A stretch of 64,000 nucleotides of DNA from assembly GCA_023151275.1 (NCBI GenBank), contig JAKLJI010000009.1:20287-84286 (forward strand), written 5' to 3'. The DNA comes from Bacteroidia bacterium (lineage in GTDB: Bacteria; Bacteroidota; Bacteroidia; UKL13-3). Below, piece after piece: positions 1 through 64,000 of the stretch (the stretch's first letter is position 1; every line of letters starts with the position of its first letter). The notes beneath the pieces are model-generated. The model saw only the letters and a program-made list of their open reading frames with translations. It had not been told where the DNA came from and made no database searches. The position numbers and the translations under genes were made by a program.

Positions 1-363
1 ACGTCAAATTTATTCTTATCTACGTACTGCTAATTTTAGTGGCTCCAAAGAAAATAAGCCAATAGTAAGGACTCTTAATATCGAACATCTTCAAAACTAT
101 CACTAATCCGTTCAACAATTTGATTTTAAAATCCACAATTAAATGATCCATCCGCCTTGTTTTGGGCTTCCTTAATGTCCCTCAAATCAGCAAAAACCAA
201 GCCTCTTTCAATCAAACCTTAATTGATTAGTAAGTCTTTTTTTTGGATGGCCTTATTGACTCACAATATCATTGAATATAGAGGTAAATCGCAATTGCAT
301 TGCTCGCAAGGGTCGCTTTTTTTATGCCTTTTCCTATCTTTTCAGCATTCCAATTTTATACCT

Positions 364-798
364 ATGAGTTCAGACACAGTGCGCAATACGCAGGCGAGGC
401 CTTTTGCTCAGGCTTATTTTCATGGTACCAAGGCCAATTTATTGCCGGGTGATTTTATTCGTCCGGGTTATGCTTCCAATTACGGTAAGCAACAAGCTGC
501 TTCGTATATCTTTTTGAGTTCCACTCTGGATGCAGCTATCTGGGGTGCAGAATTGGCTCAAGGGGATGCCGCTCCCCGTATTTATGTGGTGGAAGCTACC
601 GGCGAATTGGAAAATGATCCTGACCTTACCGACAAGAAATTTCCGGGGAATCCTACGCAATCTTTCCGTTCCAAGGAGCCTTTTCGGGTTATTGCTGAAG
701 TGGTAAATTGGACTCCCCATGCAGAAGAATTAGTTCAAAACATGAAGGCACATCTGGCTCGCTTAAAGGAATCGGGAATCGAATCTTTGAATCAATGA
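364..798 (+). CDS. arr: NAD+--rifampin ADP-ribosyltransferase (Arr family)
   Basis: ORF 223..798 trimmed to the ATG at 364 (144 aa). FHGTKANLLPGDFI, YIFLSS, AAIWGAEL, IYVVEATGELENDPDLTDKKFPGNPTQSFRSKEPFRV align by eye over the full length with Arr-2 and mycobacterial Arr. Confidence 0.85.
   Translation: MSSDTVRNTQARPFAQAYFHGTKANLLPGDFIRPGYASNYGKQQAASYIFLSSTLDAAIWGAELAQGDAAPRIYVVEATGELENDPDLTDKKFPGNPTQSFRSKEPFRVIAEVVNWTPHAEELVQNMKAHLARLKESGIESLNQ
703..798 (+). repeat. Direct repeat copy 1 (functional 3-prime end of arr); partner at 2264..2359
   Basis: The 96-nt segment recurs in the same orientation at 2264..2359. The last 66 nt differ at 2 positions, both synonymous. The first 30 nt differ at about 7 positions. 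Confidence 0.9.
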
Positions 799-820
799 AT
801 ATGGAAGGGAAATTCATTGT

Positions 821-2206
821 TTATTGCTTTACTATTTTCCAATAGCCGCCTTTGTCGGGACCAATGCGTTCTATTAGTCCTTCATTTTTCAGATTAGCTA
901 TTTGTTTTTCTATACCCTTTATAGTTATTCCAATGTTTTCGCTTAGTTCAATTGTTGTCAGGTATGGATTCTTTTTCAACAGACCAATAATTTTCTCCCT
1001 ACTTTTCTCCCTACTTTTCTCCCTACTTTTTGCCGAACCTTTTTCTAAAACAAGTTGAGGTCTTTTAAGCATAACTGTAAAAATACCCTCCTTCTGAAAA
1101 ACCGGTTCAGGCAAACCTGTAACACGCATCAAATCGAGAATACGTCCAATTCCAGAACCTACTTGTTCAACCAAATGCATTCGAGCAAATAATCCAAAAA
1201 GTAAGGGATTTCGTGAGTGGCTGCGTTTCCCAAATTCAGATTCCGGAATTGCACTCACCAAACCACCGGGGTTACTGATTTCTACTCTATCGGAAAAAAC
1301 TTCGATATGTATAACAGCCCCTTTATCGTAGTAATCACGGTGGCAAAGAGCATTGATGATAGCTTCCTTGAAGACCGTTTCAGGAATTTCCCAGATTTCC
1401 TTTCTGGGGCCAGCTCCCTGGCCTTCAATATCGTAGCGCACATTCAATTTGCCTTTAAGCCATTGCATGGCTTGTTGGTATTGGTGATAAAGATTTCCGC
1501 CAAATGGTTTATCATCAATAATAAAGCGCTTATCTGTACCTTCAAAAGCAATGCAGCGAGTGATAGCTTTATCCAAAATAGCCTCAGGCTGTTTAGCAAA
1601 AAATAAAACTGAACCATTTTTAAAATGATTGTTTTCATTATAGAGCTTCAGGTTTTTGAATACCTGGTCAGTAGGAATTCCTCCACTGATATTGGATTCA
1701 GCCTTGAAAATAGAAATAAAATCCTCATCCACCATTGAATCAACCCTAAATTCCGGACAAGGGGATTCATCAAAATAAATCCTATCTGCCTGTTGAAAGA
1801 AATCCCGCATTTGCTCGGCAGTGGTAAGCTTTTGGGTATTAGGACCTATTCGCACATAAATAGCACCTGAAAGCACATAAGGCTTACTAGGACCTGAAGG
1901 TACTTCAATTGCACCAATGCTCATTCCATCCACTTGAATTATTGTAAATGAACAAGCCAAACGGGGAGTAATTTCATTCAAGCTGTTTTGGATGGCTGAT
2001 CTTTTTGCATTATCGATATCAACACCTTTGATTTCATTTTTATCATTAACCCCAATCAACAAAACGCCACCGGCAGCATTGGCAAAAGCACATACTTCTT
2101 CAGTTAGTTCTTTTACCTTGGCAGGCACCGACATTTTAAATTCGGCATTGTATCCCTCACCGGAAGAAACCAAAAGTTTAATATCATCGGCAGTAATCAT
2201 AATCAA
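821..2206 (-). CDS. AlbA_2/Schlafen-like (divergent AAA_4) + HATPase_c_4 (RecG C-terminal-like) + winged-HTH protein
   Basis: 461-aa ORF. The N-terminus EGYNAEFK...VCAFANAAGGVLLIGV is typical of the AlbA_2 domain. The central NALCHRDY...ISNPGG is typical of HATPase_c_4. The C-terminal LSENIGITIKGIEKQIANLKNEGLIERIG is wHTH-like. It is convergent with arr, with 22 nt between the stops. Confidence 0.75.
   Translation of the reverse strand: MIMITADDIKLLVSSGEGYNAEFKMSVPAKVKELTEEVCAFANAAGGVLLIGVNDKNEIKGVDIDNAKRSAIQNSLNEITPRLACSFTIIQVDGMSIGAIEVPSGPSKPYVLSGAIYVRIGPNTQKLTTAEQMRDFFQQADRIYFDESPCPEFRVDSMVDEDFISIFKAESNISGGIPTDQVFKNLKLYNENNHFKNGSVLFFAKQPEAILDKAITRCIAFEGTDKRFIIDDKPFGGNLYHQYQQAMQWLKGKLNVRYDIEGQGAGPRKEIWEIPETVFKEAIINALCHRDYYDKGAVIHIEVFSDRVEISNPGGLVSAIPESEFGKRSHSRNPLLFGLFARMHLVEQVGSGIGRILDLMRVTGLPEPVFQKEGIFTVMLKRPQLVLEKGSAKSREKSREKSREKIIGLLKKNPYLTTIELSENIGITIKGIEKQIANLKNEGLIERIGPDKGGYWKIVKQ
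991..1030. repeat. Tandem 12-mer (ttttctccctac) x3.3 inside the AlbA_2 gene
   Basis: Read directly from the sequence. It encodes (SREK)3 in the linker before the wHTH. Confidence 0.9.
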
Positions 2207-2263
2207 AATTAAGGATTAAGAATCAAGACTTAAACTTCTAAAATATCAGGAAGTAAAACAGGC

Positions 2264-2359
2264 GTGAATTGGACTCCGCAAGCAGAAGCAGTGGTTCAAA
2301 ACATGAAGGCACATCTGGCTCGCTTGAAGGAATCGGGAATTGAATCTTTGAATCAATGA
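2264..2359 (+). pseudogene. Orphan arr 3-prime remnant (31 codons plus stop, no 5-prime part)
   Basis: It translates in frame to VNWTPQAEAVVQNMKAHLARLKESGIESLNQ*, compared with VNWTPHAEELVQNMKAHLARLKESGIESLNQ* in the intact arr. Homology ends exactly at the stop codon. Confidence 0.85.
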
Positions 2360-2624
2360 GCAAAAAGATAATGCCTATTAGGGGCTGAGAGTGGTTGCGT
2401 TTTAATTCCAACACCTATTGAGTGGGTTATTAAATTAGGTCTTGAGGTCGGAAAATGGAAGCTTCAACTTGCAATTGGGTAATGGGTTATTTATACAATA
2501 AGTTGCCATTCATGGGTTTGAATTCATCAACCAGGCTTAGTCAAATCTTCCTAATTTTTGCCTTAACAATTCGCGCTACAAGTTTCCGTTGAGCTTATTG
2601 CCTAATTTCCCAACCCTTATTTGA

Positions 2625-3914
2625 ATGCCTATGAAACCTTTACTTGCTTATTTTTTAGTTGTCCTGAGTTTGTTTCCGCTTCAGTCAAGTGCATGCAGCA
2701 TGTACAAGTACACGGTTGCCGGAAAAACCTGGGTTGGTAACAATGAAGATAGCTGGGGAACCGACCCTATGATTTGGTTTGTGCCGAGAGATTCCAAGAA
2801 ACTTGGTCTGGTTTGTTTGGGCTATCAACGCAAATTCCCCAACCCGGATGGTGCGATGAATTCGGCAGGTCTTGCTTTTGATGCTTTTACCATGCCCCAT
2901 CGCAGCAACCTAGCGCAACGCAATCCTCAAATGGAGGACTTCAGCTACAGCAAACTTCAAACCATTATGCAAAGCTGCAAGACTGTGGAAGAGGTTTATC
3001 ACTACTTTCAAAACAAAAACTTGCAGGTTCTGAATGGGAGTGCACTCTTTCCGGGTAGCATGTTGTTGTTCGTTGACAAAAGTGGAAAATACCTGGTTGT
3101 GGAAGCCCATCAACTAAGCTTTGGAAATGAATCCAATTTTGCGTTGGCAAACTTTAGTTATGCAGATACCAAAGACAGGAGCTTGGTGAATATGGAACGT
3201 TACCGAAAAGGAATTTCGTTTATGAATCGCCATCTACCAGAAGCCACCCTTTCCTATGCAAAATTGCTTTCGGATACCATGTCTGTAAACCGAGAAAAGG
3301 CAGGTGATGGCACTTTATACACGAATTTATTTAATCTTGAAACGGGAGAAATTCACTTGTTTTTCTTCCATGATTTCAGCAAAAGAATAAGCTTCAAACT
3401 GGATGAGGAATTGGCCAAGGGTGCGCATCATCTTGCATTTAGCAATCTTTTTCCTGACAATTCTGGATTCAAGAAGTTTACTTCCTATCATACCCCGCAA
3501 ACACAGCGCTACATGTTCTACCTGCTGCTCTTGCTTGGAATCTTTTTGATTCTGTGCGCAATTCGATTGGCGAGTTATGCTACCAAAGCAAAACCAGTGT
3601 CCTATTCCATTTCCGTTTTGCTGTTTGCCCTATTTGGATTCCTAATGGGCATTTACTGCTTTATTCTGGTTCGCAATCCCGGCATTTGCTATTTCCCATC
3701 GCCTTATGAAGATGCGCATTCAGGGTTCGTAAGCAGTTTTAGTTACCTACCCTACCTAAGCATTCCGGTATGTGTAGCTTCGGCTTTCTTTGTATTCCAA
3801 TTCATCAAAACAAGTCCAATCAAAACAAGCTTCAAAGGGCTGTTGATTGGGAATCAAGTTTGCATTTTTGTGCTTTGCTGCCTTTTTATGTACTGGCGCT
3901 TATTGTCGTTTTGA
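2625..3914 (+). CDS. Ntn cysteine hydrolase (choloylglycine hydrolase / C45-C59-like) fused to a C-terminal multi-TM domain
   Basis: The signal peptide ends in SSAC. CSMYKYTVAGKTWVGNNEDSW resembles the N-terminal nucleophile Cys...GRNxD pattern of CBAH-type hydrolases. The last 140 aa or so contain 4-5 hydrophobic helices. Confidence 0.5.
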   Translation: MPMKPLLAYFLVVLSLFPLQSSACSMYKYTVAGKTWVGNNEDSWGTDPMIWFVPRDSKKLGLVCLGYQRKFPNPDGAMNSAGLAFDAFTMPHRSNLAQRNPQMEDFSYSKLQTIMQSCKTVEEVYHYFQNKNLQVLNGSALFPGSMLLFVDKSGKYLVVEAHQLSFGNESNFALANFSYADTKDRSLVNMERYRKGISFMNRHLPEATLSYAKLLSDTMSVNREKAGDGTLYTNLFNLETGEIHLFFFHDFSKRISFKLDEELAKGAHHLAFSNLFPDNSGFKKFTSYHTPQTQRYMFYLLLLLGIFLILCAIRLASYATKAKPVSYSISVLLFALFGFLMGIYCFILVRNPGICYFPSPYEDAHSGFVSSFSYLPYLSIPVCVASAFFVFQFIKTSPIKTSFKGLLIGNQVCIFVLCCLFMYWRLLSF

Positions 3915-3916
3915 AA

Positions 3917-3951
3917 ACACAATGCCCTCGCAAATTGCAAGGGCTTTGTGT
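3917..3951 (+). terminator. Strong hairpin just after the Ntn-hydrolase stop (terminator-like, weak T tract)
   Basis: acacaatgccct / agggctttgtgt forms an 11/12-bp stem with an 11-nt loop, starting 3 nt after the TGA at 3912..3914. Confidence 0.4.
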
Positions 3952-3970
3952 AAAATTTGACCATCTATTA

Positions 3971-4056
3971 CTGCCCAAAACGCCTGTGAAATTGGGTGTA
4001 AACTCAGTTTCCCTCACTCAACATAAGGGTACATTATGCCTCGCTCGTGATAAGCC
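3971..4056 (+). repeat. Dispersed intergenic repeat, copy 1 (partner 7086..7168)
   Basis: ctgcccaaaacgcctgtgaaattgggtgtaaactcagtttccc... aligns by eye at roughly three-quarters identity with 7086..7168. The 10-mer gaaattgggt is identical in both. Confidence 0.55.
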
Positions 4057-4114
4057 AATTCCTTTGGTCTTTTGGCCTTCATTACGAAGTTCAAATGCAT
4101 AATCCGGGTTAAAT

Positions 4115-4909
4115 TTATTTTCCTTTTCCGGGTTCGGAATCGATGAGAAATGGTGCATTCCCATCGGTGATGATCACTTTGCTATTCGGAGATTTGGCCA
4201 ATTCGGAGAAGGCTTCAATGCTGCGGATTTTGATAATCTCCTGGGTCAATCCTTCAGACAGAATTTTCTGTGCATCGCGGGTTCCTTTGGCTTGAATGAT
4301 TTTGCGCTCGGCTTCTAACTTTTCTTGTTGAAGGACAAACTCCATGCGCATGGCATCCTGTTCTGCTTGCAAGCGCGATTCAATCGACCGGGCTAGTCCT
4401 TCTGGTAATTGGATGCTTTTCATCAATACTGCTTCAATGATAATGCCTTGTTCCTGCAAGCCTTCCATCATTTTCTGACGTATCGCCTTTTCAATATCTG
4501 CGCGCATGCCCGAGTGCATGTCTTTGGCAAAAAACTTCGCACAAACATCGGCAGAGGCTGAACGAAACACACTGGAAATGATGGGCTCAAAATCCACCCC
4601 GTAATTTTGAATCAGCGAGGTTACCCGGGCTTTATCAATTTTATACAGAATCGAAATCTGCGAGATGATGCTCAAGCCTTCTTTACTGGGCAAGCTGAGT
4701 TGCATTTCCAGGTTATTGGTTTGGGTTGAAGTCTTAATCACCTTGGCCAAAAAGGGATTGAAGAAAATTACACCGGTGGATTTTACATCGTTGGAGAGCT
4801 TTCCTAGCTTTTGCTTTACGCCTACTTCTCCGGGACGGATAATGGCGCAGGAGCCGAGAAATAGAAAAGCAAAGCTGACACTGAATAAAGAAGCCATTTG
4901 TTTTTTCAT
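4115..4909 (-). CDS. SPFH/Band-7 (prohibitin-family) lipoprotein
   Basis: Lipobox LFLGSC. RPGEVGV...LSIISQISILYKI...EAVLMKSIQLP...ERKIIQAKG is typical of the SPFH domain. Confidence 0.85.
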   Translation of the reverse strand: MKKQMASLFSVSFAFLFLGSCAIIRPGEVGVKQKLGKLSNDVKSTGVIFFNPFLAKVIKTSTQTNNLEMQLSLPSKEGLSIISQISILYKIDKARVTSLIQNYGVDFEPIISSVFRSASADVCAKFFAKDMHSGMRADIEKAIRQKMMEGLQEQGIIIEAVLMKSIQLPEGLARSIESRLQAEQDAMRMEFVLQQEKLEAERKIIQAKGTRDAQKILSEGLTQEIIKIRSIEAFSELAKSPNSKVIITDGNAPFLIDSEPGKGK

Positions 4910-5053
4910 ACGGATTGGGGGTTTGATACATGTTAAACCCCGGAATCAGTAAATGGATTGAAAATAACTATCAGATTTGTGTCATTTCATAACACCTGGA
5001 ATCCTTCAACAAAAGGTTGATATTGTTTCTCAATTTACCTCGAAAATGGATTC

Positions 5054-5758
5054 CTAGGCGTGAAGAATGATATTCCCGTCTTTGATGGTATAGAAATCAG
5101 TGGATGCTGCTTGTCTCGCTTTGAAATAAGCGCTGTAATTTTCTGAAAATGTTCTTCGTTCCGTGATAATGGTATCGTACAATCCACTCAGTCCAATTAG
5201 CATTTCTGAGGCTTCACGGATGGCGAAATTTCCACTGTCGTGACCTGTAACATAATCTGCTAATTTATTCCCGACTACATACTTGCGGAATAGCGGATTC
5301 GCTTTCCGATTGATGAGAATGCGCAGACCACAGGCTTCGGCGATGCTCAAATCCAATACATCATCAAAGAAATAACATACCTCATTTAAGCCCAGTTTAT
5401 GCTGTTCACAAAAGTGATTCAAGGCGTTTATCTTATGCGGAATTTTGTAATACGAAGCATCAAAATGTTCACGCAGGCTAAAGTGAAAAGCCATTTCATT
5501 GCGCTCCCCTGAAATCAATGCTGCCTTTGGCATTTCGCCATGCTGGTGATAGTAGGTATAGCGAAGCAGGTTGGTACCCATTGAATCAGCTTCATTGAAG
5601 GTACTGCTTTTGTTTTCGTTCTTGATCGCATTGTTAAATACACCGTCCCAATCAAATACAAAGGCTTTAATTTGGCTGAGTCGGGATTGAATTTCGGAAG
5701 GGCTTGAAACAAACTCCCCTCCTATTTCTTCAAACAGTTGTTGGATTTCAGTATGCAT
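5054..5758 (-). CDS. HAD-superfamily phosphatase, KdsC-like (candidate Kdo-8-phosphate phosphatase)
   Basis: FDWDGVF (DxDG nucleophile motif), EADSMGTNLLR and FFDDVLDLSIAEACGL resemble the KdsC motifs. Start is set at the ATG at 5758 because 5759..5786 is a terminator hairpin. The TTG at 5791 is an alternative start. Confidence 0.55.
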   Translation of the reverse strand: MHTEIQQLFEEIGGEFVSSPSEIQSRLSQIKAFVFDWDGVFNNAIKNENKSSTFNEADSMGTNLLRYTYYHQHGEMPKAALISGERNEMAFHFSLREHFDASYYKIPHKINALNHFCEQHKLGLNEVCYFFDDVLDLSIAEACGLRILINRKANPLFRKYVVGNKLADYVTGHDSGNFAIREASEMLIGLSGLYDTIITERRTFSENYSAYFKARQAASTDFYTIKDGNIILHA

Positions 5759-5786
5759 AAAAAAGGCCGCTTCTTGAGAAGCGGCC
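5759..5786 (-). terminator. Rho-independent terminator/attenuator between the aldolase-CBS gene and the kdsC-like gene
   Basis: On the minus strand ggccgcttc-tcaa-gaagcggcc (9-bp GC-rich stem) is followed by TTTTTT, which runs directly into the ATG at 5758. Confidence 0.6.
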
Positions 5787-5806
5787 TGCAAGTTAGGCGA
5801 AATATC

Positions 5807-6817
5807 TTAGTCTTCGAGGTCCTGAATATCGAGCATACCCACCGGCTTGCCATTTTCAGTTACCAGAATGGTATCTACTTTGGTTGATTTAAACAGTCCG
5901 GCTGCATCGTTCAACAAGGCCGAAGATTCAATGGATACGGGAGTATTGTAAGTAAAGTCGCCCATGGATTTGCTCAACACATCGCGGCCTTCAGCCTGGA
6001 TTTTACGACGTAAGTCGCCATCGGTGAATACCCCTTTCAAAGAGCCGTCTGCATTCACAACCGTGATGGCTCCAAATCCGTATTCAGTCATTTTCACAAT
6101 GCCTTCTGCCAAAGAAACACCTGCGTCAATCACAGGATTGGTTCCATTCATGGCTTCTTTCACGCGAACAGTCATCAAACGGGTATCGCGAATGAATTGG
6201 TCTGTACCTACTGTGGTGAAATGATTTTCGGTTAACTGTTTTAAGATTTTCAATGGAACGGTAATGGTATGCACACCCAGGTTTAAGGCGTTGCGCACGT
6301 GCTCCATGGTACGAACAGAAGAGAACATTACTTTGGTATCGTACCCGTAATGGTCAACTGCACTTACAATCTGATTCACCAAATCAAGGGCATCATGACC
6401 TTGATCTTGCAAGCGACCCACCAATGGACAAACATAAGTAGCACCTGCATGCATGGCCATATAGGCTTGTTGCAAGGTATAAACCAAGTGTACATTTACC
6501 AGGTAGCCTTTGCTACGCAGTAAACGACAAGCACGCACACCTTCCAAAGAAACCGGAATTTTGAAAACGGTTTTCTTAGGGTCGAGGCCCAAAGCGAGTT
6601 GGCGTTCTGCTTCAGCCAACACTTCTTCGGCAGTATCTCCTAAAGCTTCAATCTGAAGCACAGGAACGATTTTTGAAAGTTTAACAATCATGGCATCGAT
6701 ATCGGTGATGCCTTCACGCTGCATGAAAGTAGGCGTGGTTGTAAGTCCGTTGAGGAAGCCCAGTTTAAAGCCTTCTTCAATTTCTTTGAGGTTGGCTGAG
6801 TCTAAGTATAATTCCAT
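5807..6817 (-). CDS. Fusion protein: fructose-6-phosphate-aldolase/TalC-type class I aldolase (N) + KdsD/GutQ-type CBS pair (C)
   Basis: The N-terminal 215 aa or so (MELYLDSANLKEI...GLTTTPT...FKIPVS..G..A...L...G...NVHLVY...A..A..AGA.YV.P.VGR) match the FSA/TalC pattern. The C-terminal 120 aa contain GVFTDGDLRR...GMLDIQDL, the hallmark of the arabinose-5-P isomerase CBS module. Confidence 0.75.
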   Translation of the reverse strand: MELYLDSANLKEIEEGFKLGFLNGLTTTPTFMQREGITDIDAMIVKLSKIVPVLQIEALGDTAEEVLAEAERQLALGLDPKKTVFKIPVSLEGVRACRLLRSKGYLVNVHLVYTLQQAYMAMHAGATYVCPLVGRLQDQGHDALDLVNQIVSAVDHYGYDTKVMFSSVRTMEHVRNALNLGVHTITVPLKILKQLTENHFTTVGTDQFIRDTRLMTVRVKEAMNGTNPVIDAGVSLAEGIVKMTEYGFGAITVVNADGSLKGVFTDGDLRRKIQAEGRDVLSKSMGDFTYNTPVSIESSALLNDAAGLFKSTKVDTILVTENGKPVGMLDIQDLED

Positions 6818-6849
6818 GTGAATTGATTAATTCGGTTTTTTACAGGGGG

Positions 6850-6878
6850 CAAATGTAGGAGATTTTGCGCATTTTCAA
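6850..6878 (-). promoter_or_regulatory. Candidate Bacteroidota-type promoter for the aldolase-CBS gene
   Basis: The minus strand reads TTG-N18-TACATTTG, which matches the -33 TTG / -7 TAnnTTTG consensus. It lies about 33 nt upstream of the ATG at 6817. Confidence 0.3.
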
Positions 6879-7085
6879 TCCATGTCATCTAATGGAAGTC
6901 CGGAGGCCTTGTCTCGGGGCTAAAAACCACATCTAATGTCATCTTACTTTTGGCTATGAGCTGATTACAACTTAGGCATTGAGATTGGAGCCTGTCACCT
7001 GGTTGAAATTCAAAAAGTCATTCTGTTTGATTTGAAATCATCGTTCAAGATTTCACCATGTGGCTGAAGGATTGAAACTCAATTC

Positions 7086-7168
7086 CTGCCCAGAAGCCTG
7101 AGAAATTGGGTATAAATTCGGTTTCTCCAACTCATCACACCTGGGCATTATCCCTTGCCAATAAAACC
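7086..7168 (+). repeat. Dispersed intergenic repeat, copy 2 (partner 3971..4056)
   Basis: ctgcccagaagcctgagaaattgggtataaattcggtttctcc... has the same orientation as copy 1. It lies in the 434-nt spacer between kdsA and the aldolase-CBS gene. Confidence 0.55.
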
Positions 7169-7200
7169 GTCAATCATGCAATCAACCCATTGCCCTAAAC

Positions 7201-7236
7201 AAAAAAGAGAGAACCAAGCGGCTCTCTCTTTTTGTT
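7201..7236 (-). terminator. Rho-independent terminator after kdsA
   Basis: On the minus strand agagagagcc-gctt-ggttctctct (10 bp, one G-U) is followed by TTTTTT, 16 nt after the kdsA stop. Confidence 0.7.
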
Positions 7237-7251
7237 TAATTCATGCTAAAA

Positions 7252-8082
7252 TTACTTTCTGTATTTCACTTCAACCTGATGCAATTCAATCAATGGTTTG
7301 AGGAATTCTTCTAGGTCGTACACGCAAAGTTGTGAAGCTGCATCGCAAAGCGCTTTTGCAGGCTCAGGGTGTGTTTCGATGAAAACACCATCTACACCGG
7401 ATGCAATACCTGCGCGACTCAATACCGGCAAAAACTCACGTGCTCCGCCGTTGGGGTCGGCACTTGGAGTTCCGTATTTACGCACGCAATGGGTAACATC
7501 AAACACTACAGGATAGCCAATATTTCTTAAGTGGTAAAAGCTTCGCGGATCAACAATTAAATCGTTGTACCCAAAGGTAAATCCACGCTCAGTAAGAATT
7601 ACCTGGTCGTTACCGGATTCCACACATTTCGCAACCGGGTGTTTCATGTTTTCAGGAGCAAGGAATTGTCCGTGCTTGATGTTTACCACTTTACCTGTTT
7701 TTGCTGCTGCCACCATCAAGGTGCTTTGCATGCAGAGGTAAGCCGGAATTTGAATCACATCAACCACCTCACCCGCTGCTGTTGCCTGCTCGGGGTAATG
7801 CACATCGGTAAGGATAGGAAATCCAAATTGCTCACGAATTTTAGCAAGCAGTTTTACTCCTTTATCCAAACCCGGGCCATCGTAATATTTAAGGCTTGAG
7901 CGATTGTCTTTTTGAAAGGAGGATTTGTAAATCACTTTTATTTTCAAGCGTTCCGAAACCTCTTTCAGCATTTCAGCTGTTTTGAGCATGATGCTCTCGT
8001 CTTCGATAACGCAGGGCCCAGAAATCAGAAACAATTCATCTGAGCCACATTCAATATCTCCAACTTTTACAATTTTTGTCAT
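7252..8082 (-). CDS. kdsA: 3-deoxy-8-phosphooctulonate (Kdo-8-P) synthase, Cys-type (metal-dependent class)
   Basis: Full-length by-eye alignment to E. coli KdsA (KSSFQKDNRSS, GPGL, TDVH, DVIQIPA, FDVTH, GVFIETHP). It has GPCVIED where E. coli has GGMNVLE. Confidence 0.9.
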   Translation of the reverse strand: MTKIVKVGDIECGSDELFLISGPCVIEDESIMLKTAEMLKEVSERLKIKVIYKSSFQKDNRSSLKYYDGPGLDKGVKLLAKIREQFGFPILTDVHYPEQATAAGEVVDVIQIPAYLCMQSTLMVAAAKTGKVVNIKHGQFLAPENMKHPVAKCVESGNDQVILTERGFTFGYNDLIVDPRSFYHLRNIGYPVVFDVTHCVRKYGTPSADPNGGAREFLPVLSRAGIASGVDGVFIETHPEPAKALCDAASQLCVYDLEEFLKPLIELHQVEVKYRK

Positions 8083-8092
8083 GGTGTATTAA

Positions 8093-9175
8093 TTACATTC
8101 TTCTGAATAAACCTTCAATAAATTCAATGCTGATTTTCTCTTGCCAATCGGTTCCAATGGCATGGTTCCACATGTGGTGGAGGTTATACGCCACATGGGC
8201 CATGGCATTGATTTCAGCATCGCTCCAGTTTTTACTTAATCCGGTTGGTAGTACGATGTTATGCTTCTTCAACATGGTATTGAATTCAGCAACGCCTTCC
8301 GGGTAAAAATCACCCAAATGTTGGAAGGCCAAACAGTTTGCATAGCAATGCTTTTCGCCAAAAATCTTACTCAAGCCATAACTTAATGCATGACAAATAC
8401 CCACTTCCGAGTAGGTTAAACTTAGGCCACCCATTAAGGATGCCACCATCAATTTGTCATCGTTCTCCGGATTTTGACCAGCGTTTTCACCCAAGTAAAT
8501 ATCGCGACAAAGTTTGAGCGATTGTTCGCCATAGGCCATGGAATAGGCATTGTTCAAAATTCCATCGCGGCTTTCTATGCAATGGATGAAGGTATCCATA
8601 CCTGTATAAAACCATTTATCAACAGGTACGGTTGCCGTCAACTCCGAATCAAGAATAACCTGATCGAAAATGGTCCATTCGCATTTCAAACCAAGTTTCT
8701 TCTCGGGACCGGTTAAAACAGCAGTCATTGAACATTCTGCGCCGGTACCAGAGATAGTAGGAACTCCCACGTGGTAAACGCCAGGCTTCTTGATGAGGTT
8801 AAGTCCCTGGTAGTTTTGAGAAGGACCCTCATTGGTAAGCATAAGGGCAGTTGCCTTGGCAATGTCCATAATTGAACCACCGCCAATCCCAATTAAGCCG
8901 GAAGGCAAGCCTTTTGTAGCCAGGATTTCATCCCTCAATTGGTCAATTTGCTCGGTTGTAGGTTCATGTGGATCTACATCAATAAAATAGACCAAATCTT
9001 CAGGCTTTGCAGGAATTCGTTTTTCGAGGTCTTTGCCTTTGAAGTAATTATCAACCACAAACACCATAAAGCCTTGGTTGAGGCTACGTTTGGGCTGAAG
9101 GATTTCATCGAGTTGATTGAAGCTACCGCGACCGAAAACAGTTTTTTCGATGCTTTTAAAATTCTTGTGGATCAT
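8093..9175 (-). CDS. Iron-containing alcohol dehydrogenase family; candidate Kdo 8-oxidase (KdnB-like)
   Basis: GIGGGSIMDIAKA and His-rich CHALSYG motifs of the Fe-ADH fold are present. The gene sits 10 nt upstream of kdsA and 2 nt downstream of the aminotransferase. The KdnB assignment is by context only. Confidence 0.55.
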   Translation of the reverse strand: MIHKNFKSIEKTVFGRGSFNQLDEILQPKRSLNQGFMVFVVDNYFKGKDLEKRIPAKPEDLVYFIDVDPHEPTTEQIDQLRDEILATKGLPSGLIGIGGGSIMDIAKATALMLTNEGPSQNYQGLNLIKKPGVYHVGVPTISGTGAECSMTAVLTGPEKKLGLKCEWTIFDQVILDSELTATVPVDKWFYTGMDTFIHCIESRDGILNNAYSMAYGEQSLKLCRDIYLGENAGQNPENDDKLMVASLMGGLSLTYSEVGICHALSYGLSKIFGEKHCYANCLAFQHLGDFYPEGVAEFNTMLKKHNIVLPTGLSKNWSDAEINAMAHVAYNLHHMWNHAIGTDWQEKISIEFIEGLFRRM

Positions 9176-9177
9176 AG

Positions 9178-10383
9178 TTATGCGGTAACAGTTTGCGACT
9201 CTTTTATAGAGGCAGCAATTTTAGAAGTAAGTTCAGCAAGTTCAGCATCTGTCCAGCTGGCGCGGATACCAAACGAAATCAAACGGCCAATGGTTTCCTG
9301 CGTTTTTGGGATATTCAAGTTTGCATAATCCTGAGGTGCACCAAGGAGTTGCACGTTTGTTTTGGCAGCTACTCTACCCTCTTTGATATGATCCCATTGG
9401 TTGATGAAATGGTACATGTTGGTAAACCAGTAATTGAAACCGCCTACTCCATTTTTGTTCAAAGCAGCTACAACAGCCTGTGCAGATTGTGTATCCGGCA
9501 TCAGGATATTCAGGAAAGTGGCTGAGTCACCTGAAGGATCTGGAATGGTAGCAAAAGAAACGCCCGGGATTTTTCCCAATTCCTCCATCATGAACTTTTT
9601 ATGCTTGTTGTTGGCTTCGCGAATGGCAGGCACGCGGCGGGTTTGAGCCAAACCCACAGCAGCATGCAATTCTGAAATACGGAAATTGAAACCGAGCACC
9701 GGATGATTTTCCATACCGCGGTTGTTACCAATATGGTCGTGACCATGGTCTGCGAAGTTATCAGCCAGTTTGTAAGCAGTTTCGTCGTTGGTAACCATCA
9801 CACCACCTTCACCGGCAGTTGCAATTTTGAAGAAATCGAAGCTGTAGCAACCTGTTTTACCCCAAAGTCCGGTAGAAACCCCTTTGTAAGAAGCAGCCAT
9901 AGCCTGGCCTGCATCTTCAACCAAAACGAGATTGTGTTCATTGACAACAGCCATTATCTCATCCATATTTGCCATTTGACCGCACATGTGAACCAGGAGA
10001 ACGGCTTTGGTTTTTGGAGTGATTGCATTGCGAATTCCTTCTGCACTTAAACACAGGGTTTCATCTATTTCGGCGAATACAGGCAAAGCACCGGCAAAGA
10101 TTACTGCTTCAACAGAAGCTATGTATGTAAAAGGAGGAACAATTACCTCATCGCCTGCGCCAATTCCGGCGGCCGCCAAGGCACAAGAAACAGCAGTTGA
10201 ACCGGAGGAAACGGCATGGGCATATTTTGCGCCAACCAGTTTCGCCACTTCGGCCTCAAACTCGCGCGCTTTCCAGATATTGTTGCGCTGCGCATCGTGG
10301 TTATAACGAAACAGAATTCCTGTTTCCAATACATCATTGATTTCTTTGCGCTCTTCAGCGCCAAAATATTCGGTTCCTGGCAT
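9178..10383 (-). CDS. DegT/DnrJ/EryC1/StrS-family PLP aminotransferase; candidate Kdo8N transaminase (KdnA-like)
   Basis: SSGSTA, DEVIVPPFTY and SFDFFKIATAGEGG (PLP-lysine motif) are present. Start is set at the ATG at 10383 (MPGTEYFG); the TTG at 10401 is an alternative. The KdnA assignment is by context. Confidence 0.55.
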   Translation of the reverse strand: MPGTEYFGAEERKEINDVLETGILFRYNHDAQRNNIWKAREFEAEVAKLVGAKYAHAVSSGSTAVSCALAAAGIGAGDEVIVPPFTYIASVEAVIFAGALPVFAEIDETLCLSAEGIRNAITPKTKAVLLVHMCGQMANMDEIMAVVNEHNLVLVEDAGQAMAASYKGVSTGLWGKTGCYSFDFFKIATAGEGGVMVTNDETAYKLADNFADHGHDHIGNNRGMENHPVLGFNFRISELHAAVGLAQTRRVPAIREANNKHKKFMMEELGKIPGVSFATIPDPSGDSATFLNILMPDTQSAQAVVAALNKNGVGGFNYWFTNMYHFINQWDHIKEGRVAAKTNVQLLGAPQDYANLNIPKTQETIGRLISFGIRASWTDAELAELTSKIAASIKESQTVTA

Positions 10384-10593
10384 AATGCTAAATTTATGCA
10401 AAAGTACAAAAAGGCAATGGAAAAGCGGGAAACCTGTTTTATTCCCAAATCCGACAATAAATTCCCGTTTTGAAACGAATCCTTCAGTAGTTCAAACTGA
10501 AAAAAAGAATACAACATGTTAAAAATCAATATACTATAAAAAAAAAATTAATCAAGGAACAGGATTTGCACGTATCAATCAAAACCAAAAATC

Positions 10594-11013
10594 ATGAAAA
10601 AGACAGCCATTCTTATGTTAGCTTCAGCTAGTTTGCTGGTGAGTTGCAAAAAAGATTTGATTGAAAAAGCTGAAGAAAACAGACAAAACACCACTGCAAA
10701 AGCATTTAAAGAACTGAAGACCAGCGCTGATTTTAACTGGTCAACCAAACAGGATGTGGAATTAAGCATAACAGGCTTGGCAACTGCTGTTCCAATTACC
10801 AATACCTTAAAAATAAGCAGTGCTGATGGGAAAATTGTGTACAATAGCTTATTTTACACCATGGAAACCAGCAGCACTATCAAAGTTAGTCTACCTAGCA
10901 TTGTAAAAGAATTGCGCATAGATTTTGGAACAATCTCCAAAGTAGTGAAAGTTGAATCAGGCAAAGCTAAATTCGATTTTATTCCGGTAATAAATGATGA
11001 GGGGGCAGAGTAA
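10594..11013 (+). CDS. Small lipoprotein, paralog A (unknown function)
   Basis: Lipobox LLVSC. FKELKTSADFNWSTKQDVELSITG aligns with FKNLKVSESFSWQTTRSVKLAITG of the next gene. Confidence 0.6.
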   Translation: MKKTAILMLASASLLVSCKKDLIEKAEENRQNTTAKAFKELKTSADFNWSTKQDVELSITGLATAVPITNTLKISSADGKIVYNSLFYTMETSSTIKVSLPSIVKELRIDFGTISKVVKVESGKAKFDFIPVINDEGAE

Positions 11014-11156
11014 ATTTGAAACCATGGAAACAATAAAAGGCATTTGGGAGACAATTAAACAACAATTATCGCAACCTGATAATCAAAACAAGCAATTGGC
11101 ATTAATTCCAGTTAGAAGGTAAAGATATTTAGTACCTTAGCGAACTATTTTCCTTT

Positions 11157-11549
11157 ATGAAAAAGCTATTAGTTTACTTATCGAGTTTAGGTTTATTATT
11201 CAGTGGGTGTATCAAACTGGAGTCCCCAGAACCTAAAACTGCAACCCAATTTAAAAATTTGAAAGTAAGCGAAAGCTTTAGTTGGCAAACTACCAGGTCT
11301 GTAAAACTAGCCATCACAGGAACAATCACGCCCAATCCTGTACGAGCAACTTTACTGATTACCAACAAACAAGGAGATACATTGCGGCGCGAAAATCGCC
11401 TCATGGATGAAAATGTTGAGCTAATGCTTCAGGTTCCCACAACAACAGACAGCCTAATTGTTTCCTTTGGAAGCATTCAAAAAACCTATAAAGTTCAATC
11501 AGAAATTTTGGCCAATTATATTCTGCCCATCACCGACGAAGAAAATTAA
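11157..11549 (+). CDS. Small lipoprotein, paralog B (unknown function)
   Basis: Lipobox LFSGC. It is collinear with paralog A over its whole length. Confidence 0.6.
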   Translation: MKKLLVYLSSLGLLFSGCIKLESPEPKTATQFKNLKVSESFSWQTTRSVKLAITGTITPNPVRATLLITNKQGDTLRRENRLMDENVELMLQVPTTTDSLIVSFGSIQKTYKVQSEILANYILPITDEEN

Positions 11550-11561
11550 GAAATATTCCTG

Positions 11562-13061
11562 ATGAAAAAATTATTAACCAACCTTTGTTTACTTGGGCTC
11601 GCACTAAGTACCCAAGCACAAACTGTTTCGGTAAATTGTGAATCGACACCAAGTGGGCAAAGCCCCTCAACCACCAACAATAGAGCATTTGATCAAGCCA
11701 ATTGCTGGGCTTTTGGTGCTGTAACCTATACCAATACCAGCTCGCAGCGCATTTCCGGCAATTATTCCATGCGTTCCAATTCGCCTACCAGCTTAGATCC
11801 AGCTGCTTGTTGGGTAAAATCACCCTGGATAAAGCCTGGCACCGGAAATATTACTTTCAAATTAAAATTTGAATCGAGCACAGGGGCTACCAATCGAAGA
11901 GTAATTTTAACCTATTGTGCTTATGACCCGAACTCCCTTTCAGCCTCAAAAGAGGGAACTCATATTCGATTTGATTCTATAACCTACGTACCTAGCTTAC
12001 CTACCAGTGCGCAGAACTTATCATTTTCAGTTCCTGCTGCTATCGCTAATTCAGGTCAACCTTATAAAGTAAGAATTTCATTTGTAGGAACCGGAGGAAC
12101 CACTCGTTTTAATGTGGATGATTTGGTAATACCTGGAACCTATTGGGCTGATCCTTCAAGCAATTGTCTTCCATTGCCTGTGATTCAGGATGCCGATTCT
12201 GATGGAGTTGCAGATGCGAACGACGCATATCCAAATGATGCCACCAGAGCATATAACAACATGTATCCTGCAGCAGGTAAAGGAACTTTGATGTTTGAAG
12301 ACTTATGGCCTACAACAGGCGACTATGATTTCAACGATTATGTTGCGTCGTACCGTTACAATGTTGTTACCAACGCCAGCAACAAAGTAGTTGAAATCAA
12401 ATTCACCCTAACCACACGCGCCATTGGTGCAAGTTTGAAAAATGGTTTCGGTTTGCAATTCGACAATATTGCACCTGCTAAAGTTACAGCAGTTACTGGC
12501 ACTCAAACCCATAATGCAGCTTGGGTATCCACTGCTGCAAATGGAACTGAAAATGGCCAAACTTTTGCCAATGTTATTTTCTTCGACGACGCCTTTAAAA
12601 TCCTTCCTTCACCCGGCGGAAGCGGTGTGAATGTAGATCCAGCCAATCCTTATGCTACTCCGGTTGACCTGAATGTAACCGTGAGTTTCAACACAGCGCC
12701 AGGAGAAGCTATTGGAATAAATGATTTGAATCTAAACCCTTACCTGATTGTTAACCAGGAACGTGGTCGCGAGGTGCATTTGGCTGGTGGATTGCCAACC
12801 TCAAAAGCAAATACAGCTTTGTTTGGAACCGGACAGGATGCTACCAATCCGGGCATTGGCAAGTACTACAAAACCAAAAACAATCTTCCTTGGGCCATTG
12901 CGGTAGAAGTTGAAATTCCTTATCCAAAGACCAAAGTAGATATTTTGGAAGTGTATAAAAACTTTGCAAGCTGGGCAGAAAGTTCAGGAGCAAGTTCCGC
13001 CGATTGGTACCTGGATATGCCTGGTTATCGCGACACTAACAAATTGTACGACGAACCTTAG
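11562..13061 (+). CDS. Secreted LruC-domain protein with N-terminal beta-sandwich-like domain and a Ca-binding TSP3-like DxDxDG motif
   Basis: Signal peptide ...STQAQ. DADSDGVADANDAYPND is followed by GTLMFEDLWPTTGDYDFNDYV...GFGLQF...NPYLIV...EVHL...PWAI, which is typical of the LruC domain (TIGR04456-type). Confidence 0.65.
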   Translation: MKKLLTNLCLLGLALSTQAQTVSVNCESTPSGQSPSTTNNRAFDQANCWAFGAVTYTNTSSQRISGNYSMRSNSPTSLDPAACWVKSPWIKPGTGNITFKLKFESSTGATNRRVILTYCAYDPNSLSASKEGTHIRFDSITYVPSLPTSAQNLSFSVPAAIANSGQPYKVRISFVGTGGTTRFNVDDLVIPGTYWADPSSNCLPLPVIQDADSDGVADANDAYPNDATRAYNNMYPAAGKGTLMFEDLWPTTGDYDFNDYVASYRYNVVTNASNKVVEIKFTLTTRAIGASLKNGFGLQFDNIAPAKVTAVTGTQTHNAAWVSTAANGTENGQTFANVIFFDDAFKILPSPGGSGVNVDPANPYATPVDLNVTVSFNTAPGEAIGINDLNLNPYLIVNQERGREVHLAGGLPTSKANTALFGTGQDATNPGIGKYYKTKNNLPWAIAVEVEIPYPKTKVDILEVYKNFASWAESSGASSADWYLDMPGYRDTNKLYDEP

Positions 13062-13075
13062 TAGAAATTAACACT

Positions 13076-13107
13076 AAAAAAAGGAGCTCAATCGGGCTCC
13101 TTTTTTT
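13076..13107. terminator. Bidirectional terminator between the LruC gene and selU
   Basis: aaaaaaaggagc-tcaatcgg-gctccttttttt. The T tract overlaps the selU stop codon. Confidence 0.7.
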
Positions 13108-14107
13108 ATAAGTGAATCAGCTGTTGCAACACCTCATCAAAACTACCCTCCAAAATGAGTTTCTGCTCCAAAGTAGAATCATTCAAGGCACGCACGTAAA
13201 CTTTATCGTAGTAAAATAATACTTCGTCTAACCAGCCATCAAAATTGTTGTTTTCTAAGTCAGAGATCGCTTTTCGCAGGCGCAAATCACCTAATTTCTT
13301 GGCAATTTTTTGAGTGGATTGAATCAATTGCTCCTTAGGGAAAACACCATACTCATTTCTAATTCGTGCAAACCTTTCTTCCTTTGGAATTCTAACAACC
13401 ACCAGAGGAGACTGTCTCATTTGCTTGAAGAAAACATCTGGAACTTGAAGTTTACCAATCATAGAAGCCTCATCTTCCAACCAAAGAGGTTCAGCCACAT
13501 TGATTTTAGACAGCAACAAAGCTAGGTTATTTTCAAATTGTTCCTGTGTGGGCTGAGGTTCCATACCAATTGCACCAAAAGCGGAGCCGCGGTGGGAAGC
13601 CAATTCCTCAAGGTCGATGATTTGTTTTCCAGCATTCGCCAAGCCTTTCAGCATTTCGGTTTTACCTGAACCTGTAAAGCCACCCAGCACCCGTAAATTG
13701 TACGATTGCAGGAAAGTATTTAATACCAAGTTGCGGAAAGTTTTATAACCGCCCTCAATGATGGTTATATCTAAACCGGCATTGCTAAGCAATTGGGCCA
13801 TTATCCGGCTGCGTAAACCACCACGCCAGCAATGTAAGACAAGCGGCTTTCCCTCTGATAGTGAAATTGCCCCTTCAATCAATTGTCTGAACCGAGGTCC
13901 AACCAATTCATAACCCAACAAGACGGCAGCTTGGTTTCCTTCTTTTTTGTAGGTGGTTCCAACTAACACGCGCTCCTCATTTCTTAACAAGGGAAGATTG
14001 ACAGCCCCGGGAATATGGCCTTGGGCAAATTCTCCCTCACTCCGCACATCCACTAAAACATGGGCCTGAGAAGAAATCAGCGAAAAATTAATACCAATAG
14101 TTTTCAT
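13106..14107 (-). CDS. selU: tRNA 2-selenouridine(34) synthase
   Basis: N-terminal rhodanese domain (VDVRSEGEFAQGHIPGAVNLPLL, HCWRGGLRS) plus the P-loop GGFTGSGKTE. Length and architecture match MnmH/YbbB. Confidence 0.85.
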   Translation of the reverse strand: MKTIGINFSLISSQAHVLVDVRSEGEFAQGHIPGAVNLPLLRNEERVLVGTTYKKEGNQAAVLLGYELVGPRFRQLIEGAISLSEGKPLVLHCWRGGLRSRIMAQLLSNAGLDITIIEGGYKTFRNLVLNTFLQSYNLRVLGGFTGSGKTEMLKGLANAGKQIIDLEELASHRGSAFGAIGMEPQPTQEQFENNLALLLSKINVAEPLWLEDEASMIGKLQVPDVFFKQMRQSPLVVVRIPKEERFARIRNEYGVFPKEQLIQSTQKIAKKLGDLRLRKAISDLENNNFDGWLDEVLFYYDKVYVRALNDSTLEQKLILEGSFDEVLQQLIHL

Positions 14108-14164
14108 GCGTTATTAATCCTTTCTATAAATTCAGGCAAAAAAACCTGAAATTTGCGGCCTGTC

Positions 14165-15691
14165 ATGGAAGAAAAAGTACTCATTATCGATTTCGGCTCG
14201 CAATATACGCAGTTAATTGCCCGTCGATTAAGGGAATTAAATGTCTATTCTGAAATTCACCCTTGCACGCATTTGCCGGAATTAGACCCCGACACCAAAG
14301 CGGTTATCCTAAGTGGTAGCCCATACAGTGTTAGCGACGGACTACTTCCAGCCATTGACTTGAGCAAATACCGAGGAAAACTTCCCTTATTGGGCGTTTG
14401 TTATGGCGCGCAATATCTTGCTCATTCAAACGGAGGCACTGTAATACCTTCAAAAATTCGTGAATACGGCCGTGCCAAGCTTGAAAAAGTAGCAGATGAA
14501 GATTTATTCCATGCCGTTGAACTTGGCTCCCAGGTTTGGATGAGTCACGGAGATACCATCCAGAAACTACCTGAAGGATTTGAAGTTATTGCCAGTACAG
14601 AAAGTGTTGAAGTAGCTGCCTTCCGCATTTCCGGCGAAAAAACCTATGCTTTGCAGTTCCACCCTGAAGTAACGCATAGCATTGATGGAAAAACCATTCT
14701 TCATAATTTCATTTCACGCATTGCAGGCCTAAGTCAAAATTGGAATCCAGCCCATTTCATTGAAAACACCACACGTGAATTGCGCGAAAAATTGGGCAAC
14801 GATAAGGTAATTATTGGCTTATCCGGCGGAGTTGACTCTTCGGTTGCGGCTGTTTTGTTGAAAGAAGCTATCGGTGAAAACCTTACAGGTATTTTTATCG
14901 ACAATGGGCTTTTGCGTAAAGATGAATTTCAGCAAGTTTTGAAGGCCTATGAAAACATGGGTCTAAACGTAATTGGAGTGGATGCCGGCCAGCGTTTTTT
15001 AAGTGAATTAGCGGGTGTAAGCGATCCTGAACAAAAACGTAAAATCATTGGCCGCGTATTCATTGAAGTTTTTGAAGATGAATCCAAAAAGTTGGATGGC
15101 ATAAAATGGCTGGCACAAGGAACTATCTATCCTGACGTAATTGAAAGTGTTAGTGTAAAAGGGCCATCTGCCACCATCAAGTCTCACCACAATGTGGGAG
15201 GATTACCTGAGAAAATGGATTTGAAAATTGTTGAACCTCTTCGCATGTTATTCAAAGATGAGGTGCGCAATGTGGGAGCAGCCTTGGGAATAGACCAAGT
15301 CATTCTGGGTCGTCATCCATTTCCGGGACCAGGTCTTGCTATTCGAATTCTTGGCGACATTACAGCTGAAAAGGTTCGCATTCTTCAAGAAGCAGACCAT
15401 ATTTTTATTAGCGAGCTAAAAAGCAAAAACCACTATGCCAATGTTTGGCAGGCAGGAGCCATTTTCCTGCCGGTTCAATCTGTTGGCGTTATGGGTGATG
15501 AACGCACCTATGAGCATGTGGTTTGTTTAAGAGCCGTAACATCTGTAGATGGAATGACTGCTGATTTCTGTCATTTGCCACATGATTTTCTAGGCTTAGT
15601 TGCCAACCGAATTATCAATGAAGTAAAAGGAATAAATCGTGTGGTTTACGATATTAGCTCTAAACCACCCGCAACCATTGAATGGGAATAA
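14165..15691 (+). CDS. guaA: GMP synthase (glutamine-hydrolysing)
   Basis: GATase domain ([11 protein letters not shown]), PP-loop SGGVDSS, C-terminal PPATIEWE. Start is trimmed to the ATG at 14165. Confidence 0.95.
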
Positions 15692-15692
15692 C

Positions 15693-16817
15693 ATGAAAAG
15701 TCTGTTTTTAACTCTTTTTCTAGCAATTGGACAACTGGTACATGCACAAAAAGATACAGTGCGTGTATCGGTGATTATGCCCTTTTGCAGCAAAGAAATC
15801 CGCCTAAACCCAGCTTCGGCACGCACACCAATTGGAAATGCTTGCCGGGAATACTACCAAGGATTTGAGCTTGCCATGGATAGCTTGGAAACCAAGGACC
15901 GGATTTTTAGAATTGGAGTTTACGACAGTAAAAACGACTCAAATGTTTTCAAACGAATCCTGAAAAAACAGGATGTGACTAACTCCAATCTCATCATTGG
16001 ACCGGTGGTTTCTGAAGCACAGTTAATGATGAGTAGTTTCTCCAAAAAAACAGGAATCCCGCATATCTCTCCACTTACAACCATGACAAAAAGTAAGGTG
16101 GACGACCCCAACCTAATTGCTATGAATCCTGACTTGGACAACTACGCCGATATTTTTTTAGAGAAGTTAAAAGCGGATGGTGAATTGCAAGGAAATATTG
16201 TGGTGATTACCGGAAAAGGCAAGAATGACAAATTGATTGCCTCCCGCTTTCAGGCCCTGAAAAATAAGTATCCGCAATACAGTTTTAAATCCCTTGAAAT
16301 TGGTCGATACAACGAATTCAAACAACATTTTCAACTTGGCAAAACCAACCATGTTATAATTGATTCCGACAATGAATATTTGGTTGGCTCAGTAATTCGT
16401 ATGTTATCGGACAGCAACCAGTTTAATGATATTCATGTTTACGGAAATAAAAAATGGTTGAACTTCAATGCCATTCCTGCACCAGTTTGGAAGCGCTTGC
16501 AGGTAACCATTATTTGTCCAATTTATGCCAACATGGAAAATGCCTACACCCGCAATTTCTTTGTAGCCTATAAGGAACGATACAATACGGAGCCGAATGA
16601 ATTTGCCCTTGCAGGATACGATCAAGGATTATTGTTTCTTCAAAACTTGGCCGAAAATGAAGGTCGTTTGAATTTGGATGCCTTAAAATTTCAGCGAAAA
16701 TTAAGCGGAGGCAGTTATTCCATCAAGCCAAAGCCCAATGGAAAAGGATACCAAAACATGCGGCTGAATTTCCTGATGTTTGATGAGGAATACAATTTGG
16801 TTCCGGTGGCTTACTAG
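15693..16817 (+). CDS. Secreted periplasmic-binding-protein type 1 (Leu/Ile/Val-binding-like) protein
   Basis: Signal peptide MKSLFLTLFLAIGQLVHAQ. The alternating beta-alpha pattern and length fit Peripla_BP_6. Start is at the ATG at 15693, 1 nt after the guaA stop. Confidence 0.45.
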   Translation: MKSLFLTLFLAIGQLVHAQKDTVRVSVIMPFCSKEIRLNPASARTPIGNACREYYQGFELAMDSLETKDRIFRIGVYDSKNDSNVFKRILKKQDVTNSNLIIGPVVSEAQLMMSSFSKKTGIPHISPLTTMTKSKVDDPNLIAMNPDLDNYADIFLEKLKADGELQGNIVVITGKGKNDKLIASRFQALKNKYPQYSFKSLEIGRYNEFKQHFQLGKTNHVIIDSDNEYLVGSVIRMLSDSNQFNDIHVYGNKKWLNFNAIPAPVWKRLQVTIICPIYANMENAYTRNFFVAYKERYNTEPNEFALAGYDQGLLFLQNLAENEGRLNLDALKFQRKLSGGSYSIKPKPNGKGYQNMRLNFLMFDEEYNLVPVAY

Positions 16818-17169
16818 AGGAAGCTATGGCTTTTGGCTATAGCCATGGCTCGGTAAATTTACAATTGATAAAACTTCTGAAAGCCATCACCTATAGCTAA
16901 GGCCAAAATTCTGTAAGCCGCCTCCTGTGGGTTAAAATTTGGACTTTTTCTACAATCATGACACCCCTAACGGGGTTAGATACGCCCATTCCATCCGAAT
17001 TGAAACTTCTGGATTACTGAAAATTTTCAGAGCCGAATGGGGACCTAAAAACTGGGGCCAATTCAAAGAACCATTTTGCATTTAAGCTAATGCAATTATT
17101 GAGATTTAGAAATGAACTTCCCACTGAAAATTCACTAAATTCGTAGTTCTTTCACTCTGTTTTGTGCGC

Positions 17170-18030
17170 ATGAGAGCAAAGTATCTAAATCCGTTTACCG
17201 ATTTCGGTTTCAAAAAAATATTTGGTGAAGAAGCCAGTAAGCCTCTGCTCATCGATTTTTTGAATGCACTTTTGCCTCTAAACGACCTAATTGTTGATTT
17301 AACCTTTAAAAACAACGAACAACTTGGTAATACCGACCTGGATAGGAAAGCCATTTACGATATTTATTGTGAGAACCAGAAAGGCGAAAAGTTCATTGTA
17401 GAACTTCAAAAAGCAAAACAGAATTTCTTTAAGGAAAGAACGATTTATTATTCCACCTTTCCAATCCGGGAACAAGCCGAAAAAGGGGAATGGAACTACA
17501 ACTTGAAAGCTGTTTACTGCATTGGAATATTGGATTTTACCTTCGGCGACTACGAAAACGAGCCGGATAAAAGCCAGGTAATGCATACCATCAAGCTTAA
17601 AAATCAAAACGGCAAAACCTTTTATGAAAAGCTAACCTATATTTATCTGGAAATGCCCAATTTTTCACTTGGTGAAAACCAGTTAAAATCACGGCTGGAT
17701 AAATGGCTTTATTTCATCAAGAATTTGGAAGATTTTCAAAGCATCCCAAAGATTTTTTCGGATGAAGTTTTTCACCAGGCATTTGAAAAAGCAGAATTGG
17801 CTAAATTCGGGCAAGCTGAATTAGCAAGTTATGAAAACAGCCTTAAAGTGTACAGGGATTTGAAAGGCGTTATTGACACTGCTTTTGATGAAGGAAAATT
17901 GGAAGGAAAAATGGAAGGGTTAATTGAAGGCAAACTTGAAATGGCCCGAGTTATGAAAGCTGCTGGAGAATCCGCAGAAAAAATTGCCAAATACACCGGA
18001 CTTTCGATGGATGAACTCGAAAAGCTTTAG
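17170..18030 (+). CDS. Rpn-family recombination-promoting nuclease / PD-(D/E)XK putative transposase
   Basis: KYLNPFTDFGFKKIFG...DIYCENQKGEKFIVELQKA is the signature N-terminus and nuclease core of this family. The C-terminus is a helical repeat tail. Confidence 0.8.
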   Translation: MRAKYLNPFTDFGFKKIFGEEASKPLLIDFLNALLPLNDLIVDLTFKNNEQLGNTDLDRKAIYDIYCENQKGEKFIVELQKAKQNFFKERTIYYSTFPIREQAEKGEWNYNLKAVYCIGILDFTFGDYENEPDKSQVMHTIKLKNQNGKTFYEKLTYIYLEMPNFSLGENQLKSRLDKWLYFIKNLEDFQSIPKIFSDEVFHQAFEKAELAKFGQAELASYENSLKVYRDLKGVIDTAFDEGKLEGKMEGLIEGKLEMARVMKAAGESAEKIAKYTGLSMDELEKL

Positions 18031-18137
18031 TCCTACAATTTTCAGGCACTAGAAATTCTATTTTACCCTGAAAGTTTCAAAAATCACGGCCCATTAAATC
18101 TGAAAGCGACATTGAAATGGCGACGATGCTTTCATTC

Positions 18138-18251
18138 GGCTTAGGGATGGAAGTGGAAACCCCGGCTTGGGAAATGCAGCGCCTGTGTGAGTGTGCCGGC
18201 GACCAGCGGAAGCCCGGCTAAGCCACTACAGGCGCAAAATTACCCAAGCCG
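18138..18251 (+). repeat. GC-rich structured intergenic element, copy B (candidate ncRNA or REP-like hairpin)
   Basis: Nested stems cggcttggg/cccaagccg, gcgcctgt/acaggcgc and gccgg/ccggc surround the loop cgaccagcggaagc. It is homologous to 55833..55945 on the minus strand. Confidence 0.5.
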
Positions 18252-18328
18252 AGTTGGAACGAACAGCCAGGCCCGCGCCTTATTGAGTTAAACCTTTTAT
18301 GAGAATTGGATAGCGCGGGCAAGCCCCA

Positions 18329-18357
18329 AAAAAAAGGCAACCCAATTGGATTGCCTA
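18329..18357 (-). terminator. Rho-independent terminator after the PiT gene
   Basis: The minus strand reads ggcaatccaattgggttgcc followed by TTTTTTTTT, about 20 nt after the stop. Confidence 0.75.
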
Positions 18358-18376
18358 ATGAGGTAGCTGTGGGTAC

Positions 18377-19780
18377 TTATAAAATAGCCCTGAACAATAG
18401 GAATAACAATCCTGAAAGTGTGATACTTACGGGTAGTGTTAAAATCCAGGCGAGTGCAATGGTTTTAATGGTTTTGGTTTGCAAGTTTTTGATGCCTTTG
18501 GAGGCTACCATGCTACCGGCAATACCTGAAGATAAGACGTGGGTTGTACTTACTGGAAGTCCCAACCAGGTAGAAAAACCAATGGTTGAGGCAGCCACCA
18601 ATTCAGCACTGGCTCCTTGCGCGTAGGTTAAATGCTGCTTGCCAATTTTCTCACCGATTGTTGTAACAATGCGTTTCCAGCCTACCAAAGTTCCCAGACC
18701 AAGACTTAAAGAAATCATGAGAACAACCCAACCCGGTGCGTACTCAGTGATTGACTTTACATTGGATGCGGCTTGTTTGAGCTTTTCTTTGCTATTGGCA
18801 GAAATACTTGAGTTTTTGCTTTCAAGTAATTTCTTGGTAGCCTTTCCTAAAAGTACCAAGTCTTTTCTAATTTCAAATTTCTGCTCTCTGGTGAGGGTTT
18901 CAAAAGTGGCATGTTTGGCAATTAAGCCTTCAAAATCAACCAAAAAGGATTTGGCTTTTACCAATTCAAAACGTTCTTCTTTGCTGAGTTCGGCGCTATC
19001 AATCTTATTCAGGATGGTATGCATTACCACTATATCTTGGCTAATGTCTGCCGGGCTTTTCGACATATCAACTGTAAATGAAGCCGGTACAATGGCAATT
19101 AGGATTAGCATTACCAATCCAACACCTTTTTGTCCATCATTTGAACCGTGGGAAAAACTAACTCCTGTGCAGGTTAACAGCAAAATCAATCGAATCCAGA
19201 ACGGTGGAGGCGCATTGGTATTGGGTTCTTTGAAGATTAAGCGGCTTTTGATGGACTGTCGAAGGATATACATCAATAAAATGGCCAGACTAAAGCCCAA
19301 TAAAGGAGAAAGCAACAAGCTCATACCAATATCGCCGGCCTTACTCCAATTGACATAGGAAACCTTATCATCGGGACCAATGAGGGAATATGCGATACCC
19401 ACACCAAGAATAGACCCAATGAGCGTATGGGAACTTGAGCTTGGGATACCCAAATACCAGGTTCCAAAATTCCAGAAAATTGCAGTGATTAATAGCGCTG
19501 CAATGAGCGCGATATTGTGGTAGATATTGGTATCAAGCAGAACCTCGTTGGGAAGGAGATTAGTGATACCCATGGCTACGGCAATACCGCCGGCAAAAAC
19601 GCCGATAGCATTCCAGATTCCACTCCAGACCACGGCGAACCAAGGCTTTAGGGAGTTTGTGTAAATAACGGTAGCAACAGCATTAGCTGTATCGTGGAAA
19701 CCGTTGATAAATTCGAAGACAACCGCCGCCAAGAGACAGAACAAAAGGAGAACGGTAAGTGAAGCATCTAAACCAAACAT
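18377..19780 (-). CDS. Inorganic phosphate transporter, PiT family (copy 1)
   Basis: NGFHDTANAVAT, GIPSSSSHTLIG, GSNDGQKG and VSTTHV motifs are present. A long hydrophilic central loop separates the halves. Confidence 0.9.
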   Translation of the reverse strand: MFGLDASLTVLLLFCLLAAVVFEFINGFHDTANAVATVIYTNSLKPWFAVVWSGIWNAIGVFAGGIAVAMGITNLLPNEVLLDTNIYHNIALIAALLITAIFWNFGTWYLGIPSSSSHTLIGSILGVGIAYSLIGPDDKVSYVNWSKAGDIGMSLLLSPLLGFSLAILLMYILRQSIKSRLIFKEPNTNAPPPFWIRLILLLTCTGVSFSHGSNDGQKGVGLVMLILIAIVPASFTVDMSKSPADISQDIVVMHTILNKIDSAELSKEERFELVKAKSFLVDFEGLIAKHATFETLTREQKFEIRKDLVLLGKATKKLLESKNSSISANSKEKLKQAASNVKSITEYAPGWVVLMISLSLGLGTLVGWKRIVTTIGEKIGKQHLTYAQGASAELVAASTIGFSTWLGLPVSTTHVLSSGIAGSMVASKGIKNLQTKTIKTIALAWILTLPVSITLSGLLFLLFRAIL

Positions 19781-19936
19781 AGATTAGGGTGATGGCGCAA
19801 GTTTACTGAGTACTTTAGCCATTTCAATATTAAGTAATTCTAAACAAATTGTTATCCACCCAAATCATCCGTTCATTGAAAAAGCGTTCAAATTGGCCGC
19901 AATTTGTTTTACTTTCGTCGCCCTAAAGATCACGAA

Positions 19937-22087
19937 ATGAAAAAACTTTACGCAATCTTATTGATGGCCAGTGTTTTATTGTCATCAACAAGTAAGGCAG
20001 ATGAAGGTATGTGGATACCTCTACTGCTTAAGAAGTACAATTACGAGCAAATGAAAGCCAAGGGCTTAAAGCTTAGTGCTGAGCAATTGTATGATGTAAA
20101 TCAGAATTCACTAAAAGATGCCATTGTTTGGTTTAATGGAGGATGTACCGGTGAAATTATCTCCTCGGAAGGATTGGTTTTAACCAACCACCACTGCGGG
20201 TATGATGCAATTGCTGCATTATCTACCAAAGAAGACAATATTTTGGACAATGGCTTTTGGGCAAAAGATAAAACAGCAGAGCGTTATAAGCCTGGGATGT
20301 TTGTTTCGATTGTTCAACGCATAGAGGATGTAAGCGACAAGGTAATTGAAGGATTAAAAGGAGTTGAAGAATCAAAACGTGCTGCAAAACTTGCTGAAAT
20401 CTTCAAAGGTTTGACAGCAGAAGCTGTAAAAGGCACTCATTACGAAGCCTCGGTACGCGAAATGTTTAAAGGCAATGCTTACTATTTATTTGTATTTGAA
20501 AAGTTTACTGATATCCGTTTGGTTGGAACTCCACCGCAATCGGTTGGTAAATTTGGTGGCGATGCCGACAACTGGATGTGGCCACGTCATACAGGTGACT
20601 TTAGCATGTTCCGTATATATGCTAACAAAGAAAACAAACCTGCCTCCTACTCTACTGCCAATGTACCTTACCGTCCAAAACACCATTTACCGGTAAGTTT
20701 GAAGGGTATCAAAGAAGGTGATTATGCCATGATTATGGGATTTCCGGGCAGAACTAACCGTTATGAGTTTTCGCAAGGCATTGACTTAGCAGTTCAAAAA
20801 GTAAACCCAACTATTGTTAAGCTGCGTGATATCCGTTTGAAAGCATGGAAAGAGGTTATGGAAAAAAACGTAAGCGACCGCTTATTGCTTTCGAGCGATT
20901 ATGCATCTGTTGCCAACTACTGGAAATACTTTATTGGTCAGACCGAGCAATTGAAGCGCCTAAAAGTATATGATTACAAAAAGGAGCTTGAAGGAAAATT
21001 TGCTGATTTTGCGAGCACAAAACCTGAGTATCAAAATGTATTAAGTAATGTTGAGAAAGCTTATGCTGCTTACAGACCCTATGCTTTGCAACGCACTTAT
21101 TTGGGAGAAGGTATTTTGGGTGTAACCATGAATGGAATTGCTTCTTCTTTGTTTCCGTATGTAAGTGCGGTTAAAGAGAAAAACGATACCGCGGCAGCTC
21201 GCAAAGCCCTTGCAGCAGCAAGAGCAGTAAATGAAGAAACTTATGCCGCGTTTTTTGCCAGTGCCGACCAGAAAATTCTTGCCCAGATTCTTGAAAACTA
21301 CTACAATGACATTCCGGCTGATCAGCATCCCGAGTTCATGAAAACGATTTTAAAATCAAAAGGGAAAACCAATACTGAAAAGTTCCAAAACTATGCGGCC
21401 ATGGTTTACAAAAAGAGTTTGTTCAATAACAAAGCAAGCTTTGAAGCATTTTTGAACAATCCATCCTTGAAAAAATTGGAATCTGACCCTTGTTACCAAA
21501 TGGTGAATGCATTTTACACCAATTATTTAACCAAGTTCAAATCGAAAATAGACGAATTTAACAATGCTATTGCGCCGGAAGGACGTGCATATGTTAGAGG
21601 TTTGATGGAAATGATGCCTTACAAAACTTTTTATCCGGATGCAAATTCATCCTTGCGTTTAACCTACGGAAGTGTTCAATCGTATGATCCTAAAGATGCG
21701 GTTCATTTTGATTATCAAACTACTTTGGATGGAGTAATGGAGAAATACAATCCTGAAGATTTTGAATTCCAAGCCCCTCAAAAATTGCTTGATTTGTATA
21801 AAAGCAAGGATTTTGGCAGATATGCACTACCAAATGGTAAAATGCCTGTTGCATTTATTACCAATAACGACATCACTGGAGGAAACAGTGGAAGTCCGGT
21901 AATGGATGGCGAAGGTAATCTGATTGGATTGGCTTTTGACGGAAACTGGGAAGCCATGAGTGGCGACATTGTATTTGATGAAAAATACAAGCGTACCATC
22001 AATGTAGATATTCGCTACGTATTGTTTTTGATTGACAAATTAGGAGCAGCTCCTCATATTGTGAATGAAATGAGCATTAGGCAGTAA
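19937..22087 (+). CDS. S46-family dipeptidyl-peptidase (DPP7/DPP11-like)
   Basis: ADEGMW after the signal peptide, TNHHCG (catalytic His), GGNSGSPV (catalytic Ser), about 715 aa. Confidence 0.9.
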   Translation: MKKLYAILLMASVLLSSTSKADEGMWIPLLLKKYNYEQMKAKGLKLSAEQLYDVNQNSLKDAIVWFNGGCTGEIISSEGLVLTNHHCGYDAIAALSTKEDNILDNGFWAKDKTAERYKPGMFVSIVQRIEDVSDKVIEGLKGVEESKRAAKLAEIFKGLTAEAVKGTHYEASVREMFKGNAYYLFVFEKFTDIRLVGTPPQSVGKFGGDADNWMWPRHTGDFSMFRIYANKENKPASYSTANVPYRPKHHLPVSLKGIKEGDYAMIMGFPGRTNRYEFSQGIDLAVQKVNPTIVKLRDIRLKAWKEVMEKNVSDRLLLSSDYASVANYWKYFIGQTEQLKRLKVYDYKKELEGKFADFASTKPEYQNVLSNVEKAYAAYRPYALQRTYLGEGILGVTMNGIASSLFPYVSAVKEKNDTAAARKALAAARAVNEETYAAFFASADQKILAQILENYYNDIPADQHPEFMKTILKSKGKTNTEKFQNYAAMVYKKSLFNNKASFEAFLNNPSLKKLESDPCYQMVNAFYTNYLTKFKSKIDEFNNAIAPEGRAYVRGLMEMMPYKTFYPDANSSLRLTYGSVQSYDPKDAVHFDYQTTLDGVMEKYNPEDFEFQAPQKLLDLYKSKDFGRYALPNGKMPVAFITNNDITGGNSGSPVMDGEGNLIGLAFDGNWEAMSGDIVFDEKYKRTINVDIRYVLFLIDKLGAAPHIVNEMSIRQ

Positions 22088-22100
22088 GCTAAATGACACA

Positions 22101-22142
22101 AAAAAAAGCGGCGGTCAACAAAGTTGACCGCCGCTTTTTTTT
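22101..22142. terminator. Bidirectional rho-independent terminator
   Basis: gcggcggtcaac-aaa-gttgaccgccgc (12-bp perfect stem) is flanked by an A run and a T run, between convergent genes. Confidence 0.85.
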
Positions 22143-22156
22143 ATTGGTAATACTAT

Positions 22157-23371
22157 TTAAAAATTGAATTGAGCCTGGACCCGCAATAATCGGCCAGATT
22201 GCAAATTATCTTGCTTTTGAAAATCCTCGAATCTACGCTCTGAAAGGGTGTACATAACTACCAATTCAAATTGTTTCAAGGGTTGCCATTCAGCGCCAAG
22301 TTCAAGTTCATTAACCTCATAGCTGCGGGCATCACGTTCATGTTTTTTACCTCCGGTGTAATGTTGAGCACGAACAAAGGGTATTAAAATTTGATTGTGA
22401 ACAGGAATGAAATAACTCAATGTAATATAGCCTCCGCTTAAAGATTTATTTTCAATTGAATCCGTGCTTTTATTAAACTGAGGTCCCCTTCCGATATTGT
22501 ACTCAGCCTGAATACCCAAGGGTTTTGGATAAAGAACAAATGTTGCAGCCACTCGCTCGTCGCGGTAATTTAAATCTGAATTCACCTTAACACCGGAGCT
22601 CAGATTTGCCTTAGGCATAACAAATTTTCCGGTATAGGCTTGCAACCCAGCTTCAACAATCTGCTCCCCAACTCTCATCGGGTTTGAATACCGAATAACT
22701 GCGTGGGGTTCGGAATTTAGCTCTGGACTATTTGCTGTTTGTCCGTTGTACAAACCAAGAGCAAAAACTCCATAATCTCCACTTCCTTTTAAACCTGAAT
22801 TAACCAATTCTGAGAATAATTTTCGCTTTTCTTTTGGAGCCCAGTAGAAAAAGACACCCAAGTCCCGTTCATTAGCAACGGCACTATTTAAGGCATCATT
22901 CCTATCTAAAGGTATGCGATTTTGTGAGGATTGCATATTTTCAAAACCAAATGGAACCTTACTTTGACCTATTCGCAATCGAAATTCGTTACCCTCATCT
23001 AGGCCCAAGTCGAAATAGGCATCGCGCAATTGGCCAAAATGTAAGCGGTCTGAAGAAGGGCTACTGGCAAAATCCGGTTGCACATACATGTAAACACGCT
23101 TGTTGATTTGTCCGAAGAAAATGATCCGCATACGGCGGATAAAAAAGCCACCGTCCTTCCCCCAAGAACGGTCACATTGCTCACAATTCAGGCTTTCATT
23201 CGTTTCCAATAAACGATTGTAGCGAATTTGTGTATAGCCCCTTATTGAAATTGTTTCAAACCACTTTTTCGAATTTTCGGGAGTTTTAAGCGTTAAAGTT
23301 GAATCTTTTTGCCCGAACAAAGCCACAGGTATTCCAAATACCAAAATGGCAATCATCTTAAAATTAAGCAT
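22157..23371 (-). CDS. Outer-membrane porin, phosphate-selective porin O/P-like
   Basis: Signal peptide, alternating beta-strand pattern, C-terminal aromatic residue (QAQFNF). It sits beside the phosphate-transport genes. The family call is from memory of Bacteroidota OprO/P-like proteins. Confidence 0.5.
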   Translation of the reverse strand: MLNFKMIAILVFGIPVALFGQKDSTLTLKTPENSKKWFETISIRGYTQIRYNRLLETNESLNCEQCDRSWGKDGGFFIRRMRIIFFGQINKRVYMYVQPDFASSPSSDRLHFGQLRDAYFDLGLDEGNEFRLRIGQSKVPFGFENMQSSQNRIPLDRNDALNSAVANERDLGVFFYWAPKEKRKLFSELVNSGLKGSGDYGVFALGLYNGQTANSPELNSEPHAVIRYSNPMRVGEQIVEAGLQAYTGKFVMPKANLSSGVKVNSDLNYRDERVAATFVLYPKPLGIQAEYNIGRGPQFNKSTDSIENKSLSGGYITLSYFIPVHNQILIPFVRAQHYTGGKKHERDARSYEVNELELGAEWQPLKQFELVVMYTLSERRFEDFQKQDNLQSGRLLRVQAQFNF

Positions 23372-23617
23372 ACATGTTAAATCCAGCCAAAGCCTGGATT
23401 AAAATCTCAATTCAAGGTGTTCGATAAAAAAAAATGCGGACCTGAAAGAATCATTTTTTTTGCTTGCCCAAAGTGGCTTAAATTTAGTACGCCATACCCG
23501 GATTGCGTAAAAACTAATGTGCTGTGCATGAGTTGAATAATAAGTTAAGTTTTTGATCGACAGGACTTTCAAAGCAGAAATGATTCATTTCACCTTGAAT
23601 TTCCCAGTGCAACAATA

Positions 23618-23667
23618 TTAAGTTTGTGTTAAGGGAATGTTAAGTCCAAACATTTCCTATAAGTTTG
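23618..23667 (+). promoter_or_regulatory. Three TTAAG repeats with exact 11-bp phasing plus two TAAGTTTG (-7-like) boxes upstream of the DUF47/PiT operon
   Basis: TTAAG starts at 23618, 23629 and 23640. TAAGTTTG lies at 23619..23626 and 23660..23667. The ATG is at 23687. Confidence 0.3.
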
Positions 23668-23686
23668 TCCCCGAAAATTTCAACCC

Positions 23687-24334
23687 ATGCTATTCAACAC
23701 CATTATCCAATTCTTTACGCCGAAAGACAAAGTTTTCTACTCCCTATTTGAAGATGTAGCACAAAATGTTGCTGCAATGGGAAAATTGATGAAAGAGGTA
23801 GTCTCGGAGCCTGATTTTGACAAGCGCGCAGCAATTATCAAAAAGCTGGAAGACTTGGAACATGCCAATGACAATCTTACCCATCAGATTTTTACGGAAT
23901 TGGGCAAAAACTTCATTACCCCGTTCGACCGTGAAGATATTCACTACCTGGCAACCGCATTGGATGATATTTGTGATTTTATTTATGCATCAGCCAAACG
24001 TATCAATTTCTACAAGGTAAATCCGAATGAACCCGGAATCATAAAGATGGCAGAAATTATTTGCCAGGGAGCAGAAGCCATCCGGATTGCGGTAATGGAA
24101 CTTCGTAACATGAAGAATCTGAAAAACATTAACGATGCCGTTGTAAAAGTTAATAGCATTGAAAATCAAGCAGATGATGTTTACGATTTAAGCATTCAGA
24201 GTTTGTTTGATCATGAATCGGATGTAAAGGAACTGTTGAAGAAGCGCGAAATCTATCAAATGATGGAAACTGTTACTGACAAGTTTGAAGATGCTGCGAA
24301 TGTGATTGAAACCATTGTCGTAAAATACGCCTAA
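23687..24334 (+). CDS. DUF47 / PhoU-like phosphate-transport regulator (TIGR00153 family)
   Basis: It has the length, helical pattern and position immediately upstream of a PiT gene that are typical of this family. FDREDIH..A..LD...D and E..AD motifs are present. Confidence 0.8.
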   Translation: MLFNTIIQFFTPKDKVFYSLFEDVAQNVAAMGKLMKEVVSEPDFDKRAAIIKKLEDLEHANDNLTHQIFTELGKNFITPFDREDIHYLATALDDICDFIYASAKRINFYKVNPNEPGIIKMAEIICQGAEAIRIAVMELRNMKNLKNINDAVVKVNSIENQADDVYDLSIQSLFDHESDVKELLKKREIYQMMETVTDKFEDAANVIETIVVKYA

Positions 24335-24343
24335 TCCGGTCCA

Positions 24344-25735
24344 ATGACTTATTTGTTTGTTATCATTGCCTTAGCCCTGATATTTGACTATATCAATGGG
24401 TTTCATGATGCCGCCAATTCTATCGCTACGGTAGTATCTACCAAGGTACTAACGCCGCTGCAGGCAGTTGTTTGGGCTGCGTTTTTCAATTTTGTGGCCT
24501 TCTTTTTGTTTAAAGACCATGCTGTTGCCAATACAATCGGAAAAACGGTACACAAAGAATTTATCACGCTGGATGTAATTTTTGCAGGACTGGTTGCGGC
24601 CATTGCCTGGAATCTGATTACCTGGTGGTATGGAATTCCTTCCTCTTCATCGCATACCTTGATTGGTGGATTTGCAGGAGCAGCGATTGCTCATGCTTAT
24701 TACTCTCAAGGATTTACCTCTTTCTCAAACATCATTGAGATGGAGAAAATTGTAAAAACCATTTTGTTCATCTTCCTTGCTCCATTGATTGGCATGGCCA
24801 TATCCATGTTTATCACGCTAAGTACGATTGTTCAAAACACCTGGAAACGAATTGCAATTATTTTACTGGCCGCGGTTGGAACCTGGTTTCTTTTTGACAA
24901 ACTCGAACAAAACAAACTTCACGAAAACCTCGATAAGTATTACCATATCGACAAACTGAAGAAAGAAGTAAAAGAAGATCCTTCGCTTCAAGCCAAGTTG
25001 GATTCAACTAAATTATTGGCCAAGCAAATTGCTCCACTTTTAGCAAGTTTCGACAGTAAAGGCGGAAAAGGAATTGCTGCTGAAGCTCAATTGCTTCAAC
25101 CTGAAATTGACGCTAAAAAGCTGGCTAAAGAATTAGATAAAGCCGATAATTCATTCATTGTTTACTCACTGATGGCAGCTATTCTCATTTTTATCCTTAC
25201 CTACATTTATGTGGAAAAGGTAAAAACACCAACAGCCTACAAGATTGCCAATATGTTCAAGAAATTGCAATTGTTATCATCTGCAGCATTTTCTGTTGGA
25301 CATGGTGGCAATGATGCGCAGAAAGTTATGGGTATTATTGCTGCTGCCTTGATTGCAAACGGCAATATTACTGATTTCAAACAAATGCCGGATTGGGTTC
25401 CATTGGCTTGTTATTCGGCCATTGGGTTGGGAACAATGAGTGGAGGTTGGAAAATTGTGAAAACAATGGGTACACGCATTACCAAAGTAACCCCATTGGA
25501 AGGAGTAAGCGCTGAAACTTCCGGAGCCATAACTTTATTTATGACCGAGCAAATGGGAATTCCGGTAAGTACCACTCATACTATAACCGGTTCAATTATT
25601 GGTGTTGGAGCAACCAAACGCTTGTCTGCTGTGCGTTGGGGAGTGACTGTTAACTTACTTTGGGCTTGGATATTAACCATTCCGGTAAGTGCCAGCATAG
25701 CTGCATTAACTTATTTATTGATTCGCTTGTTTTAA
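24344..25735 (+). CDS. Inorganic phosphate transporter, PiT family (copy 2)
   Basis: NGFHDAANSIAT, GIPSSSSHTLIG, GGNDAQK and VSTTHT motifs are present. Confidence 0.9.
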   Translation: MTYLFVIIALALIFDYINGFHDAANSIATVVSTKVLTPLQAVVWAAFFNFVAFFLFKDHAVANTIGKTVHKEFITLDVIFAGLVAAIAWNLITWWYGIPSSSSHTLIGGFAGAAIAHAYYSQGFTSFSNIIEMEKIVKTILFIFLAPLIGMAISMFITLSTIVQNTWKRIAIILLAAVGTWFLFDKLEQNKLHENLDKYYHIDKLKKEVKEDPSLQAKLDSTKLLAKQIAPLLASFDSKGGKGIAAEAQLLQPEIDAKKLAKELDKADNSFIVYSLMAAILIFILTYIYVEKVKTPTAYKIANMFKKLQLLSSAAFSVGHGGNDAQKVMGIIAAALIANGNITDFKQMPDWVPLACYSAIGLGTMSGGWKIVKTMGTRITKVTPLEGVSAETSGAITLFMTEQMGIPVSTTHTITGSIIGVGATKRLSAVRWGVTVNLLWAWILTIPVSASIAALTYLLIRLF

Positions 25736-26136
25736 TGAGAATTTCAAGCCTAGCTATATTGACTTTTCTTTTTATCGTGGGAGCATGTAATCGTGATCCC
25801 AGAGAAAAGCTACCACAGACAGGAAGCTTTGGAAATTCCAAAACAACCTCCTCTGAACTCGGAAGCATACCGATTTCAGCCTTGGACACCCTGATTGCAG
25901 CCAATCAAGAAATTGTATTGGAAGGCAAAGTGCAAAAAGTTTGTCAGGGAGAAGGCTGCTGGCTGAGTTTAGAACGAGACGGCAAAGCACCCGTTTTGAT
26001 TGAAATAAAAGACAAGGCCTTTCAGTTGCCAAGCAAAATTGAAGGTAAAACAGCCAGAGTGAATGGAATACTCACAACAGATAGTTCCGACAAGTACAGT
26101 CGGAAAATACTTGCAGATGGAATAATAATCGAATAA
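25735..26136 (+). CDS. DUF4920-like lipoprotein
   Basis: Lipobox IVGAC. LEGKVQKVCQGEGCWLSL...IKDKAFQLP...GKTARVNG matches my memory of DUF4920. The start overlaps the PiT stop (TAATG). Confidence 0.55.
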   Translation: MRISSLAILTFLFIVGACNRDPREKLPQTGSFGNSKTTSSELGSIPISALDTLIAANQEIVLEGKVQKVCQGEGCWLSLERDGKAPVLIEIKDKAFQLPSKIEGKTARVNGILTTDSSDKYSRKILADGIIIE

Positions 26137-26165
26137 AAAAATCCCCGCCAAAGCGGGGATTTTTG
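26135..26165. terminator. Bidirectional rho-independent terminator
   Basis: aaaaaaa-tccccgc-caaa-gcgggga-ttttt lies between convergent genes. Confidence 0.8.
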
Positions 26166-26411
26166 TTAAATACGTTCTAGCGCTTCCTTCTGGTTGATGT
26201 TTTTGGCATGTTCCAGAATCAAGTTTACGCTTGTAGCAGATGGTTCAACCGAGGCATCATCCAAGAAGGCTAGTGCTTGTTTGGCCTCGAAAAGCCTTTG
26301 CTGAAGCTCTTGATTTTCTGCAAGTTCTGCCTCAAATCGGCTTTTTTGTTCTGCATCTAGTTCATTGTACATGTACAGAACCAGGTTGTCGGTGAAGTAA
26401 TTATCGCTCAT
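26166..26411 (-). CDS. Small soluble protein downstream of the ECF sigma factor (possible anti-sigma-like partner)
   Basis: 81 aa from the ATG at 26411. It is helical and acidic with no TM segment. Only its position supports a role. Confidence 0.3.
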   Translation of the reverse strand: MSDNYFTDNLVLYMYNELDAEQKSRFEAELAENQELQQRLFEAKQALAFLDDASVEPSATSVNLILEHAKNINQKEALERI

Positions 26412-26479
26412 AAGCAATTTGATGGTTACGCTAAAGTAACGCAAAGCCATTCAAAATATTTTATGGGCGCCTAATTTTT

Positions 26480-27061
26480 TTAAATCTGGACTCCTTTTTC
26501 AACCATAAGCTTGCGCAGGTTGTTAAGAGCATAACGCATTCTTCCCAAGGCAGTATTTACGCTTACTCCGGTAGCATCGCCAATTTCTTTAAAGCTCATA
26601 TTACCCCAGTGGCGCATAATAATTACTTGTTTCTGCTCTTCGGGCAAATACTTGATAAGTGCCTTAATCTTTTCTTCGGCATGAAATTGCAGAATTTTCT
26701 GCTCATGAGTAGTTTCTTCAGCAATTTTTAGGTAGGAGAAAATATCGTTGCCTTCGGAATCGGTAATGGTGGTATCCCGATTGAGTTTACGGAGGTAATC
26801 GATGGTTAAATTCCTACCTACACGAACTGCCCAACCCACAAATTTTCCTTCTTCGTTGTAATTTCCTGAACGAAGTGTGTGGATGATTTTGATGAAAGTT
26901 TCCTGAAAAATGTCTTCTGCCAGTGATCTGTCGCGAACCAACAAATAAATGGCAGAGAAAATGTTTCTCTTGTGGCGTTTGATAAGCTCTTCCAGAGCAC
27001 GGTCGTTTCCGGACTGATAGAGTTGTACCAACTCATTGTCACTAATTTTCTGCATGTTCAT
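26480..27061 (-). CDS. RNA polymerase sigma-70 factor, ECF subfamily
   Basis: Region 2 (DIFQETFIKI..., GWAVRVGRNLTIDYLRK) and region 4 HTH (MSFKEIGDATGVSVNTALGRMRYAL) are present. Confidence 0.85.
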   Translation of the reverse strand: MNMQKISDNELVQLYQSGNDRALEELIKRHKRNIFSAIYLLVRDRSLAEDIFQETFIKIIHTLRSGNYNEEGKFVGWAVRVGRNLTIDYLRKLNRDTTITDSEGNDIFSYLKIAEETTHEQKILQFHAEEKIKALIKYLPEEQKQVIIMRHWGNMSFKEIGDATGVSVNTALGRMRYALNNLRKLMVEKGVQI

Positions 27062-27206
27062 GGCAGTAGGTGTTTAAAGGTTGAACAATACGAGGACTAG
27101 TGTAGAGTGGTTTCTATAAGCGATATCCGGTTTTAATGTGTGTTGATTTTTAAAATTGACCTAAAACGAATTTAATAAACGAAATGAGAAAAACAAGCTT
27201 AATTTT

Positions 27207-27956
27207 TTATTTTTTACTTTTTGGTACGGTTCGCAACTCAGGATGTATCAAATTGAATCGAAGGCCCAGATTTAATCCAACTGCGAGATAGGGAACTTTC
27301 AATCGGTCTGGCGTAATTTGGATTGGACTTCCCTGAACAGTCAATTGAATGGTTCCAAAATCAGGTCTTGAAAAGGTAAGATCAGAACCAAGTAATAAAG
27401 AAACTGTCTTATTGAGGTGAATTGCAGAACCAATTCCCAATTGCGCAAATACGGAAGTTGTACTACTACTTTTCCATTTTATGGCAAAGGAATCCGAAAC
27501 CAAGTAATAGGAAGGCGAACTGGACCAAAGTATGCCCAAAGAAGGCTTCACAAAAAGCTCATAATCGGGCTGTTTGTAACTAAAACGGGGGGAAAAGAAT
27601 AGGGCATTGCTGCTCCAGCTTTGAATATTAATAATTGAACTATAGGTTTGATTTTCCGGCACAGATAAAAGTAATTTTTCAAAAGCCGTTGCATCCACTC
27701 CGTAACTAGAATTTCTAAAACCAACCGAATAATCGAACCAGTTATTTTTGGATTTGAACTCGTAATCAATGCTAATCGCTTTTCCCTGGGTTGCAAAACC
27801 ATTCTCAAAAAAAGGAAAATCTTTACCGGCAAACATTCCTGTTGGGAAACTGCCACCGGCACGAATAGAAAGTGATTGTGCTCCTGCAATCCTTGGGAAA
27901 AACAGGGTAAAACTAAAACAAATAAGGAGCGTCGTTTTTTGTAATCTTGCAGCCAT
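27207..27956 (-). CDS. Hypothetical outer-membrane beta-barrel protein
   Basis: Signal peptide ...RIAGAQS, and an alternating hydrophobic pattern with Gly/Ser/aromatic-rich strands. No specific family was recognised. Confidence 0.35.
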   Translation of the reverse strand: MAARLQKTTLLICFSFTLFFPRIAGAQSLSIRAGGSFPTGMFAGKDFPFFENGFATQGKAISIDYEFKSKNNWFDYSVGFRNSSYGVDATAFEKLLLSVPENQTYSSIINIQSWSSNALFFSPRFSYKQPDYELFVKPSLGILWSSSPSYYLVSDSFAIKWKSSSTTSVFAQLGIGSAIHLNKTVSLLLGSDLTFSRPDFGTIQLTVQGSPIQITPDRLKVPYLAVGLNLGLRFNLIHPELRTVPKSKK

Positions 27957-27988
27957 TAGAAACCCGTTCATTGGGGGAAAAATACAAC

Positions 27989-30805
27989 ATGTCAGGTAAA
28001 AACCAACAGGATATCTTTATTAAAGGTGCAAGAGTGCACAACTTGAAAAATGTAGATGTACAGATTCCAAGGAACAAACTCACCGTGGTGACAGGAGTTT
28101 CCGGGAGTGGGAAATCGAGTCTGGTTTTCGATACCCTGTATGCCGAAGGACAACGCAGGTATGTAGAGAGCTTATCTGCCTATGCACGTCAGTTCTTAGG
28201 TAAAATGAATAAACCGGATGTAGATTATATTCATGGTATTTCCCCTTCAATAGCGATTGAACAAAAGGTGAACACCAAAAATCCACGATCTACCGTTGCC
28301 ACCTCAACCGAGATTTACGATTATTTAAAATTACTTTTTGCCCGTATTGGAGTAACCTATTCACCTGTTTCAGGAAAGGAAGTGAAGCGGCATACTGTTG
28401 AAGATGCCTGTAACCTAATTGAGTCCTTGATTGAAGGAACTCGGGTATATGTTTTGGTTTCAATTGTTTCTCCAGCCAAAGATTTAAAGAAAAGTCTTGA
28501 AACTTATTTGCAAAATGGATTTTCTCGATTGATGCAAAACGAAGAAATCCTTGATTTGGAGGAAGTTCTTGAAAGCGGCAACTTGAAAACCATTGGAAAT
28601 AAAGGTCTTTACTTGGTTATCGATAGGTTTGCAGTTGTTAAAGGAGATGAAGAATTTCTATCCAGAATTTCAGATTCCATACAAACTGCGTTTTATGAAG
28701 GGCATGGCGAATGCATTATTCATGTTCCAGGCGGCATTCACGAAACCTTAAATAACCGTTTTGAGGCCGATGGAATTAGTTTTGAGGAACCTTCAGTAAA
28801 TTTCTTCTCCTTCAACAATCCTTACGGTGCCTGCAAAACCTGCGGAGGATTTGGCTCAGTTGTAGGAATAGATGAGGATTTGGTAATTCCAGACAAGGGA
28901 AGGTCAATTTACGAAGATGCTGTAGTTCCCTGGAAAGGCGAAAAAATGAGCGATTGGAAAAATTGGTTTCTGAAATATGCCAGCAAATCCAAGTTCCCCA
29001 TTCACAAGCCCTATTATCAATTAAGTGCAGCTCAAAAAAGTCAGCTTTGGGATGGAGATGGCGAGTGGGAAGGTATTTATGGATTTTTCAGGGAGTTGGA
29101 AAAGCAAACTTATAAAATCCAATATCGCGTAATGCTTGCCCGATACAGAGGAAAAACCAATTGTCCGGATTGCAAAGGAACCCGCTTGCGCAAAGACAGT
29201 TCATACGTTAGAATTCGAGAAAAAGATTCAACTAAAACCTATAAAGAATTCTCCTGTTTGAGCGATGTTTTGTTGATGAGCATAGACGATGCAGCAAACT
29301 ATTTTAACACCCTAAATTTGGATGAACAGCATGCCCAGATTGCCAAACGAATGCTGCTTGAAATTACAAATCGACTTAAATTTTTGCAGGAAGTTGGATT
29401 GGGCTATTTATCGCTAAACCGACTTAGCAATACCCTTTCCGGTGGCGAAACTCAGCGCATTAATCTGGCAACATCTTTAGGTTCAAGCTTGGTTGGTTCC
29501 TTGTACATCTTAGATGAACCCAGTATTGGTTTACATTCACGTGATACCGAAAAGTTAATCGGGGTTTTGAAGCAATTACGCGATATTGGAAATACCGTGG
29601 TTGTTGTTGAACACGACCAAGACATTATGGAGCAAGCCGACCATATTCTGGACATTGGTCCGGAAGCTGGCGTTCACGGTGGAACCTTGGTTGCCAGTGG
29701 AACATTGAATGAAATCATTCAAAAAGGGACCAGTTTAACCGCAGCTTATTTATCCGGTAAACAGGAAATTCCTATTCCTTCAAAAAGAAGAAAATGGACA
29801 GAGAGCATTCGCATCAAAGGAGCCCGACAAAACAACCTGAAAAACATTGATGTTGCATTTCCACTGCATGTATTGACGGTAGTTACGGGCGTATCGGGAA
29901 GTGGAAAAACCACCCTGATTAGAAGCATTCTATTTCCTGCAATTCAAAAGCATTTCGGGCAATACACTGGTGAAAGAACCGGACAATTCGACCACATCGA
30001 AGGCTCGCTTCAATCTCTAAAATCCATTGAGTTTGTTGACCAAAATCCTATTGGAAAATCTAGTCGTTCAAACCCAATAACCTATATCAAAGCCTACGAC
30101 CCCATTCGGGACCTCTATGCCTCACAAGCTATCAGCAAATCAAGAGGTTACAAAGCCCAGCATTTTAGTTTTAATGTGGATGGAGGCCGTTGCGAAACCT
30201 GTCAGGGTGAAGGTGAAGTTACCATAGAAATGCAGTTCATGGCTGATATTCATTTGCCCTGTGAATCTTGCCAAGGTAATCGCTTCAAAGAAGAAATTCT
30301 AGATGTAAAATACAAGCAAAAACACATTAGTGATGTGTTAAAAATGAGTGTAGATGAAGCCATAGATTTTTTTGCAGAAGAGACCAGCATTGCCAATAAA
30401 CTCAAACCGCTTCAGGATGTAGGTTTAGGTTATGTGCAATTGGGTCAAAGCAGCAATACCTTAAGTGGTGGAGAAGCACAACGCGTAAAGCTAGCGAGCT
30501 TTCTTGGAAAAGGGAAAAGTCCCGAACCGGTTTTCTTTATCTTTGATGAACCCACAACCGGACTTCATTTCCACGATATTCAAAAATTATTGAAATCGTT
30601 TGAAGCCCTGATTGCTCAAGGACATTCAATTCTTGTCATTGAGCATAACATGGATGTAATCAAATGTGCCGATTGGATAATTGACATGGGACCTGAAGCC
30701 GGAACCGAAGGAGGTAAATTGGTATTTGAAGGAACTCCGGAAGAATTAGTAAAGGTTAAAGAAAGTTACACAGGCCAATACCTGAAATTAAAATTAAACA
30801 CATGA
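27989..30805 (+). CDS. uvrA: Excinuclease ABC subunit A
   Basis: Two ABC modules (GVSGSGKSSL, LSGGE..R, GVSGSGKTTL), zinc-finger CxxC pairs, about 940 aa. Start is at the ATG at 27989. Confidence 0.95.
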   Translation: MSGKNQQDIFIKGARVHNLKNVDVQIPRNKLTVVTGVSGSGKSSLVFDTLYAEGQRRYVESLSAYARQFLGKMNKPDVDYIHGISPSIAIEQKVNTKNPRSTVATSTEIYDYLKLLFARIGVTYSPVSGKEVKRHTVEDACNLIESLIEGTRVYVLVSIVSPAKDLKKSLETYLQNGFSRLMQNEEILDLEEVLESGNLKTIGNKGLYLVIDRFAVVKGDEEFLSRISDSIQTAFYEGHGECIIHVPGGIHETLNNRFEADGISFEEPSVNFFSFNNPYGACKTCGGFGSVVGIDEDLVIPDKGRSIYEDAVVPWKGEKMSDWKNWFLKYASKSKFPIHKPYYQLSAAQKSQLWDGDGEWEGIYGFFRELEKQTYKIQYRVMLARYRGKTNCPDCKGTRLRKDSSYVRIREKDSTKTYKEFSCLSDVLLMSIDDAANYFNTLNLDEQHAQIAKRMLLEITNRLKFLQEVGLGYLSLNRLSNTLSGGETQRINLATSLGSSLVGSLYILDEPSIGLHSRDTEKLIGVLKQLRDIGNTVVVVEHDQDIMEQADHILDIGPEAGVHGGTLVASGTLNEIIQKGTSLTAAYLSGKQEIPIPSKRRKWTESIRIKGARQNNLKNIDVAFPLHVLTVVTGVSGSGKTTLIRSILFPAIQKHFGQYTGERTGQFDHIEGSLQSLKSIEFVDQNPIGKSSRSNPITYIKAYDPIRDLYASQAISKSRGYKAQHFSFNVDGGRCETCQGEGEVTIEMQFMADIHLPCESCQGNRFKEEILDVKYKQKHISDVLKMSVDEAIDFFAEETSIANKLKPLQDVGLGYVQLGQSSNTLSGGEAQRVKLASFLGKGKSPEPVFFIFDEPTTGLHFHDIQKLLKSFEALIAQGHSILVIEHNMDVIKCADWIIDMGPEAGTEGGKLVFEGTPEELVKVKESYTGQYLKLKLNT

Positions 30806-31533
30806 GTCAAACACCAAAGGTTATTCCATTTCGGGAAATGATCATTCAGGAAGACGAGCACCTGATATTTATAAATAAGCCTGCACACTATTCTTCGCTA
30901 GACGACCGACATGGCGATGTTTTCTCCATTATTCGTCAGGCAAAAAAGCACGACGAGAACCTCCAGTTATGCCATCGCTTAGACAAAGAAACCAGCGGGA
31001 TTCTTGTATTGGCCAAAAACGAAGACGTTTATCGTGAAGTAAGCATTTTATTTGAGAAAAGAGCGATTGAAAAGCGCTACCATGCTGTGGTAAATGGACA
31101 TTTGGTGGTGAATGGGGCAGAAATAAATCTTCCACTCAGTCAAAGTGCCAAAGGCATTGCACGGGTTGATATGAAAGAAGGCAAGCCATCAAAAACCATT
31201 ATCAGCACACTTGAGACATTTAGGCATTTTACTTTATTGGAATGCAAACCTGAAACCGGGCGCTTGCATCAAATCAGGATTCACCTGGCTTCGCAAAACT
31301 TTCCATTGGTTGCAGATACAACCTACAATGGAAAAATGCCCTATCTGTCTCATATCAAGCCAAAATTTAAAGAAGGCAAATGGGAAAATGAAGAACCCAT
31401 GATGAAGCGTGTTGCCTTGCATGCCCACAGTTTAAGATTTGAGCTTTTTGAAATAAAATACGAGGTAGTTGCAGATTATCCCAAGGATTTTGCCGTGCTA
31501 ATTAAACTCTTGGAAAAGTACGACAAGGCTTAG
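30802..31533 (+). CDS. RluA-family pseudouridine synthase
   Basis: HRLDKETSGILVLAK and GRLHQIRIHLA motifs are present. There is a 4-nt ATGA overlap with uvrA. Confidence 0.85.
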   Translation: MSQTPKVIPFREMIIQEDEHLIFINKPAHYSSLDDRHGDVFSIIRQAKKHDENLQLCHRLDKETSGILVLAKNEDVYREVSILFEKRAIEKRYHAVVNGHLVVNGAEINLPLSQSAKGIARVDMKEGKPSKTIISTLETFRHFTLLECKPETGRLHQIRIHLASQNFPLVADTTYNGKMPYLSHIKPKFKEGKWENEEPMMKRVALHAHSLRFELFEIKYEVVADYPKDFAVLIKLLEKYDKA

Positions 31534-31625
31534 GAAAATATTGCCTCAATCCTACTTTTTCAATTCTCCTTCTTGTTTCATTCGGCTTCATGTTCTGAAG
31601 CTAAAATGTCATATACTTGTAAGGA

Positions 31626-32777
31626 ATGAACCTGCGATTGAAGCAATGGATTGACGGAAGCATTGGCCGGATTTTGGTGGCAATTTTTGTAGTGATTGTC
31701 AGAGGTCTGGGCTTGCTCCTCAAACGAAACCACAGCTTGCAACCTGAGCCAAAAAATATTTTAGTTATTAAGATGCTTGGACTTGGCAGCGTTTTTATGG
31801 CAATGGATAGCCTGTATAGTTTGAAAAAACGCTATCCCAATACTCGGTTTATTTTGATGTGCGGACAAGGCGTTGCAGCTGGTATTGAACCCCTGAAATT
31901 TTTTGATGAAATCTGGGTGCATAACGACAAATCCATTGGCAAACTGGTAAGCTCCGGATTTGCGTTGCTGATTAAAACCTGGAAACAAAAGGGACTTTGG
32001 GTGATGGACTTGGAAGTGTACTCGGTTTTAACCACTTTGTTTTCCGCTTGGACAAGCGCAAGAAATCGCTTTGGTTTTCAACTAAACAAAGTTCATTTCA
32101 GAAACTACCTAAATACCCATAACATTTATTTCAACCAATTTATTACGGTTTCTAGAAACTACGAAAACCTGGTGAAAGATATGGGGGTTAGGGAAATTGA
32201 GACTTTTCAAACACCCCAATTTTCAAACCAAAAAAAGGGGAATTATATCGCCATCAACAACACGTGCAGTGAATTGGGAGGTGATTTGAGAAAAATGGAT
32301 TCGGGGCAACTAAAAGCAATTGTGAACGAACTGGTGAACCAACAAAAACTCCAGGTTGCCTTTACCGGGGCACCTTCCGATTATGAAAGTTTGGAAAAGC
32401 TCATCAAAAACGAACTTGCAGAATTTGAAGGCAAGGTGATTAACATCGCCGGTAAATTTAGTTTCACAAACTACTACAGCTTTCTTTCGGAATCGTGTTT
32501 AGCCATGATAAGCATTGATTCAGCACCACTTCATATTGCCATGAAACTGGGTTTACCAACGCTTAGCGTTTGGGGCCCCATCAAACCGGAACAACGTATT
32601 GAAACCAATCAAAGCAAGCACTTGGTGGTTTACAAAGCTCAGGCCTGTAGTCCTTGCATTCACTTATCGGATATTGTTCCCTGTGGCGGAAACAACATTT
32701 GCATGAAAGAAATACCTACCGAATTGCTCATTCAAAAAACCCGGGAATTATGCGGAATCGTTACCTCATTGCATTGA
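31626..32777 (+). CDS. Glycosyltransferase family 9 (heptosyltransferase-like)
   Basis: ILVIKMLGLGSVFMA near the N-terminus and SIDSAPLHIAMKLGLPTLSVWGP near the C-terminus are typical of GT9. Confidence 0.7.
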   Translation: MNLRLKQWIDGSIGRILVAIFVVIVRGLGLLLKRNHSLQPEPKNILVIKMLGLGSVFMAMDSLYSLKKRYPNTRFILMCGQGVAAGIEPLKFFDEIWVHNDKSIGKLVSSGFALLIKTWKQKGLWVMDLEVYSVLTTLFSAWTSARNRFGFQLNKVHFRNYLNTHNIYFNQFITVSRNYENLVKDMGVREIETFQTPQFSNQKKGNYIAINNTCSELGGDLRKMDSGQLKAIVNELVNQQKLQVAFTGAPSDYESLEKLIKNELAEFEGKVINIAGKFSFTNYYSFLSESCLAMISIDSAPLHIAMKLGLPTLSVWGPIKPEQRIETNQSKHLVVYKAQACSPCIHLSDIVPCGGNNICMKEIPTELLIQKTRELCGIVTSLH

Positions 32778-34023
32778 TTTTTGTTTTTGTTTACCTCCTG
32801 GTATTTCTGCGTATGAGCCGGATTTCTGTGTACACAGAAGGAAGGGCAAGGAGTGCAATTCTGGGTGATGGATTTAGCGACATCAATACACTTTCATCGG
32901 CCCATTATTTTCTGGATTCTGGTTTTACAAAAACCGCTTGGTTACCTGTTCATGAATATTATCCTCCAGGATCAACTCCACAGGTTTACACCCACTACCC
33001 TGCCCTTCCAAACCTACTTTGTGGTGTTTACGCAAGCTTGTTTCAAAGCACAAGCGAGCCCTTGTTGCGCTTAATTCCCGTCTTGTTGTCCATGGTATTC
33101 TTTGGTTTAATTTTCCGATTCCTGAAAAAATTAACCGGTGACTCAACCAAAGCACTTATAGGTTCAGCGGGGCTTTGGCTGGGAAGTTACTTTATCAATT
33201 GGGCTGATAACCTGCATCAGCATTTGTACGGCGAGCTTTTAAAATGGCTGTATGTGTATGTAATGTATTTGTATTTTCAAGGAGGAAGAAAGCAAATTGG
33301 TTTATTGCTTACCATGCTGGTGATAATGATTCTTGAAGTAAACATCAGCTTTGAGCAGCCTGTTTATCTGGGCATAGCAACCCTTGGATTTTCTTTGGTT
33401 TACAAACACGGCGTTTTTTCGCGGGAAAACATACTTGCATTTCTGGCAATCTGGCTTGGATTTGGACTTCACCTCTATCAAAATGCCATCTATTTTGGAA
33501 GCTGGAAAGCCGCATTGGATGACATGATTCATGCCTTTACCTTCAGAGCTACCGGAGCAGAAACGGTGGGGTATATCAAAGAAAAAGAATACACCTGGAG
33601 AAATTTCCCTGAAATTATGTTTGGCTGGTTCAATGGCATGGAACGATTTTATGTCCTTCCAGGTTGGTCGCTGCTTACCCTTTGGATTTTACTTGGAAAG
33701 CAGCTTTGGAACAAACAGACCCATCTGGTTAAACTAGCAATTGCCTTGTTTGCAGCCAGCATTAGTTGGGGATTTGTGATGAGTCAACATGCGTATGTGC
33801 ATGCCTTTACCAACAAGCATTTCTCTATTTTTGTCGGATTAAGTCTGGCCTTGTTAATTCCGGAGTACCTGCAACGCTTGAAAACCGATTGGCAAAGCGG
33901 AAATACCGGTTTACGAATTTTTCATACCGTTTTGATTGCTTACTCTGCAAGCATGTTTATCAGCCAGCAAGTTTGGGAAATTTGGTTGCGCTACGGATTG
34001 TTTTACCCTCATTTTGGAACCTA

Positions 34024-34024
<1 letters not shown>
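32750..34024 (+). CDS. Polytopic membrane protein (about 11 TM; GT-C / O-antigen-ligase-like candidate)
   Basis: 424 aa from the ATG at 32750, almost entirely hydrophobic helices. It overlaps the GT9 gene by 28 nt. No family motif was recognised. Confidence 0.45.
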
Positions 34025-37795
<3,771 letters not shown>

Positions 37796-37819
37796 CCATT
37801 TAATCCTATCTTTGCGCCG

Positions 37820-38377
37820 ATGCCGTGGTTTGAAAACATAAAGAACTCCCTAGGGAAAAAGCAATTGCTTGCCCGGACTCCTAAATCAGTACCGCTGCAA
37901 TCCATGCCCGATTATTCAAAGATTCAGGACATTGCCATTGTTTACCCGGCCGGAAATGCTGAACAGGAAGACCAGGTTCAGGAATTTGCAGGCCACCTGA
38001 GGGCACAAGGTAAAAAAGTATTTTTGATGGGCTTTTTGAATCAAAAAGAATTGGGAGAAAAACGTCACTTGCATATCCAATCACAATATTTTTGGAGAGA
38101 ATACCTTGGATTTTTGAACTTGCCCATCAAGGAGAAATTGGCAGGTTTTATCAAACAGCCTTTCGATTTACTCATCAACCTTTGCCCGGATTTCAACCTG
38201 CCAATTTTGGCCCTATGTGCCTACAGTGAAGCAGGTTTGAAGATTGCACCGCACTCCAAGGAAGCCGAACCATTTCACCAAATACTTATAGATTCCCAAT
38301 CCAACAACCTGTTGGAATTAGGCATTCAAATGGAAAACTACCTATTGCTTATCACCCCTAATCCCCAAAAAGTATGA
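37820..38377 (+). CDS. Hypothetical protein, translationally coupled to queE
   Basis: 185-aa ORF with coding-like composition and a 4-nt ATGA overlap with queE. No motif was recognised. Confidence 0.45.
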   Translation: MPWFENIKNSLGKKQLLARTPKSVPLQSMPDYSKIQDIAIVYPAGNAEQEDQVQEFAGHLRAQGKKVFLMGFLNQKELGEKRHLHIQSQYFWREYLGFLNLPIKEKLAGFIKQPFDLLINLCPDFNLPILALCAYSEAGLKIAPHSKEAEPFHQILIDSQSNNLLELGIQMENYLLLITPNPQKV

Positions 38378-38970
38378 AATTACCTGTAATGGAACATTTC
38401 TATACCCTTCAGGGTGAAGGCGTTCATACCGGAAAAGCCGCCTATTTTATTCGGCTTGGAGGTTGTGATGTGGGTTGTGTTTGGTGCGATGTGAAAGAAA
38501 GTTGGGACATGGCCAAACATCCTTTAGTTGAGATTGATTACATCAAGGAGCAGGTTTTGGAATCGGGAGCGCCAATTGCAGTAATTACCGGAGGTGAACC
38601 CTTGATGCACCAACTTGATGAATTGACAAGGGTTTTACAGGAAGCTGGAATCCGCACGCATATAGAGACTTCTGGTTCAAGTCCATTGAGTGGAAGCTGG
38701 GACTGGATTTGCGTATCACCCAAAAAATTCAAAGCACCCTTGCAAGAAGTGCTTGATGTGGCAAATGAACTGAAAGTGGTGATTTTTAATTCAAGCGATT
38801 TTGAATGGGCAGAACAACATGCCTTACGTGTTCCAAAATCATGCAGCTTAATCATTCAACCCGAATGGGACCGGCGCGCCAGGATGTTACCCGAAATGAT
38901 TACCTTTATTCAACAAAATCCAAGCTGGCAAATGGGACTTCAAACTCATAAATGGTTGAATATTCCCTAG
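38374..38970 (+). CDS. queE: 7-carboxy-7-deazaguanine synthase (radical SAM)
   Basis: FYTLQGEG...F.RLGGCDVGCVWCD carries the CX3CX2C cluster. Length is about 200 aa. Confidence 0.85.
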   Translation: MKLPVMEHFYTLQGEGVHTGKAAYFIRLGGCDVGCVWCDVKESWDMAKHPLVEIDYIKEQVLESGAPIAVITGGEPLMHQLDELTRVLQEAGIRTHIETSGSSPLSGSWDWICVSPKKFKAPLQEVLDVANELKVVIFNSSDFEWAEQHALRVPKSCSLIIQPEWDRRARMLPEMITFIQQNPSWQMGLQTHKWLNIP

Positions 38971-39028
38971 GTTAAATTCAAGGAAAACCTAAATTAATTT
39001 ACCGGTTCTAATCTGTATTTTCGAGGGC

Positions 39029-41488
39029 ATGGAAGAGGCCTTGGCCACATTTGCTGAAGTTATAATACCGTTTAGTCTTCCACGGACTTACACCTATCGC
39101 ATTCCTCGCGAGCAAGAGCAGGCCGTTGCACCGGGCATGCGGGTTTCGGTTCAATTTGGCAGTAGAAAAGTGGTAGCCGGAATTATCCAAAGCCTTCACC
39201 ATACCCCTCCGGCAGGTTATCAAGCCAAATACATTTTATCCTTGATTGACGAAGCGCCACTTGTCACACAAGTCCAACTAAAATTTTGGGAATGGATTTC
39301 GGCCTACTACATGTCGGCTATTGGAGAAGTAATGAATGCTTCACTTCCTGCGGCACTTAAATTGGAAAGTGAAACTAAAATTTGCCTGAACCCCGATTTT
39401 GACATTGAAGGAACCGAGTTGGATGATCGAGAATACTTGATTATTGAAGCCTTACAAATCAAACATGAACTAAGCATTGGAGATATTTCTGAAATCCTTC
39501 AACTCAAAAACACACTAGGTATTTTAAAAAGTTTGGTGGTGAAGGAAGCCATTGTGATGCAGGAAAACCTGGAGGAGAAATACAAACAAAAAACACAAAC
39601 CTGCATTCGCTTAAATCCGATTTATGAAGATGAACAGGCCATGCATAGCCTCTTCGACAGCCTTGAAAAACACGAAAAAAGGCTGGCCGTTGTGATGGCA
39701 ATCATTAGCCTGAAGAACCAAAATACGCCCATTAGTAAAAAACAGGTATTGGCCAAAAGTGGCGCCAGTGATGCCGTTCTAAAAACGCTAGAAAAGAAAG
39801 GTATCATTGAAATTTACCAGGTTCAGGTGGATCGCTTGGCCATGGACCAACTTCCTACTGACCAGTTTGAATTAAACCCAGACCAGGAGGATGCACTTGG
39901 TCAAATCCATGCGCATTGGGAAAGTCTGGATACCGTCCTACTGAAAGGCGTTACCTCAAGTGGTAAAACCCATGTGTATGTAAAACTTATTGAGGAGCAA
40001 TTGAAAAAAGGCAAACAAGTATTGTTCCTCTTGCCTGAAATTGCCCTTACCTCTCAAATGGTGCAACGCATTCGCAAGTATTTTGGAAGCAGTTGCCAGG
40101 CCTTCCACAGCCGATTTAGTGACCAGGAGCGGGTTGAAATCTGGAACAAGGTATTGGATGGACGAATCCAATTGATTATTGGGGCCCGCTCAGCATTGTT
40201 TCTACCCTATCGGGATTTGGGTTTGGTAATTGTGGATGAAGAGCACGAAACCTCCTACAAACAGCAAGATCCTTCTCCCCGCTACAATGCCAGAGAATGT
40301 GCGCTTTATCTTGCCAAACTTCACCATGCCAAAAGCCTGTTGGGTTCGGCAACGCCAAGTTTTGAATCCTATTCCAATGCCCTTGCCGGGCGATTTGGAT
40401 TGGTGCGGATGGAGAAACGATTTGGCGATTTACCTCAACCCGAGTTACTCATTGCAGATTTGGCAGAAGAAAATAGAACCAAGCAATTGGTTGGGAATTA
40501 TTTCAGCTCGGTTTTGCATCAGGGAATTCAGGCTTGTTTGGATGCAGGCGAACAGGTGATATTATTTCAAAACCGCAGAGGATATGCGCCCGTAATTGAA
40601 TGTGAATCATGCAGATGGGTTCCCAAATGCGAGAATTGTGATATCAGCCTTACTTACCACAAATACAACGATTCACTCAAATGCCATTACTGTGGTTATC
40701 AGCAAAAACTACCCGAGACATGCCACGCCTGCGGATCAACTTTCTTAAACCTAAAAGGATTTGGCACCGAAAAGATTGAAGATGAACTTTCGCTTTTATT
40801 TCCTCAAGCACGAATTTTACGGCTTGATTTAGACAGTGCACGCTCCAAAAATGGCCATGAGCAAATTCTGAATGAATTCGGGGAAGGAAAAGCGGATATC
40901 CTGGTTGGTACACAAATGATTGGCAAGGGACTTGACTTCGAGAAAGTAAGTTTAGTTGGAATAATCAATGCAGATCAACTCCTGTATTTTCCGGATTTCA
41001 GAGCACATGAACGAAGTTACCAATTGATTTCTCAGGTGGCAGGACGAGCGGGAAGAAAGCATAAACAAGGTCGGGTAATTATTCAAACCAATAGTCCAAA
41101 CCACCCTGTGATCAAGCATATTCTCGACCAAAGCTATGAAGCCTTGTATGAATCGGAATGCCTGGAACGTGAAAATTTTCACTATCCACCCTATTTCCGA
41201 ATTATTCGCATAAGTGTAAGACACAAGGATGTGCGTATGGCACAGGAAGCCGCTTGGAGACTAAGAAGCAGACTTGAAAAAACCTTTGGAGAAAACATTT
41301 TGGGACCTGAAAGTCCGCATGTAAGTAAGATTAGAAACTACTATATCCGCGAGTTGATTGTAAAAATTCATCGCAACAATGCCTCTTTGCAACAGTATAA
41401 AAACTTCATTCGCCAGCAAATGCAACAGGTAATGGAGCATCCTGATTTTAAACGCGTAATTTTTGCTGTGGACGTTGATCCTGCTTAA
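39029..41488 (+). CDS. priA: Primosomal protein N-prime (replication restart helicase)
   Basis: Walker A GVTSSGKT, DEEHE box and the Cys-rich Zn-binding insert CESCRWVPKCENCD...CHYCG...C..CG are present. Confidence 0.95.
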   Translation: MEEALATFAEVIIPFSLPRTYTYRIPREQEQAVAPGMRVSVQFGSRKVVAGIIQSLHHTPPAGYQAKYILSLIDEAPLVTQVQLKFWEWISAYYMSAIGEVMNASLPAALKLESETKICLNPDFDIEGTELDDREYLIIEALQIKHELSIGDISEILQLKNTLGILKSLVVKEAIVMQENLEEKYKQKTQTCIRLNPIYEDEQAMHSLFDSLEKHEKRLAVVMAIISLKNQNTPISKKQVLAKSGASDAVLKTLEKKGIIEIYQVQVDRLAMDQLPTDQFELNPDQEDALGQIHAHWESLDTVLLKGVTSSGKTHVYVKLIEEQLKKGKQVLFLLPEIALTSQMVQRIRKYFGSSCQAFHSRFSDQERVEIWNKVLDGRIQLIIGARSALFLPYRDLGLVIVDEEHETSYKQQDPSPRYNARECALYLAKLHHAKSLLGSATPSFESYSNALAGRFGLVRMEKRFGDLPQPELLIADLAEENRTKQLVGNYFSSVLHQGIQACLDAGEQVILFQNRRGYAPVIECESCRWVPKCENCDISLTYHKYNDSLKCHYCGYQQKLPETCHACGSTFLNLKGFGTEKIEDELSLLFPQARILRLDLDSARSKNGHEQILNEFGEGKADILVGTQMIGKGLDFEKVSLVGIINADQLLYFPDFRAHERSYQLISQVAGRAGRKHKQGRVIIQTNSPNHPVIKHILDQSYEALYESECLERENFHYPPYFRIIRISVRHKDVRMAQEAAWRLRSRLEKTFGENILGPESPHVSKIRNYYIRELIVKIHRNNASLQQYKNFIRQQMQQVMEHPDFKRVIFAVDVDPA

Positions 41489-41570
41489 AAGTATTTGGAT
41501 AAAAAATGCTTTTCGCCAAGCATAGAAAAATCAACCAAAATCAATCGATGCAAGGCCCCAAAAAGCCCTA

Positions 41571-42635
41571 CTAAAAGCCTGGCGCCACTTTCGATTTATT
41601 AAAAACCGGACAAATCATTCTACCTCCGGAACCTTTTCCATTCAAGAAACTTCCTCCCGGACAATGGGCTTCCTTGCTTCGAAAAATCAAACCTATTTCA
41701 AAGGTATTTCCGGCATTGGTAAAGCTGCTATTTCCCAAAGAAGCTTCATAACTCAGGTAAAAATTCAACTGCTCACTGTGGTTGTATTGAATGGCAAATG
41801 TTGGAGAAACCAATTGAGCTTGAGGATGGAAGGAAGAACGAAGTCCAATACCCATACCCAACTCATCCATAAAAAAATAGTTAACCCGCATCATGCCATG
41901 GTTGGAAGCAAGCTGCCTATCGTACCGTCCGCTAAATTCCCAACTTTGCGCAATAGTTGCCGGATTTTTCCTTTTGATAAAGCTAAAATGCGCGGTGTAC
42001 CTTCGGGGAAGTATATAATTGCTTAAAATGCCAATATCCGAGTTATTGGTAATGTGATGAACAGCAAAACCCAAATTGAATGCACTCTTCGAACCATTTT
42101 TCCCATAAGCAAATCGGGTCAAATCAAAGCCGGCAGAAATATCCGGACTTAAGGATGAATTGATACGAGTTCCATCCATGGCACTGGGGTAAATGCTCCC
42201 AAAAATGGGATGAATCTGATCTGAAAAAACAAATTCATTCCAATCAATTGTTTGTTGAACAACACCAAATTGAAATCCGGCATTGGCTGTCCATTCACGG
42301 TTCAGAATTCGGCGAATTCCAAGTTGCAAGGCCGCATGATTGGTTTGAAAAAAGTTGTTGCCCTGTGTTTCATTTCCAGCAAGCATTCCCAATGCAAATA
42401 CGGAATTACACAAGCTGTAATCTGCCGCAAAAGAACTGTGATAACTTGGACCATGCAAAGGCTGAAACAAATTTCGGTGCATCAAACTGCTTCTGATTAT
42501 TCCGGAACCATCTCTACCAATCAAAGCAGGATTTAGATAGGCCTTGTGGGCATAACTATTGGTGTACAGAACATCCTGCGCCAAAACAGAAATGCACATC
42601 AACACGAAAAGTATAGCATTTAAAATTCCCTTCAT
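41571..42635 (-). CDS. T9SS membrane protein, PorP/SprF family
   Basis: Signal peptide followed by Y..NPALIG, which is typical of PorP/SprF. It is beta-rich and about 350 aa. The start overlaps the stop of the upstream adhesin (ATGA). Confidence 0.8.
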   Translation of the reverse strand: MKGILNAILFVLMCISVLAQDVLYTNSYAHKAYLNPALIGRDGSGIIRSSLMHRNLFQPLHGPSYHSSFAADYSLCNSVFALGMLAGNETQGNNFFQTNHAALQLGIRRILNREWTANAGFQFGVVQQTIDWNEFVFSDQIHPIFGSIYPSAMDGTRINSSLSPDISAGFDLTRFAYGKNGSKSAFNLGFAVHHITNNSDIGILSNYILPRRYTAHFSFIKRKNPATIAQSWEFSGRYDRQLASNHGMMRVNYFFMDELGMGIGLRSSFHPQAQLVSPTFAIQYNHSEQLNFYLSYEASLGNSSFTNAGNTFEIGLIFRSKEAHCPGGSFLNGKGSGGRMICPVFNKSKVAPGF

Positions 42636-45600
42636 CGTATCAATGTTAATGTGCCACGTTTGGATAAATTTTTGCCCTTATCGCCTTGTCCCAGCCACTG
42701 TTTTCCACTTGTGAATTCCGCCTCAATCATCCAAATATACGTTCCCTGAACGGCATCCTTACCATTCAAATCAACCCCATTCCAACCCTTGGCAGGAGTT
42801 CCATTTTCCAACTCCTGACTTTCCCAAACCAACTCTCCCCACTTGTTGTAAATCCAAATATGGTAATTCTTCAATTCCATGCCTGCTGGTTTAAATTCGC
42901 GCACAGCTTCAGTTCCATAAGAAGGTGCAAAGGCATTGGGAACATATAACCCTTCCCAATACGGAGGCAAGCAAACGGTGTCTGTGGCAAAAGTATCGCA
43001 GTTGTTCGGACTAATAACTTTCAACTCTACCGGAAAACAACCGCTATCTGCTTCAGCGTATCTAAACAACAATTCTTTTCCTAATCCGGTTGCTCCATTT
43101 CCAAAACGCCATTCATACCTAAAATCGTTATTGGCCAATACCTTGAATTGTACTTCACGGAAAGGTTGCTTGGTGATTTGCAATTCGTGACTAAAGGTGA
43201 TTGACTTCTTTTCATCAATTTTTATGGGTTTGAAAAACGTAAAACTATCCCGGCAAACCACACCTGATTTTACTACCAAACTCACATAATAAACTCCGCT
43301 TTGGGTATAGGTATGACTTGGTTCTCGTTGAGTTGATGTATCACCATCTCCAAAATACCAGAAAAACTCCTTGCCTCCGATACTGGTGTTTTTGAATTTA
43401 ATCTCATACGGTAAGCAGCCGCTCGAATCACTAAATTCGAATGAAGCAAAAGGCTGCTCCATAATCTCGAAGGTTTTGCTGAAGGTATCTCGGCATCCAA
43501 ATGCGTTCACAACACGCAACTGAACCGGATACTTTCCTATTCCCTGATAAAATTTCCTGTAAGTGGCGGCAGTGCTAGTTTCTCCATTACCAAAATCCCA
43601 CAAATAGGCATCGGCATTGCTTCCGGTAAAGGCAAAATCAACCCAAACAGGACCATAACAAGTGTCTTCCGGGCTCATGCTAAAGGATGCCATAGGTTGA
43701 GGCCACACCCTAAACTGAAGAGATGCAGAGTCTTTGCAACCAAAAGGTGTTTCAGCCCATGATTGAATGGTATAAACTCCAGGTTTAGTAAAAGCATAAC
43801 CATTGATTTGATTTCCTGTGTAGGTGCTTCCATCGCCCAAATCCCAGCGAATAACCGGCGAACCTTTGGCTTCAGCCCTGAAATTGGCCAACTGACCGAG
43901 ACAAATTGAATTGGTATCGGTAAATATTCTTAAATGAGGCAGTGAATCAACCTCGAGCGTATCCAAAATCTCGTTGCTGCAACCACTAAAAAATGCACTT
44001 AGCCGAACTAATATGGGCATTCGCCCTGCTCTGGTGTATTTGTGCAAAGGATTGAACAAACTGGATGAATCTCCATCGCCAAAAAACCACTTTATGCTTC
44101 CCGTATCAATAAGGTTGCTGGTAAATTGCAAGGACGTTCCTTCGCATTGATTTGAACTTGGCAATTGAATACTGAACAAAGGTTTTGGGTCAACGCGAAT
44201 AAACGTAACCGCAGTATCAAAATAACATTGGTTACTGATGTATTGCACAACCTTAAACAAACCCGGATTGGAGAAGGTATGCACAGGATTGCGCTGATTG
44301 GAGGTTCCGCCGTCCCCAAAATCCCAACTCACATAGTCAGCTCCCCGACTTTTATCTCCAAAATTCACAGTTAAACTCTGGCATCCCAATCTGGAACTTA
44401 CATTAAAGTCAGCTTTCAATAAATTTGGAGTTACCGTAAGCGTTCGCTGCACACTGTCAGAACCGCACATATTTGTAACCCTTAACTTAAGTAAATACCG
44501 GCTAATTGAATCCGATGTGAAATAGCTAATGGGTTGGCCGTTTGGCTCAACCAAATTGCTGGTGCGCCCTTTGTCTAAATCCCAGAAATACTGCTCAACA
44601 GATCCTTGAGAAATATTAGTCAAATACAATTCAGCAGGTGAACAAGCAGAATCCATATTCATGGTAAAACTTGCTTTTGGCTTGTCCTTTACTCGAACCA
44701 AATTGATTTTTTGTAAGGTATCACGACAACCAGAAATTGATTGAACAATCAACCTTACAGAATAACTGGTATCTTGGTTCAGCAGTCCAGCATAAGTATT
44801 TCCAACCGTATCACTTGCAACCAAAGCTTGATTTCCATCTCCAAAATTCCAGAAAAATGTTCCCGGCTTTCGGAAAACGGATTGCTCTCTAAAAACAAAC
44901 CGGGCTGGGCGACACAAACTATCTGATAAACTCACAAAATCAATCGTGGGAGTTGGCAAAGAGCGTATTTCTTTTACAAGGGTATCGAAGCAGCCTTCCG
45001 CATTTTGCGCAATTAATTGAATCTGATAGACACTGTCTAGTAATCCACTGTGAACTGGCAGTTGGATTTGCGGCACAATAGCCAATGAATTATCGAATCC
45101 AACAAATGGGTCATCAGAACTCCAGGAATAGCCTAAAGCAAACTGACTGTTGTTTTGAACGGCCAATTTTGTGCCGGAACAGGCGCTATCAGACAAAAAA
45201 CCAAAGCTTACCAATGGTCGTCCGGGTTGACGAAGGGTTTTGCTAATGCTATCCACACAACCAAAAGTAGAGGTAGCAATCAGGCGAACTTCATGTACCA
45301 AACTTTGATTGCTTTTAAAATCATTCAAGGAAAGGGAGGTTTGAAAACTCGCGGTATCGTTTTGAATAAAGCCTGCATTTCCAACCAACATCCATTTATT
45401 GCCATCAGGCTTCATGGCAGGCAAAGGAAGTCCGCCAGCAAACAGCAATGCTGATTCTCCATAACACAGAACAGAATCACTAATTGCAAAATCAGGCTTA
45501 GGCAATGGTTTGATTACTACATTTTTTTGGATTGAATCCGAGCAGCCCGTACCTATCAACGTAATCTTCAATTGTACCAAAACACTGGTGTCCGTAGTCC

Positions 45601-48600
45601 CGGTATTCACAAATGTTTTTATTGGGCTGATCAGGTTTGATGTATCCCAAACATTGCCAAATGTCCATTTAAAATCAACTCCACTACTTGGGAAAGAACT
45701 ATTTAAAAACCTCACCTGCTGACCTGCACAAGCAACTGAATCCGGACTAGTGAATAGTGGGATTGGATTTGGTATTGTTTGATACCAGTAGCTTTGTGTA
45801 TCCGATTTGCAGTTGCTTGGGCTAAAGGCAATCAAGCTGATTTTGAAACTGTCGTTGGCATTCGGAAAAGTATAACCTGAGAAGCTTAATCCGCTTGAAT
45901 AGTTTACCCCATTCAATTGCCACAAATAACTTGCATTGGCTTGTGGATACCCTACTGCCACCAAGGCAGAGTTGCTGATAACAAAGGGGGCACAGGAAAT
46001 CTGCATTCCGGGACTAAACTCCGCTCGTGCATCCGGTTTAATCTTGATGCTTTTGAAAACCGTATCGCTACACCCAAATGATGAAGTAGCTATCAGCTGG
46101 ATAGCATACATACTATCAACTACACCCGAATTGGTAAACACTCGAAAAGGATTAATCGTGGTATCAGGAGTACTTTCATGACTAAAAGTCCAACGAAACT
46201 TCAGGCTACTAAAGCTTTCAGCGGTGTTGGTCTGAGAGCTGTTTGAAAAATTTATCGTATATGGGCTGCATGAACTATCTGCACCGCCAAGGCTAAAGGC
46301 TGCACTTGGCTTTGGTCTCAAGTTCATCTGGATAGTATCTCTATTGCTGCAATTGTTGGTATCGGTATATTGATAAACTAAACTAACACTTGAACTTCCT
46401 GCTTGCAAAGGATCAAATTGATTGGCATTAACGCCTGGGCCCGACCAATTGCCGCCAAGCGGAGTTCCTCCATTTAGGTTAATTGGCAAATTATTTCCGC
46501 ACAATTCCTGGTCAACACCTGCATTGACAATTGGAAAGGGATTCACCTTGACCAAAACAGTATCGGTTGAAAAGCAGCCTTTAATATCGGTATAGGTGTA
46601 AACAAAAGAATAAGTTCCAACTCCTTGAACAGATGGATTAAAACTATTCAACCCAATAATTCCTGTTCCGGCCCAACTTCCACCTGCAGGATTTCCGGCC
46701 AACTGAAAAAGCCCATCGTTCGTACATTTATTCAAATCAGCCCCCGCATTCACAACCGGGTTGGCAAGAATTACAACGGTATCCGTGTTACTTATTGAAG
46801 GTGGACTCGACAAACAGTTACCTGAATATACCAATCTTCTGAAAAGGGTACTTGAAGTGAGCAGGCCTGCAGAATAATCCTTCAAGCTATCATTTCCACC
46901 TGCCGATATCCAATTGGTACCATCCCATTTTTGCCAACGAAACAGGTACAATCCACTTCCACCGGCTGGCGAATTCCCACTAATAACTGGTGCCAATGAT
47001 CCTTGGCAAACCTCGGCAGTAACAGAAATTTCATTATCCTGAACAGCTGGTAAAACTGCTACTTTCAAGGTTATTGAATCTCCAATACAATTGGTTGCAT
47101 CGTGTCTGGTTACCACCCGGAAATAAACCGTATCAATACCAGAGTTAGAGTTTACTGGGGTTAAGGTGATTAGAGAATCCGTGGAAAACCCACGCGAGCT
47201 GTAGCCTATTAAACCAGTTCCTGAAAATGCTCTCCATGCATATGAAACTCCAGAACCTATACTATTGCCCAACAATAGTTGCACATTGGAGCCTGAACAA
47301 ACAGGCGAACCAGGTGAACTCCCGCTGGCAAAGGGCTTCGGCAAAATTGTAATTCGTTGGGTATCGGCTTTTGATTGACCGCAAAAATTATTCAAGGTTA
47401 ATATAATTGAATAGGTTTTGGCCACATTGTCTTTTTCAAAAAACACAACCGGATTCCTACTTGATGCATTGCCTTGAACAAAACTGAATCCTGCCGGAAT
47501 AATTTGCCAGTTAAACGCATTCAATGAACTTCCTGCACTATCAATAATCGGTGTAAAGGCCGAAGCTCCAGAATTAAAGGCAATTGTCTGACTATCACAA
47601 AAAGTTTGCGCCAATGGCATTCCAACAATTGGAGCAGATGGCATGGAAAAAACAGTATCCTTTTGTGAGGCGCCACAGCGATTGCTCACTTGAAGCCGGA
47701 TTCCATACCTACCGGTCTTTTTTATTCTAAGCAAACCTTGCACCGAATCTTGACTGTTTTGTTCAAAACTGAAAACCGTTGTATCGGTTGTCATTGCGAT
47801 ACCATTGCTATCCAATACCGTCCACCGGTAACTTACCGGCCCACACATGGAAACGGTATTTGATGTATTGATAAGACTAATCAAATTAGGAGCACACTTG
47901 CTGGATGGCGAAAACCCGAGTTGAAAACTTGCAGCAGGAGGCCCTTGCACACAAACATTTCTGGTGATTGAATCAACCCCGCAAGGATTGCTGGATGCCA
48001 ACTTTACCGGAAACAAACCAGGATTTGCGTAGGTGAGTGAAGGAGGAATACTCTGAGTGCTACTGCTAATACTTGCCCCGCTAAATGTCCAATTCCACAA
48101 GGTTGCGTTTGTACAACCTATTCCATAAAAACCAGATGTAGTGGTATTGCTTAAAGTAACCGGTACCCCAACACAAAGCGGAGAATCAGGTGGTGGACCA
48201 AAGTTTGATGCAGGCTTTGTCCAAATCCGGAAATTACCAAGTGTTGCGGGAATGCTGTCACATTGATTATGTGCCTTGGCTGTTACAATAAACGACCCGT
48301 TTGTTTTGTTACAAGAATTCGTGGTAAATGTATGCCAAACCGTATCCGACACTGGGTTATCGATGCGCAACAAGGGCGAGCCATCATTAAAATCAAACGT
48401 ATAATAGGTACCTGCAGAATTGGTTTGATAATTTCCCATGATTAGGGGATAAGTAAATGGAGCACAGCCCTGCTTAACAGGTGGTCCACTTAAGCTTAAT
48501 GTGGGTGCGCTTTGATTGCTCACATCAATGGTATCTCGGCTGACACATCCGTTATTATTCGTTACAACTGCAATTAATTTGTAAGCACCAATGGACGTGT

Positions 48601-49426
48601 AAACATGTGAAGCTCGTGTAAAATTACCAGGCAAATTAACCGGAGCTCCTTGTCCCCAGCTGAGTTCAATATTGGCAATGGTAGCCTGCACTTGACATTG
48701 ATTTTCGATGGTAAGGCGATAATTGGGATTGCCGGGAGTTGGATTGGTTTGACAATTGCTAAAAGGTGGATAAGAAAATAAGTTTGAATCGGCGAACTGC
48801 GCCAAGGGACGCTGTCTGATTGGAACGGAAACGAATAGAGTATCAACACAACCTAGTGAATCTGTCACCTGCAAACGTACACCAAACTGAACCGTACCGC
48901 CACCATAAAAAGGATTGAACTGAACTGTTGGATTGGTATCTGTCCGAAAGCTTGGAGCACCTTGCTGATACGTTCGATTAAACAACCATTGATAAAGTAA
49001 TGCGCCTGTTCCGGTGGATGTATTGGTAAAAGCTACATCAGAACCTGAACAAGCAAGTGCCGGACTAAAACTAAATCCTGCCTCGGTTTTTGAGATGCGA
49101 ATGTTTTTTAAGGTATCTGAAATAACCAGGGTGGGTAAACTCCGGACAACCCGAATCCCATACATTCCAGGGACCTGTGGTGCAGAAAAACTTCCTCCCG
49201 GTGCTGATAGTTGAACCTGAAATGAAGGATTGCCAAGTCCGGGGAACGTATCAAACGAAAGCACATAATTTCCGGAACTGCACAAAAAAGTCGGATTTCC
49301 CGAAATGCTTAAGTTCCGAATTAACTGGGCTGAGAGCTGCCCATCCCTTGAAAACAAAGGTAAAAGGCCCAGAAGAATTACGAAAATTTTAAGACGTGAA
49401 ATCACGGGTAAAAAATAGGCAATCAA
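42632..49426 (-). CDS. Giant cell-surface adhesin (SprB-like): many PKD/Ig-like repeats plus a T9SS type-B sorting C-terminal domain
   Basis: 2264-aa ORF. PKD motifs repeat (WDFGDGGTS..NP.HTF...G.Y). The C-terminus YVPNAFAP...IWIYNKWGELVWES...GWNG.DLNGK....GTYIWMI....KRGTLTLIR matches the gliding-motility-associated CTD (TIGR04131-type). The start is a non-ATG codon, TTG at 49426 or GTG at 49405. Confidence 0.85.
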   Translation of the reverse strand: MIAYFLPVISRLKIFVILLGLLPLFSRDGQLSAQLIRNLSISGNPTFLCSSGNYVLSFDTFPGLGNPSFQVQLSAPGGSFSAPQVPGMYGIRVVRSLPTLVISDTLKNIRISKTEAGFSFSPALACSGSDVAFTNTSTGTGALLYQWLFNRTYQQGAPSFRTDTNPTVQFNPFYGGGTVQFGVRLQVTDSLGCVDTLFVSVPIRQRPLAQFADSNLFSYPPFSNCQTNPTPGNPNYRLTIENQCQVQATIANIELSWGQGAPVNLPGNFTRASHVYTSIGAYKLIAVVTNNNGCVSRDTIDVSNQSAPTLSLSGPPVKQGCAPFTYPLIMGNYQTNSAGTYYTFDFNDGSPLLRIDNPVSDTVWHTFTTNSCNKTNGSFIVTAKAHNQCDSIPATLGNFRIWTKPASNFGPPPDSPLCVGVPVTLSNTTTSGFYGIGCTNATLWNWTFSGASISSSTQSIPPSLTYANPGLFPVKLASSNPCGVDSITRNVCVQGPPAASFQLGFSPSSKCAPNLISLINTSNTVSMCGPVSYRWTVLDSNGIAMTTDTTVFSFEQNSQDSVQGLLRIKKTGRYGIRLQVSNRCGASQKDTVFSMPSAPIVGMPLAQTFCDSQTIAFNSGASAFTPIIDSAGSSLNAFNWQIIPAGFSFVQGNASSRNPVVFFEKDNVAKTYSIILTLNNFCGQSKADTQRITILPKPFASGSSPGSPVCSGSNVQLLLGNSIGSGVSYAWRAFSGTGLIGYSSRGFSTDSLITLTPVNSNSGIDTVYFRVVTRHDATNCIGDSITLKVAVLPAVQDNEISVTAEVCQGSLAPVISGNSPAGGSGLYLFRWQKWDGTNWISAGGNDSLKDYSAGLLTSSTLFRRLVYSGNCLSSPPSISNTDTVVILANPVVNAGADLNKCTNDGLFQLAGNPAGGSWAGTGIIGLNSFNPSVQGVGTYSFVYTYTDIKGCFSTDTVLVKVNPFPIVNAGVDQELCGNNLPINLNGGTPLGGNWSGPGVNANQFDPLQAGSSSVSLVYQYTDTNNCSNRDTIQMNLRPKPSAAFSLGGADSSCSPYTINFSNSSQTNTAESFSSLKFRWTFSHESTPDTTINPFRVFTNSGVVDSMYAIQLIATSSFGCSDTVFKSIKIKPDARAEFSPGMQISCAPFVISNSALVAVGYPQANASYLWQLNGVNYSSGLSFSGYTFPNANDSFKISLIAFSPSNCKSDTQSYWYQTIPNPIPLFTSPDSVACAGQQVRFLNSSFPSSGVDFKWTFGNVWDTSNLISPIKTFVNTGTTDTSVLVQLKITLIGTGCSDSIQKNVVIKPLPKPDFAISDSVLCYGESALLFAGGLPLPAMKPDGNKWMLVGNAGFIQNDTASFQTSLSLNDFKSNQSLVHEVRLIATSTFGCVDSISKTLRQPGRPLVSFGFLSDSACSGTKLAVQNNSQFALGYSWSSDDPFVGFDNSLAIVPQIQLPVHSGLLDSVYQIQLIAQNAEGCFDTLVKEIRSLPTPTIDFVSLSDSLCRPARFVFREQSVFRKPGTFFWNFGDGNQALVASDTVGNTYAGLLNQDTSYSVRLIVQSISGCRDTLQKINLVRVKDKPKASFTMNMDSACSPAELYLTNISQGSVEQYFWDLDKGRTSNLVEPNGQPISYFTSDSISRYLLKLRVTNMCGSDSVQRTLTVTPNLLKADFNVSSRLGCQSLTVNFGDKSRGADYVSWDFGDGGTSNQRNPVHTFSNPGLFKVVQYISNQCYFDTAVTFIRVDPKPLFSIQLPSSNQCEGTSLQFTSNLIDTGSIKWFFGDGDSSSLFNPLHKYTRAGRMPILVRLSAFFSGCSNEILDTLEVDSLPHLRIFTDTNSICLGQLANFRAEAKGSPVIRWDLGDGSTYTGNQINGYAFTKPGVYTIQSWAETPFGCKDSASLQFRVWPQPMASFSMSPEDTCYGPVWVDFAFTGSNADAYLWDFGNGETSTAATYRKFYQGIGKYPVQLRVVNAFGCRDTFSKTFEIMEQPFASFEFSDSSGCLPYEIKFKNTSIGGKEFFWYFGDGDTSTQREPSHTYTQSGVYYVSLVVKSGVVCRDSFTFFKPIKIDEKKSITFSHELQITKQPFREVQFKVLANNDFRYEWRFGNGATGLGKELLFRYAEADSGCFPVELKVISPNNCDTFATDTVCLPPYWEGLYVPNAFAPSYGTEAVREFKPAGMELKNYHIWIYNKWGELVWESQELENGTPAKGWNGVDLNGKDAVQGTYIWMIEAEFTSGKQWLGQGDKGKNLSKRGTLTLIR

Positions 49427-49657
49427 AGGGATTTTTCACCAAAACAAATTGAAAAATAGACCATTAATCAAAATTTACGGCAAGCCTTATAGATTTTTGG
49501 GAATCCCCAAAATAGCCCTTGGAATCGTCTTCAACAGGAAAAATTCATAAAAATAACGCTCTTCCAGGCGTCAAAATCCTTCCAAATAAGCTTCCCAAAA
49601 GGGCAACTGAATGTTTTGATAGATTAAATTCAACCTTACACCCAAGGAGAGGTCTGT

Positions 49658-50617
49658 CTATACCGCTCTCGCATCCCATCCATTCTCATTCAAATACCGG
49701 GAAAAAACATCGGTAAATCCATGGGAAACCAAAATCTTTTTAGCCTCGGTTTGCTCAATGGCTTGAAGCAAACCCGGCCAATCGGCATGATCACTCAAAA
49801 CAAATCCACGATCGGCTGATAAGCGGCGACGTGTGCCACGAACTGCCATCCAACCGCTTGCTTGAGCATCGGAATAGGGTTCAAATTTCTTCAACCAACT
49901 TGTACCTGCCGCTGAGGGTGGCGCGATTATTAAATCACGGCGGAATTGCTTGGGTTCGGGTTGATCAGGAATCGGACTCCAGGGTTTCAAGGCATAGCCG
50001 CCCGCTTCACAAGCCTGATTCATATTGGCAACAGCTCCATGAACCCAAACTTTGCCAATTGAATGATCCACTCCTTGCAAAATCCGTTGGGCTTTACCCA
50101 AGGAATAAGCAAACATGACCGAACACAGTCCTCGTTCCTGATTTTCCTTCCACCAGGAGTTTATTTCCTGCATGATTTCCTCCTGCGGTCTCCAGCGGTA
50201 AACAGGTAATCCGAAGGTAGATTCAGTAATAAATACATCGCATTTTACTGGCTCGAAGGGTTTACTTAAACCATCAGCAACCACTTTGTAATCTCCTGCT
50301 GCGACCCAAACTTCCCCTTGATGTTCTACTCGAAGTTGAGCTGACCCTGGCACATGTCCGGAAGGGTGAAAAGAAAACTTTACTCCCTTTATTTCAAACT
50401 CATCTCCGTATCCAAACCCCGAGAGCTTCACATCCCCTAAACGATGCTTCAACAAGGGTAATCCACTTTTCTCGGCAATGTATTCCTCCATTCCCCAGCG
50501 TGCATGATCGCTATGTGCATGGGTAATTAAAGCCTTTTTCACAGGCTTATAGGGATCTATGTAAACATCTGCAGGAGGAACATACATGCCTTCCGGCCGA
50601 AATTGGATTAACTCCAT
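49658..50617 (-). CDS. MBL-fold/beta-CASP exonuclease of the ligase-associated DNA damage response type
   Basis: ITHAHSDH metallo-beta-lactamase motif, FITESTFG, and C-terminal SDHADW...HG. The overall pattern matches my memory of TIGR04122-type proteins. Confidence 0.65.
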   Translation of the reverse strand: MELIQFRPEGMYVPPADVYIDPYKPVKKALITHAHSDHARWGMEEYIAEKSGLPLLKHRLGDVKLSGFGYGDEFEIKGVKFSFHPSGHVPGSAQLRVEHQGEVWVAAGDYKVVADGLSKPFEPVKCDVFITESTFGLPVYRWRPQEEIMQEINSWWKENQERGLCSVMFAYSLGKAQRILQGVDHSIGKVWVHGAVANMNQACEAGGYALKPWSPIPDQPEPKQFRRDLIIAPPSAAGTSWLKKFEPYSDAQASGWMAVRGTRRRLSADRGFVLSDHADWPGLLQAIEQTEAKKILVSHGFTDVFSRYLNENGWDARAV

Positions 50618-50618
50618 A

Positions 50619-51827
50619 TTAGGCTTTGCGAATCATTCTGGCCATATAAAAGCCATCAAACCCACTTTCAGAGGGCAATACCGAGCGACTTTCTTCCAAT
50701 TCAAAATCAGAATTTCGTTCTAAGAATGCTTGAACCTGCTTTTCATTTTCGCGTGGGAGAATGCTGCAAGTTGCATAAACCATTTTTCCTCCAGGCTTCA
50801 CCATAATTGAATACGTATCAAGCAATTCAGCCTGAATGCCTTGCAAACGCTCAATAAAACTCATATCCAGTTTCCATTTGGCATCCGGATTCCGACGAAT
50901 AACACCCATTCCGGAACAAGGAACATCCAACAATAACCTGTCGCAGGCATGTTGCAACTTTTTAATGGTTTTGGGTCCTTCTATCAAGCGAGGTTCTACA
51001 GTACTCACCCCTGCTCTTCTTCCTCGTTTCTTCAACTCATCCAGCTTCCAAGCTTCAGTATCCATACTAATAATGCGCCCTTTATTGGCCATTACCGACG
51101 CCAAGTGTAAAGTCTTCCCTCCTGCTCCCGCACAGGCGTCAATTACACGCATACCTGGCTCCACCTGCAAAAAGGGCACTACCAATTGAGATGATGCATC
51201 CTGAACTTCAAACAAACCTTCTTTAAACTCTGGTAATAAAAACAGGTTCTGACGCTCATCCACCCGCAATCCATCTTTACATCCTTCAATGCTATGAACC
51301 TTAATGTCTTTTTCTTGGAAAATTTTAACCAATTTATCCTTTGTTGTTTTCAACAAATTCACCCGAATTACCAATGAGGCTGGTTCATTTAACGCTTCTG
51401 CCTCAATATTCCATTGTTTACCTAACTCTTCATAAAGGAGTTTATCCATCCAATCAGGATAAGATTGCAATACTTTACGCTGGGTTTTAATTTGGTTATA
51501 CGTATGCTCTATCTTCTTCGCATCAACGTTCTTAAACTCTTCCCATTTCGGCAATGCAACTCCTTTTAAAACCTGCCAGGTTCCAAATAAGGTGTACTGA
51601 TTGGTCTCATTTAATTCATGAGTTTCCAATCCAGAACAGGTGCGTATTAATCGCCAATGCCTAACCATTTCATAGGTATTCTCGGCAATAAAGGCTCTAT
51701 CGCGGGCTCCCCAACGCTTGTCTGATTTCAACAAACGCTCCAGGGCTTTATCGGCATAGCGATTCTCTTCAAAAATTTGATAAACAGCAGTGTTAACCGC
51801 TTTAATTAGATTCAGATGAAATTTCAA
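50619..51827 (-). CDS. RsmB/NOP-family RNA cytosine-C5 methyltransferase
   Basis: DACAGAGGKT (SAM site), DVPCSGMGVIRRNPD and YATCS catalytic Cys motifs are present. The start is TTG. Only a 1-nt gap separates it from the exonuclease gene. Confidence 0.8.
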   Translation of the reverse strand: MKFHLNLIKAVNTAVYQIFEENRYADKALERLLKSDKRWGARDRAFIAENTYEMVRHWRLIRTCSGLETHELNETNQYTLFGTWQVLKGVALPKWEEFKNVDAKKIEHTYNQIKTQRKVLQSYPDWMDKLLYEELGKQWNIEAEALNEPASLVIRVNLLKTTKDKLVKIFQEKDIKVHSIEGCKDGLRVDERQNLFLLPEFKEGLFEVQDASSQLVVPFLQVEPGMRVIDACAGAGGKTLHLASVMANKGRIISMDTEAWKLDELKKRGRRAGVSTVEPRLIEGPKTIKKLQHACDRLLLDVPCSGMGVIRRNPDAKWKLDMSFIERLQGIQAELLDTYSIMVKPGGKMVYATCSILPRENEKQVQAFLERNSDFELEESRSVLPSESGFDGFYMARMIRKA

Positions 51828-52039
51828 AATAACAGATTTGCTGCAAAGCTAAGCCATTCATTGGGATTTTTTCTCAATCGATTGGCTTTGTTGAGGATAG
51901 GGAGATTCTCAATCAACCTAAAAATCTCTCGCAAACCGCAATGAAAACGTATTATTAGATAAATGCAAATTCCGTGAAATAGCAAATCTTAGGGCAATTT
52001 GAATCCACCTAAATTCCAGTTTCAATTAATACTCCAATG

Positions 52040-53392
52040 TTATGCATGTAAAATGCGCAGATGCTGCGGATAATAATTATTCATTCTATTCCCAAGCAAT
52101 TTCATCAAACCCAAACCTAGACCCTGCCAGGTGGCCAAATACCAGCCTTTCTGATTTCCGGCATCAAAAACCTGCTTCTGCAAATAAGCCAATGCTTGTT
52201 CTGCATTTAATTCAATAGTTTGAATACTTTCCGCTCGCATGGCAAGCATGGCCAAATCATGGGTGGGTATTAACTCGCCCCGCTTATCCAATTCCCCCAA
52301 TTGAATCCCCGCTTGAAAAAGCAATTTTCGATCAACTAAAAACTCAAGCCAAGCTTCATGTTGCTTTGGAAACGCGTAATAATTACTTCCATAATTCGTG
52401 AAACTTAAGCTCTCAAAATTGGACAACCAATCAGCAAATACGGCAATTTTGGCTCGACCCACATAATTCAGCTTGGTTATTTTCCGCCCATCTCGCTGTC
52501 CAGAACTTTCCTTTTTTTGCAATACAGCAATAAAGAATCCTTCTCCGGGTGTACGGTGAAAGGGAAACCGTACCATGCCTTTCCCGGGAATTTCAAGATT
52601 CCAGTCTGCCGGAACATCTAAGTCAACCGATTCAAGTCCCATGCTTTGTAAATGTTTCACCACGGCCTCGTCCTCCTTTTGATTTAAAGTGCATGTACTG
52701 TAAATCAAATAACCACCTTCCCGCAAGGCAGGCAAGGCATCTTCAACAATCCGTTGCTGCCTCAGGCTACACATGTCAACCGCTTCAGGACTCCATTCTT
52801 CCATGGCCGCCGGATCTCTTCTAAACAAACCTTCTCCACTGCATGGCGCATCAATTACAATTAGATCAAAAAAACCTTGGATTTTCCCAAAGGCCGCCGG
52901 CTCAAGGTTGGTAACATGGGTATTTAACAAACCCCATTTAACCAAGTTATCACGCAAAACCTGTACGCGACTTTTCAAAATCTCATTTGAAATCAATAAA
53001 TCATCCGCGCTAATAAGACTAGCCAAATGCGTGCTTTTGCCTCCTGGAGCTGCACACAAATCAAGCACCTTTAGGGCTCTCCCTTCTTCACGTAAGGGCT
53101 TCTCAATGCATTGAAAAGCAAATTCAAGAAACATACTGCTAGCTTCTTGAACATAATATGCTCCGGCATGGAAAAAAGGATCAAGCGTAAATGAAGGGCG
53201 CTGCCCGAGCAATCTCCCATATTTGGACCAAGCCACCTGCTCTTCCTGACTAAAAACAGGTGCCGGCTTAAAGGGATTGATGCGAATGGCTGTTCTGGGT
53301 GCTAACTGCATAGCCCCAAGGAGTAACTCTGCTTCCTTGGGGCCATACTGTTGATGGATTTGTTGTACAAATAAGGTGTAATTGGAATTCAA
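52040..53392 (-). CDS. RsmF/YebU-like RNA cytosine-C5 methyltransferase
   Basis: DLCAAPGGKST, DAPCSGEGLFRRDP and YSTCT motifs are present, with a C-terminal extension like RsmF. The start is TTG. Confidence 0.75.
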   Translation of the reverse strand: MNSNYTLFVQQIHQQYGPKEAELLLGAMQLAPRTAIRINPFKPAPVFSQEEQVAWSKYGRLLGQRPSFTLDPFFHAGAYYVQEASSMFLEFAFQCIEKPLREEGRALKVLDLCAAPGGKSTHLASLISADDLLISNEILKSRVQVLRDNLVKWGLLNTHVTNLEPAAFGKIQGFFDLIVIDAPCSGEGLFRRDPAAMEEWSPEAVDMCSLRQQRIVEDALPALREGGYLIYSTCTLNQKEDEAVVKHLQSMGLESVDLDVPADWNLEIPGKGMVRFPFHRTPGEGFFIAVLQKKESSGQRDGRKITKLNYVGRAKIAVFADWLSNFESLSFTNYGSNYYAFPKQHEAWLEFLVDRKLLFQAGIQLGELDKRGELIPTHDLAMLAMRAESIQTIELNAEQALAYLQKQVFDAGNQKGWYLATWQGLGLGLMKLLGNRMNNYYPQHLRILHA

Positions 53393-53401
53393 GCCGCTAA
53401 T

Positions 53402-53785
53402 TTAGAGGCTGCGGGCTAAAAATCCTTCAAATTCAACTTTCATTTCCTTGTACAACCTGACAAATGTGTCAAATTTCTCGGCCAGTTCACTTGGTTCTTT
53501 GTAAATAATCCGGTCACTGGCAACAGGTTGGCTAATTGCCGTTGCAACCAATTCCGATTCCTGCTCGTTCAACTCATGTTTGAACTCATCAATTACCTCA
53601 CGCTGACGAATAAATAAGTTTTGAAAATGCTCAACCCTACTCAAGAGCTCCTTGCTGGTATTGCGTGCGGCAACTTCTTCAAGACGTTTCACCAAAACCC
53701 CTAACTCTTCCTGATAAAAGGCTAAATCACTTAACCAGCCCTTAATCGATTGGTGAATGTCCACCATGTGTTTCTTCTGTTCCAT
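53402..53785 (-). CDS. Hypothetical helical protein
   Basis: 127 aa from the ATG at 53785, with a coiled-coil-like composition. No family was recognised. Confidence 0.4.
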   Translation of the reverse strand: MEQKKHMVDIHQSIKGWLSDLAFYQEELGVLVKRLEEVAARNTSKELLSRVEHFQNLFIRQREVIDEFKHELNEQESELVATAISQPVASDRIIYKEPSELAEKFDTFVRLYKEMKVEFEGFLARSL

Positions 53786-54152
53786 TGGATTGCAAATTGA
53801 TACTTCAAAACTGTATCCAAAATCAGACAGCTCCAATGAGCAATATCACGCAGCAAATTGATTTCAATTCCCTTGCATTTTCCAAAAATTTCACTAGCTT
53901 TAGATTCTTTCTTGTTTGCAATCCGATCCGTCATCCATTATGCCATCGGCTAATGGGTCTGGCATTTTTTCTTAATGCTGACAAAATTTACAGTCTAAAT
54001 TTCACTCGTTTTAATTTATAAGAATCTCCTCAAATCCACTCCCAACAAGGCTTTCAAGGGTACCCGCTTCTTAAAATACTGTTTAATACAAGAGTGGTTT
54101 TGAACTACGGCACCATTTTGGCTAATTTCACCCACAAAAAAGGAAACAAGAT

Positions 54153-55670
54153 ATGATGAATCGTTTTGCGATGAGTAAAGCCTTGCTAATTCTGGGGCTT
54201 CTGCTACCGGCAGTTAACATCATGGCTCAAACCAAAAAAACAGCTGAACCTAAACTAGCAGCTCCCACTGTAAAAACAGGAAAAGGCGGATACGAAATAA
54301 CCGTTAACCTGCACGGTTGGGCTGGAAAAAAATTCTACCTGGGCTACTATTTCGGAGATAAACAATACTTGCGCGACTCTGCTCAAGCCGATAAAACAGG
54401 AAAAGTGGTGTTCAAAGGCGATGCAACTCTGGAAGGTGGCATCTACATGATGGCTACCTACGAAAAAAATCTAATGTTCGACTTTGTTGTTACCGAGCAG
54501 GTTTTTACACTTGATACCGATACCGCCGACTTTATCGGTACCATGAAGGTTAAAAATTCCTATGAAAACGAAATCTTCTTCGATTACACTAAACTTACCA
54601 GCATCAAAGGTCGGGAAGCCATGCGCATTGAAGGCCTGATTAAAGAAGCAAGAGAGAAGAAAGATACCGCTACCGAGCGCATTCAAACTCAAGAATACAG
54701 AAAAATAACCAGCGAATTGGCCGACTACCGTAAAAATTTGGTTGCTAAACACCCAACCACTTTATTGTCTAAAATCTTCCGCATCATGACAGATATTGAA
54801 GTTCCGGATGCCCCAAGAGATGAAAAAGGAATAATTACCGATTCAAGTTTCCAATACAAGTATTACAAGGCACATTATTTCGACAATTTTGATTGGGCAG
54901 ATGAACGCATCGTTCGTACCCCTGTATTCCACAACAAATTCGAAAACTACATCACCAAAGTAACCCTCCAAAGCCCTGAATGCATTATTGCTTCTGCAGA
55001 TTATGTGCTGAAACAAGCTGCTGCGGGAAAAGAAAATTTTAAATACTGTTTATACTGGATTACCAACCATTACGAAACATCTACCTATATGGGTCACGAT
55101 AAGGTTTTTGTGCACATGGTTGATAATTATTACGCCAAAGGAAAAGCATTTTGGATTGATGAAACCCTACTCTTCAAAATGAAAGATCGGGCAGATAAAT
55201 TGCGCTACAACCTCATTGGTGTAAATGGAAAAAACCTGAACATGATTGATACCAATGGTATTTATCATTCCCTGTATAATATGAAAGGAAAATACACCTT
55301 GTTAATTTTCTGGGATGCAAATTGCGGAAAATGCAAGGAGGAAATGCCTAAATTGGTTAAATTATACGAAGAATTAAATGCCAATAAAAAGCAAAATTAT
55401 TTCGATGTATTTAGCGTTTCCGTTACTCCTGATGCCAACGATTGGGTAAAATACCTGAGAGATAAAAAATTCAAATGGGTAAATGTGTACGACCCAACCA
55501 ACGAGACCAATTTTAGAAATTTCTACGACATTTATTCAACCCCGGTCTTATTCTTAATGGACCAAAACAAAAAGATAATTGCCAAACGAATTGGTGTTGA
55601 ACAATTAAAAGATTTTATTCAGGATTACGATTCCGGAAAAATAAAATACTCAGAAACTTGTCCTGATTAA
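54153..55670 (+). CDS. TlpA/thioredoxin-fold protein with long N-terminal domains (DUF4369/DUF5106-like)
   Basis: Signal peptide. The C-terminal thioredoxin fold carries FWDANCGKCKEEMP (CxxC) and YDIYSTPVLFL. Confidence 0.7.
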   Translation: MMNRFAMSKALLILGLLLPAVNIMAQTKKTAEPKLAAPTVKTGKGGYEITVNLHGWAGKKFYLGYYFGDKQYLRDSAQADKTGKVVFKGDATLEGGIYMMATYEKNLMFDFVVTEQVFTLDTDTADFIGTMKVKNSYENEIFFDYTKLTSIKGREAMRIEGLIKEAREKKDTATERIQTQEYRKITSELADYRKNLVAKHPTTLLSKIFRIMTDIEVPDAPRDEKGIITDSSFQYKYYKAHYFDNFDWADERIVRTPVFHNKFENYITKVTLQSPECIIASADYVLKQAAAGKENFKYCLYWITNHYETSTYMGHDKVFVHMVDNYYAKGKAFWIDETLLFKMKDRADKLRYNLIGVNGKNLNMIDTNGIYHSLYNMKGKYTLLIFWDANCGKCKEEMPKLVKLYEELNANKKQNYFDVFSVSVTPDANDWVKYLRDKKFKWVNVYDPTNETNFRNFYDIYSTPVLFLMDQNKKIIAKRIGVEQLKDFIQDYDSGKIKYSETCPD

Positions 55671-55673
55671 TTT

Positions 55674-55708
55674 GAAAAATGGTCGCCAATTGGTGGCCAT
55701 TTTTTTTC
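55674..55708 (+). terminator. Rho-independent terminator after the TlpA-like gene
   Basis: atggtcgc / gtggccat stem (two G-U pairs) followed by TTTTTTTT. Confidence 0.6.
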
Positions 55709-55832
55709 ACTATTCTCAATTCCTCTCCGGAATAATTCGTTTTTGTGGGCTTTCCTTTTGGGGCCGCAAATATCCCAAATCATCCAAATGCATCTGGCCC
55801 CAAAAGGGCAGGCTGTACACTCCTACTCCGCA

Positions 55833-55945
55833 GGCTTCAAGCTGCCGGCTGTACGTGTTGAAGGGAGAGCTTCCTGTGGTCGCTTCCCTCAACAAACAGC
55901 CGGCGCTTAAAGCCTTTGCGGGGTATCCGCTCCCATCCCTAAAGC
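55833..55945 (-). repeat. GC-rich structured intergenic element, copy A (candidate ncRNA or REP-like hairpin)
   Basis: On the minus strand, ggctttaagc/gcttgaagcc, gccggctgt/acagccggc and gttgaggga/tcccttcaac surround the loop agcgaccacaggaagctc. The 5-prime flank ttagggatgggagcggatacccc is shared with copy B. Confidence 0.5.
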
Positions 55946-56112
55946 AAAATTCACTCATAAATTTCAGAAACTCGAGCAATACCAATTAATCGCCGATATG
56001 GCTAATGTTACCTCAAAATCCTAGCAATTCAACCATCAAAATTTTTACAATGTACTGAAAACTAGTATTTCAAAAGATTAACCTATATTGAAGTTTAAAT
56101 CTCCCCAATGCC

Positions 56113-57366
56113 GTGCAAACAAGCTCCTCAAAATTAAAATGGATTTTACGCAGCAGCCTTTTTGTATTTGGCTTGTTTGGAATATCAATTCCATTTGAAA
56201 CCAAACATTTTTCTATCGTATTATTTGTCCTTGGAATTGCTATCCTATTCGTATTCATCGCTCTAAAAACTATCAATTCATCACTCAAAAATCAATACAA
56301 AGCAAAAAATGGATTCCTGATTTTTTCAATTTCCCTTTTTGCGTTCTCAATCCTATCCGAGTTCAAACAATTTCCAGGCACCAATTTCGAACGAGTAATA
56401 GCCGTCTTCTTCTATTGTTTCGCCTTTGCTCCACTAGAGCTGCACTTAAAATACCTCAAATGGAAAGAATATAGCCAATACAAATGGGAAATTCTTCTAC
56501 TTAGTAGTATTGATTTCCTGGGTATGAATTTTGTTCTCCTTGGCTTCCTTTCATTGTATCAAAATTGGCCTGTCCCCTGGATTCTAATTTATTCCGGGAG
56601 TGGATTACTGCTTCTAGGCTTAGTATTGTGGAATTATCGGTTTAAAAAAGAAGTTGTTCGCAGAAAGGAAGCTGAAGAGAAAATACGCTTGCAGGTTGCC
56701 GAAATCGAAAAAGCCAAAGAACAATCTGATACACTTTTATTGAACATTCTACCTCGGGAAGTTGCAGAGGAACTCAAAAGTACAGGCACATCTGATGCCA
56801 GACATTTTGATGAGGTTACAGTACTATTTACCGATTTTAAGGATTTTACGGGTTGGTCTTCAAAAATGAGTGCCTTAGAATTGGTAGAAGAAATCAATAC
56901 CTGCTTTATGGCTTTCGATAAAATCACCGAAAAATACGGTGTCGAAAAAATCAAAACCATTGGTGATAGCTACATGTGTGCCGGTGGTTTGCCGGTTTCA
57001 AACAAAACCCACGCAGAGGATGTAGTAAGGGCTGGCTTGGAAATGCAGGAGTTTATTAAAGAGTACAGCCTCAAACGAAAAGCACTTGGAAAAGAACCTT
57101 TCCAAATTCGCATTGGCATCCATACCGGACCCGTAGTTGCCGGAATTGTGGGGATTAAAAAATTTGCTTACGATATCTGGGGAGATACCGTGAATACCGC
57201 TAGCCGAATGGAAAGCGCGGCGGAACCGGGAAAAGTGAACATCAGTATGGCAACTTGGCAAAAAATCAATTCCATGTTTTCCTGCACATACCGCGGAAAA
57301 ATCTCAGTAAAAGCAAAAGGTGAACTCGATATGTATTTTGTGGATAGAGAACTTCCTACCAATTAA
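56113..57366 (+). CDS. Membrane-anchored class III adenylate/guanylate cyclase
   Basis: About 6 N-terminal TM helices and a coiled coil precede the cyclase domain VTVLFTDFKDFT...KTIGDSYMCAGGLP...IRIGIHTGPVVAGIVG...YDIWGDTVNTASRMES. The start is GTG. Confidence 0.85.
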   Translation: MQTSSSKLKWILRSSLFVFGLFGISIPFETKHFSIVLFVLGIAILFVFIALKTINSSLKNQYKAKNGFLIFSISLFAFSILSEFKQFPGTNFERVIAVFFYCFAFAPLELHLKYLKWKEYSQYKWEILLLSSIDFLGMNFVLLGFLSLYQNWPVPWILIYSGSGLLLLGLVLWNYRFKKEVVRRKEAEEKIRLQVAEIEKAKEQSDTLLLNILPREVAEELKSTGTSDARHFDEVTVLFTDFKDFTGWSSKMSALELVEEINTCFMAFDKITEKYGVEKIKTIGDSYMCAGGLPVSNKTHAEDVVRAGLEMQEFIKEYSLKRKALGKEPFQIRIGIHTGPVVAGIVGIKKFAYDIWGDTVNTASRMESAAEPGKVNISMATWQKINSMFSCTYRGKISVKAKGELDMYFVDRELPTN

Positions 57367-57375
57367 GTTCTCTTT

Positions 57376-58233
57376 CTAACCTCTCGAAAATACAGGAACC
57401 GCGGCCTGCATGGCTTCAACAAATGCTTTTGCATCAACCCCAGTTGGAATTTTCATTTCATCAAACCAACTTAACATCTGCTCCGTGGGCATATTGCCGG
57501 TGAGTTTATCTGCAGCCATCGGACAGCCACCAAAACCTTTGATGGCACCATCAAACCTGCGGCATCCTGCGGCATAAGCGGCTTCAACCTTCTCGCGCCA
57601 AGTATCCGGAGTGGTATGCAAATGCGCCCCAAATTCAACCCCCGGCAGTTCGGGTATCAAATTCGAGAACAAATAGGATATACTTTCCGGATTGGCAATC
57701 CCAATGGTATCACTGAGGGAAAGGATTTCAACTCCCATTTGCTGCAACTTACGCGCCCAGCTTGCCGTAATTTCAGCATCCCATGGGTCACCGTAAGGAT
57801 TTCCAAAGCCCATCGAAAGATAAATCACCGCCTTTTTACCGGATTTTACGCAGATTTCCTGAATCGTCTCAACCGTTTTAAGCGAATCCTGAATGGAACT
57901 ATTGGTATTTCTTTGCTGAAAGGTTTCTGAAATGCTAAATGGAAATCCCAGGTAGGCAATTTCGTCAAATTTTGAAGCATCATCAGCGCCCCGGCTATTG
58001 GCCACAATCGCCAACAATTGGGTTTGAGTTTGCGAAAGATCTAGCAAATTCAATACTTCAACGGTATCCCGAAGCTGCGGAATTGCCTTTGGAGACACAA
58101 AGCTGCCGAAGTCCAAGGTGTGAAAACCGGCTTTCAAAAGCAGATTCAAATAGGCTGCCTTTTCTGCAGTAGGAATGAATTCATGCAAGCCTTGCATGGC
58201 ATCGCGCGGACATTCAACAAGTTTTAGCTCCAT
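57376..58233 (-). CDS. Hydroxymethylglutaryl-CoA lyase
   Basis: ECPRDAMQG...FVSPKAIPQ...HLHTT are HMGL-like TIM-barrel motifs. Length is 285 aa. Confidence 0.85.
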   Translation of the reverse strand: MELKLVECPRDAMQGLHEFIPTAEKAAYLNLLLKAGFHTLDFGSFVSPKAIPQLRDTVEVLNLLDLSQTQTQLLAIVANSRGADDASKFDEIAYLGFPFSISETFQQRNTNSSIQDSLKTVETIQEICVKSGKKAVIYLSMGFGNPYGDPWDAEITASWARKLQQMGVEILSLSDTIGIANPESISYLFSNLIPELPGVEFGAHLHTTPDTWREKVEAAYAAGCRRFDGAIKGFGGCPMAADKLTGNMPTEQMLSWFDEMKIPTGVDAKAFVEAMQAAVPVFSRG

Positions 58234-58319
58234 AAAGCAATTATTTTCAAGAATTTCAAGGGCAAAAATATCCTTTTAATCCATACCTTTGACGTCCTTT
58301 TAACGAATCAAACTTACCA

Positions 58320-60242
58320 ATGATGAATCAGGAGTTGGAAAATGTGAACCCGGAAACTGAAGTACAAGATGTACCGGTTGTTGAATCTTCAAGTGTTGAG
58401 GCTACAGAACCTGCAACTACAGAACCTGCTGCAATTAGCTCGGAAATTACACTTGAAACAATTGACAATCACACGGATGAAACAGAACACGAATTGGATG
58501 TTGTTGAAGAACTTCCCGATTTTTCAAGTCTTCCGAAAGAGGATTTGTTGCAAGCTGCTTTAAAAGCTGCTGCCGAAAAAGAAGTAGACGAAGCCATTTC
58601 AGTTTTGAAAGCAATCCGTCCGGTTCTCGAACACCATTTGCAGGAAGAACAAGCAACAGCTTTAAGTAAATTTTTGGAAGATGGCGGCGAAAAAGACAAT
58701 TTTGAGTTCCGCGGAGATGGAACCCGTGAAAAATTTAATGAAGCATTCCGTGGCTTGAAACAGAAAAAAGAAGAAGCCAAAAGGAAACAGGAAGAGGAAA
58801 AAATGGCCAACCTGCGCAAAAAGGAAGCCATCCTCGATGAAATAAAAAAACTGAACGAAACCGAAGAATCAGAAGGTAGTTTGGCCAAGATTAGAGAACT
58901 GCAATCCGAATGGAAAAAAATTAAGCATGTTCCTAAAGAACATATTGAGCCGCTCTGGGAGCGCTACCGCATACTTTTAGATATTTTCTACGACCGTCTT
59001 TCAATCTACAATGAACTGAAAGACTTAGACCGTGCAAAAAATCTCGACCATAAAATTGAATTACTTGCCCAAGTAAGCAGACTTTTGGCAGAAGAAACCA
59101 GCATCAAAAAAATGCTGATTTCGGTAAAAAAATTCCAGGAAGAATGGAGAAATATTGGTCCTGTTGCCAAAGATGCTTCTGAAGACATTTGGAATCGTTT
59201 CAAAGCCGAAGTTGATAAGGTTTACGACCTTATCAAATCCCGCAGTGCCGAAATAGAGGCCGAACGCCATGCCAATTTGGAGGCAAAAAAAGAATTGTTA
59301 GCCAAGGCTAAGGAACTTTCTGCTTTCAAAACCGTCCGCACCAAAGAATGGATGGAAAAAAGCACCTTCTCCAATGAATTGATGGAACAATGGAAAAAAA
59401 TTGGGCATGTTCCAATGGCTGTTCGCGATTCAATTTGGAATGAATTCCGTGAAGCCCGCAATACGTTTTATTCGAACAAAAACCAGTTCTTCAAAACCAT
59501 GCACGCAGAGCGCAATGCCAACTTAAAAGCAAAAGAGGTATTGTGCGAACGCGCTGAAAGCATTTCAGCCAACCCAATTGATTGGGCCAAACAAACTGAA
59601 GAGCTGAAAAAATTGCAGGAAGATTGGAAAAAAATTGGTCCTGCTCCGGATAAAGTAAACGATGCCGTTTGGAAACGTTTCCGAACCGCATGCGATAGCT
59701 TCTTTGCCAAAAAAGCCGAACGCTATGCAAGTGTAAAGGAAGAACAAACCCAAAACCTTGAGGCGAAAAAAGCATTAATTGCTCGTCTTGAAAACCTGTT
59801 GAACACTGAAGTTGAAAATGCATTCCCTGAAATGAAACAAATTCAATCGGAATGGAATGCTATCGGCTTTGTTCCAATGGGACAAAAAGATGCCATCAAC
59901 AAACAATACAACGAGTTGCTGGATAAACTGTATGGCAAATACAAGCAGCTGAACCGCGATATGCGCCAGGAGCGCGACCGTGAGAATTTTGAAATGCTTG
60001 CCAGCTCTCCAAATGGCAATCAAAAATTACAGCGCGAGGAGAAAGTGCTATTGGAACGTATCCGTAACCTGAAAAAAGACATCGAAACTTGGGACAACAA
60101 CCTTGGTTTCTTCAAATCAGGTAATGGTAAAAATCCCATGGCTGAGCAAATTCACAGCAAAATTGAAATCGCTCAAAAACACATCAAAGGCCTGGAAGAA
60201 AAACTCAAAGTTCTTCGCGATTTGAAACAAAACGCTCAATAA
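58320..60242 (+). CDS. DUF349 repeat protein
   Basis: There are at least five repeats of the pattern W(K/R).IG.VP......W.RF......F, with an acidic N-terminus. Confidence 0.85.
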   Translation: MMNQELENVNPETEVQDVPVVESSSVEATEPATTEPAAISSEITLETIDNHTDETEHELDVVEELPDFSSLPKEDLLQAALKAAAEKEVDEAISVLKAIRPVLEHHLQEEQATALSKFLEDGGEKDNFEFRGDGTREKFNEAFRGLKQKKEEAKRKQEEEKMANLRKKEAILDEIKKLNETEESEGSLAKIRELQSEWKKIKHVPKEHIEPLWERYRILLDIFYDRLSIYNELKDLDRAKNLDHKIELLAQVSRLLAEETSIKKMLISVKKFQEEWRNIGPVAKDASEDIWNRFKAEVDKVYDLIKSRSAEIEAERHANLEAKKELLAKAKELSAFKTVRTKEWMEKSTFSNELMEQWKKIGHVPMAVRDSIWNEFREARNTFYSNKNQFFKTMHAERNANLKAKEVLCERAESISANPIDWAKQTEELKKLQEDWKKIGPAPDKVNDAVWKRFRTACDSFFAKKAERYASVKEEQTQNLEAKKALIARLENLLNTEVENAFPEMKQIQSEWNAIGFVPMGQKDAINKQYNELLDKLYGKYKQLNRDMRQERDRENFEMLASSPNGNQKLQREEKVLLERIRNLKKDIETWDNNLGFFKSGNGKNPMAEQIHSKIEIAQKHIKGLEEKLKVLRDLKQNAQ

Positions 60243-60250
60243 ATCATTCG

Positions 60251-60279
60251 GTGCCGGTATTATTACCGGCACTTTTTTT
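60251..60279 (+). terminator. Rho-independent terminator after the DUF349 gene
   Basis: gtgccggta-ttat-taccggcac (9-bp perfect stem) followed by TTTTTTT. Confidence 0.8.
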
Positions 60280-61096
60280 GAAAAGCCGTTTGTCAGCCAT
60301 TCATTACTTAAGTCAGCTTATCCGCCATTACCGCATCTCCACTTGGATTGATGTGTTGCATTCCCCATTTGTTTTTGGCTTGTACAATTCCTGCATCAAA
60401 AAGGAAATTCCTCACGATGAAAGTTTTGCAGCCATTGAACAAATCAGAAGGAAATACCAAAACAATAACAAGGAAATCACCTTCACCGATTTTGGTGCAT
60501 CTGCCGCAGAGAAAGGTGCTGTTCGTTCCATGCGCATCAATCAGATTGCGAAAAACCACCTCAAACCGGCACGTATTGCACGCATTCTGTTTCACCTGAT
60601 TCGGGAACTGAAACCCAAAAACTGCATTGAATTAGGAAGCTCCTTGGGAATAACATCTGCTTATTTGGCATCAGCACTTAAACAAAATAAAGCGGGGGAA
60701 TTAATCAGTATTGATGCGTGTAAACCTGTAATTGAAATTGCAAACGAAACCATTCAACATTGCCAACTAAACGATGTGGTGGAGTTTAGATACGGGACAT
60801 TTGAAGATCAACTTGAGCCTGTTCTTCAGGAAATGCAACAGGTGGATTTTTGCTACATCGATGGCAACCATGCTTACGAGGCAACCGTAAACTATTTCAA
60901 GCAATTATTGCCCCATTGCCACGAAAAAAGCATACTCGTTTTTGATGATTTATATTGGAGCAAAGGCATGAAAAAAGCTTGGGAAGAAATCATAAGCCAT
61001 GACCAGGTAACAGTAAGCATCAACCTGTTTTTTATTGGCTTGGTATTCTTCAAAAAAGGTCAAGCCAAAGAGCATTTCAGACTTCGGGTTTGGTAA
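60278..61096 (+). CDS. Class I SAM-dependent methyltransferase (Methyltransf_24 / O-MT family-3-like)
   Basis: CIELGSSLGITSAYLA (motif I) and FCYIDGNH...LVFDD are present. There is no ATG before residue 94 or so. The start is placed at the TTG at 60278, just after the terminator, and is uncertain. Confidence 0.6.
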   Translation: MKSRLSAIHYLSQLIRHYRISTWIDVLHSPFVFGLYNSCIKKEIPHDESFAAIEQIRRKYQNNNKEITFTDFGASAAEKGAVRSMRINQIAKNHLKPARIARILFHLIRELKPKNCIELGSSLGITSAYLASALKQNKAGELISIDACKPVIEIANETIQHCQLNDVVEFRYGTFEDQLEPVLQEMQQVDFCYIDGNHAYEATVNYFKQLLPHCHEKSILVFDDLYWSKGMKKAWEEIISHDQVTVSINLFFIGLVFFKKGQAKEHFRLRVW

Positions 61097-61140
61097 TTCA
61101 ACAAGGGCCTTGTTCCTAGTTTTAAACAAAACCCCACTGC

Positions 61141-61986
61141 CTACTTCGGATAACGCAAAACAATCCTTTTGCGCTCAATGGCGTAACCCGTAAAGCTACC
61201 AATTGCACCTGAAATATTGCTCTTAACTGCAATGGGCGTTGCAAAGGGACCACCATTGTTTGCAGCACTTCCAAAACTCTCCCAAAACAGGTATTCTCTC
61301 CTTCCAATTGAACTTAGGTAAATGTTAAGGGTGTCTCCATACGAATAGGGACGCAAACTTCTGAAAGGTCGCATGGCATTGTTTATCAATTCATCGTCGA
61401 ATGTGTAAAAGCGCTGGGCTGCACCCCAACCCAATAACAAGGAATCTACATTGTTGTATATGGCCATCCGATAATTGTTTTGTTCAGGACCATCAAACCA
61501 TTGCATCCAAAAAAAGGAATTGGTGTCTTTGCCTTCAATCTGAAACCAATACTGCATACTATCAATTACAGGTGGTTTTCCAATAAAAGTTGTACCGCTT
61601 ACCTTCTTGCCATCAGGCATACTAATGTCTAATTTGTAAGGTGTATTTTCTTTACCTGTGAAAGTGAGATTGGCATATACACCCGGCAACAAGGAATCCG
61701 ACAGAAGTGAGAATTTCCAGCGGGTTCCGGAATATAAAGTATCAGTCCCCTGAATACTTCCTTCAGTAATATAAACCTCCGCATCATTCAATCCGTTCAG
61801 GTTCAATTGCGGATTAAAATAATCAATGGTTCTATTGATAAACACATAATTCAAGGTAGGAATTGCTTGGTTAATACTTGCCTCCACAACCAATTCTGAA
61901 GCAACTGGAGGAACGTTAATACTTATTTCCTTTTCACAAGAGCTAAGTGCCAATAATCCAAATAGAGCGATTGCAAAACTTCTCAT
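61141..61986 (-). CDS. DUF4249-like lipoprotein (partner of the upstream TonB-dependent receptor)
   Basis: Lipobox LALSSC, about 280 aa, immediately downstream of a TonB-dependent receptor as is usual for DUF4249. Start is at the ATG at 61986. Confidence 0.6.
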   Translation of the reverse strand: MRSFAIALFGLLALSSCEKEISINVPPVASELVVEASINQAIPTLNYVFINRTIDYFNPQLNLNGLNDAEVYITEGSIQGTDTLYSGTRWKFSLLSDSLLPGVYANLTFTGKENTPYKLDISMPDGKKVSGTTFIGKPPVIDSMQYWFQIEGKDTNSFFWMQWFDGPEQNNYRMAIYNNVDSLLLGWGAAQRFYTFDDELINNAMRPFRSLRPYSYGDTLNIYLSSIGRREYLFWESFGSAANNGGPFATPIAVKSNISGAIGSFTGYAIERKRIVLRYPK

Positions 61987-61988
61987 AC

Positions 61989-64000
61989 TCAAAATTTAAA
62001 ATTCCATTGAACAGATGGCAAAATTGGAAACAGGTACACCATGAAAGCTTTTACTTCTTGCTTTTCAATATCCGGATAGAAGTATATAAAATAAGGATTT
62101 GCACGGTTATAAACATTGTAAATGCTGAAATTCCAACTGCTCTCCCATTTCTCCGTTTTCTTTGCCAGGTAAGTAAATGAAATATCAGCTCGGTGATAGG
62201 CAGGCAAGCGATAATCATTCACTTTTCCATACACATCAACAATAGCAAACTCAGGTCTTTGCTCTTGCGGATTCACACCAAAGCGATAGGTGTACCTTCC
62301 CACAGGAAGCGTAACAGCATTGCCTGTTCCAAAGACAAAAACAAAATTCGCCGACCATTTGGGATTGATTTGATAGGCAAGCAACAAGGAAATATCATGG
62401 GTTCTATCGTACCTAAAAAAATAAGGCTGACCATTGTTCAAGGCATCAAATTGGCGTGTGGTGCGACTCCAGGTATAGCCCACCCAACCCGTTAAATCTC
62501 CAGCTTTTTTTCTCAGAAAAAACTCTGCACCATAACTTAAACCTTCTCCAAATACCATTTCATTCTCCAGATTTTGATTGAAAAACAATTGCGCTCCCGG
62601 ACGGAATTCGATTTGGTTATACATGGGTTTGTAATACACTTCAACCGACGATTCATAAGCATCTTGCTTGAAGTTTCTAAAATACCCAAGGGCATATTGA
62701 TAAGCCAATTGAGGTTTAACACGGGCTGAACTTGGAACCCATAAATCAAGTGGAAACTGCGCTCCACTGGTAGTTGCCAAATGTAAAAACTGATAGGTTT
62801 GGGTAAATGAACCTTTGATGGATGATTCACTATTCAACAAATAAGTTCCACTCAACCTGGGCTCCAATCGCGGATAAAAGGCAATGGTTTCCCCGGGCTT
62901 ATATACTTTAGATTCACCAGTTGCCAATTGTGTTTCATTATCAAATACGGCTTGGGTATAGGGACCAACCAATTGAAAGGCCACCAAACGCAAACCTGCA
63001 TTAATGATTAAGCGCTGATTAACCTGCCATTCATCCAAAATATAAGCGGCATATTCATGTGCGAATTGTTTATTAATGGCTTGATTGATACTTGTGCTTC
63101 CTAAACTACCGCTCAATATGCCTGGTTGGAAGGTATGATAGGTATAATTCAAGCCAAACTTCACTTGGTGATTTTCCCTTGGAAACCAGGTAAAATCCGA
63201 TTTCAGGTTCCAATCTTGTACGGAACTTCGCACATTGAATCCATTTGTCCCAAACGTAAAATCATTGAACAAATCATAACGGTTAAAAATAAGGCTGGTA
63301 TTCGAAAACAACTTTGGACTAAACACATGGTTCCACCGCAGGGTGGCTGTGCTATTTCCCCATCCAAAATCAAAAAACACATCCTTGTTTTGTGGACTTT
63401 GAAAATTCAAAATATCCCTTCCAAAATAACCCGAAATAAACAAACGGTCTTTCTCTCCAAGAATAACATTTCCTTTCACATTCATGTCGTAGAAATAATA
63501 ACTATTCCCCGATAAGCGCGATGGAATAAAGGGCTTCGCAAGCACGTCGATATATGTCCTTCTGCCAGATACCAAAAAGCTACTTTTTCCTTTTTGAAGC
63601 GGTCCTTCAAAGGTTAACCGAGAAGAAATCAAACCAACTCCACCGCTGGTTTTGTATTGTTGATTATTGCCTTCACGCATGTTTACATTTAAAATGGAAG
63701 ACAAACGCCCTCCATAATTGGCTGGCATTCCGCCTTTGATAATATCAATGTTTTTGACCGCATCCGAATTAAATACAGAAAGAAATCCGAATAAATGAGA
63801 GGGATTGTAAACCACAGCCTCATCCATCAAAATCAGATTTTGGTCGGGTCCGCCACCACGCACATAAAATCCGGTACTCGCTTCTCCTCCACTTTTAATT
63901 CCCGGTAAAAGAGTGATGGCTTTTAATACATCAGGCTCACCAAATATAACTGGCAATTGTTTGATTTTTTCGCCTGAGAGCTCAATGCGGCTCATCTCAG
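61989..64000 (-). CDS. TonB-dependent receptor (partial; N-terminus lies beyond the window end)
   Basis: Plug-domain motifs (DVLKAITLLPGI, GFYVRGG..DQNLILMDEAVVYN) are present, followed by a long beta-barrel ending in WNFKF. The reading frame is still open at position 64000. Confidence 0.85.
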   Translation of the reverse strand, partial: EMSRIELSGEKIKQLPVIFGEPDVLKAITLLPGIKSGGEASTGFYVRGGGPDQNLILMDEAVVYNPSHLFGFLSVFNSDAVKNIDIIKGGMPANYGGRLSSILNVNMREGNNQQYKTSGGVGLISSRLTFEGPLQKGKSSFLVSGRRTYIDVLAKPFIPSRLSGNSYYFYDMNVKGNVILGEKDRLFISGYFGRDILNFQSPQNKDVFFDFGWGNSTATLRWNHVFSPKLFSNTSLIFNRYDLFNDFTFGTNGFNVRSSVQDWNLKSDFTWFPRENHQVKFGLNYTYHTFQPGILSGSLGSTSINQAINKQFAHEYAAYILDEWQVNQRLIINAGLRLVAFQLVGPYTQAVFDNETQLATGESKVYKPGETIAFYPRLEPRLSGTYLLNSESSIKGSFTQTYQFLHLATTSGAQFPLDLWVPSSARVKPQLAYQYALGYFRNFKQDAYESSVEVYYKPMYNQIEFRPGAQLFFNQNLENEMVFGEGLSYGAEFFLRKKAGDLTGWVGYTWSRTTRQFDALNNGQPYFFRYDRTHDISLLLAYQINPKWSANFVFVFGTGNAVTLPVGRYTYRFGVNPQEQRPEFAIVDVYGKVNDYRLPAYHRADISFTYLAKKTEKWESSWNFSIYNVYNRANPYFIYFYPDIEKQEVKAFMVYLFPILPSVQWNFKF

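Follow-up and report, generated by a model that had tools for sequence, protein, structure and literature searches.

Counterparts of KdnA and KdnB joined to Kdo-synthesis genes point to a probable 8-amino-Kdo (Kdo8N) pathway in a Bacteroidota genome

Background

Kdo is a core sugar of lipopolysaccharide (LPS), and in Shewanella it is turned into 8-amino-Kdo (Kdo8N) by KdnA and KdnB. The Kdo8N pathway formed by these two enzymes in S. oneidensis was reportedly described by Gattis and colleagues in 2013. KdnA is encoded by SO_2476 (PDB 5k8b, EC 2.6.1.109) and KdnB by SO_2477 (PDB 5k8c, EC 1.1.3.48), the mechanism of the latter involving bound NAD(H) and Zn. The S. oneidensis gene order is kdnA-kdnB-kdsB; kdnA precedes kdnB in the same way in the locus described here.

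Expression of the Shewanella genes in E. coli is sufficient for the formation of Kdo8N2-lipid A, and the conversion of Kdo precedes its incorporation (review, PMC4402001); therefore, ordinary KdsB and WaaA tolerate Kdo8N. No report of Kdo8N outside Shewanella was found in the literature searched.

Locus layout and transcription units

The window, that is, the whole stretch of DNA analysed, comprises 64,000 nt from an uncultured Bacteroidia bacterium (UKL13-3; assembly GCA_023151275.1, contig JAKLJI010000009.1, positions 20,287-84,286, forward strand). Five genes occupy its minus strand between 5054 and 10383, with intergenic gaps of 2 nt (DegT aminotransferase to Fe-ADH gene), 10 nt (Fe-ADH gene to kdsA) and 434 nt (kdsA to the fusion gene); the coordinates, shared strand and gaps given in the initial annotation proved exact. 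The features, in order of transcription, are as follows.

10399..10406, minus strand: TACTTTTG, match to the -7 promoter consensus, 15 nt upstream of the kdnA ATG, read from the sequence (motif match only)
9178..10383, minus strand: kdnA orthologue, predicted PLP-dependent 8-amino-3,8-dideoxy-manno-octulosonate (Kdo8N) transaminase, 401 aa (Pfam, PDB, conserved residues)
8093..9175, minus strand: kdnB orthologue, predicted group III (Fe-ADH fold) Kdo 8-oxidase, 360 aa (Pfam, PDB, metal ligands)
7252..8082, minus strand: kdsA, Kdo-8-phosphate synthase of the Cys (metal-dependent) type, 276 aa (NCBIfam, GPCVIE motif)
7195..7239, minus strand: intrinsic terminator after kdsA, a hairpin of about 20 bp between A- and U-runs (-23.7 kcal/mol, z = -6.3)
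6850..6857, minus strand: TACATTTG, match to the -7 promoter consensus, 32 nt upstream of the fusion-gene ATG, read from the sequence (motif match only)
5807..6817, minus strand: Tal/FSA-fold barrel fused to a KdsD-type CBS pair (2xCBS), 336 aa (Pfam TAL_FSA and CBS)
5764..5787, minus strand: GC-rich hairpin of 10 bp, then U6, with its end 5 nt short of the phosphatase start codon (-19.7 kcal/mol, z = -3.7)
5054..5758, minus strand: divergent HAD phosphatase of the KdsC family, probably acting on Kdo-8-P, 234 aa (sequence, AF2 model, Foldseek)

The region is best explained as encoding a Kdo8N pathway in two Kdo-pathway transcription units, a terminator-ended kdnA-kdnB-kdsA unit and a second unit composed of the fusion and phosphatase genes, and we regard this reading as a whole as probable. 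The terminator previously noted 3' of kdsA is real, its folding energy having been reached by none of 200 shuffles, while the hairpin at 5764..5787 could act as an attenuator or a partial terminator. The two promoter-like sites fit TAnnTTTG, the -7 consensus of Bacteroidota promoters, and are given as motif matches only. Searches with E. coli proteins (tblastn) found kdsB, waaA or a SIS-type kdsD nowhere in the 64-kb window, as the initial annotation had stated, and the same queries do pick up kdsB and waaA in related loci.

The kdnA and kdnB orthologues

The kdnA product is read from an ATG that independent gene calls also use, the TTG at 10401 proposed by the ORF tool being an upstream extension. 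It includes CYSFDFFKIATAGEGG, and its residues 44-336 match Pfam DegT_DnrJ_EryC1 with 260 bits. Alignment with S. oneidensis KdnA runs end to end (residues 7-396; 458.7 bits, E = 1.8e-136) at 52% identity across 389 aa, whereas the next PDB family scores 165 bits and the best nucleotide-sugar aminotransferase gives E = 3.4e-47. A set of 59 sequences that includes S. oneidensis KdnA shows no variation in the Schiff-base lysine K186, the PLP-binding D157, a DHGHDHxGxxRGxExH motif or a Trp/His-rich C-terminal region. This C-terminal region lies outside the Pfam DegT match and most other PDB alignments, yet it is conserved with Shewanella.

Similarly, the kdnB product carries GIGGGS, matches Pfam Fe-ADH and ADH_Fe_C, and is 54% identical to S. 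oneidensis KdnB over its full length (426 bits, E = 1.2e-126), whereas the next non-Shewanella PDB family reaches 84 bits and the best ordinary alcohol dehydrogenase E = 7.5e-23. The GGGS motif (98-101) and the metal ligands D194, H198, H262 and H276 are invariant in 82 sequences. Both proteins thus side with KdnA and KdnB, not with nucleotide-sugar aminotransferases or ordinary dehydrogenases. The earlier identification of the DegT and Fe-ADH genes as kdnA and kdnB is therefore supported; it had been said to rest on context, but the 458- and 426-bit matches are decisive on sequence alone.

KdnB relatives occur in at least 587 GTDB species, and Bacteroidota account for all of the best 80, among them the cultured Runella and Spirosoma. 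The impression of rarity in the initial annotation fits the chemistry but not the genes, which are common and are already labelled by database pipelines, JGI naming these KdnB-like proteins Kdo 8-oxidase.

Conserved gene neighbourhood

Neighbourhoods were counted at 80 species-level Bacteroidota loci chosen by KdnB, with flanking sequence of up to 10 kb per side, shorter where contigs were short. The gene directly upstream of kdnB is kdnA at 47/80 and the one directly downstream is kdsA at 38/80, so the kdnA-kdnB-kdsA arrangement is not due to chance. All five genes occur together at 27 of the 80, and about 15 hold a complete Kdo cluster (waaA..kdnA-kdnB-kdsA-fusion-kdsC-kdsB); within the same sequence limits kdnA was not found at 19.

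Kdo-synthesis genes and the aldolase-CBS fusion

The kdsA product scores above the cutoffs of both NCBIfam NF003543, the KDO8P synthase equivalog (347.9 bits, cutoff 242), and TIGR01362 (331 bits, cutoff 314), and the GPCVIE motif in its translation places it in the Cys type.

The phosphatase gene reported in the initial annotation is present, though probably not with the start assigned to it at 5791. That TTG falls within a hairpin, and the ATG at 5758 is the most likely start, in agreement with NCBI records and with homologues of 233-237 aa. The protein scores only 37.9 bits against NCBIfam KdsC (cutoff 208). However, its PDB sequence matches above E = 0.1 all belong to the KdsC/YrbI or KDN-9-P phosphatase family (best E = 1.4e-5), and Foldseek with its AF2 model (pLDDT 91.5) returned KdsC/YrbI-family structures as the first 42 matches, at a target-normalised TM-score of about 0.8. 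The HAD motifs DWDGV and FDDVLD are invariant, and relatives are labelled KDO 8-P phosphatase by JGI.

The fusion is a more novel item than the kdn pair. It holds the CBS pair of KdsD without the SIS domain, the CBS half being nearest to the A5P-isomerase CBS pairs 4o9k, 3k2v and 3fna and to the NCBIfam kpsF and KdsD models. FsaA interconverts arabinose-5-P with glycolaldehyde and GAP (PMC9947464). The fusion is probably a Kdo-operon enzyme that supplies arabinose-5-phosphate in place of KdsD.

Proposed pathway and alternative readings

In the proposed pathway, KdsA would condense arabinose-5-phosphate and PEP to Kdo-8-P, from which the KdsC-like phosphatase would release free Kdo. KdnB, with its group III alcohol-dehydrogenase fold, metal site and bound NAD, would then oxidize the C8 hydroxyl of Kdo to an aldehyde, and KdnA, a PLP enzyme, would transaminate this to 8-amino-3,8-dideoxy-D-manno-octulosonate (Kdo8N). 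KdsB and WaaA, presumably encoded elsewhere in the genome, would attach Kdo8N to lipid A. The substrates of the two enzymes and the presence of Kdo8N in Bacteroidota LPS are thus predicted from the genes. Since clear KdnA and KdnB counterparts joined to Kdo-synthesis genes are found in Bacteroidota, Kdo8N is probably widespread, although it has been regarded as unique to Shewanella.

It is unlikely that the pair, while homologous to KdnA and KdnB, acts on another substrate (another ulosonic acid or lipid A-attached Kdo) or leads to a further-modified product such as N-acylated Kdo8N, leaving the LPS without the free-amine Kdo8N of Shewanella. Identity is only 52-54%, and the large KdnB-like family, with 97 cluster representatives at E <= 1e-30, grades continuously into other Fe-ADH subfamilies. 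In a neighbour-joining tree the Bacteroidota KdnB clade has 100% bootstrap, whereas the crown group joining it to the Shewanella enzyme has a moderate 69% and also holds paralogues without the His ligands; the close relatives P0245 and P0248 have lost the metal ligands. However, both lineages share, without variation, the catalytic residues and the C-terminal region specific to KdnA, the pair sits within Kdo biosynthesis operons and not other sugar operons, and no gene for an acyltransferase or for further sugar modification accompanies it consistently across the relatives' loci. It is highly improbable that the two genes next to kdsA are chance neighbours, coding for a nucleotide-sugar aminotransferase and an alcohol or glycerol dehydrogenase of ordinary kinds with no role in Kdo modification. 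Both superfamilies are broad, the NCBI name of the dehydrogenase is the generic 'iron-containing alcohol dehydrogenase family protein', and the pair's NCBIfam equivalog matches all lie far under their cutoffs; this reading is nevertheless effectively refuted by PDB margins of about 290-340 bits over the next characterised family and by an adjacency kept in dozens of species among the 80 loci.

For the fusion gene only, an unlikely alternative is that it encodes an ordinary central-metabolic transaldolase or fructose-6-phosphate aldolase, lying beside the Kdo genes but outside the pathway. The Pfam TAL_FSA match (121 bits), the short transaldolases that head the Foldseek matches, and the JGI names 'transaldolase' or 'TalC/MipB family', with similar NCBI naming, agree with it, as does a TIGR00875 score of 159 bits, although this is under the cutoff of 246. 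Against it, four catalytic positions that do not vary among the reference sequences (three transaldolases and E. coli FSA) carry other residues (N28T, T110H, S130C, F132L) in 32/32 family members examined, and the CBS pair belongs to the KdsD/KpsF type. Moreover, at 80 loci selected independently, solely by the fusion protein, kdsA immediately precedes the fusion gene in 72 and a KdsC-like phosphatase gene immediately follows it in 67.

Comparison with known systems

The locus resembles that of S. oneidensis in having the same two folds, the conserved Schiff-base Lys, PLP-binding Asp, KdnA C-terminal region, GGGS and D/H/H/H metal site, and a pair attached to a Kdo-pathway gene. Unlike the gammaproteobacterial S. 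oneidensis, the host belongs to Bacteroidota, where the pathway is predicted from the genes, and the partner gene is kdsA in place of kdsB, with relatives holding the full waaA..kdsB cluster.

Like the E. coli KdsD-KdsA-KdsC-KdsB pathway, the locus has an unambiguous kdsA equivalog and a phosphatase with HAD motifs and the KdsC fold, and in relatives kdsB and waaA lie in the cluster as well. In contrast to E. coli, the slot of the SIS-domain KdsD is filled by a Tal/FSA barrel with KdsD's CBS pair, and the phosphatase, very divergent from KdsC, is extended at its C-terminus by about 45 aa.

The fusion shares its barrel fold (TM about 0.85-0.9) with the short decameric transaldolases of B. subtilis (3r8r), T. 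maritima (1vpx) and T. acidophilum (3s0c) and with E. coli FsaA (1l6w), and retains Asp6, Glu57 (the Glu60 equivalent), the Schiff-base Lys86, Asn108, the phosphate-binding Arg135, Ser167 and Arg169. It differs from them in the invariant replacements of Asn28, Thr110, Ser130 and Phe/Tyr132 by Thr, His, Cys and Leu, respectively, and in its CBS pair and Kdo-operon context.

Organization of the Kdo gene cluster

The Kdo genes of the window form a run of five open reading frames, all on the minus strand, with the following features in and around them:

9178..10383, minus strand: DegT aminotransferase gene, predicted kdnA (Pfam PF01041, 260 bits)
8093..9175, minus strand: iron-containing alcohol dehydrogenase (Fe-ADH) gene, predicted kdnB (Pfam Fe-ADH and ADH_Fe_C)
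7252..8082, minus strand: kdsA (NCBIfam equivalog cutoffs passed)
5807..6817, minus strand: Tal/FSA and CBS fusion gene (Pfam/NCBIfam)
5054..5758, minus strand: KdsC-like HAD phosphatase gene (corrected ATG start, 234 aa)
10399-10406: match to the Bacteroidota -7 consensus, 5' of kdnA (motif match only)
6850-6857: match to the Bacteroidota -7 consensus, 5' of the fusion gene (motif match only)
5764..5787, minus strand: 10-bp GC-rich hairpin with U6 (-19.7 kcal/mol, z = -3.7)

The open reading frames are where the initial annotation had placed them; its spacings of 2 nt (kdnA to kdnB), 10 nt (kdnB to kdsA) and 434 nt (kdsA to the fusion gene) are exact, and Pfam and NCBIfam bear out its gene families. 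The kdsA product carries a GPCVIE motif and is of the Cys (metal-dependent) type, as had been described. It scored above the curated equivalog cutoffs for Kdo-8-P synthase, with 347.9 bits against NF003543 (cutoff 242) and 331.1 bits against TIGR01362 (cutoff 314). Agreement extends to the terminator 3' of kdsA, which is a strong intrinsic one by folding (-23.7 kcal/mol, z = -6.3), and to the lack of kdsB, waaA and SIS-type kdsD in the window, as judged by tblastn with E. coli proteins. The HAD phosphatase gene, annotated as 5054..5791, was correctly located, but its start was not; translation almost certainly begins at the ATG at 5758, in agreement with NCBI records and with homologues of 233-237 aa. 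The hairpin at 5764..5787 lies between the fusion stop codon and this ATG, ending 5 nt short of it, and the TTG start at 5791 chosen by gene callers falls within the hairpin and U6 element. This element resembles an intra-operon terminator and may attenuate expression of the phosphatase.

The Bacteroidota -7 promoter consensus is TAnnTTTG. A sigma-70 promoter and terminator scan did not rise above background and failed to pick up the kdsA terminator, and an Rfam search over 4000-12000 yielded nothing credible, with two sub-threshold chance matches. A conserved RNA or small gene hidden in the 434-nt spacer was rejected because the spacer is not conserved among relatives, where its length ranges from about 30 to 2000 nt. 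Within it, an 81-nt stretch (6911..6990) is 75% identical to 3964..4044, near the 3' end of the open reading frame at 2625..3914, and may be a small dispersed repeat.

Several other features of the window were recorded. An open reading frame at 223..798 (plus strand) strongly matches the domain of rifampin ADP-ribosyltransferase (Arr-ms, E = 2e-44); it is a gene of resistance type in a Bacteroidota MAG of environmental origin. Among the window open reading frames scanned, no further gene of LPS-core type was seen besides a glycosyltransferase family 9 (heptosyltransferase-like) gene at 31626..32777 (plus strand). The window also holds a tRNA 2-selenouridine synthase gene, mnmH (13106..14107, minus strand; 350 bits, above cutoff), a PD-(D/E)XK family transposase gene (17164..18030, plus strand), two PHO4 phosphate transporter genes with a phosphate-selective porin gene (18377-25735) and a very large open reading frame of 2264 aa (42632..49426, minus strand).

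Identity of the putative KdnA and KdnB

Comparison with the characterized Shewanella oneidensis enzymes, suggested in the initial annotation, favoured the predicted assignment for both proteins. In a PDB sequence search, the window DegT protein matched the KdnA structure 5k8b with 458.7 bits (E = 1.8e-136) over residues 7-396; the next family, perosamine synthase, reached 165 bits over residues 47-262 only. By BLASTP, it shares 52% identity with S. oneidensis KdnA over 389 aa. An alignment of 59 sequences, comprising Bacteroidota orthologues and the Shewanella protein, revealed an invariant Schiff-base Lys186 (SFDxxK) and PLP-binding Asp157, as expected for a DegT fold-type I PLP aminotransferase such as KdnA (EC 2.6.1.109). 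The motif DHGHDHxGxxRGxExH does not vary either, nor does a C-terminal segment rich in Trp and His that lies past the end of the Pfam DegT match (residues 44-336). The window protein is thus closer to KdnA than to other characterized DegT enzymes over its full length, C-terminal region included.

The window Fe-ADH matched the KdnB structure 5k8c end-to-end with 426 bits, as against 84 bits for the best ordinary alcohol dehydrogenase, and is 54% identical to S. oneidensis KdnB over 358 aa (BLASTP). It also matched PDB entry 3rf7, which we take to be a Shewanella structural-genomics protein, with 412 bits. Among 82 aligned sequences (Bacteroidota orthologues and the Shewanella protein), the GGGS motif (G98-S101) and the metal ligands D194, H198, H262 and H276 are invariant. 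These residues are conserved with 5k8c and point to a group III alcohol dehydrogenase fold with the Asp/His/His/His metal site of KdnB (EC 1.1.3.48). A 2016 structure paper by Zachman-Brockmeyer reportedly describes NAD(H) and Zn as tightly bound in KdnB.

In a scan of 1.84 billion cluster representatives, 97 reached E <= 1e-30, and the KdnB-like family passes gradually into other Fe-ADHs. A bootstrapped neighbour-joining tree was built from numpy distances, and bipartition supports were used because midpoint rooting was distorted by two long-branch paralogues (P0367 and P0248). The Bacteroidota KdnB clade received 100% bootstrap support, and the crown group joining it to S. oneidensis KdnB only 69%. 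The phylogeny proposed in the initial annotation therefore came out as predicted in its grouping, the window protein falling with characterized KdnB and not with the other Fe-ADH subfamilies, but clade resolution was only moderate. Orthology of KdnA and KdnB is thus well supported by similarity and synteny but only moderately by the tree, since the 69% crown group also holds paralogues lacking His ligands. These paralogues (P0245 and P0248) are 39-44% identical to the window KdnB, with H198 replaced by Q or R and H262 by R or Q, and probably have either no catalytic activity or a different one.

Distribution and genomic context of kdnA and kdnB

At E <= 1e-30, over 7,500 proteins in the databases match KdnB; the top 120 share 75% identity or more with the window protein. 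The NCBI label for these relatives is only 'iron-containing alcohol dehydrogenase family protein'; KO-based pipelines already label kdn genes in Bacteroidota. A scan with one genome per GTDB species returned at least 587 KdnB relatives, of which the best 80 are all from Bacteroidota and span Chitinophagaceae, Cyclobacteriaceae, Spirosomataceae, Sphingobacteriaceae, Saprospiraceae and Flavobacteriales. Cultured carriers among these 80 are Runella defluvii DSM 17976, Runella aurantiaca YX9 and Spirosoma flavum KCTC 52490. The window comes from a MAG of an uncultured member of the Bacteroidota, and exact matches occur only in metagenome assemblies and one NCBI contig.

In the window, kdnB is encoded beside kdnA and a Kdo-pathway gene, kdsA. 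Among the 80 best KdnB loci, kdnA is present in 61 and all five genes in 27. The three-gene block that had been put forward for a survey is conserved, with kdnA directly upstream of kdnB in 47 of the 80 loci and kdsA directly downstream in 38. About 15 loci carry the fuller order waaA ... kdnA-kdnB-kdsA-fusion-kdsC-like-kdsB (tblastn with E. coli proteins), an example being L042, a related locus, at 7632-14860. Because relatives carry this fuller order, the kdn pair sits in what looks like a housekeeping Kdo operon and not in an accessory paralogue set. In R. defluvii (locus L025, 9475-9969), and likewise in locus L028, kdnA and kdnB are separated by a DUF6169 gene; the Runella pair does not adjoin kdsA and is followed instead by an RsgA GTPase gene.

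The transaldolase-CBS fusion and the KdsC-like phosphatase

The 336-aa fusion protein combines domains of two enzyme families. At its N terminus is a barrel domain of the short-transaldolase type, with Foldseek TM values of 0.85-0.9, which matches Bacillus subtilis 3r8r with 134 bits and E. coli FSA with 62 bits. Its CBS pair is of the arabinose-5-phosphate-isomerase type: the best PDB CBS matches are 4o9k, 3k2v and 3fna, residues 215-329 match positions 153-267 of the kpsF model TIGR00393, and the NCBIfam KdsD model also matches.

The C-terminal CBS pair is of the KpsF type, but the SIS catalytic domain of KdsD/KpsF is missing: the CBS pair (residues 200-322) is the only part of E. coli KdsD that finds a match, and neither the window nor any of 160 related loci has a match to residues 1-200. 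As for a transaldolase or fructose-6-phosphate aldolase, the TalC/MipB constellation (Asp6, Asn28, Glu/Gln60, Lys86, Thr110, Ser/Ala130 and Phe/Tyr132 in Thermoplasma acidophilum numbering) is incomplete. The Schiff-base Lys86, Asp6, Glu57, Asn108, the phosphate-binding Arg135, Ser167 and Arg169 are retained. In all 32 family members compared (63-100% identity), Asn28 is replaced by Thr, Thr110 by His, Ser/Ala130 by Cys and Phe/Tyr132 by Leu; the references (three transaldolases and E. coli FSA) all have Asn28 and Thr110. The fusion also scored 159 bits against TIGR00875, below the cutoff of 246.

The context of the fusion gene was studied in metagenome contigs scanned with the fusion alone, which avoids selection through KdnB. 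At least 555 relatives were found; fusion loci include L018 (11971-12972), L042 (12433-13437) and L090-L169. In the best 80, the gene directly upstream is kdsA in 72, the one directly downstream is KdsC-like in 67, and kdsA is itself preceded by kdsB in 26. Only 19 have kdnA nearby and only 14 kdnB, and the SIS half of KdsD occurs in none of the 80 with flanks of up to 10 kb per side. Since this context holds in loci picked by the fusion alone, the order kdsB-kdsA-fusion-kdsC-like forms a conserved operon of its own.

Within this operon, every Kdo-pathway step has a canonical gene except the supply of arabinose-5-phosphate, and the fusion is a candidate non-homologous supplier. A Tal-fold enzyme in this role is chemically plausible, because E. 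coli FSA interconverts arabinose-5-phosphate with glycolaldehyde and GAP, two substrates from which a variant of TalB also makes ribose-5-phosphate (PMC9947464). The fusion might act by aldol addition of glycolaldehyde and GAP to give arabinose-5-phosphate, by retro-aldol/aldol C2-epimerization of ribose-5-phosphate, or by a new isomerase mechanism that relies on His110 and Cys130, both specific to this family. It is a serious, if tentative, possibility that in many Bacteroidota the first committed step of Kdo synthesis is carried out by a remodelled transaldolase-fold Schiff-base enzyme, one that has taken over the regulatory CBS pair of KdsD, in place of the SIS-domain isomerase KdsD; an essential LPS enzyme would then have been replaced by a non-homologous one. 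KdsD, a proposed antibacterial target, is assumed to occur in all Kdo producers; the fusion may represent a new, non-homologous route to arabinose-5-phosphate. A natural aldolase forming this sugar phosphate would also be of interest to synthetic glycolaldehyde-assimilation work (PMC9947464). Literature searches found no paper describing the fusion or a transaldolase-CBS role in Kdo synthesis. This unrecognized enzyme in a Kdo operon is considered the most novel part of the analysis.

The phosphatase falls well below the curated KdsC models, scoring 37.9 bits against NF007019 (cutoff 208) and 23.9 bits against TIGR01670 (cutoff 107); its resemblance to the family stands. All PDB sequence matches above the E = 0.1 level belong to the KdsC/YrbI or KDN-9-P phosphatase family, and the first 42 Foldseek matches of its AF2 model (pLDDT 91.5) are all of the KdsC/YrbI family (target-normalized TM about 0.8). 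The model shows the C0-type HAD fold of KdsC with DxDxV and DDxxD motifs, seen as the invariant D36-W-D38-G-V and D132-D133-x-x-D136 (DDVLD). Aligned homologues are 231-256 aa long, and about 45 extra C-terminal residues (approximately 190-234), modelled as two helices and a beta-hairpin, are conserved. KdsC structures, of about 160-195 residues, lack this extension.

Predicted Kdo8N pathway and its significance

In Shewanella, free Kdo is oxidized at C8 by KdnB and then transaminated by KdnA, all before incorporation (Gattis et al., 2013, as summarized in PMC4402001). We infer the substrates and LPS product of the Bacteroidota pathway on the same lines: KdsA and the KdsC-type phosphatase would provide free Kdo, the predicted Kdo 8-oxidase KdnB would oxidize its C8, and the predicted KdnA would transaminate 8-oxo-Kdo with glutamate to give 8-amino-Kdo (Kdo8N), which KdsB and WaaA, encoded elsewhere, would then use. 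The window pair probably makes Kdo8N. Somewhat less firmly, Kdo8N is likely to be a frequent and probably constitutive modification of the inner LPS core in hundreds of environmental Bacteroidota species of the Chitinophagales, Cytophagales, Sphingobacteriales, Flavobacteriales and Saprospiraceae.

Hundreds of Bacteroidota species have clear kdnA/kdnB orthologues within their Kdo operons, which predicts that a positively charged inner-core sugar is common in the envelopes of freshwater, soil and marine Bacteroidota. If true, consequences would follow for cationic-peptide resistance, outer-membrane packing and Kdo-based metabolic labelling. Cultured Runella and Spirosoma strains carry the genes, so the prediction can be tested directly.

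Searches of the literature for Kdo8N, kdnA/kdnB, the enzyme names and KEGG KOs returned nothing beyond Shewanella except an Fe-ADH classification paper and incidental pipeline annotations, and no retrieved paper reports Kdo8N in Bacteroidota. A review has called Kdo8N exclusive to Shewanella (PMC4402001). The Shewanella genes suffice for production of Kdo8N2-lipid A in E. coli, and Shewanella without kdn genes is more sensitive to polymyxin and bile salts (PMC4402001). The enzymes, the pathway and the product are known from Shewanella.

Follow-up and report, generated by a model that had tools for sequence, protein, structure and literature searches.

Most Gram-negative bacteria cannot do without Kdo in their outer membrane. 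Its precursor arabinose-5-phosphate (A5P) is considered to come from KdsD alone, and this enzyme is also regarded as a drug target. The locus described here raises the question of which enzyme supplies A5P when the gene in the expected kdsD position encodes an aldolase barrel joined to a CBS pair of KdsD type. This fusion gene lies on the minus strand, at 5807..6817, of a 64,000-nucleotide stretch of DNA from a Bacteroidia bacterium (the window, meaning the whole stretch that was analysed), and it may represent an undescribed route to a key cell-envelope sugar precursor.

The fusion ORF is intact, with an ATG start and a stop codon at 5807-5809, and it encodes a protein of 336 aa whose AlphaFold2 model has a mean pLDDT of 92.2. 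Pfam places TAL_FSA at aa 3-201 (E 5e-35, 121.6 bits vs a cut-off of 27), followed from aa 219 by two stretches of CBS (E 1.3e-13), and NCBIfam fsa_talC_mipB matches aa 1-211. The unusual architecture that an earlier note on this DNA had described, a TAL_FSA barrel followed by a CBS pair, was borne out by these matches, and so was the absence of a SIS domain, for which neither Pfam nor NCBIfam gave a match. About 4000 homologues share the length and architecture of the fusion, so an origin as an assembly artefact was ruled out. The earlier note knew of no characterised example of this architecture, and a literature search likewise found no paper describing an aldolase-CBS fusion or a kdsA-transaldolase linkage. 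That note gave no strand and did not include KdnB/KdnA, the stand-alone barrel relatives or the non-FSA catalytic positions that are described below.

The aldolase barrel (aa 1-212, 6182..6817, minus strand) is that of a TalC-like class I aldolase. Its best sequence match in the PDB was 3r8r (4.7e-38), followed by 1vpx and 3s0c, and a Foldseek comparison of the AlphaFold2 model (pLDDT 92) with 1vpx, 3s0c and 3r8r gave target TM-scores of 0.92-0.95 and an rmsd of 1.4 Å. When aligned with TalC and FSA, the barrel retains Asp6, Glu57, Lys86, Asn108, Arg135, Ser167 and Arg169. Score, fold, the Schiff-base Lys86 on strand 4, Asp6 and the phosphate-binding Arg/Ser/Arg all place it in the transaldolase/FSA superfamily PF00923. 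The FSA/TalC assignment of the earlier note stands at the level of this TalC-like fold family but not for FSA itself, as the barrel scored 159.4 bits against a cut-off of 245.95 for the FSA equivalog TIGR00875, and Glu57, Cys130 and Leu132 were found where FSA has Gln59, Ala129 and Tyr131. The signature of the E. coli FsaA sequence in this comparison agrees with those of FSA-type database matches (P0237, P0269). A reading of the barrel as an ordinary FSA was rejected on these residues and this score.

The barrel does not have the residues of ordinary TalC either. Of the TalC-type residues Glu60, Thr110, Ser130 and Phe132, only the Glu is retained, with His110, Cys130 and Leu132 replacing the other three, whereas canonical TalC sequences have N-T-S-F at positions 108/110/130/132. 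These changes (Thr110 to His, Ser130 to Cys, Phe132 to Leu), together with Ala166 to Ser, were found throughout a clade that is coherent in a neighbour-joining tree, contains no canonical TalC and consists of CBS fusions as well as stand-alone barrels of about 215 aa; in the branch of the window protein Asn28 is also changed to Thr. Judged by signature and tree, the barrel is a member of a separate clade, neither FSA nor ordinary TalC. By analogy with the TalB, TacTAL and FSA structures, residues 110/130/132 would be those of the pocket for the C1-hydroxymethyl group of fructose-6-P (F6P) and of the catalytic water; a literature search on the roles of these residues in TalB gave nothing usable. 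How tightly the F6P/DHA portion of the substrate binds depends on residue 129/130 (PMC7767278).

The C-terminal part of the fusion (aa 216-336, 5810..6172, minus strand) carries the motifs GVFTDGDLRR and GMLDIQDL. KpsF TIGR00393 matches aa 215-329 with its positions 153-267 of 268, which are the C-terminal CBS part of that model (E 1e-16), and among solved structures it best matches the CBS pairs from arabinose-5-P isomerases, with 4o9k first (2.7e-13) and 3k2v and 3fna next. The KdsD/KpsF type proposed for this pair in the earlier note was thus confirmed. The fusion as a whole falls below the family cut-offs, with 61.3 vs 203.7 bits for TIGR00393 and 48 vs 505 bits for the KdsD equivalog, and of the two parts of a KdsD/KpsF/GutQ protein it has the CBS pair but not the SIS catalytic domain.

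The genes surrounding the fusion are all on the minus strand, in the order kdnA-kdnB-kdsA-[fusion]-kdsC-like. The kdsA gene (7252..8082), encoding 3-deoxy-8-phosphooctulonate synthase, was identified by NF003543 (348 bits vs a cut-off of 242), the motif KDNRS and PDB matches to 6mdy (5.5e-76) and 1fwn, both at about 1e-75. On the other side of the fusion is a HAD phosphatase gene (5054..5758), a distant member of the KdsC/YrbI family, which has 38 bits for NCBIfam KdsC, below the cut-off, and for which all PDB matches are KdsC/YrbI-type. The phosphatase has 234 aa when read from the ATG at 5758, the length also called in locus L084; in the program-made ORF list it begins with the TTG at 5791. 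These assignments agree with the earlier placement of the fusion between kdsA and a kdsC-like gene, and the same HAD family was found downstream of the fusion in many other loci. Upstream, kdsA is adjoined by a kdnB-like gene of the Fe-ADH family (8093..9175; PDB 5k8c, 3-deoxy-alpha-D-manno-octulosonate 8-oxidase, E 1.2e-126) and a kdnA-like gene for 8-amino-3,8-dideoxy-manno-octulosonate transaminase (9178..10401; PDB 5k8b, E 1.8e-136). Because these KdnB and KdnA homologues are close (E ~1e-126 and 2e-136) and adjoin kdsA, the cluster is predicted to encode a Kdo8N pathway.

The cluster contains two terminator-like hairpins on the minus strand. One, read from the sequence, is a hairpin with a T-run directly 3' of kdsA (7201..7230), from which about 380 bp of non-coding DNA extend to the fusion gene; an Rfam scan of the whole 435-bp gap between kdsA and the fusion gave no credible regulatory RNA match. 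The other, found by a consensus scan, has 10 pairs followed by a T-run and separates the fusion gene from that of the phosphatase (5764..5787). Within the 64-kb window, no second KpsF-type CBS pair, second transaldolase, SIS domain (by tblastn with a SIS query), kdsB or waaA was found, but in E. coli, too, kdsD lies away from kdsA.

Clade members in other genomes and in metagenomes were found by a locus search seeded with a 6-sequence alignment, an 18-sequence alignment (A1) being too diverse as a seed. Among loci with 1.5 kb or more of flank to either side, a KDO8P synthase was found within 1.5 kb of the clade aldolase in 12/13 genome loci and 43/43 metagenome loci (55/56 in all), compared with 0/11 for ordinary TalC. 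Every partner synthase whose alignment covers the motif region has K[A/D]NR[S/T]. Stand-alone barrels adjoin kdsA as well, and the CBS pair is therefore not essential to this association. Recurrent neighbours include KdsB, the KdsC-like HAD protein, WaaA, GT9 heptosyltransferases and KdnA/KdnB, so that every CMP-Kdo step except KdsD is represented in the clusters; other families that recur there are radical SAM/SPASM, SDR, epimerase, cytidylyltransferase and GT9, along with unknowns. A SIS query matched 49/49 canonical kdsD loci but 0/97 aldolase loci. In four loci (L094, L136, L150, L174) the order is kdsB-kdsA-[aldolase+CBS]-HAD, which is that of kdsB-kdsA-[SIS+CBS]-HAD in two Omnitrophota loci (L033, L049). 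The claim that the fusion sits where kdsD would be expected thus holds when it is compared with the SIS+CBS clusters of other phyla. The cassette was found in Bacteroidota, Gammaproteobacteria and Desulfobacterales. Clusters of this kind also surround the clade aldolases of MAGs labelled Thermoplasmatota, Helarchaeota and Pacearchaeota, and members in Spirochaetales are known by name alone. Two close relatives have no kdsA beside the fusion, one being solitary (L017) and the other accompanied only by HAD, kdnB and kdnA (L081).

Taken together, this neighbourhood makes it likely, though well short of certain, that the clade enzyme supplies A5P to the adjacent KdsA in place of KdsD. The best explanation overall, in which we place even confidence, is that the fusion would be the first enzyme of a KdsD-independent CMP-Kdo pathway (here Kdo8N), derived from a transaldolase and with a CBS pair inherited from KdsD. 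The wider proposal seems evenly balanced between right and wrong: the aldolase clade would be a second, KdsD-independent entry to Kdo in which the SIS domain was displaced and the CBS sensor sometimes retained, and together with kdsA, kdsB and kdsC it would form a self-sufficient CMP-Kdo cassette, spread among bacterial phyla and possibly to Archaea.

The chemistry is a more tentative matter than the role. A5P corresponds to F6P without C1, having the same arabino configuration and the same spacing from carbonyl to phosphate, and so could form a Schiff base on Lys86 while its phosphate is held by Arg135/Ser167/Arg169. The C3-C4 bond of F6P is C2-C3 in A5P, and the reaction would then be glycolaldehyde + glyceraldehyde-3-P (G3P) <-> A5P, an assignment that we regard as somewhat more doubtful than even. 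His110, beside Glu57, would take over the proton transfer done by Tyr131 in FSA. The C-terminal CBS pair would come from KdsD with its regulatory role retained, and it would probably sense a nucleotide-sugar of the pathway such as CMP-Kdo; we infer this regulation, like the substrate and the reaction direction. KdsD CBS pairs may bind CMP-Kdo, but a literature search found nothing usable on CMP-Kdo binding by CBS pairs. E. coli FsaA converts glycolaldehyde and G3P to A5P (PMC9947464; PMC7767278), in accordance with the statement in the earlier note that E. coli FSA accepts glycolaldehyde as donor. Among the recurrent neighbours in the clusters, a search for a glycolaldehyde-making gene gave no obvious source. 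As no source gene recurs and we know of no abundant cellular source, a flux on the scale of Kdo synthesis through free glycolaldehyde is questionable.

This difficulty would disappear if the barrel had the same role by other chemistry and made A5P from some plentiful pentose phosphate, with no free glycolaldehyde involved, which we consider unlikely, even though the genomic evidence for A5P supply applies to it equally and none of the clusters encodes the source that it does away with. Ribose-5-P could be epimerised at C2 through a C1 aldimine/enamine on Lys86, by deprotonation/reprotonation or by retro-aldol and re-addition with the fragments held; alternatively, ribulose-5-P could undergo a TIM-like enediol isomerisation by a new Glu57/His110/Lys86 triad. 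The change of Thr110 to His does create such a Glu/His/Lys constellation, and a transaldolase scaffold can yield both C2 epimers, as ribose-5-P arises as a by-product when TalB F178Y acts on glycolaldehyde and G3P (PMC9947464). However, the complete aldol-cleavage set (Asp6, Glu57, Lys86, Asn108) best fits a true aldolase. We also know of no epimerase or isomerase precedent in the transaldolase family. Ketose-aldose isomerisation of ribulose-5-P through a Schiff base was rejected, since a Schiff base at the C2 ketone would be a Heyns-type dead end that gives no free A5P. Any isomerase mechanism would thus need to dispense with the Schiff base, yet Lys86 is invariant.

The other readings give up the supply of A5P. 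The enzyme could be an accessory (trans)aldolase or F6P aldolase isozyme that balances G3P, F6P and pentose phosphates under a CMP-Kdo-type control by the CBS pair, with A5P coming from a SIS-type KdsD elsewhere. Its closest solved relatives are genuine transaldolases and its Glu57 is transaldolase-like. The absence of kdsD is known for the 64-kb window and the loci only, and CBS-based searches would miss a SIS-only form; Bacteroides has such a SIS-only isomerase without CBS. In addition, one Myxococcota MAG (L018) has a canonical talC divergent from and adjoining a canonical kdsD. However, ordinary TalC and the clade differ sharply in their association with kdsA (the 0/11 vs 55/56 given above), three conserved residues defining transaldolase/FSA chemistry are changed in the clade, and the kdsD slot is occupied in compact four-gene cassettes, including those in MAGs labelled archaeal. 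A pool balancer would have no obvious reason to accompany kdsA across phyla, and we judge this reading to be improbable. Much less probable still is that the protein does not make the KdsA substrate at all, and either works on an intermediate further along the pathway or in salvage, for instance by breaking down excess A5P or some Kdo-like sugar phosphate, or serves mainly as a regulatory or scaffolding partner of KdsA with a CBS sensor. Four fusion representatives that lack Lys86, Arg135 and Arg169 form a degenerate sub-branch in which the CBS pair is well conserved, and this suggests that a non-catalytic life is possible. However, this sub-branch has left the kdsA neighbourhood, as the three members with readable flanks (P0124, P0126, P0133) have no kdsA beside them and follow a Peptidase_M61 gene. 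All kdsA-linked members, by contrast, retain every catalytic residue, with the Lys, Asp, Glu and phosphate site invariant, and barrels that have no CBS pair are linked to kdsA equally tightly.

If supply of A5P by the clade aldolase is true, a non-homologous replacement of KdsD would change pathway reconstructions that would score such genomes as missing a step, and KdsD inhibitors would have no target in lineages relying on the clade enzyme. It would also place in a natural setting an aldolase activity whose only use to date has been in synthetic glycolaldehyde-assimilation pathways, and FSA-like A5P aldolase chemistry would gain its first physiological role. Finally, it would explain how a compact CMP-Kdo cassette can work once transferred to hosts that lack KdsD, MAGs labelled archaeal among them.

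The known systems to which the fusion can be compared each account for a part of it. The barrel shares its fold and length with the TalC enzymes of subfamily 4 (Bacillus subtilis 3r8r, Thermotoga maritima 1vpx, Thermoplasma acidophilum 3s0c) at 32-34% identity, and both have the Schiff-base Lys86, Asp6, Glu57(60), Asn108 and the phosphate site Arg135/Ser167/Arg169. However, the fusion has a C-terminal CBS pair and adjoins kdsA, which ordinary TalC does not. FSA (E. coli FsaA/FsaB, 1l6w) belongs to the same family, and the reaction proposed for the fusion is the A5P reaction of FSA, but FSA has Gln59, Leu107, Ala129 and Tyr131 where the fusion has Glu57, Asn108, Cys130 and Leu132. To our knowledge, FSA has no link to Kdo genes. 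Its physiological role has been called enigmatic (PMC7767278), and it is the only enzyme known to make A5P from glycolaldehyde and G3P (PMC9947464). The Shewanella Kdo8N pathway (KdnB 5k8c, KdnA 5k8b) has close homologues in the two genes upstream of kdsA in the window, though the host here belongs to the Bacteroidota whereas Kdo8N is considered a hallmark of Shewanella (PMC6357163). The KdsD/KpsF/GutQ proteins, with a SIS domain and a CBS pair, share with the fusion the CBS pair with GxFTDGDLRR, the kdsB-kdsA-X-kdsC position and the proposed product A5P. Shewanella uses a normal KdsD. In the fusion a transaldolase-type barrel takes the place of the catalytic SIS domain, and therefore any chemistry by which it gives A5P must differ from that of KdsD.

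The gene at 5807..6817 on the minus strand (ATG start, 336 aa in the ORF list) carries a TAL_FSA domain at aa 3-201 (Pfam, E 5e-35), followed by two CBS stretches from aa 219 onwards. The fsa_talC_mipB model of NCBIfam covers aa 1-211, and aa 215-329 align with the KpsF model over positions 153-267 out of 268. The top solved structures for the barrel are TalC-type transaldolases (3r8r at 4.7e-38, then 1vpx and 3s0c), with a weaker match to E. coli FSA (1l6w, 6e-16), and those for the tail are isolated CBS pairs from arabinose-5-P isomerases (4o9k, 3k2v, 3fna), so the CBS pair is of the KdsD type, as the earlier note had claimed. No two-domain PDB match was present among the top-ranked matches listed, which align the ~210-220-residue barrel only. 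The AlphaFold2 model is confident (pLDDT 92.2, pTM 0.70), and superposing the modelled barrel on 1vpx, 3s0c and 3r8r gives target TM-scores of 0.92-0.95 and an rmsd of 1.4 A. The best 120 of ~4000 database matches all share this length and architecture, and the public names of homologues are generic ('transaldolase family protein', 'CBS domain-containing protein', 'TalC/MipB family'). When 1.84 billion cluster representatives were searched, ~17 full-length fusion clusters came up, with 29-58% identity to the query. The domain matches, the structure model and the best 120 homologues therefore confirm that the proposed fusion is real.

CMP-Kdo is synthesized in four steps by KdsD, KdsA, KdsC and KdsB. 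The cluster neighbours of the fusion all lie on the same strand in the order kdnA-kdnB-kdsA-[fusion]-kdsC-like, and their matches bear out its placement between kdsA and a kdsC-like gene. KdsA (7252..8082, minus) exceeds its equivalog cut-off and has structural matches to KDO8PS at ~1e-75, and the HAD phosphatase (5054..5758, minus) has KdsC/YrbI-type proteins as its sole relatives of known structure. Taken mechanically, the phosphatase ORF begins at TTG 5791 and would have to cross a strong terminator-like hairpin (5787-5764); on identical contigs, gene callers begin at ATG 5758 (234 aa), which is the more plausible start. Terminator-like hairpins occur on both sides of the fusion gene in this organism, and no Rfam element was found in the 435-bp gap between kdsA and the fusion. 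Upstream of kdsA (8093-10401, minus), structure matches identified close homologues of Shewanella KdnB (Kdo 8-oxidase; 5k8c, 1.2e-126) and KdnA (Kdo8N transaminase; 5k8b, 1.8e-136), which the earlier note had left uncommented. A Kdo8N pathway is therefore predicted here, which corrects the plain Kdo context assumed before. Kdo8N has been described as a Shewanella hallmark (PMC6357163), so these homologues in Bacteroidota predict Kdo8N-containing LPS far outside Shewanella. kdnB/kdnA homologues are found again in loci from Flavobacteriales, Cytophagales and Marinilabiliales (L001, L003, L004, L009-L011). At the cluster edge, window positions 1-4100 were compared with 13400-21000 of L084/L085, two loci with an identical or near-identical fusion protein. 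Past the Band_7 gene those loci carry N6-methyltransferase genes and genes for a WYL protein and an Arr-type rifampin ADP-ribosyltransferase where the window has others, which points to strain-level variation. A very long minus-strand ORF (2264 aa) lies at 42632-49426.

The catalytic positions were mapped onto an alignment, in a numbering that agrees with that of T. acidophilum transaldolase over 86-169, with Glu57 being its Glu60. At positions 6, 28, 57, 86, 108, 110, 130, 132, 134, 135, 166, 167 and 169, canonical TalC has D N E K N T S F G R A S R, the FSA type has D N Q K L/T T A Y N/G R A S K/R, and the window protein and every full-length fusion (16 genome loci) have D T/N E K N H C L G R S S R. 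His110/Cys130/Leu132 was also found in genuine stand-alone proteins of ~215 aa. In a neighbour-joining tree, one clade of 120 leaves takes in all 112 signature sequences; the remaining eight are near-variants, none is a canonical TalC, and stand-alone and fused forms are interleaved. The KdsD-type CBS pair is present as claimed, but it is optional in the clade. Four of the ~17 fusion clusters (representatives P0124, P0126, P0133 and P0145) have lost Asp6, Lys86, Arg135 and Arg169, while their KdsD-type CBS pair is still highly conserved. Where flanks are readable (P0124, P0126 and P0133; loci L167, L169 and L170), the gene comes after a Peptidase_M61 gene instead of kdsA, with a phosphodiesterase gene also preceding in two of the three; the 1.4-kb contig of P0145 offers no informative neighbour. 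This sub-branch resembles a pseudo-enzyme that has acquired a new role.

Scanning one genome per species gave 17 loci with the fusion, of which 16 are full length and one (L016) is truncated at a contig end, in Bacteroidota (Flavobacteriales, Bacteroidales, Cytophagales and Marinilabiliales, with Plebeiibacterium marinum D04 as a cultured carrier), Gammaproteobacteria MAGs and Desulfobacterales, and a metagenome scan seeded with stand-alone forms added 80 further clade loci. In a count restricted to loci with ≥1.5 kb of sequence to either side, a KdsA homologue lay ≤1.5 kb from the clade aldolase in 12/13 genome loci and 43/43 metagenome loci, compared with 0/11 canonical TalC loci. All partner synthases aligned over the motif region have K[A/D]NR[S/T], which we take to be the A5P-selecting KANRS motif of KDO8P synthases. 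KdsB, WaaA, KdsC-like HAD, GT9 heptosyltransferases and KdnA/KdnB are also recurrent neighbours, and a second type of context consists of long one-directional glycan operons with cytidylyltransferase, SDR, epimerase and radical SAM/SPASM genes. Two close relatives are exceptions, as the fusion is solitary in L017 and adjoins HAD, kdnB and kdnA, not kdsA, in L081. A SIS-domain query that matched 49/49 canonical kdsD loci as a positive control matched 0/97 aldolase loci. The canonical order kdsB-kdsA-kdsD(SIS+CBS)-kdsC of two Omnitrophota loci (L033, L049) is paralleled by kdsB-kdsA-[aldolase+CBS]-HAD in four aldolase loci (L094, L136, L137, L150). Thus the barrel occupies the place of the SIS domain before the same kind of CBS pair, at the kdsD position, as had been proposed.

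Several loci have features of their own. In two Gammaproteobacteria MAGs (L012, L013), the kdsA-fusion pair lies between two paralogues of waaA (Kdo transferase), and in a third (L014) waaA was detected as the upstream copy only. In marine and other metagenome contigs (L105-L120, L172), a stand-alone aldolase, kdsA and a divergent cytidylyltransferase lie in long one-directional operons with radical SAM/SPASM genes, methyltransferases and families without a Pfam match (about 403, 417 and 106 aa), whose product may be a modified Kdo-like sugar. In a Myxococcota MAG (L018, 4199-5855), canonical kdsD (SIS+CBS) and canonical talC (Thr110/Phe132) are divergently adjacent, which may be due to chance or may hint at the way the two domains were originally joined. 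A profile search also named clade members from Spirochaetales and from MAGs labelled Helarchaeota (L173), Thermoplasmatota (L174, GCA_038740425.1) and Pacearchaeota (L172), an archaeal assignment that rests on MAG binning. The archaeal-labelled contexts are KdsB-KdsA-[aldolase+CBS]-HAD, HAD-Capsule_synth-KdsB-methyltransferase-[aldolase+CBS]-KdsA and aldolase-KdsA-KdsB; the contigs carry kdsA, kdsB, a KdsC-like HAD and the aldolase, one with a KpsC/KpsS-like Capsule_synth gene too. This suggests either that the surface glycans of these archaea contain Kdo-type sugars or that the contigs were mis-binned.

The fusion probably supplies A5P to KdsA. D-Fructose is D-arabino-hexulose, and A5P is therefore F6P without C1, with identical configuration and carbonyl-to-phosphate spacing. 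The clade enzyme would hold A5P as F6P is held and make or break the C2-C3 bond. Judging from TalB, TacTAL and FSA structures, the clade-specific substitutions presumably lie at the sites of the catalytic water and of the F6P C1-CH2OH group, and His110 beside Glu57 could take over the proton transfer that FSA assigns to Tyr131, so that a transferase would become a lyase. CBS pairs of KdsD presumably bind CMP-Kdo, and the pair inherited from KdsD would retain pathway feedback control. FSA catalyses the formation of A5P from glycolaldehyde and G3P (PMC9947464), accepts glycolaldehyde as donor, and gains ~20-fold in efficiency on F6P through Ala129Ser (PMC7767278). Within A5P supply, this aldol reaction is a tentative assignment, somewhat short of an even chance, and the donor is its weak point. 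No glycolaldehyde-forming gene was found to recur in the clusters, and we know of no abundant cellular source of glycolaldehyde; therefore pentose-phosphate routes are kept in play. In these, the same scaffold would make A5P from ribose-5-P by C2 epimerisation through an aldimine/enamine, or from ribulose-5-P by enediol chemistry with Glu57/His110. TalB F178Y is reported to yield ribose-5-P as a by-product (PMC9947464), so the scaffold tolerates both C2 configurations. We consider a pentose origin unlikely. The main rival to A5P supply itself, also improbable, holds that the protein serves as an accessory (trans)aldolase and that a normal KdsD is encoded elsewhere; no SIS domain, second transaldolase, kdsB or waaA was found within the 64-kb window.

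Literature searches found no paper on the fusion architecture or on a kdsA-transaldolase link. Comparative genomics strengthens the earlier interpretation and corrects it on FSA identity, the optional CBS pair and Kdo8N. The proposed A5P supply by the fusion is directly testable and bears on an essential pathway. By score, fold and catalytic Lys, the fusion belongs to the transaldolase/FSA superfamily. However, it reaches 159 bits against an equivalog cut-off of 246 and lacks the defining residues of both FSA and TalC, so the barrel is not an FSA. It has the CBS pair and gene position of KdsD, but it is not a KdsD because the SIS domain is absent.
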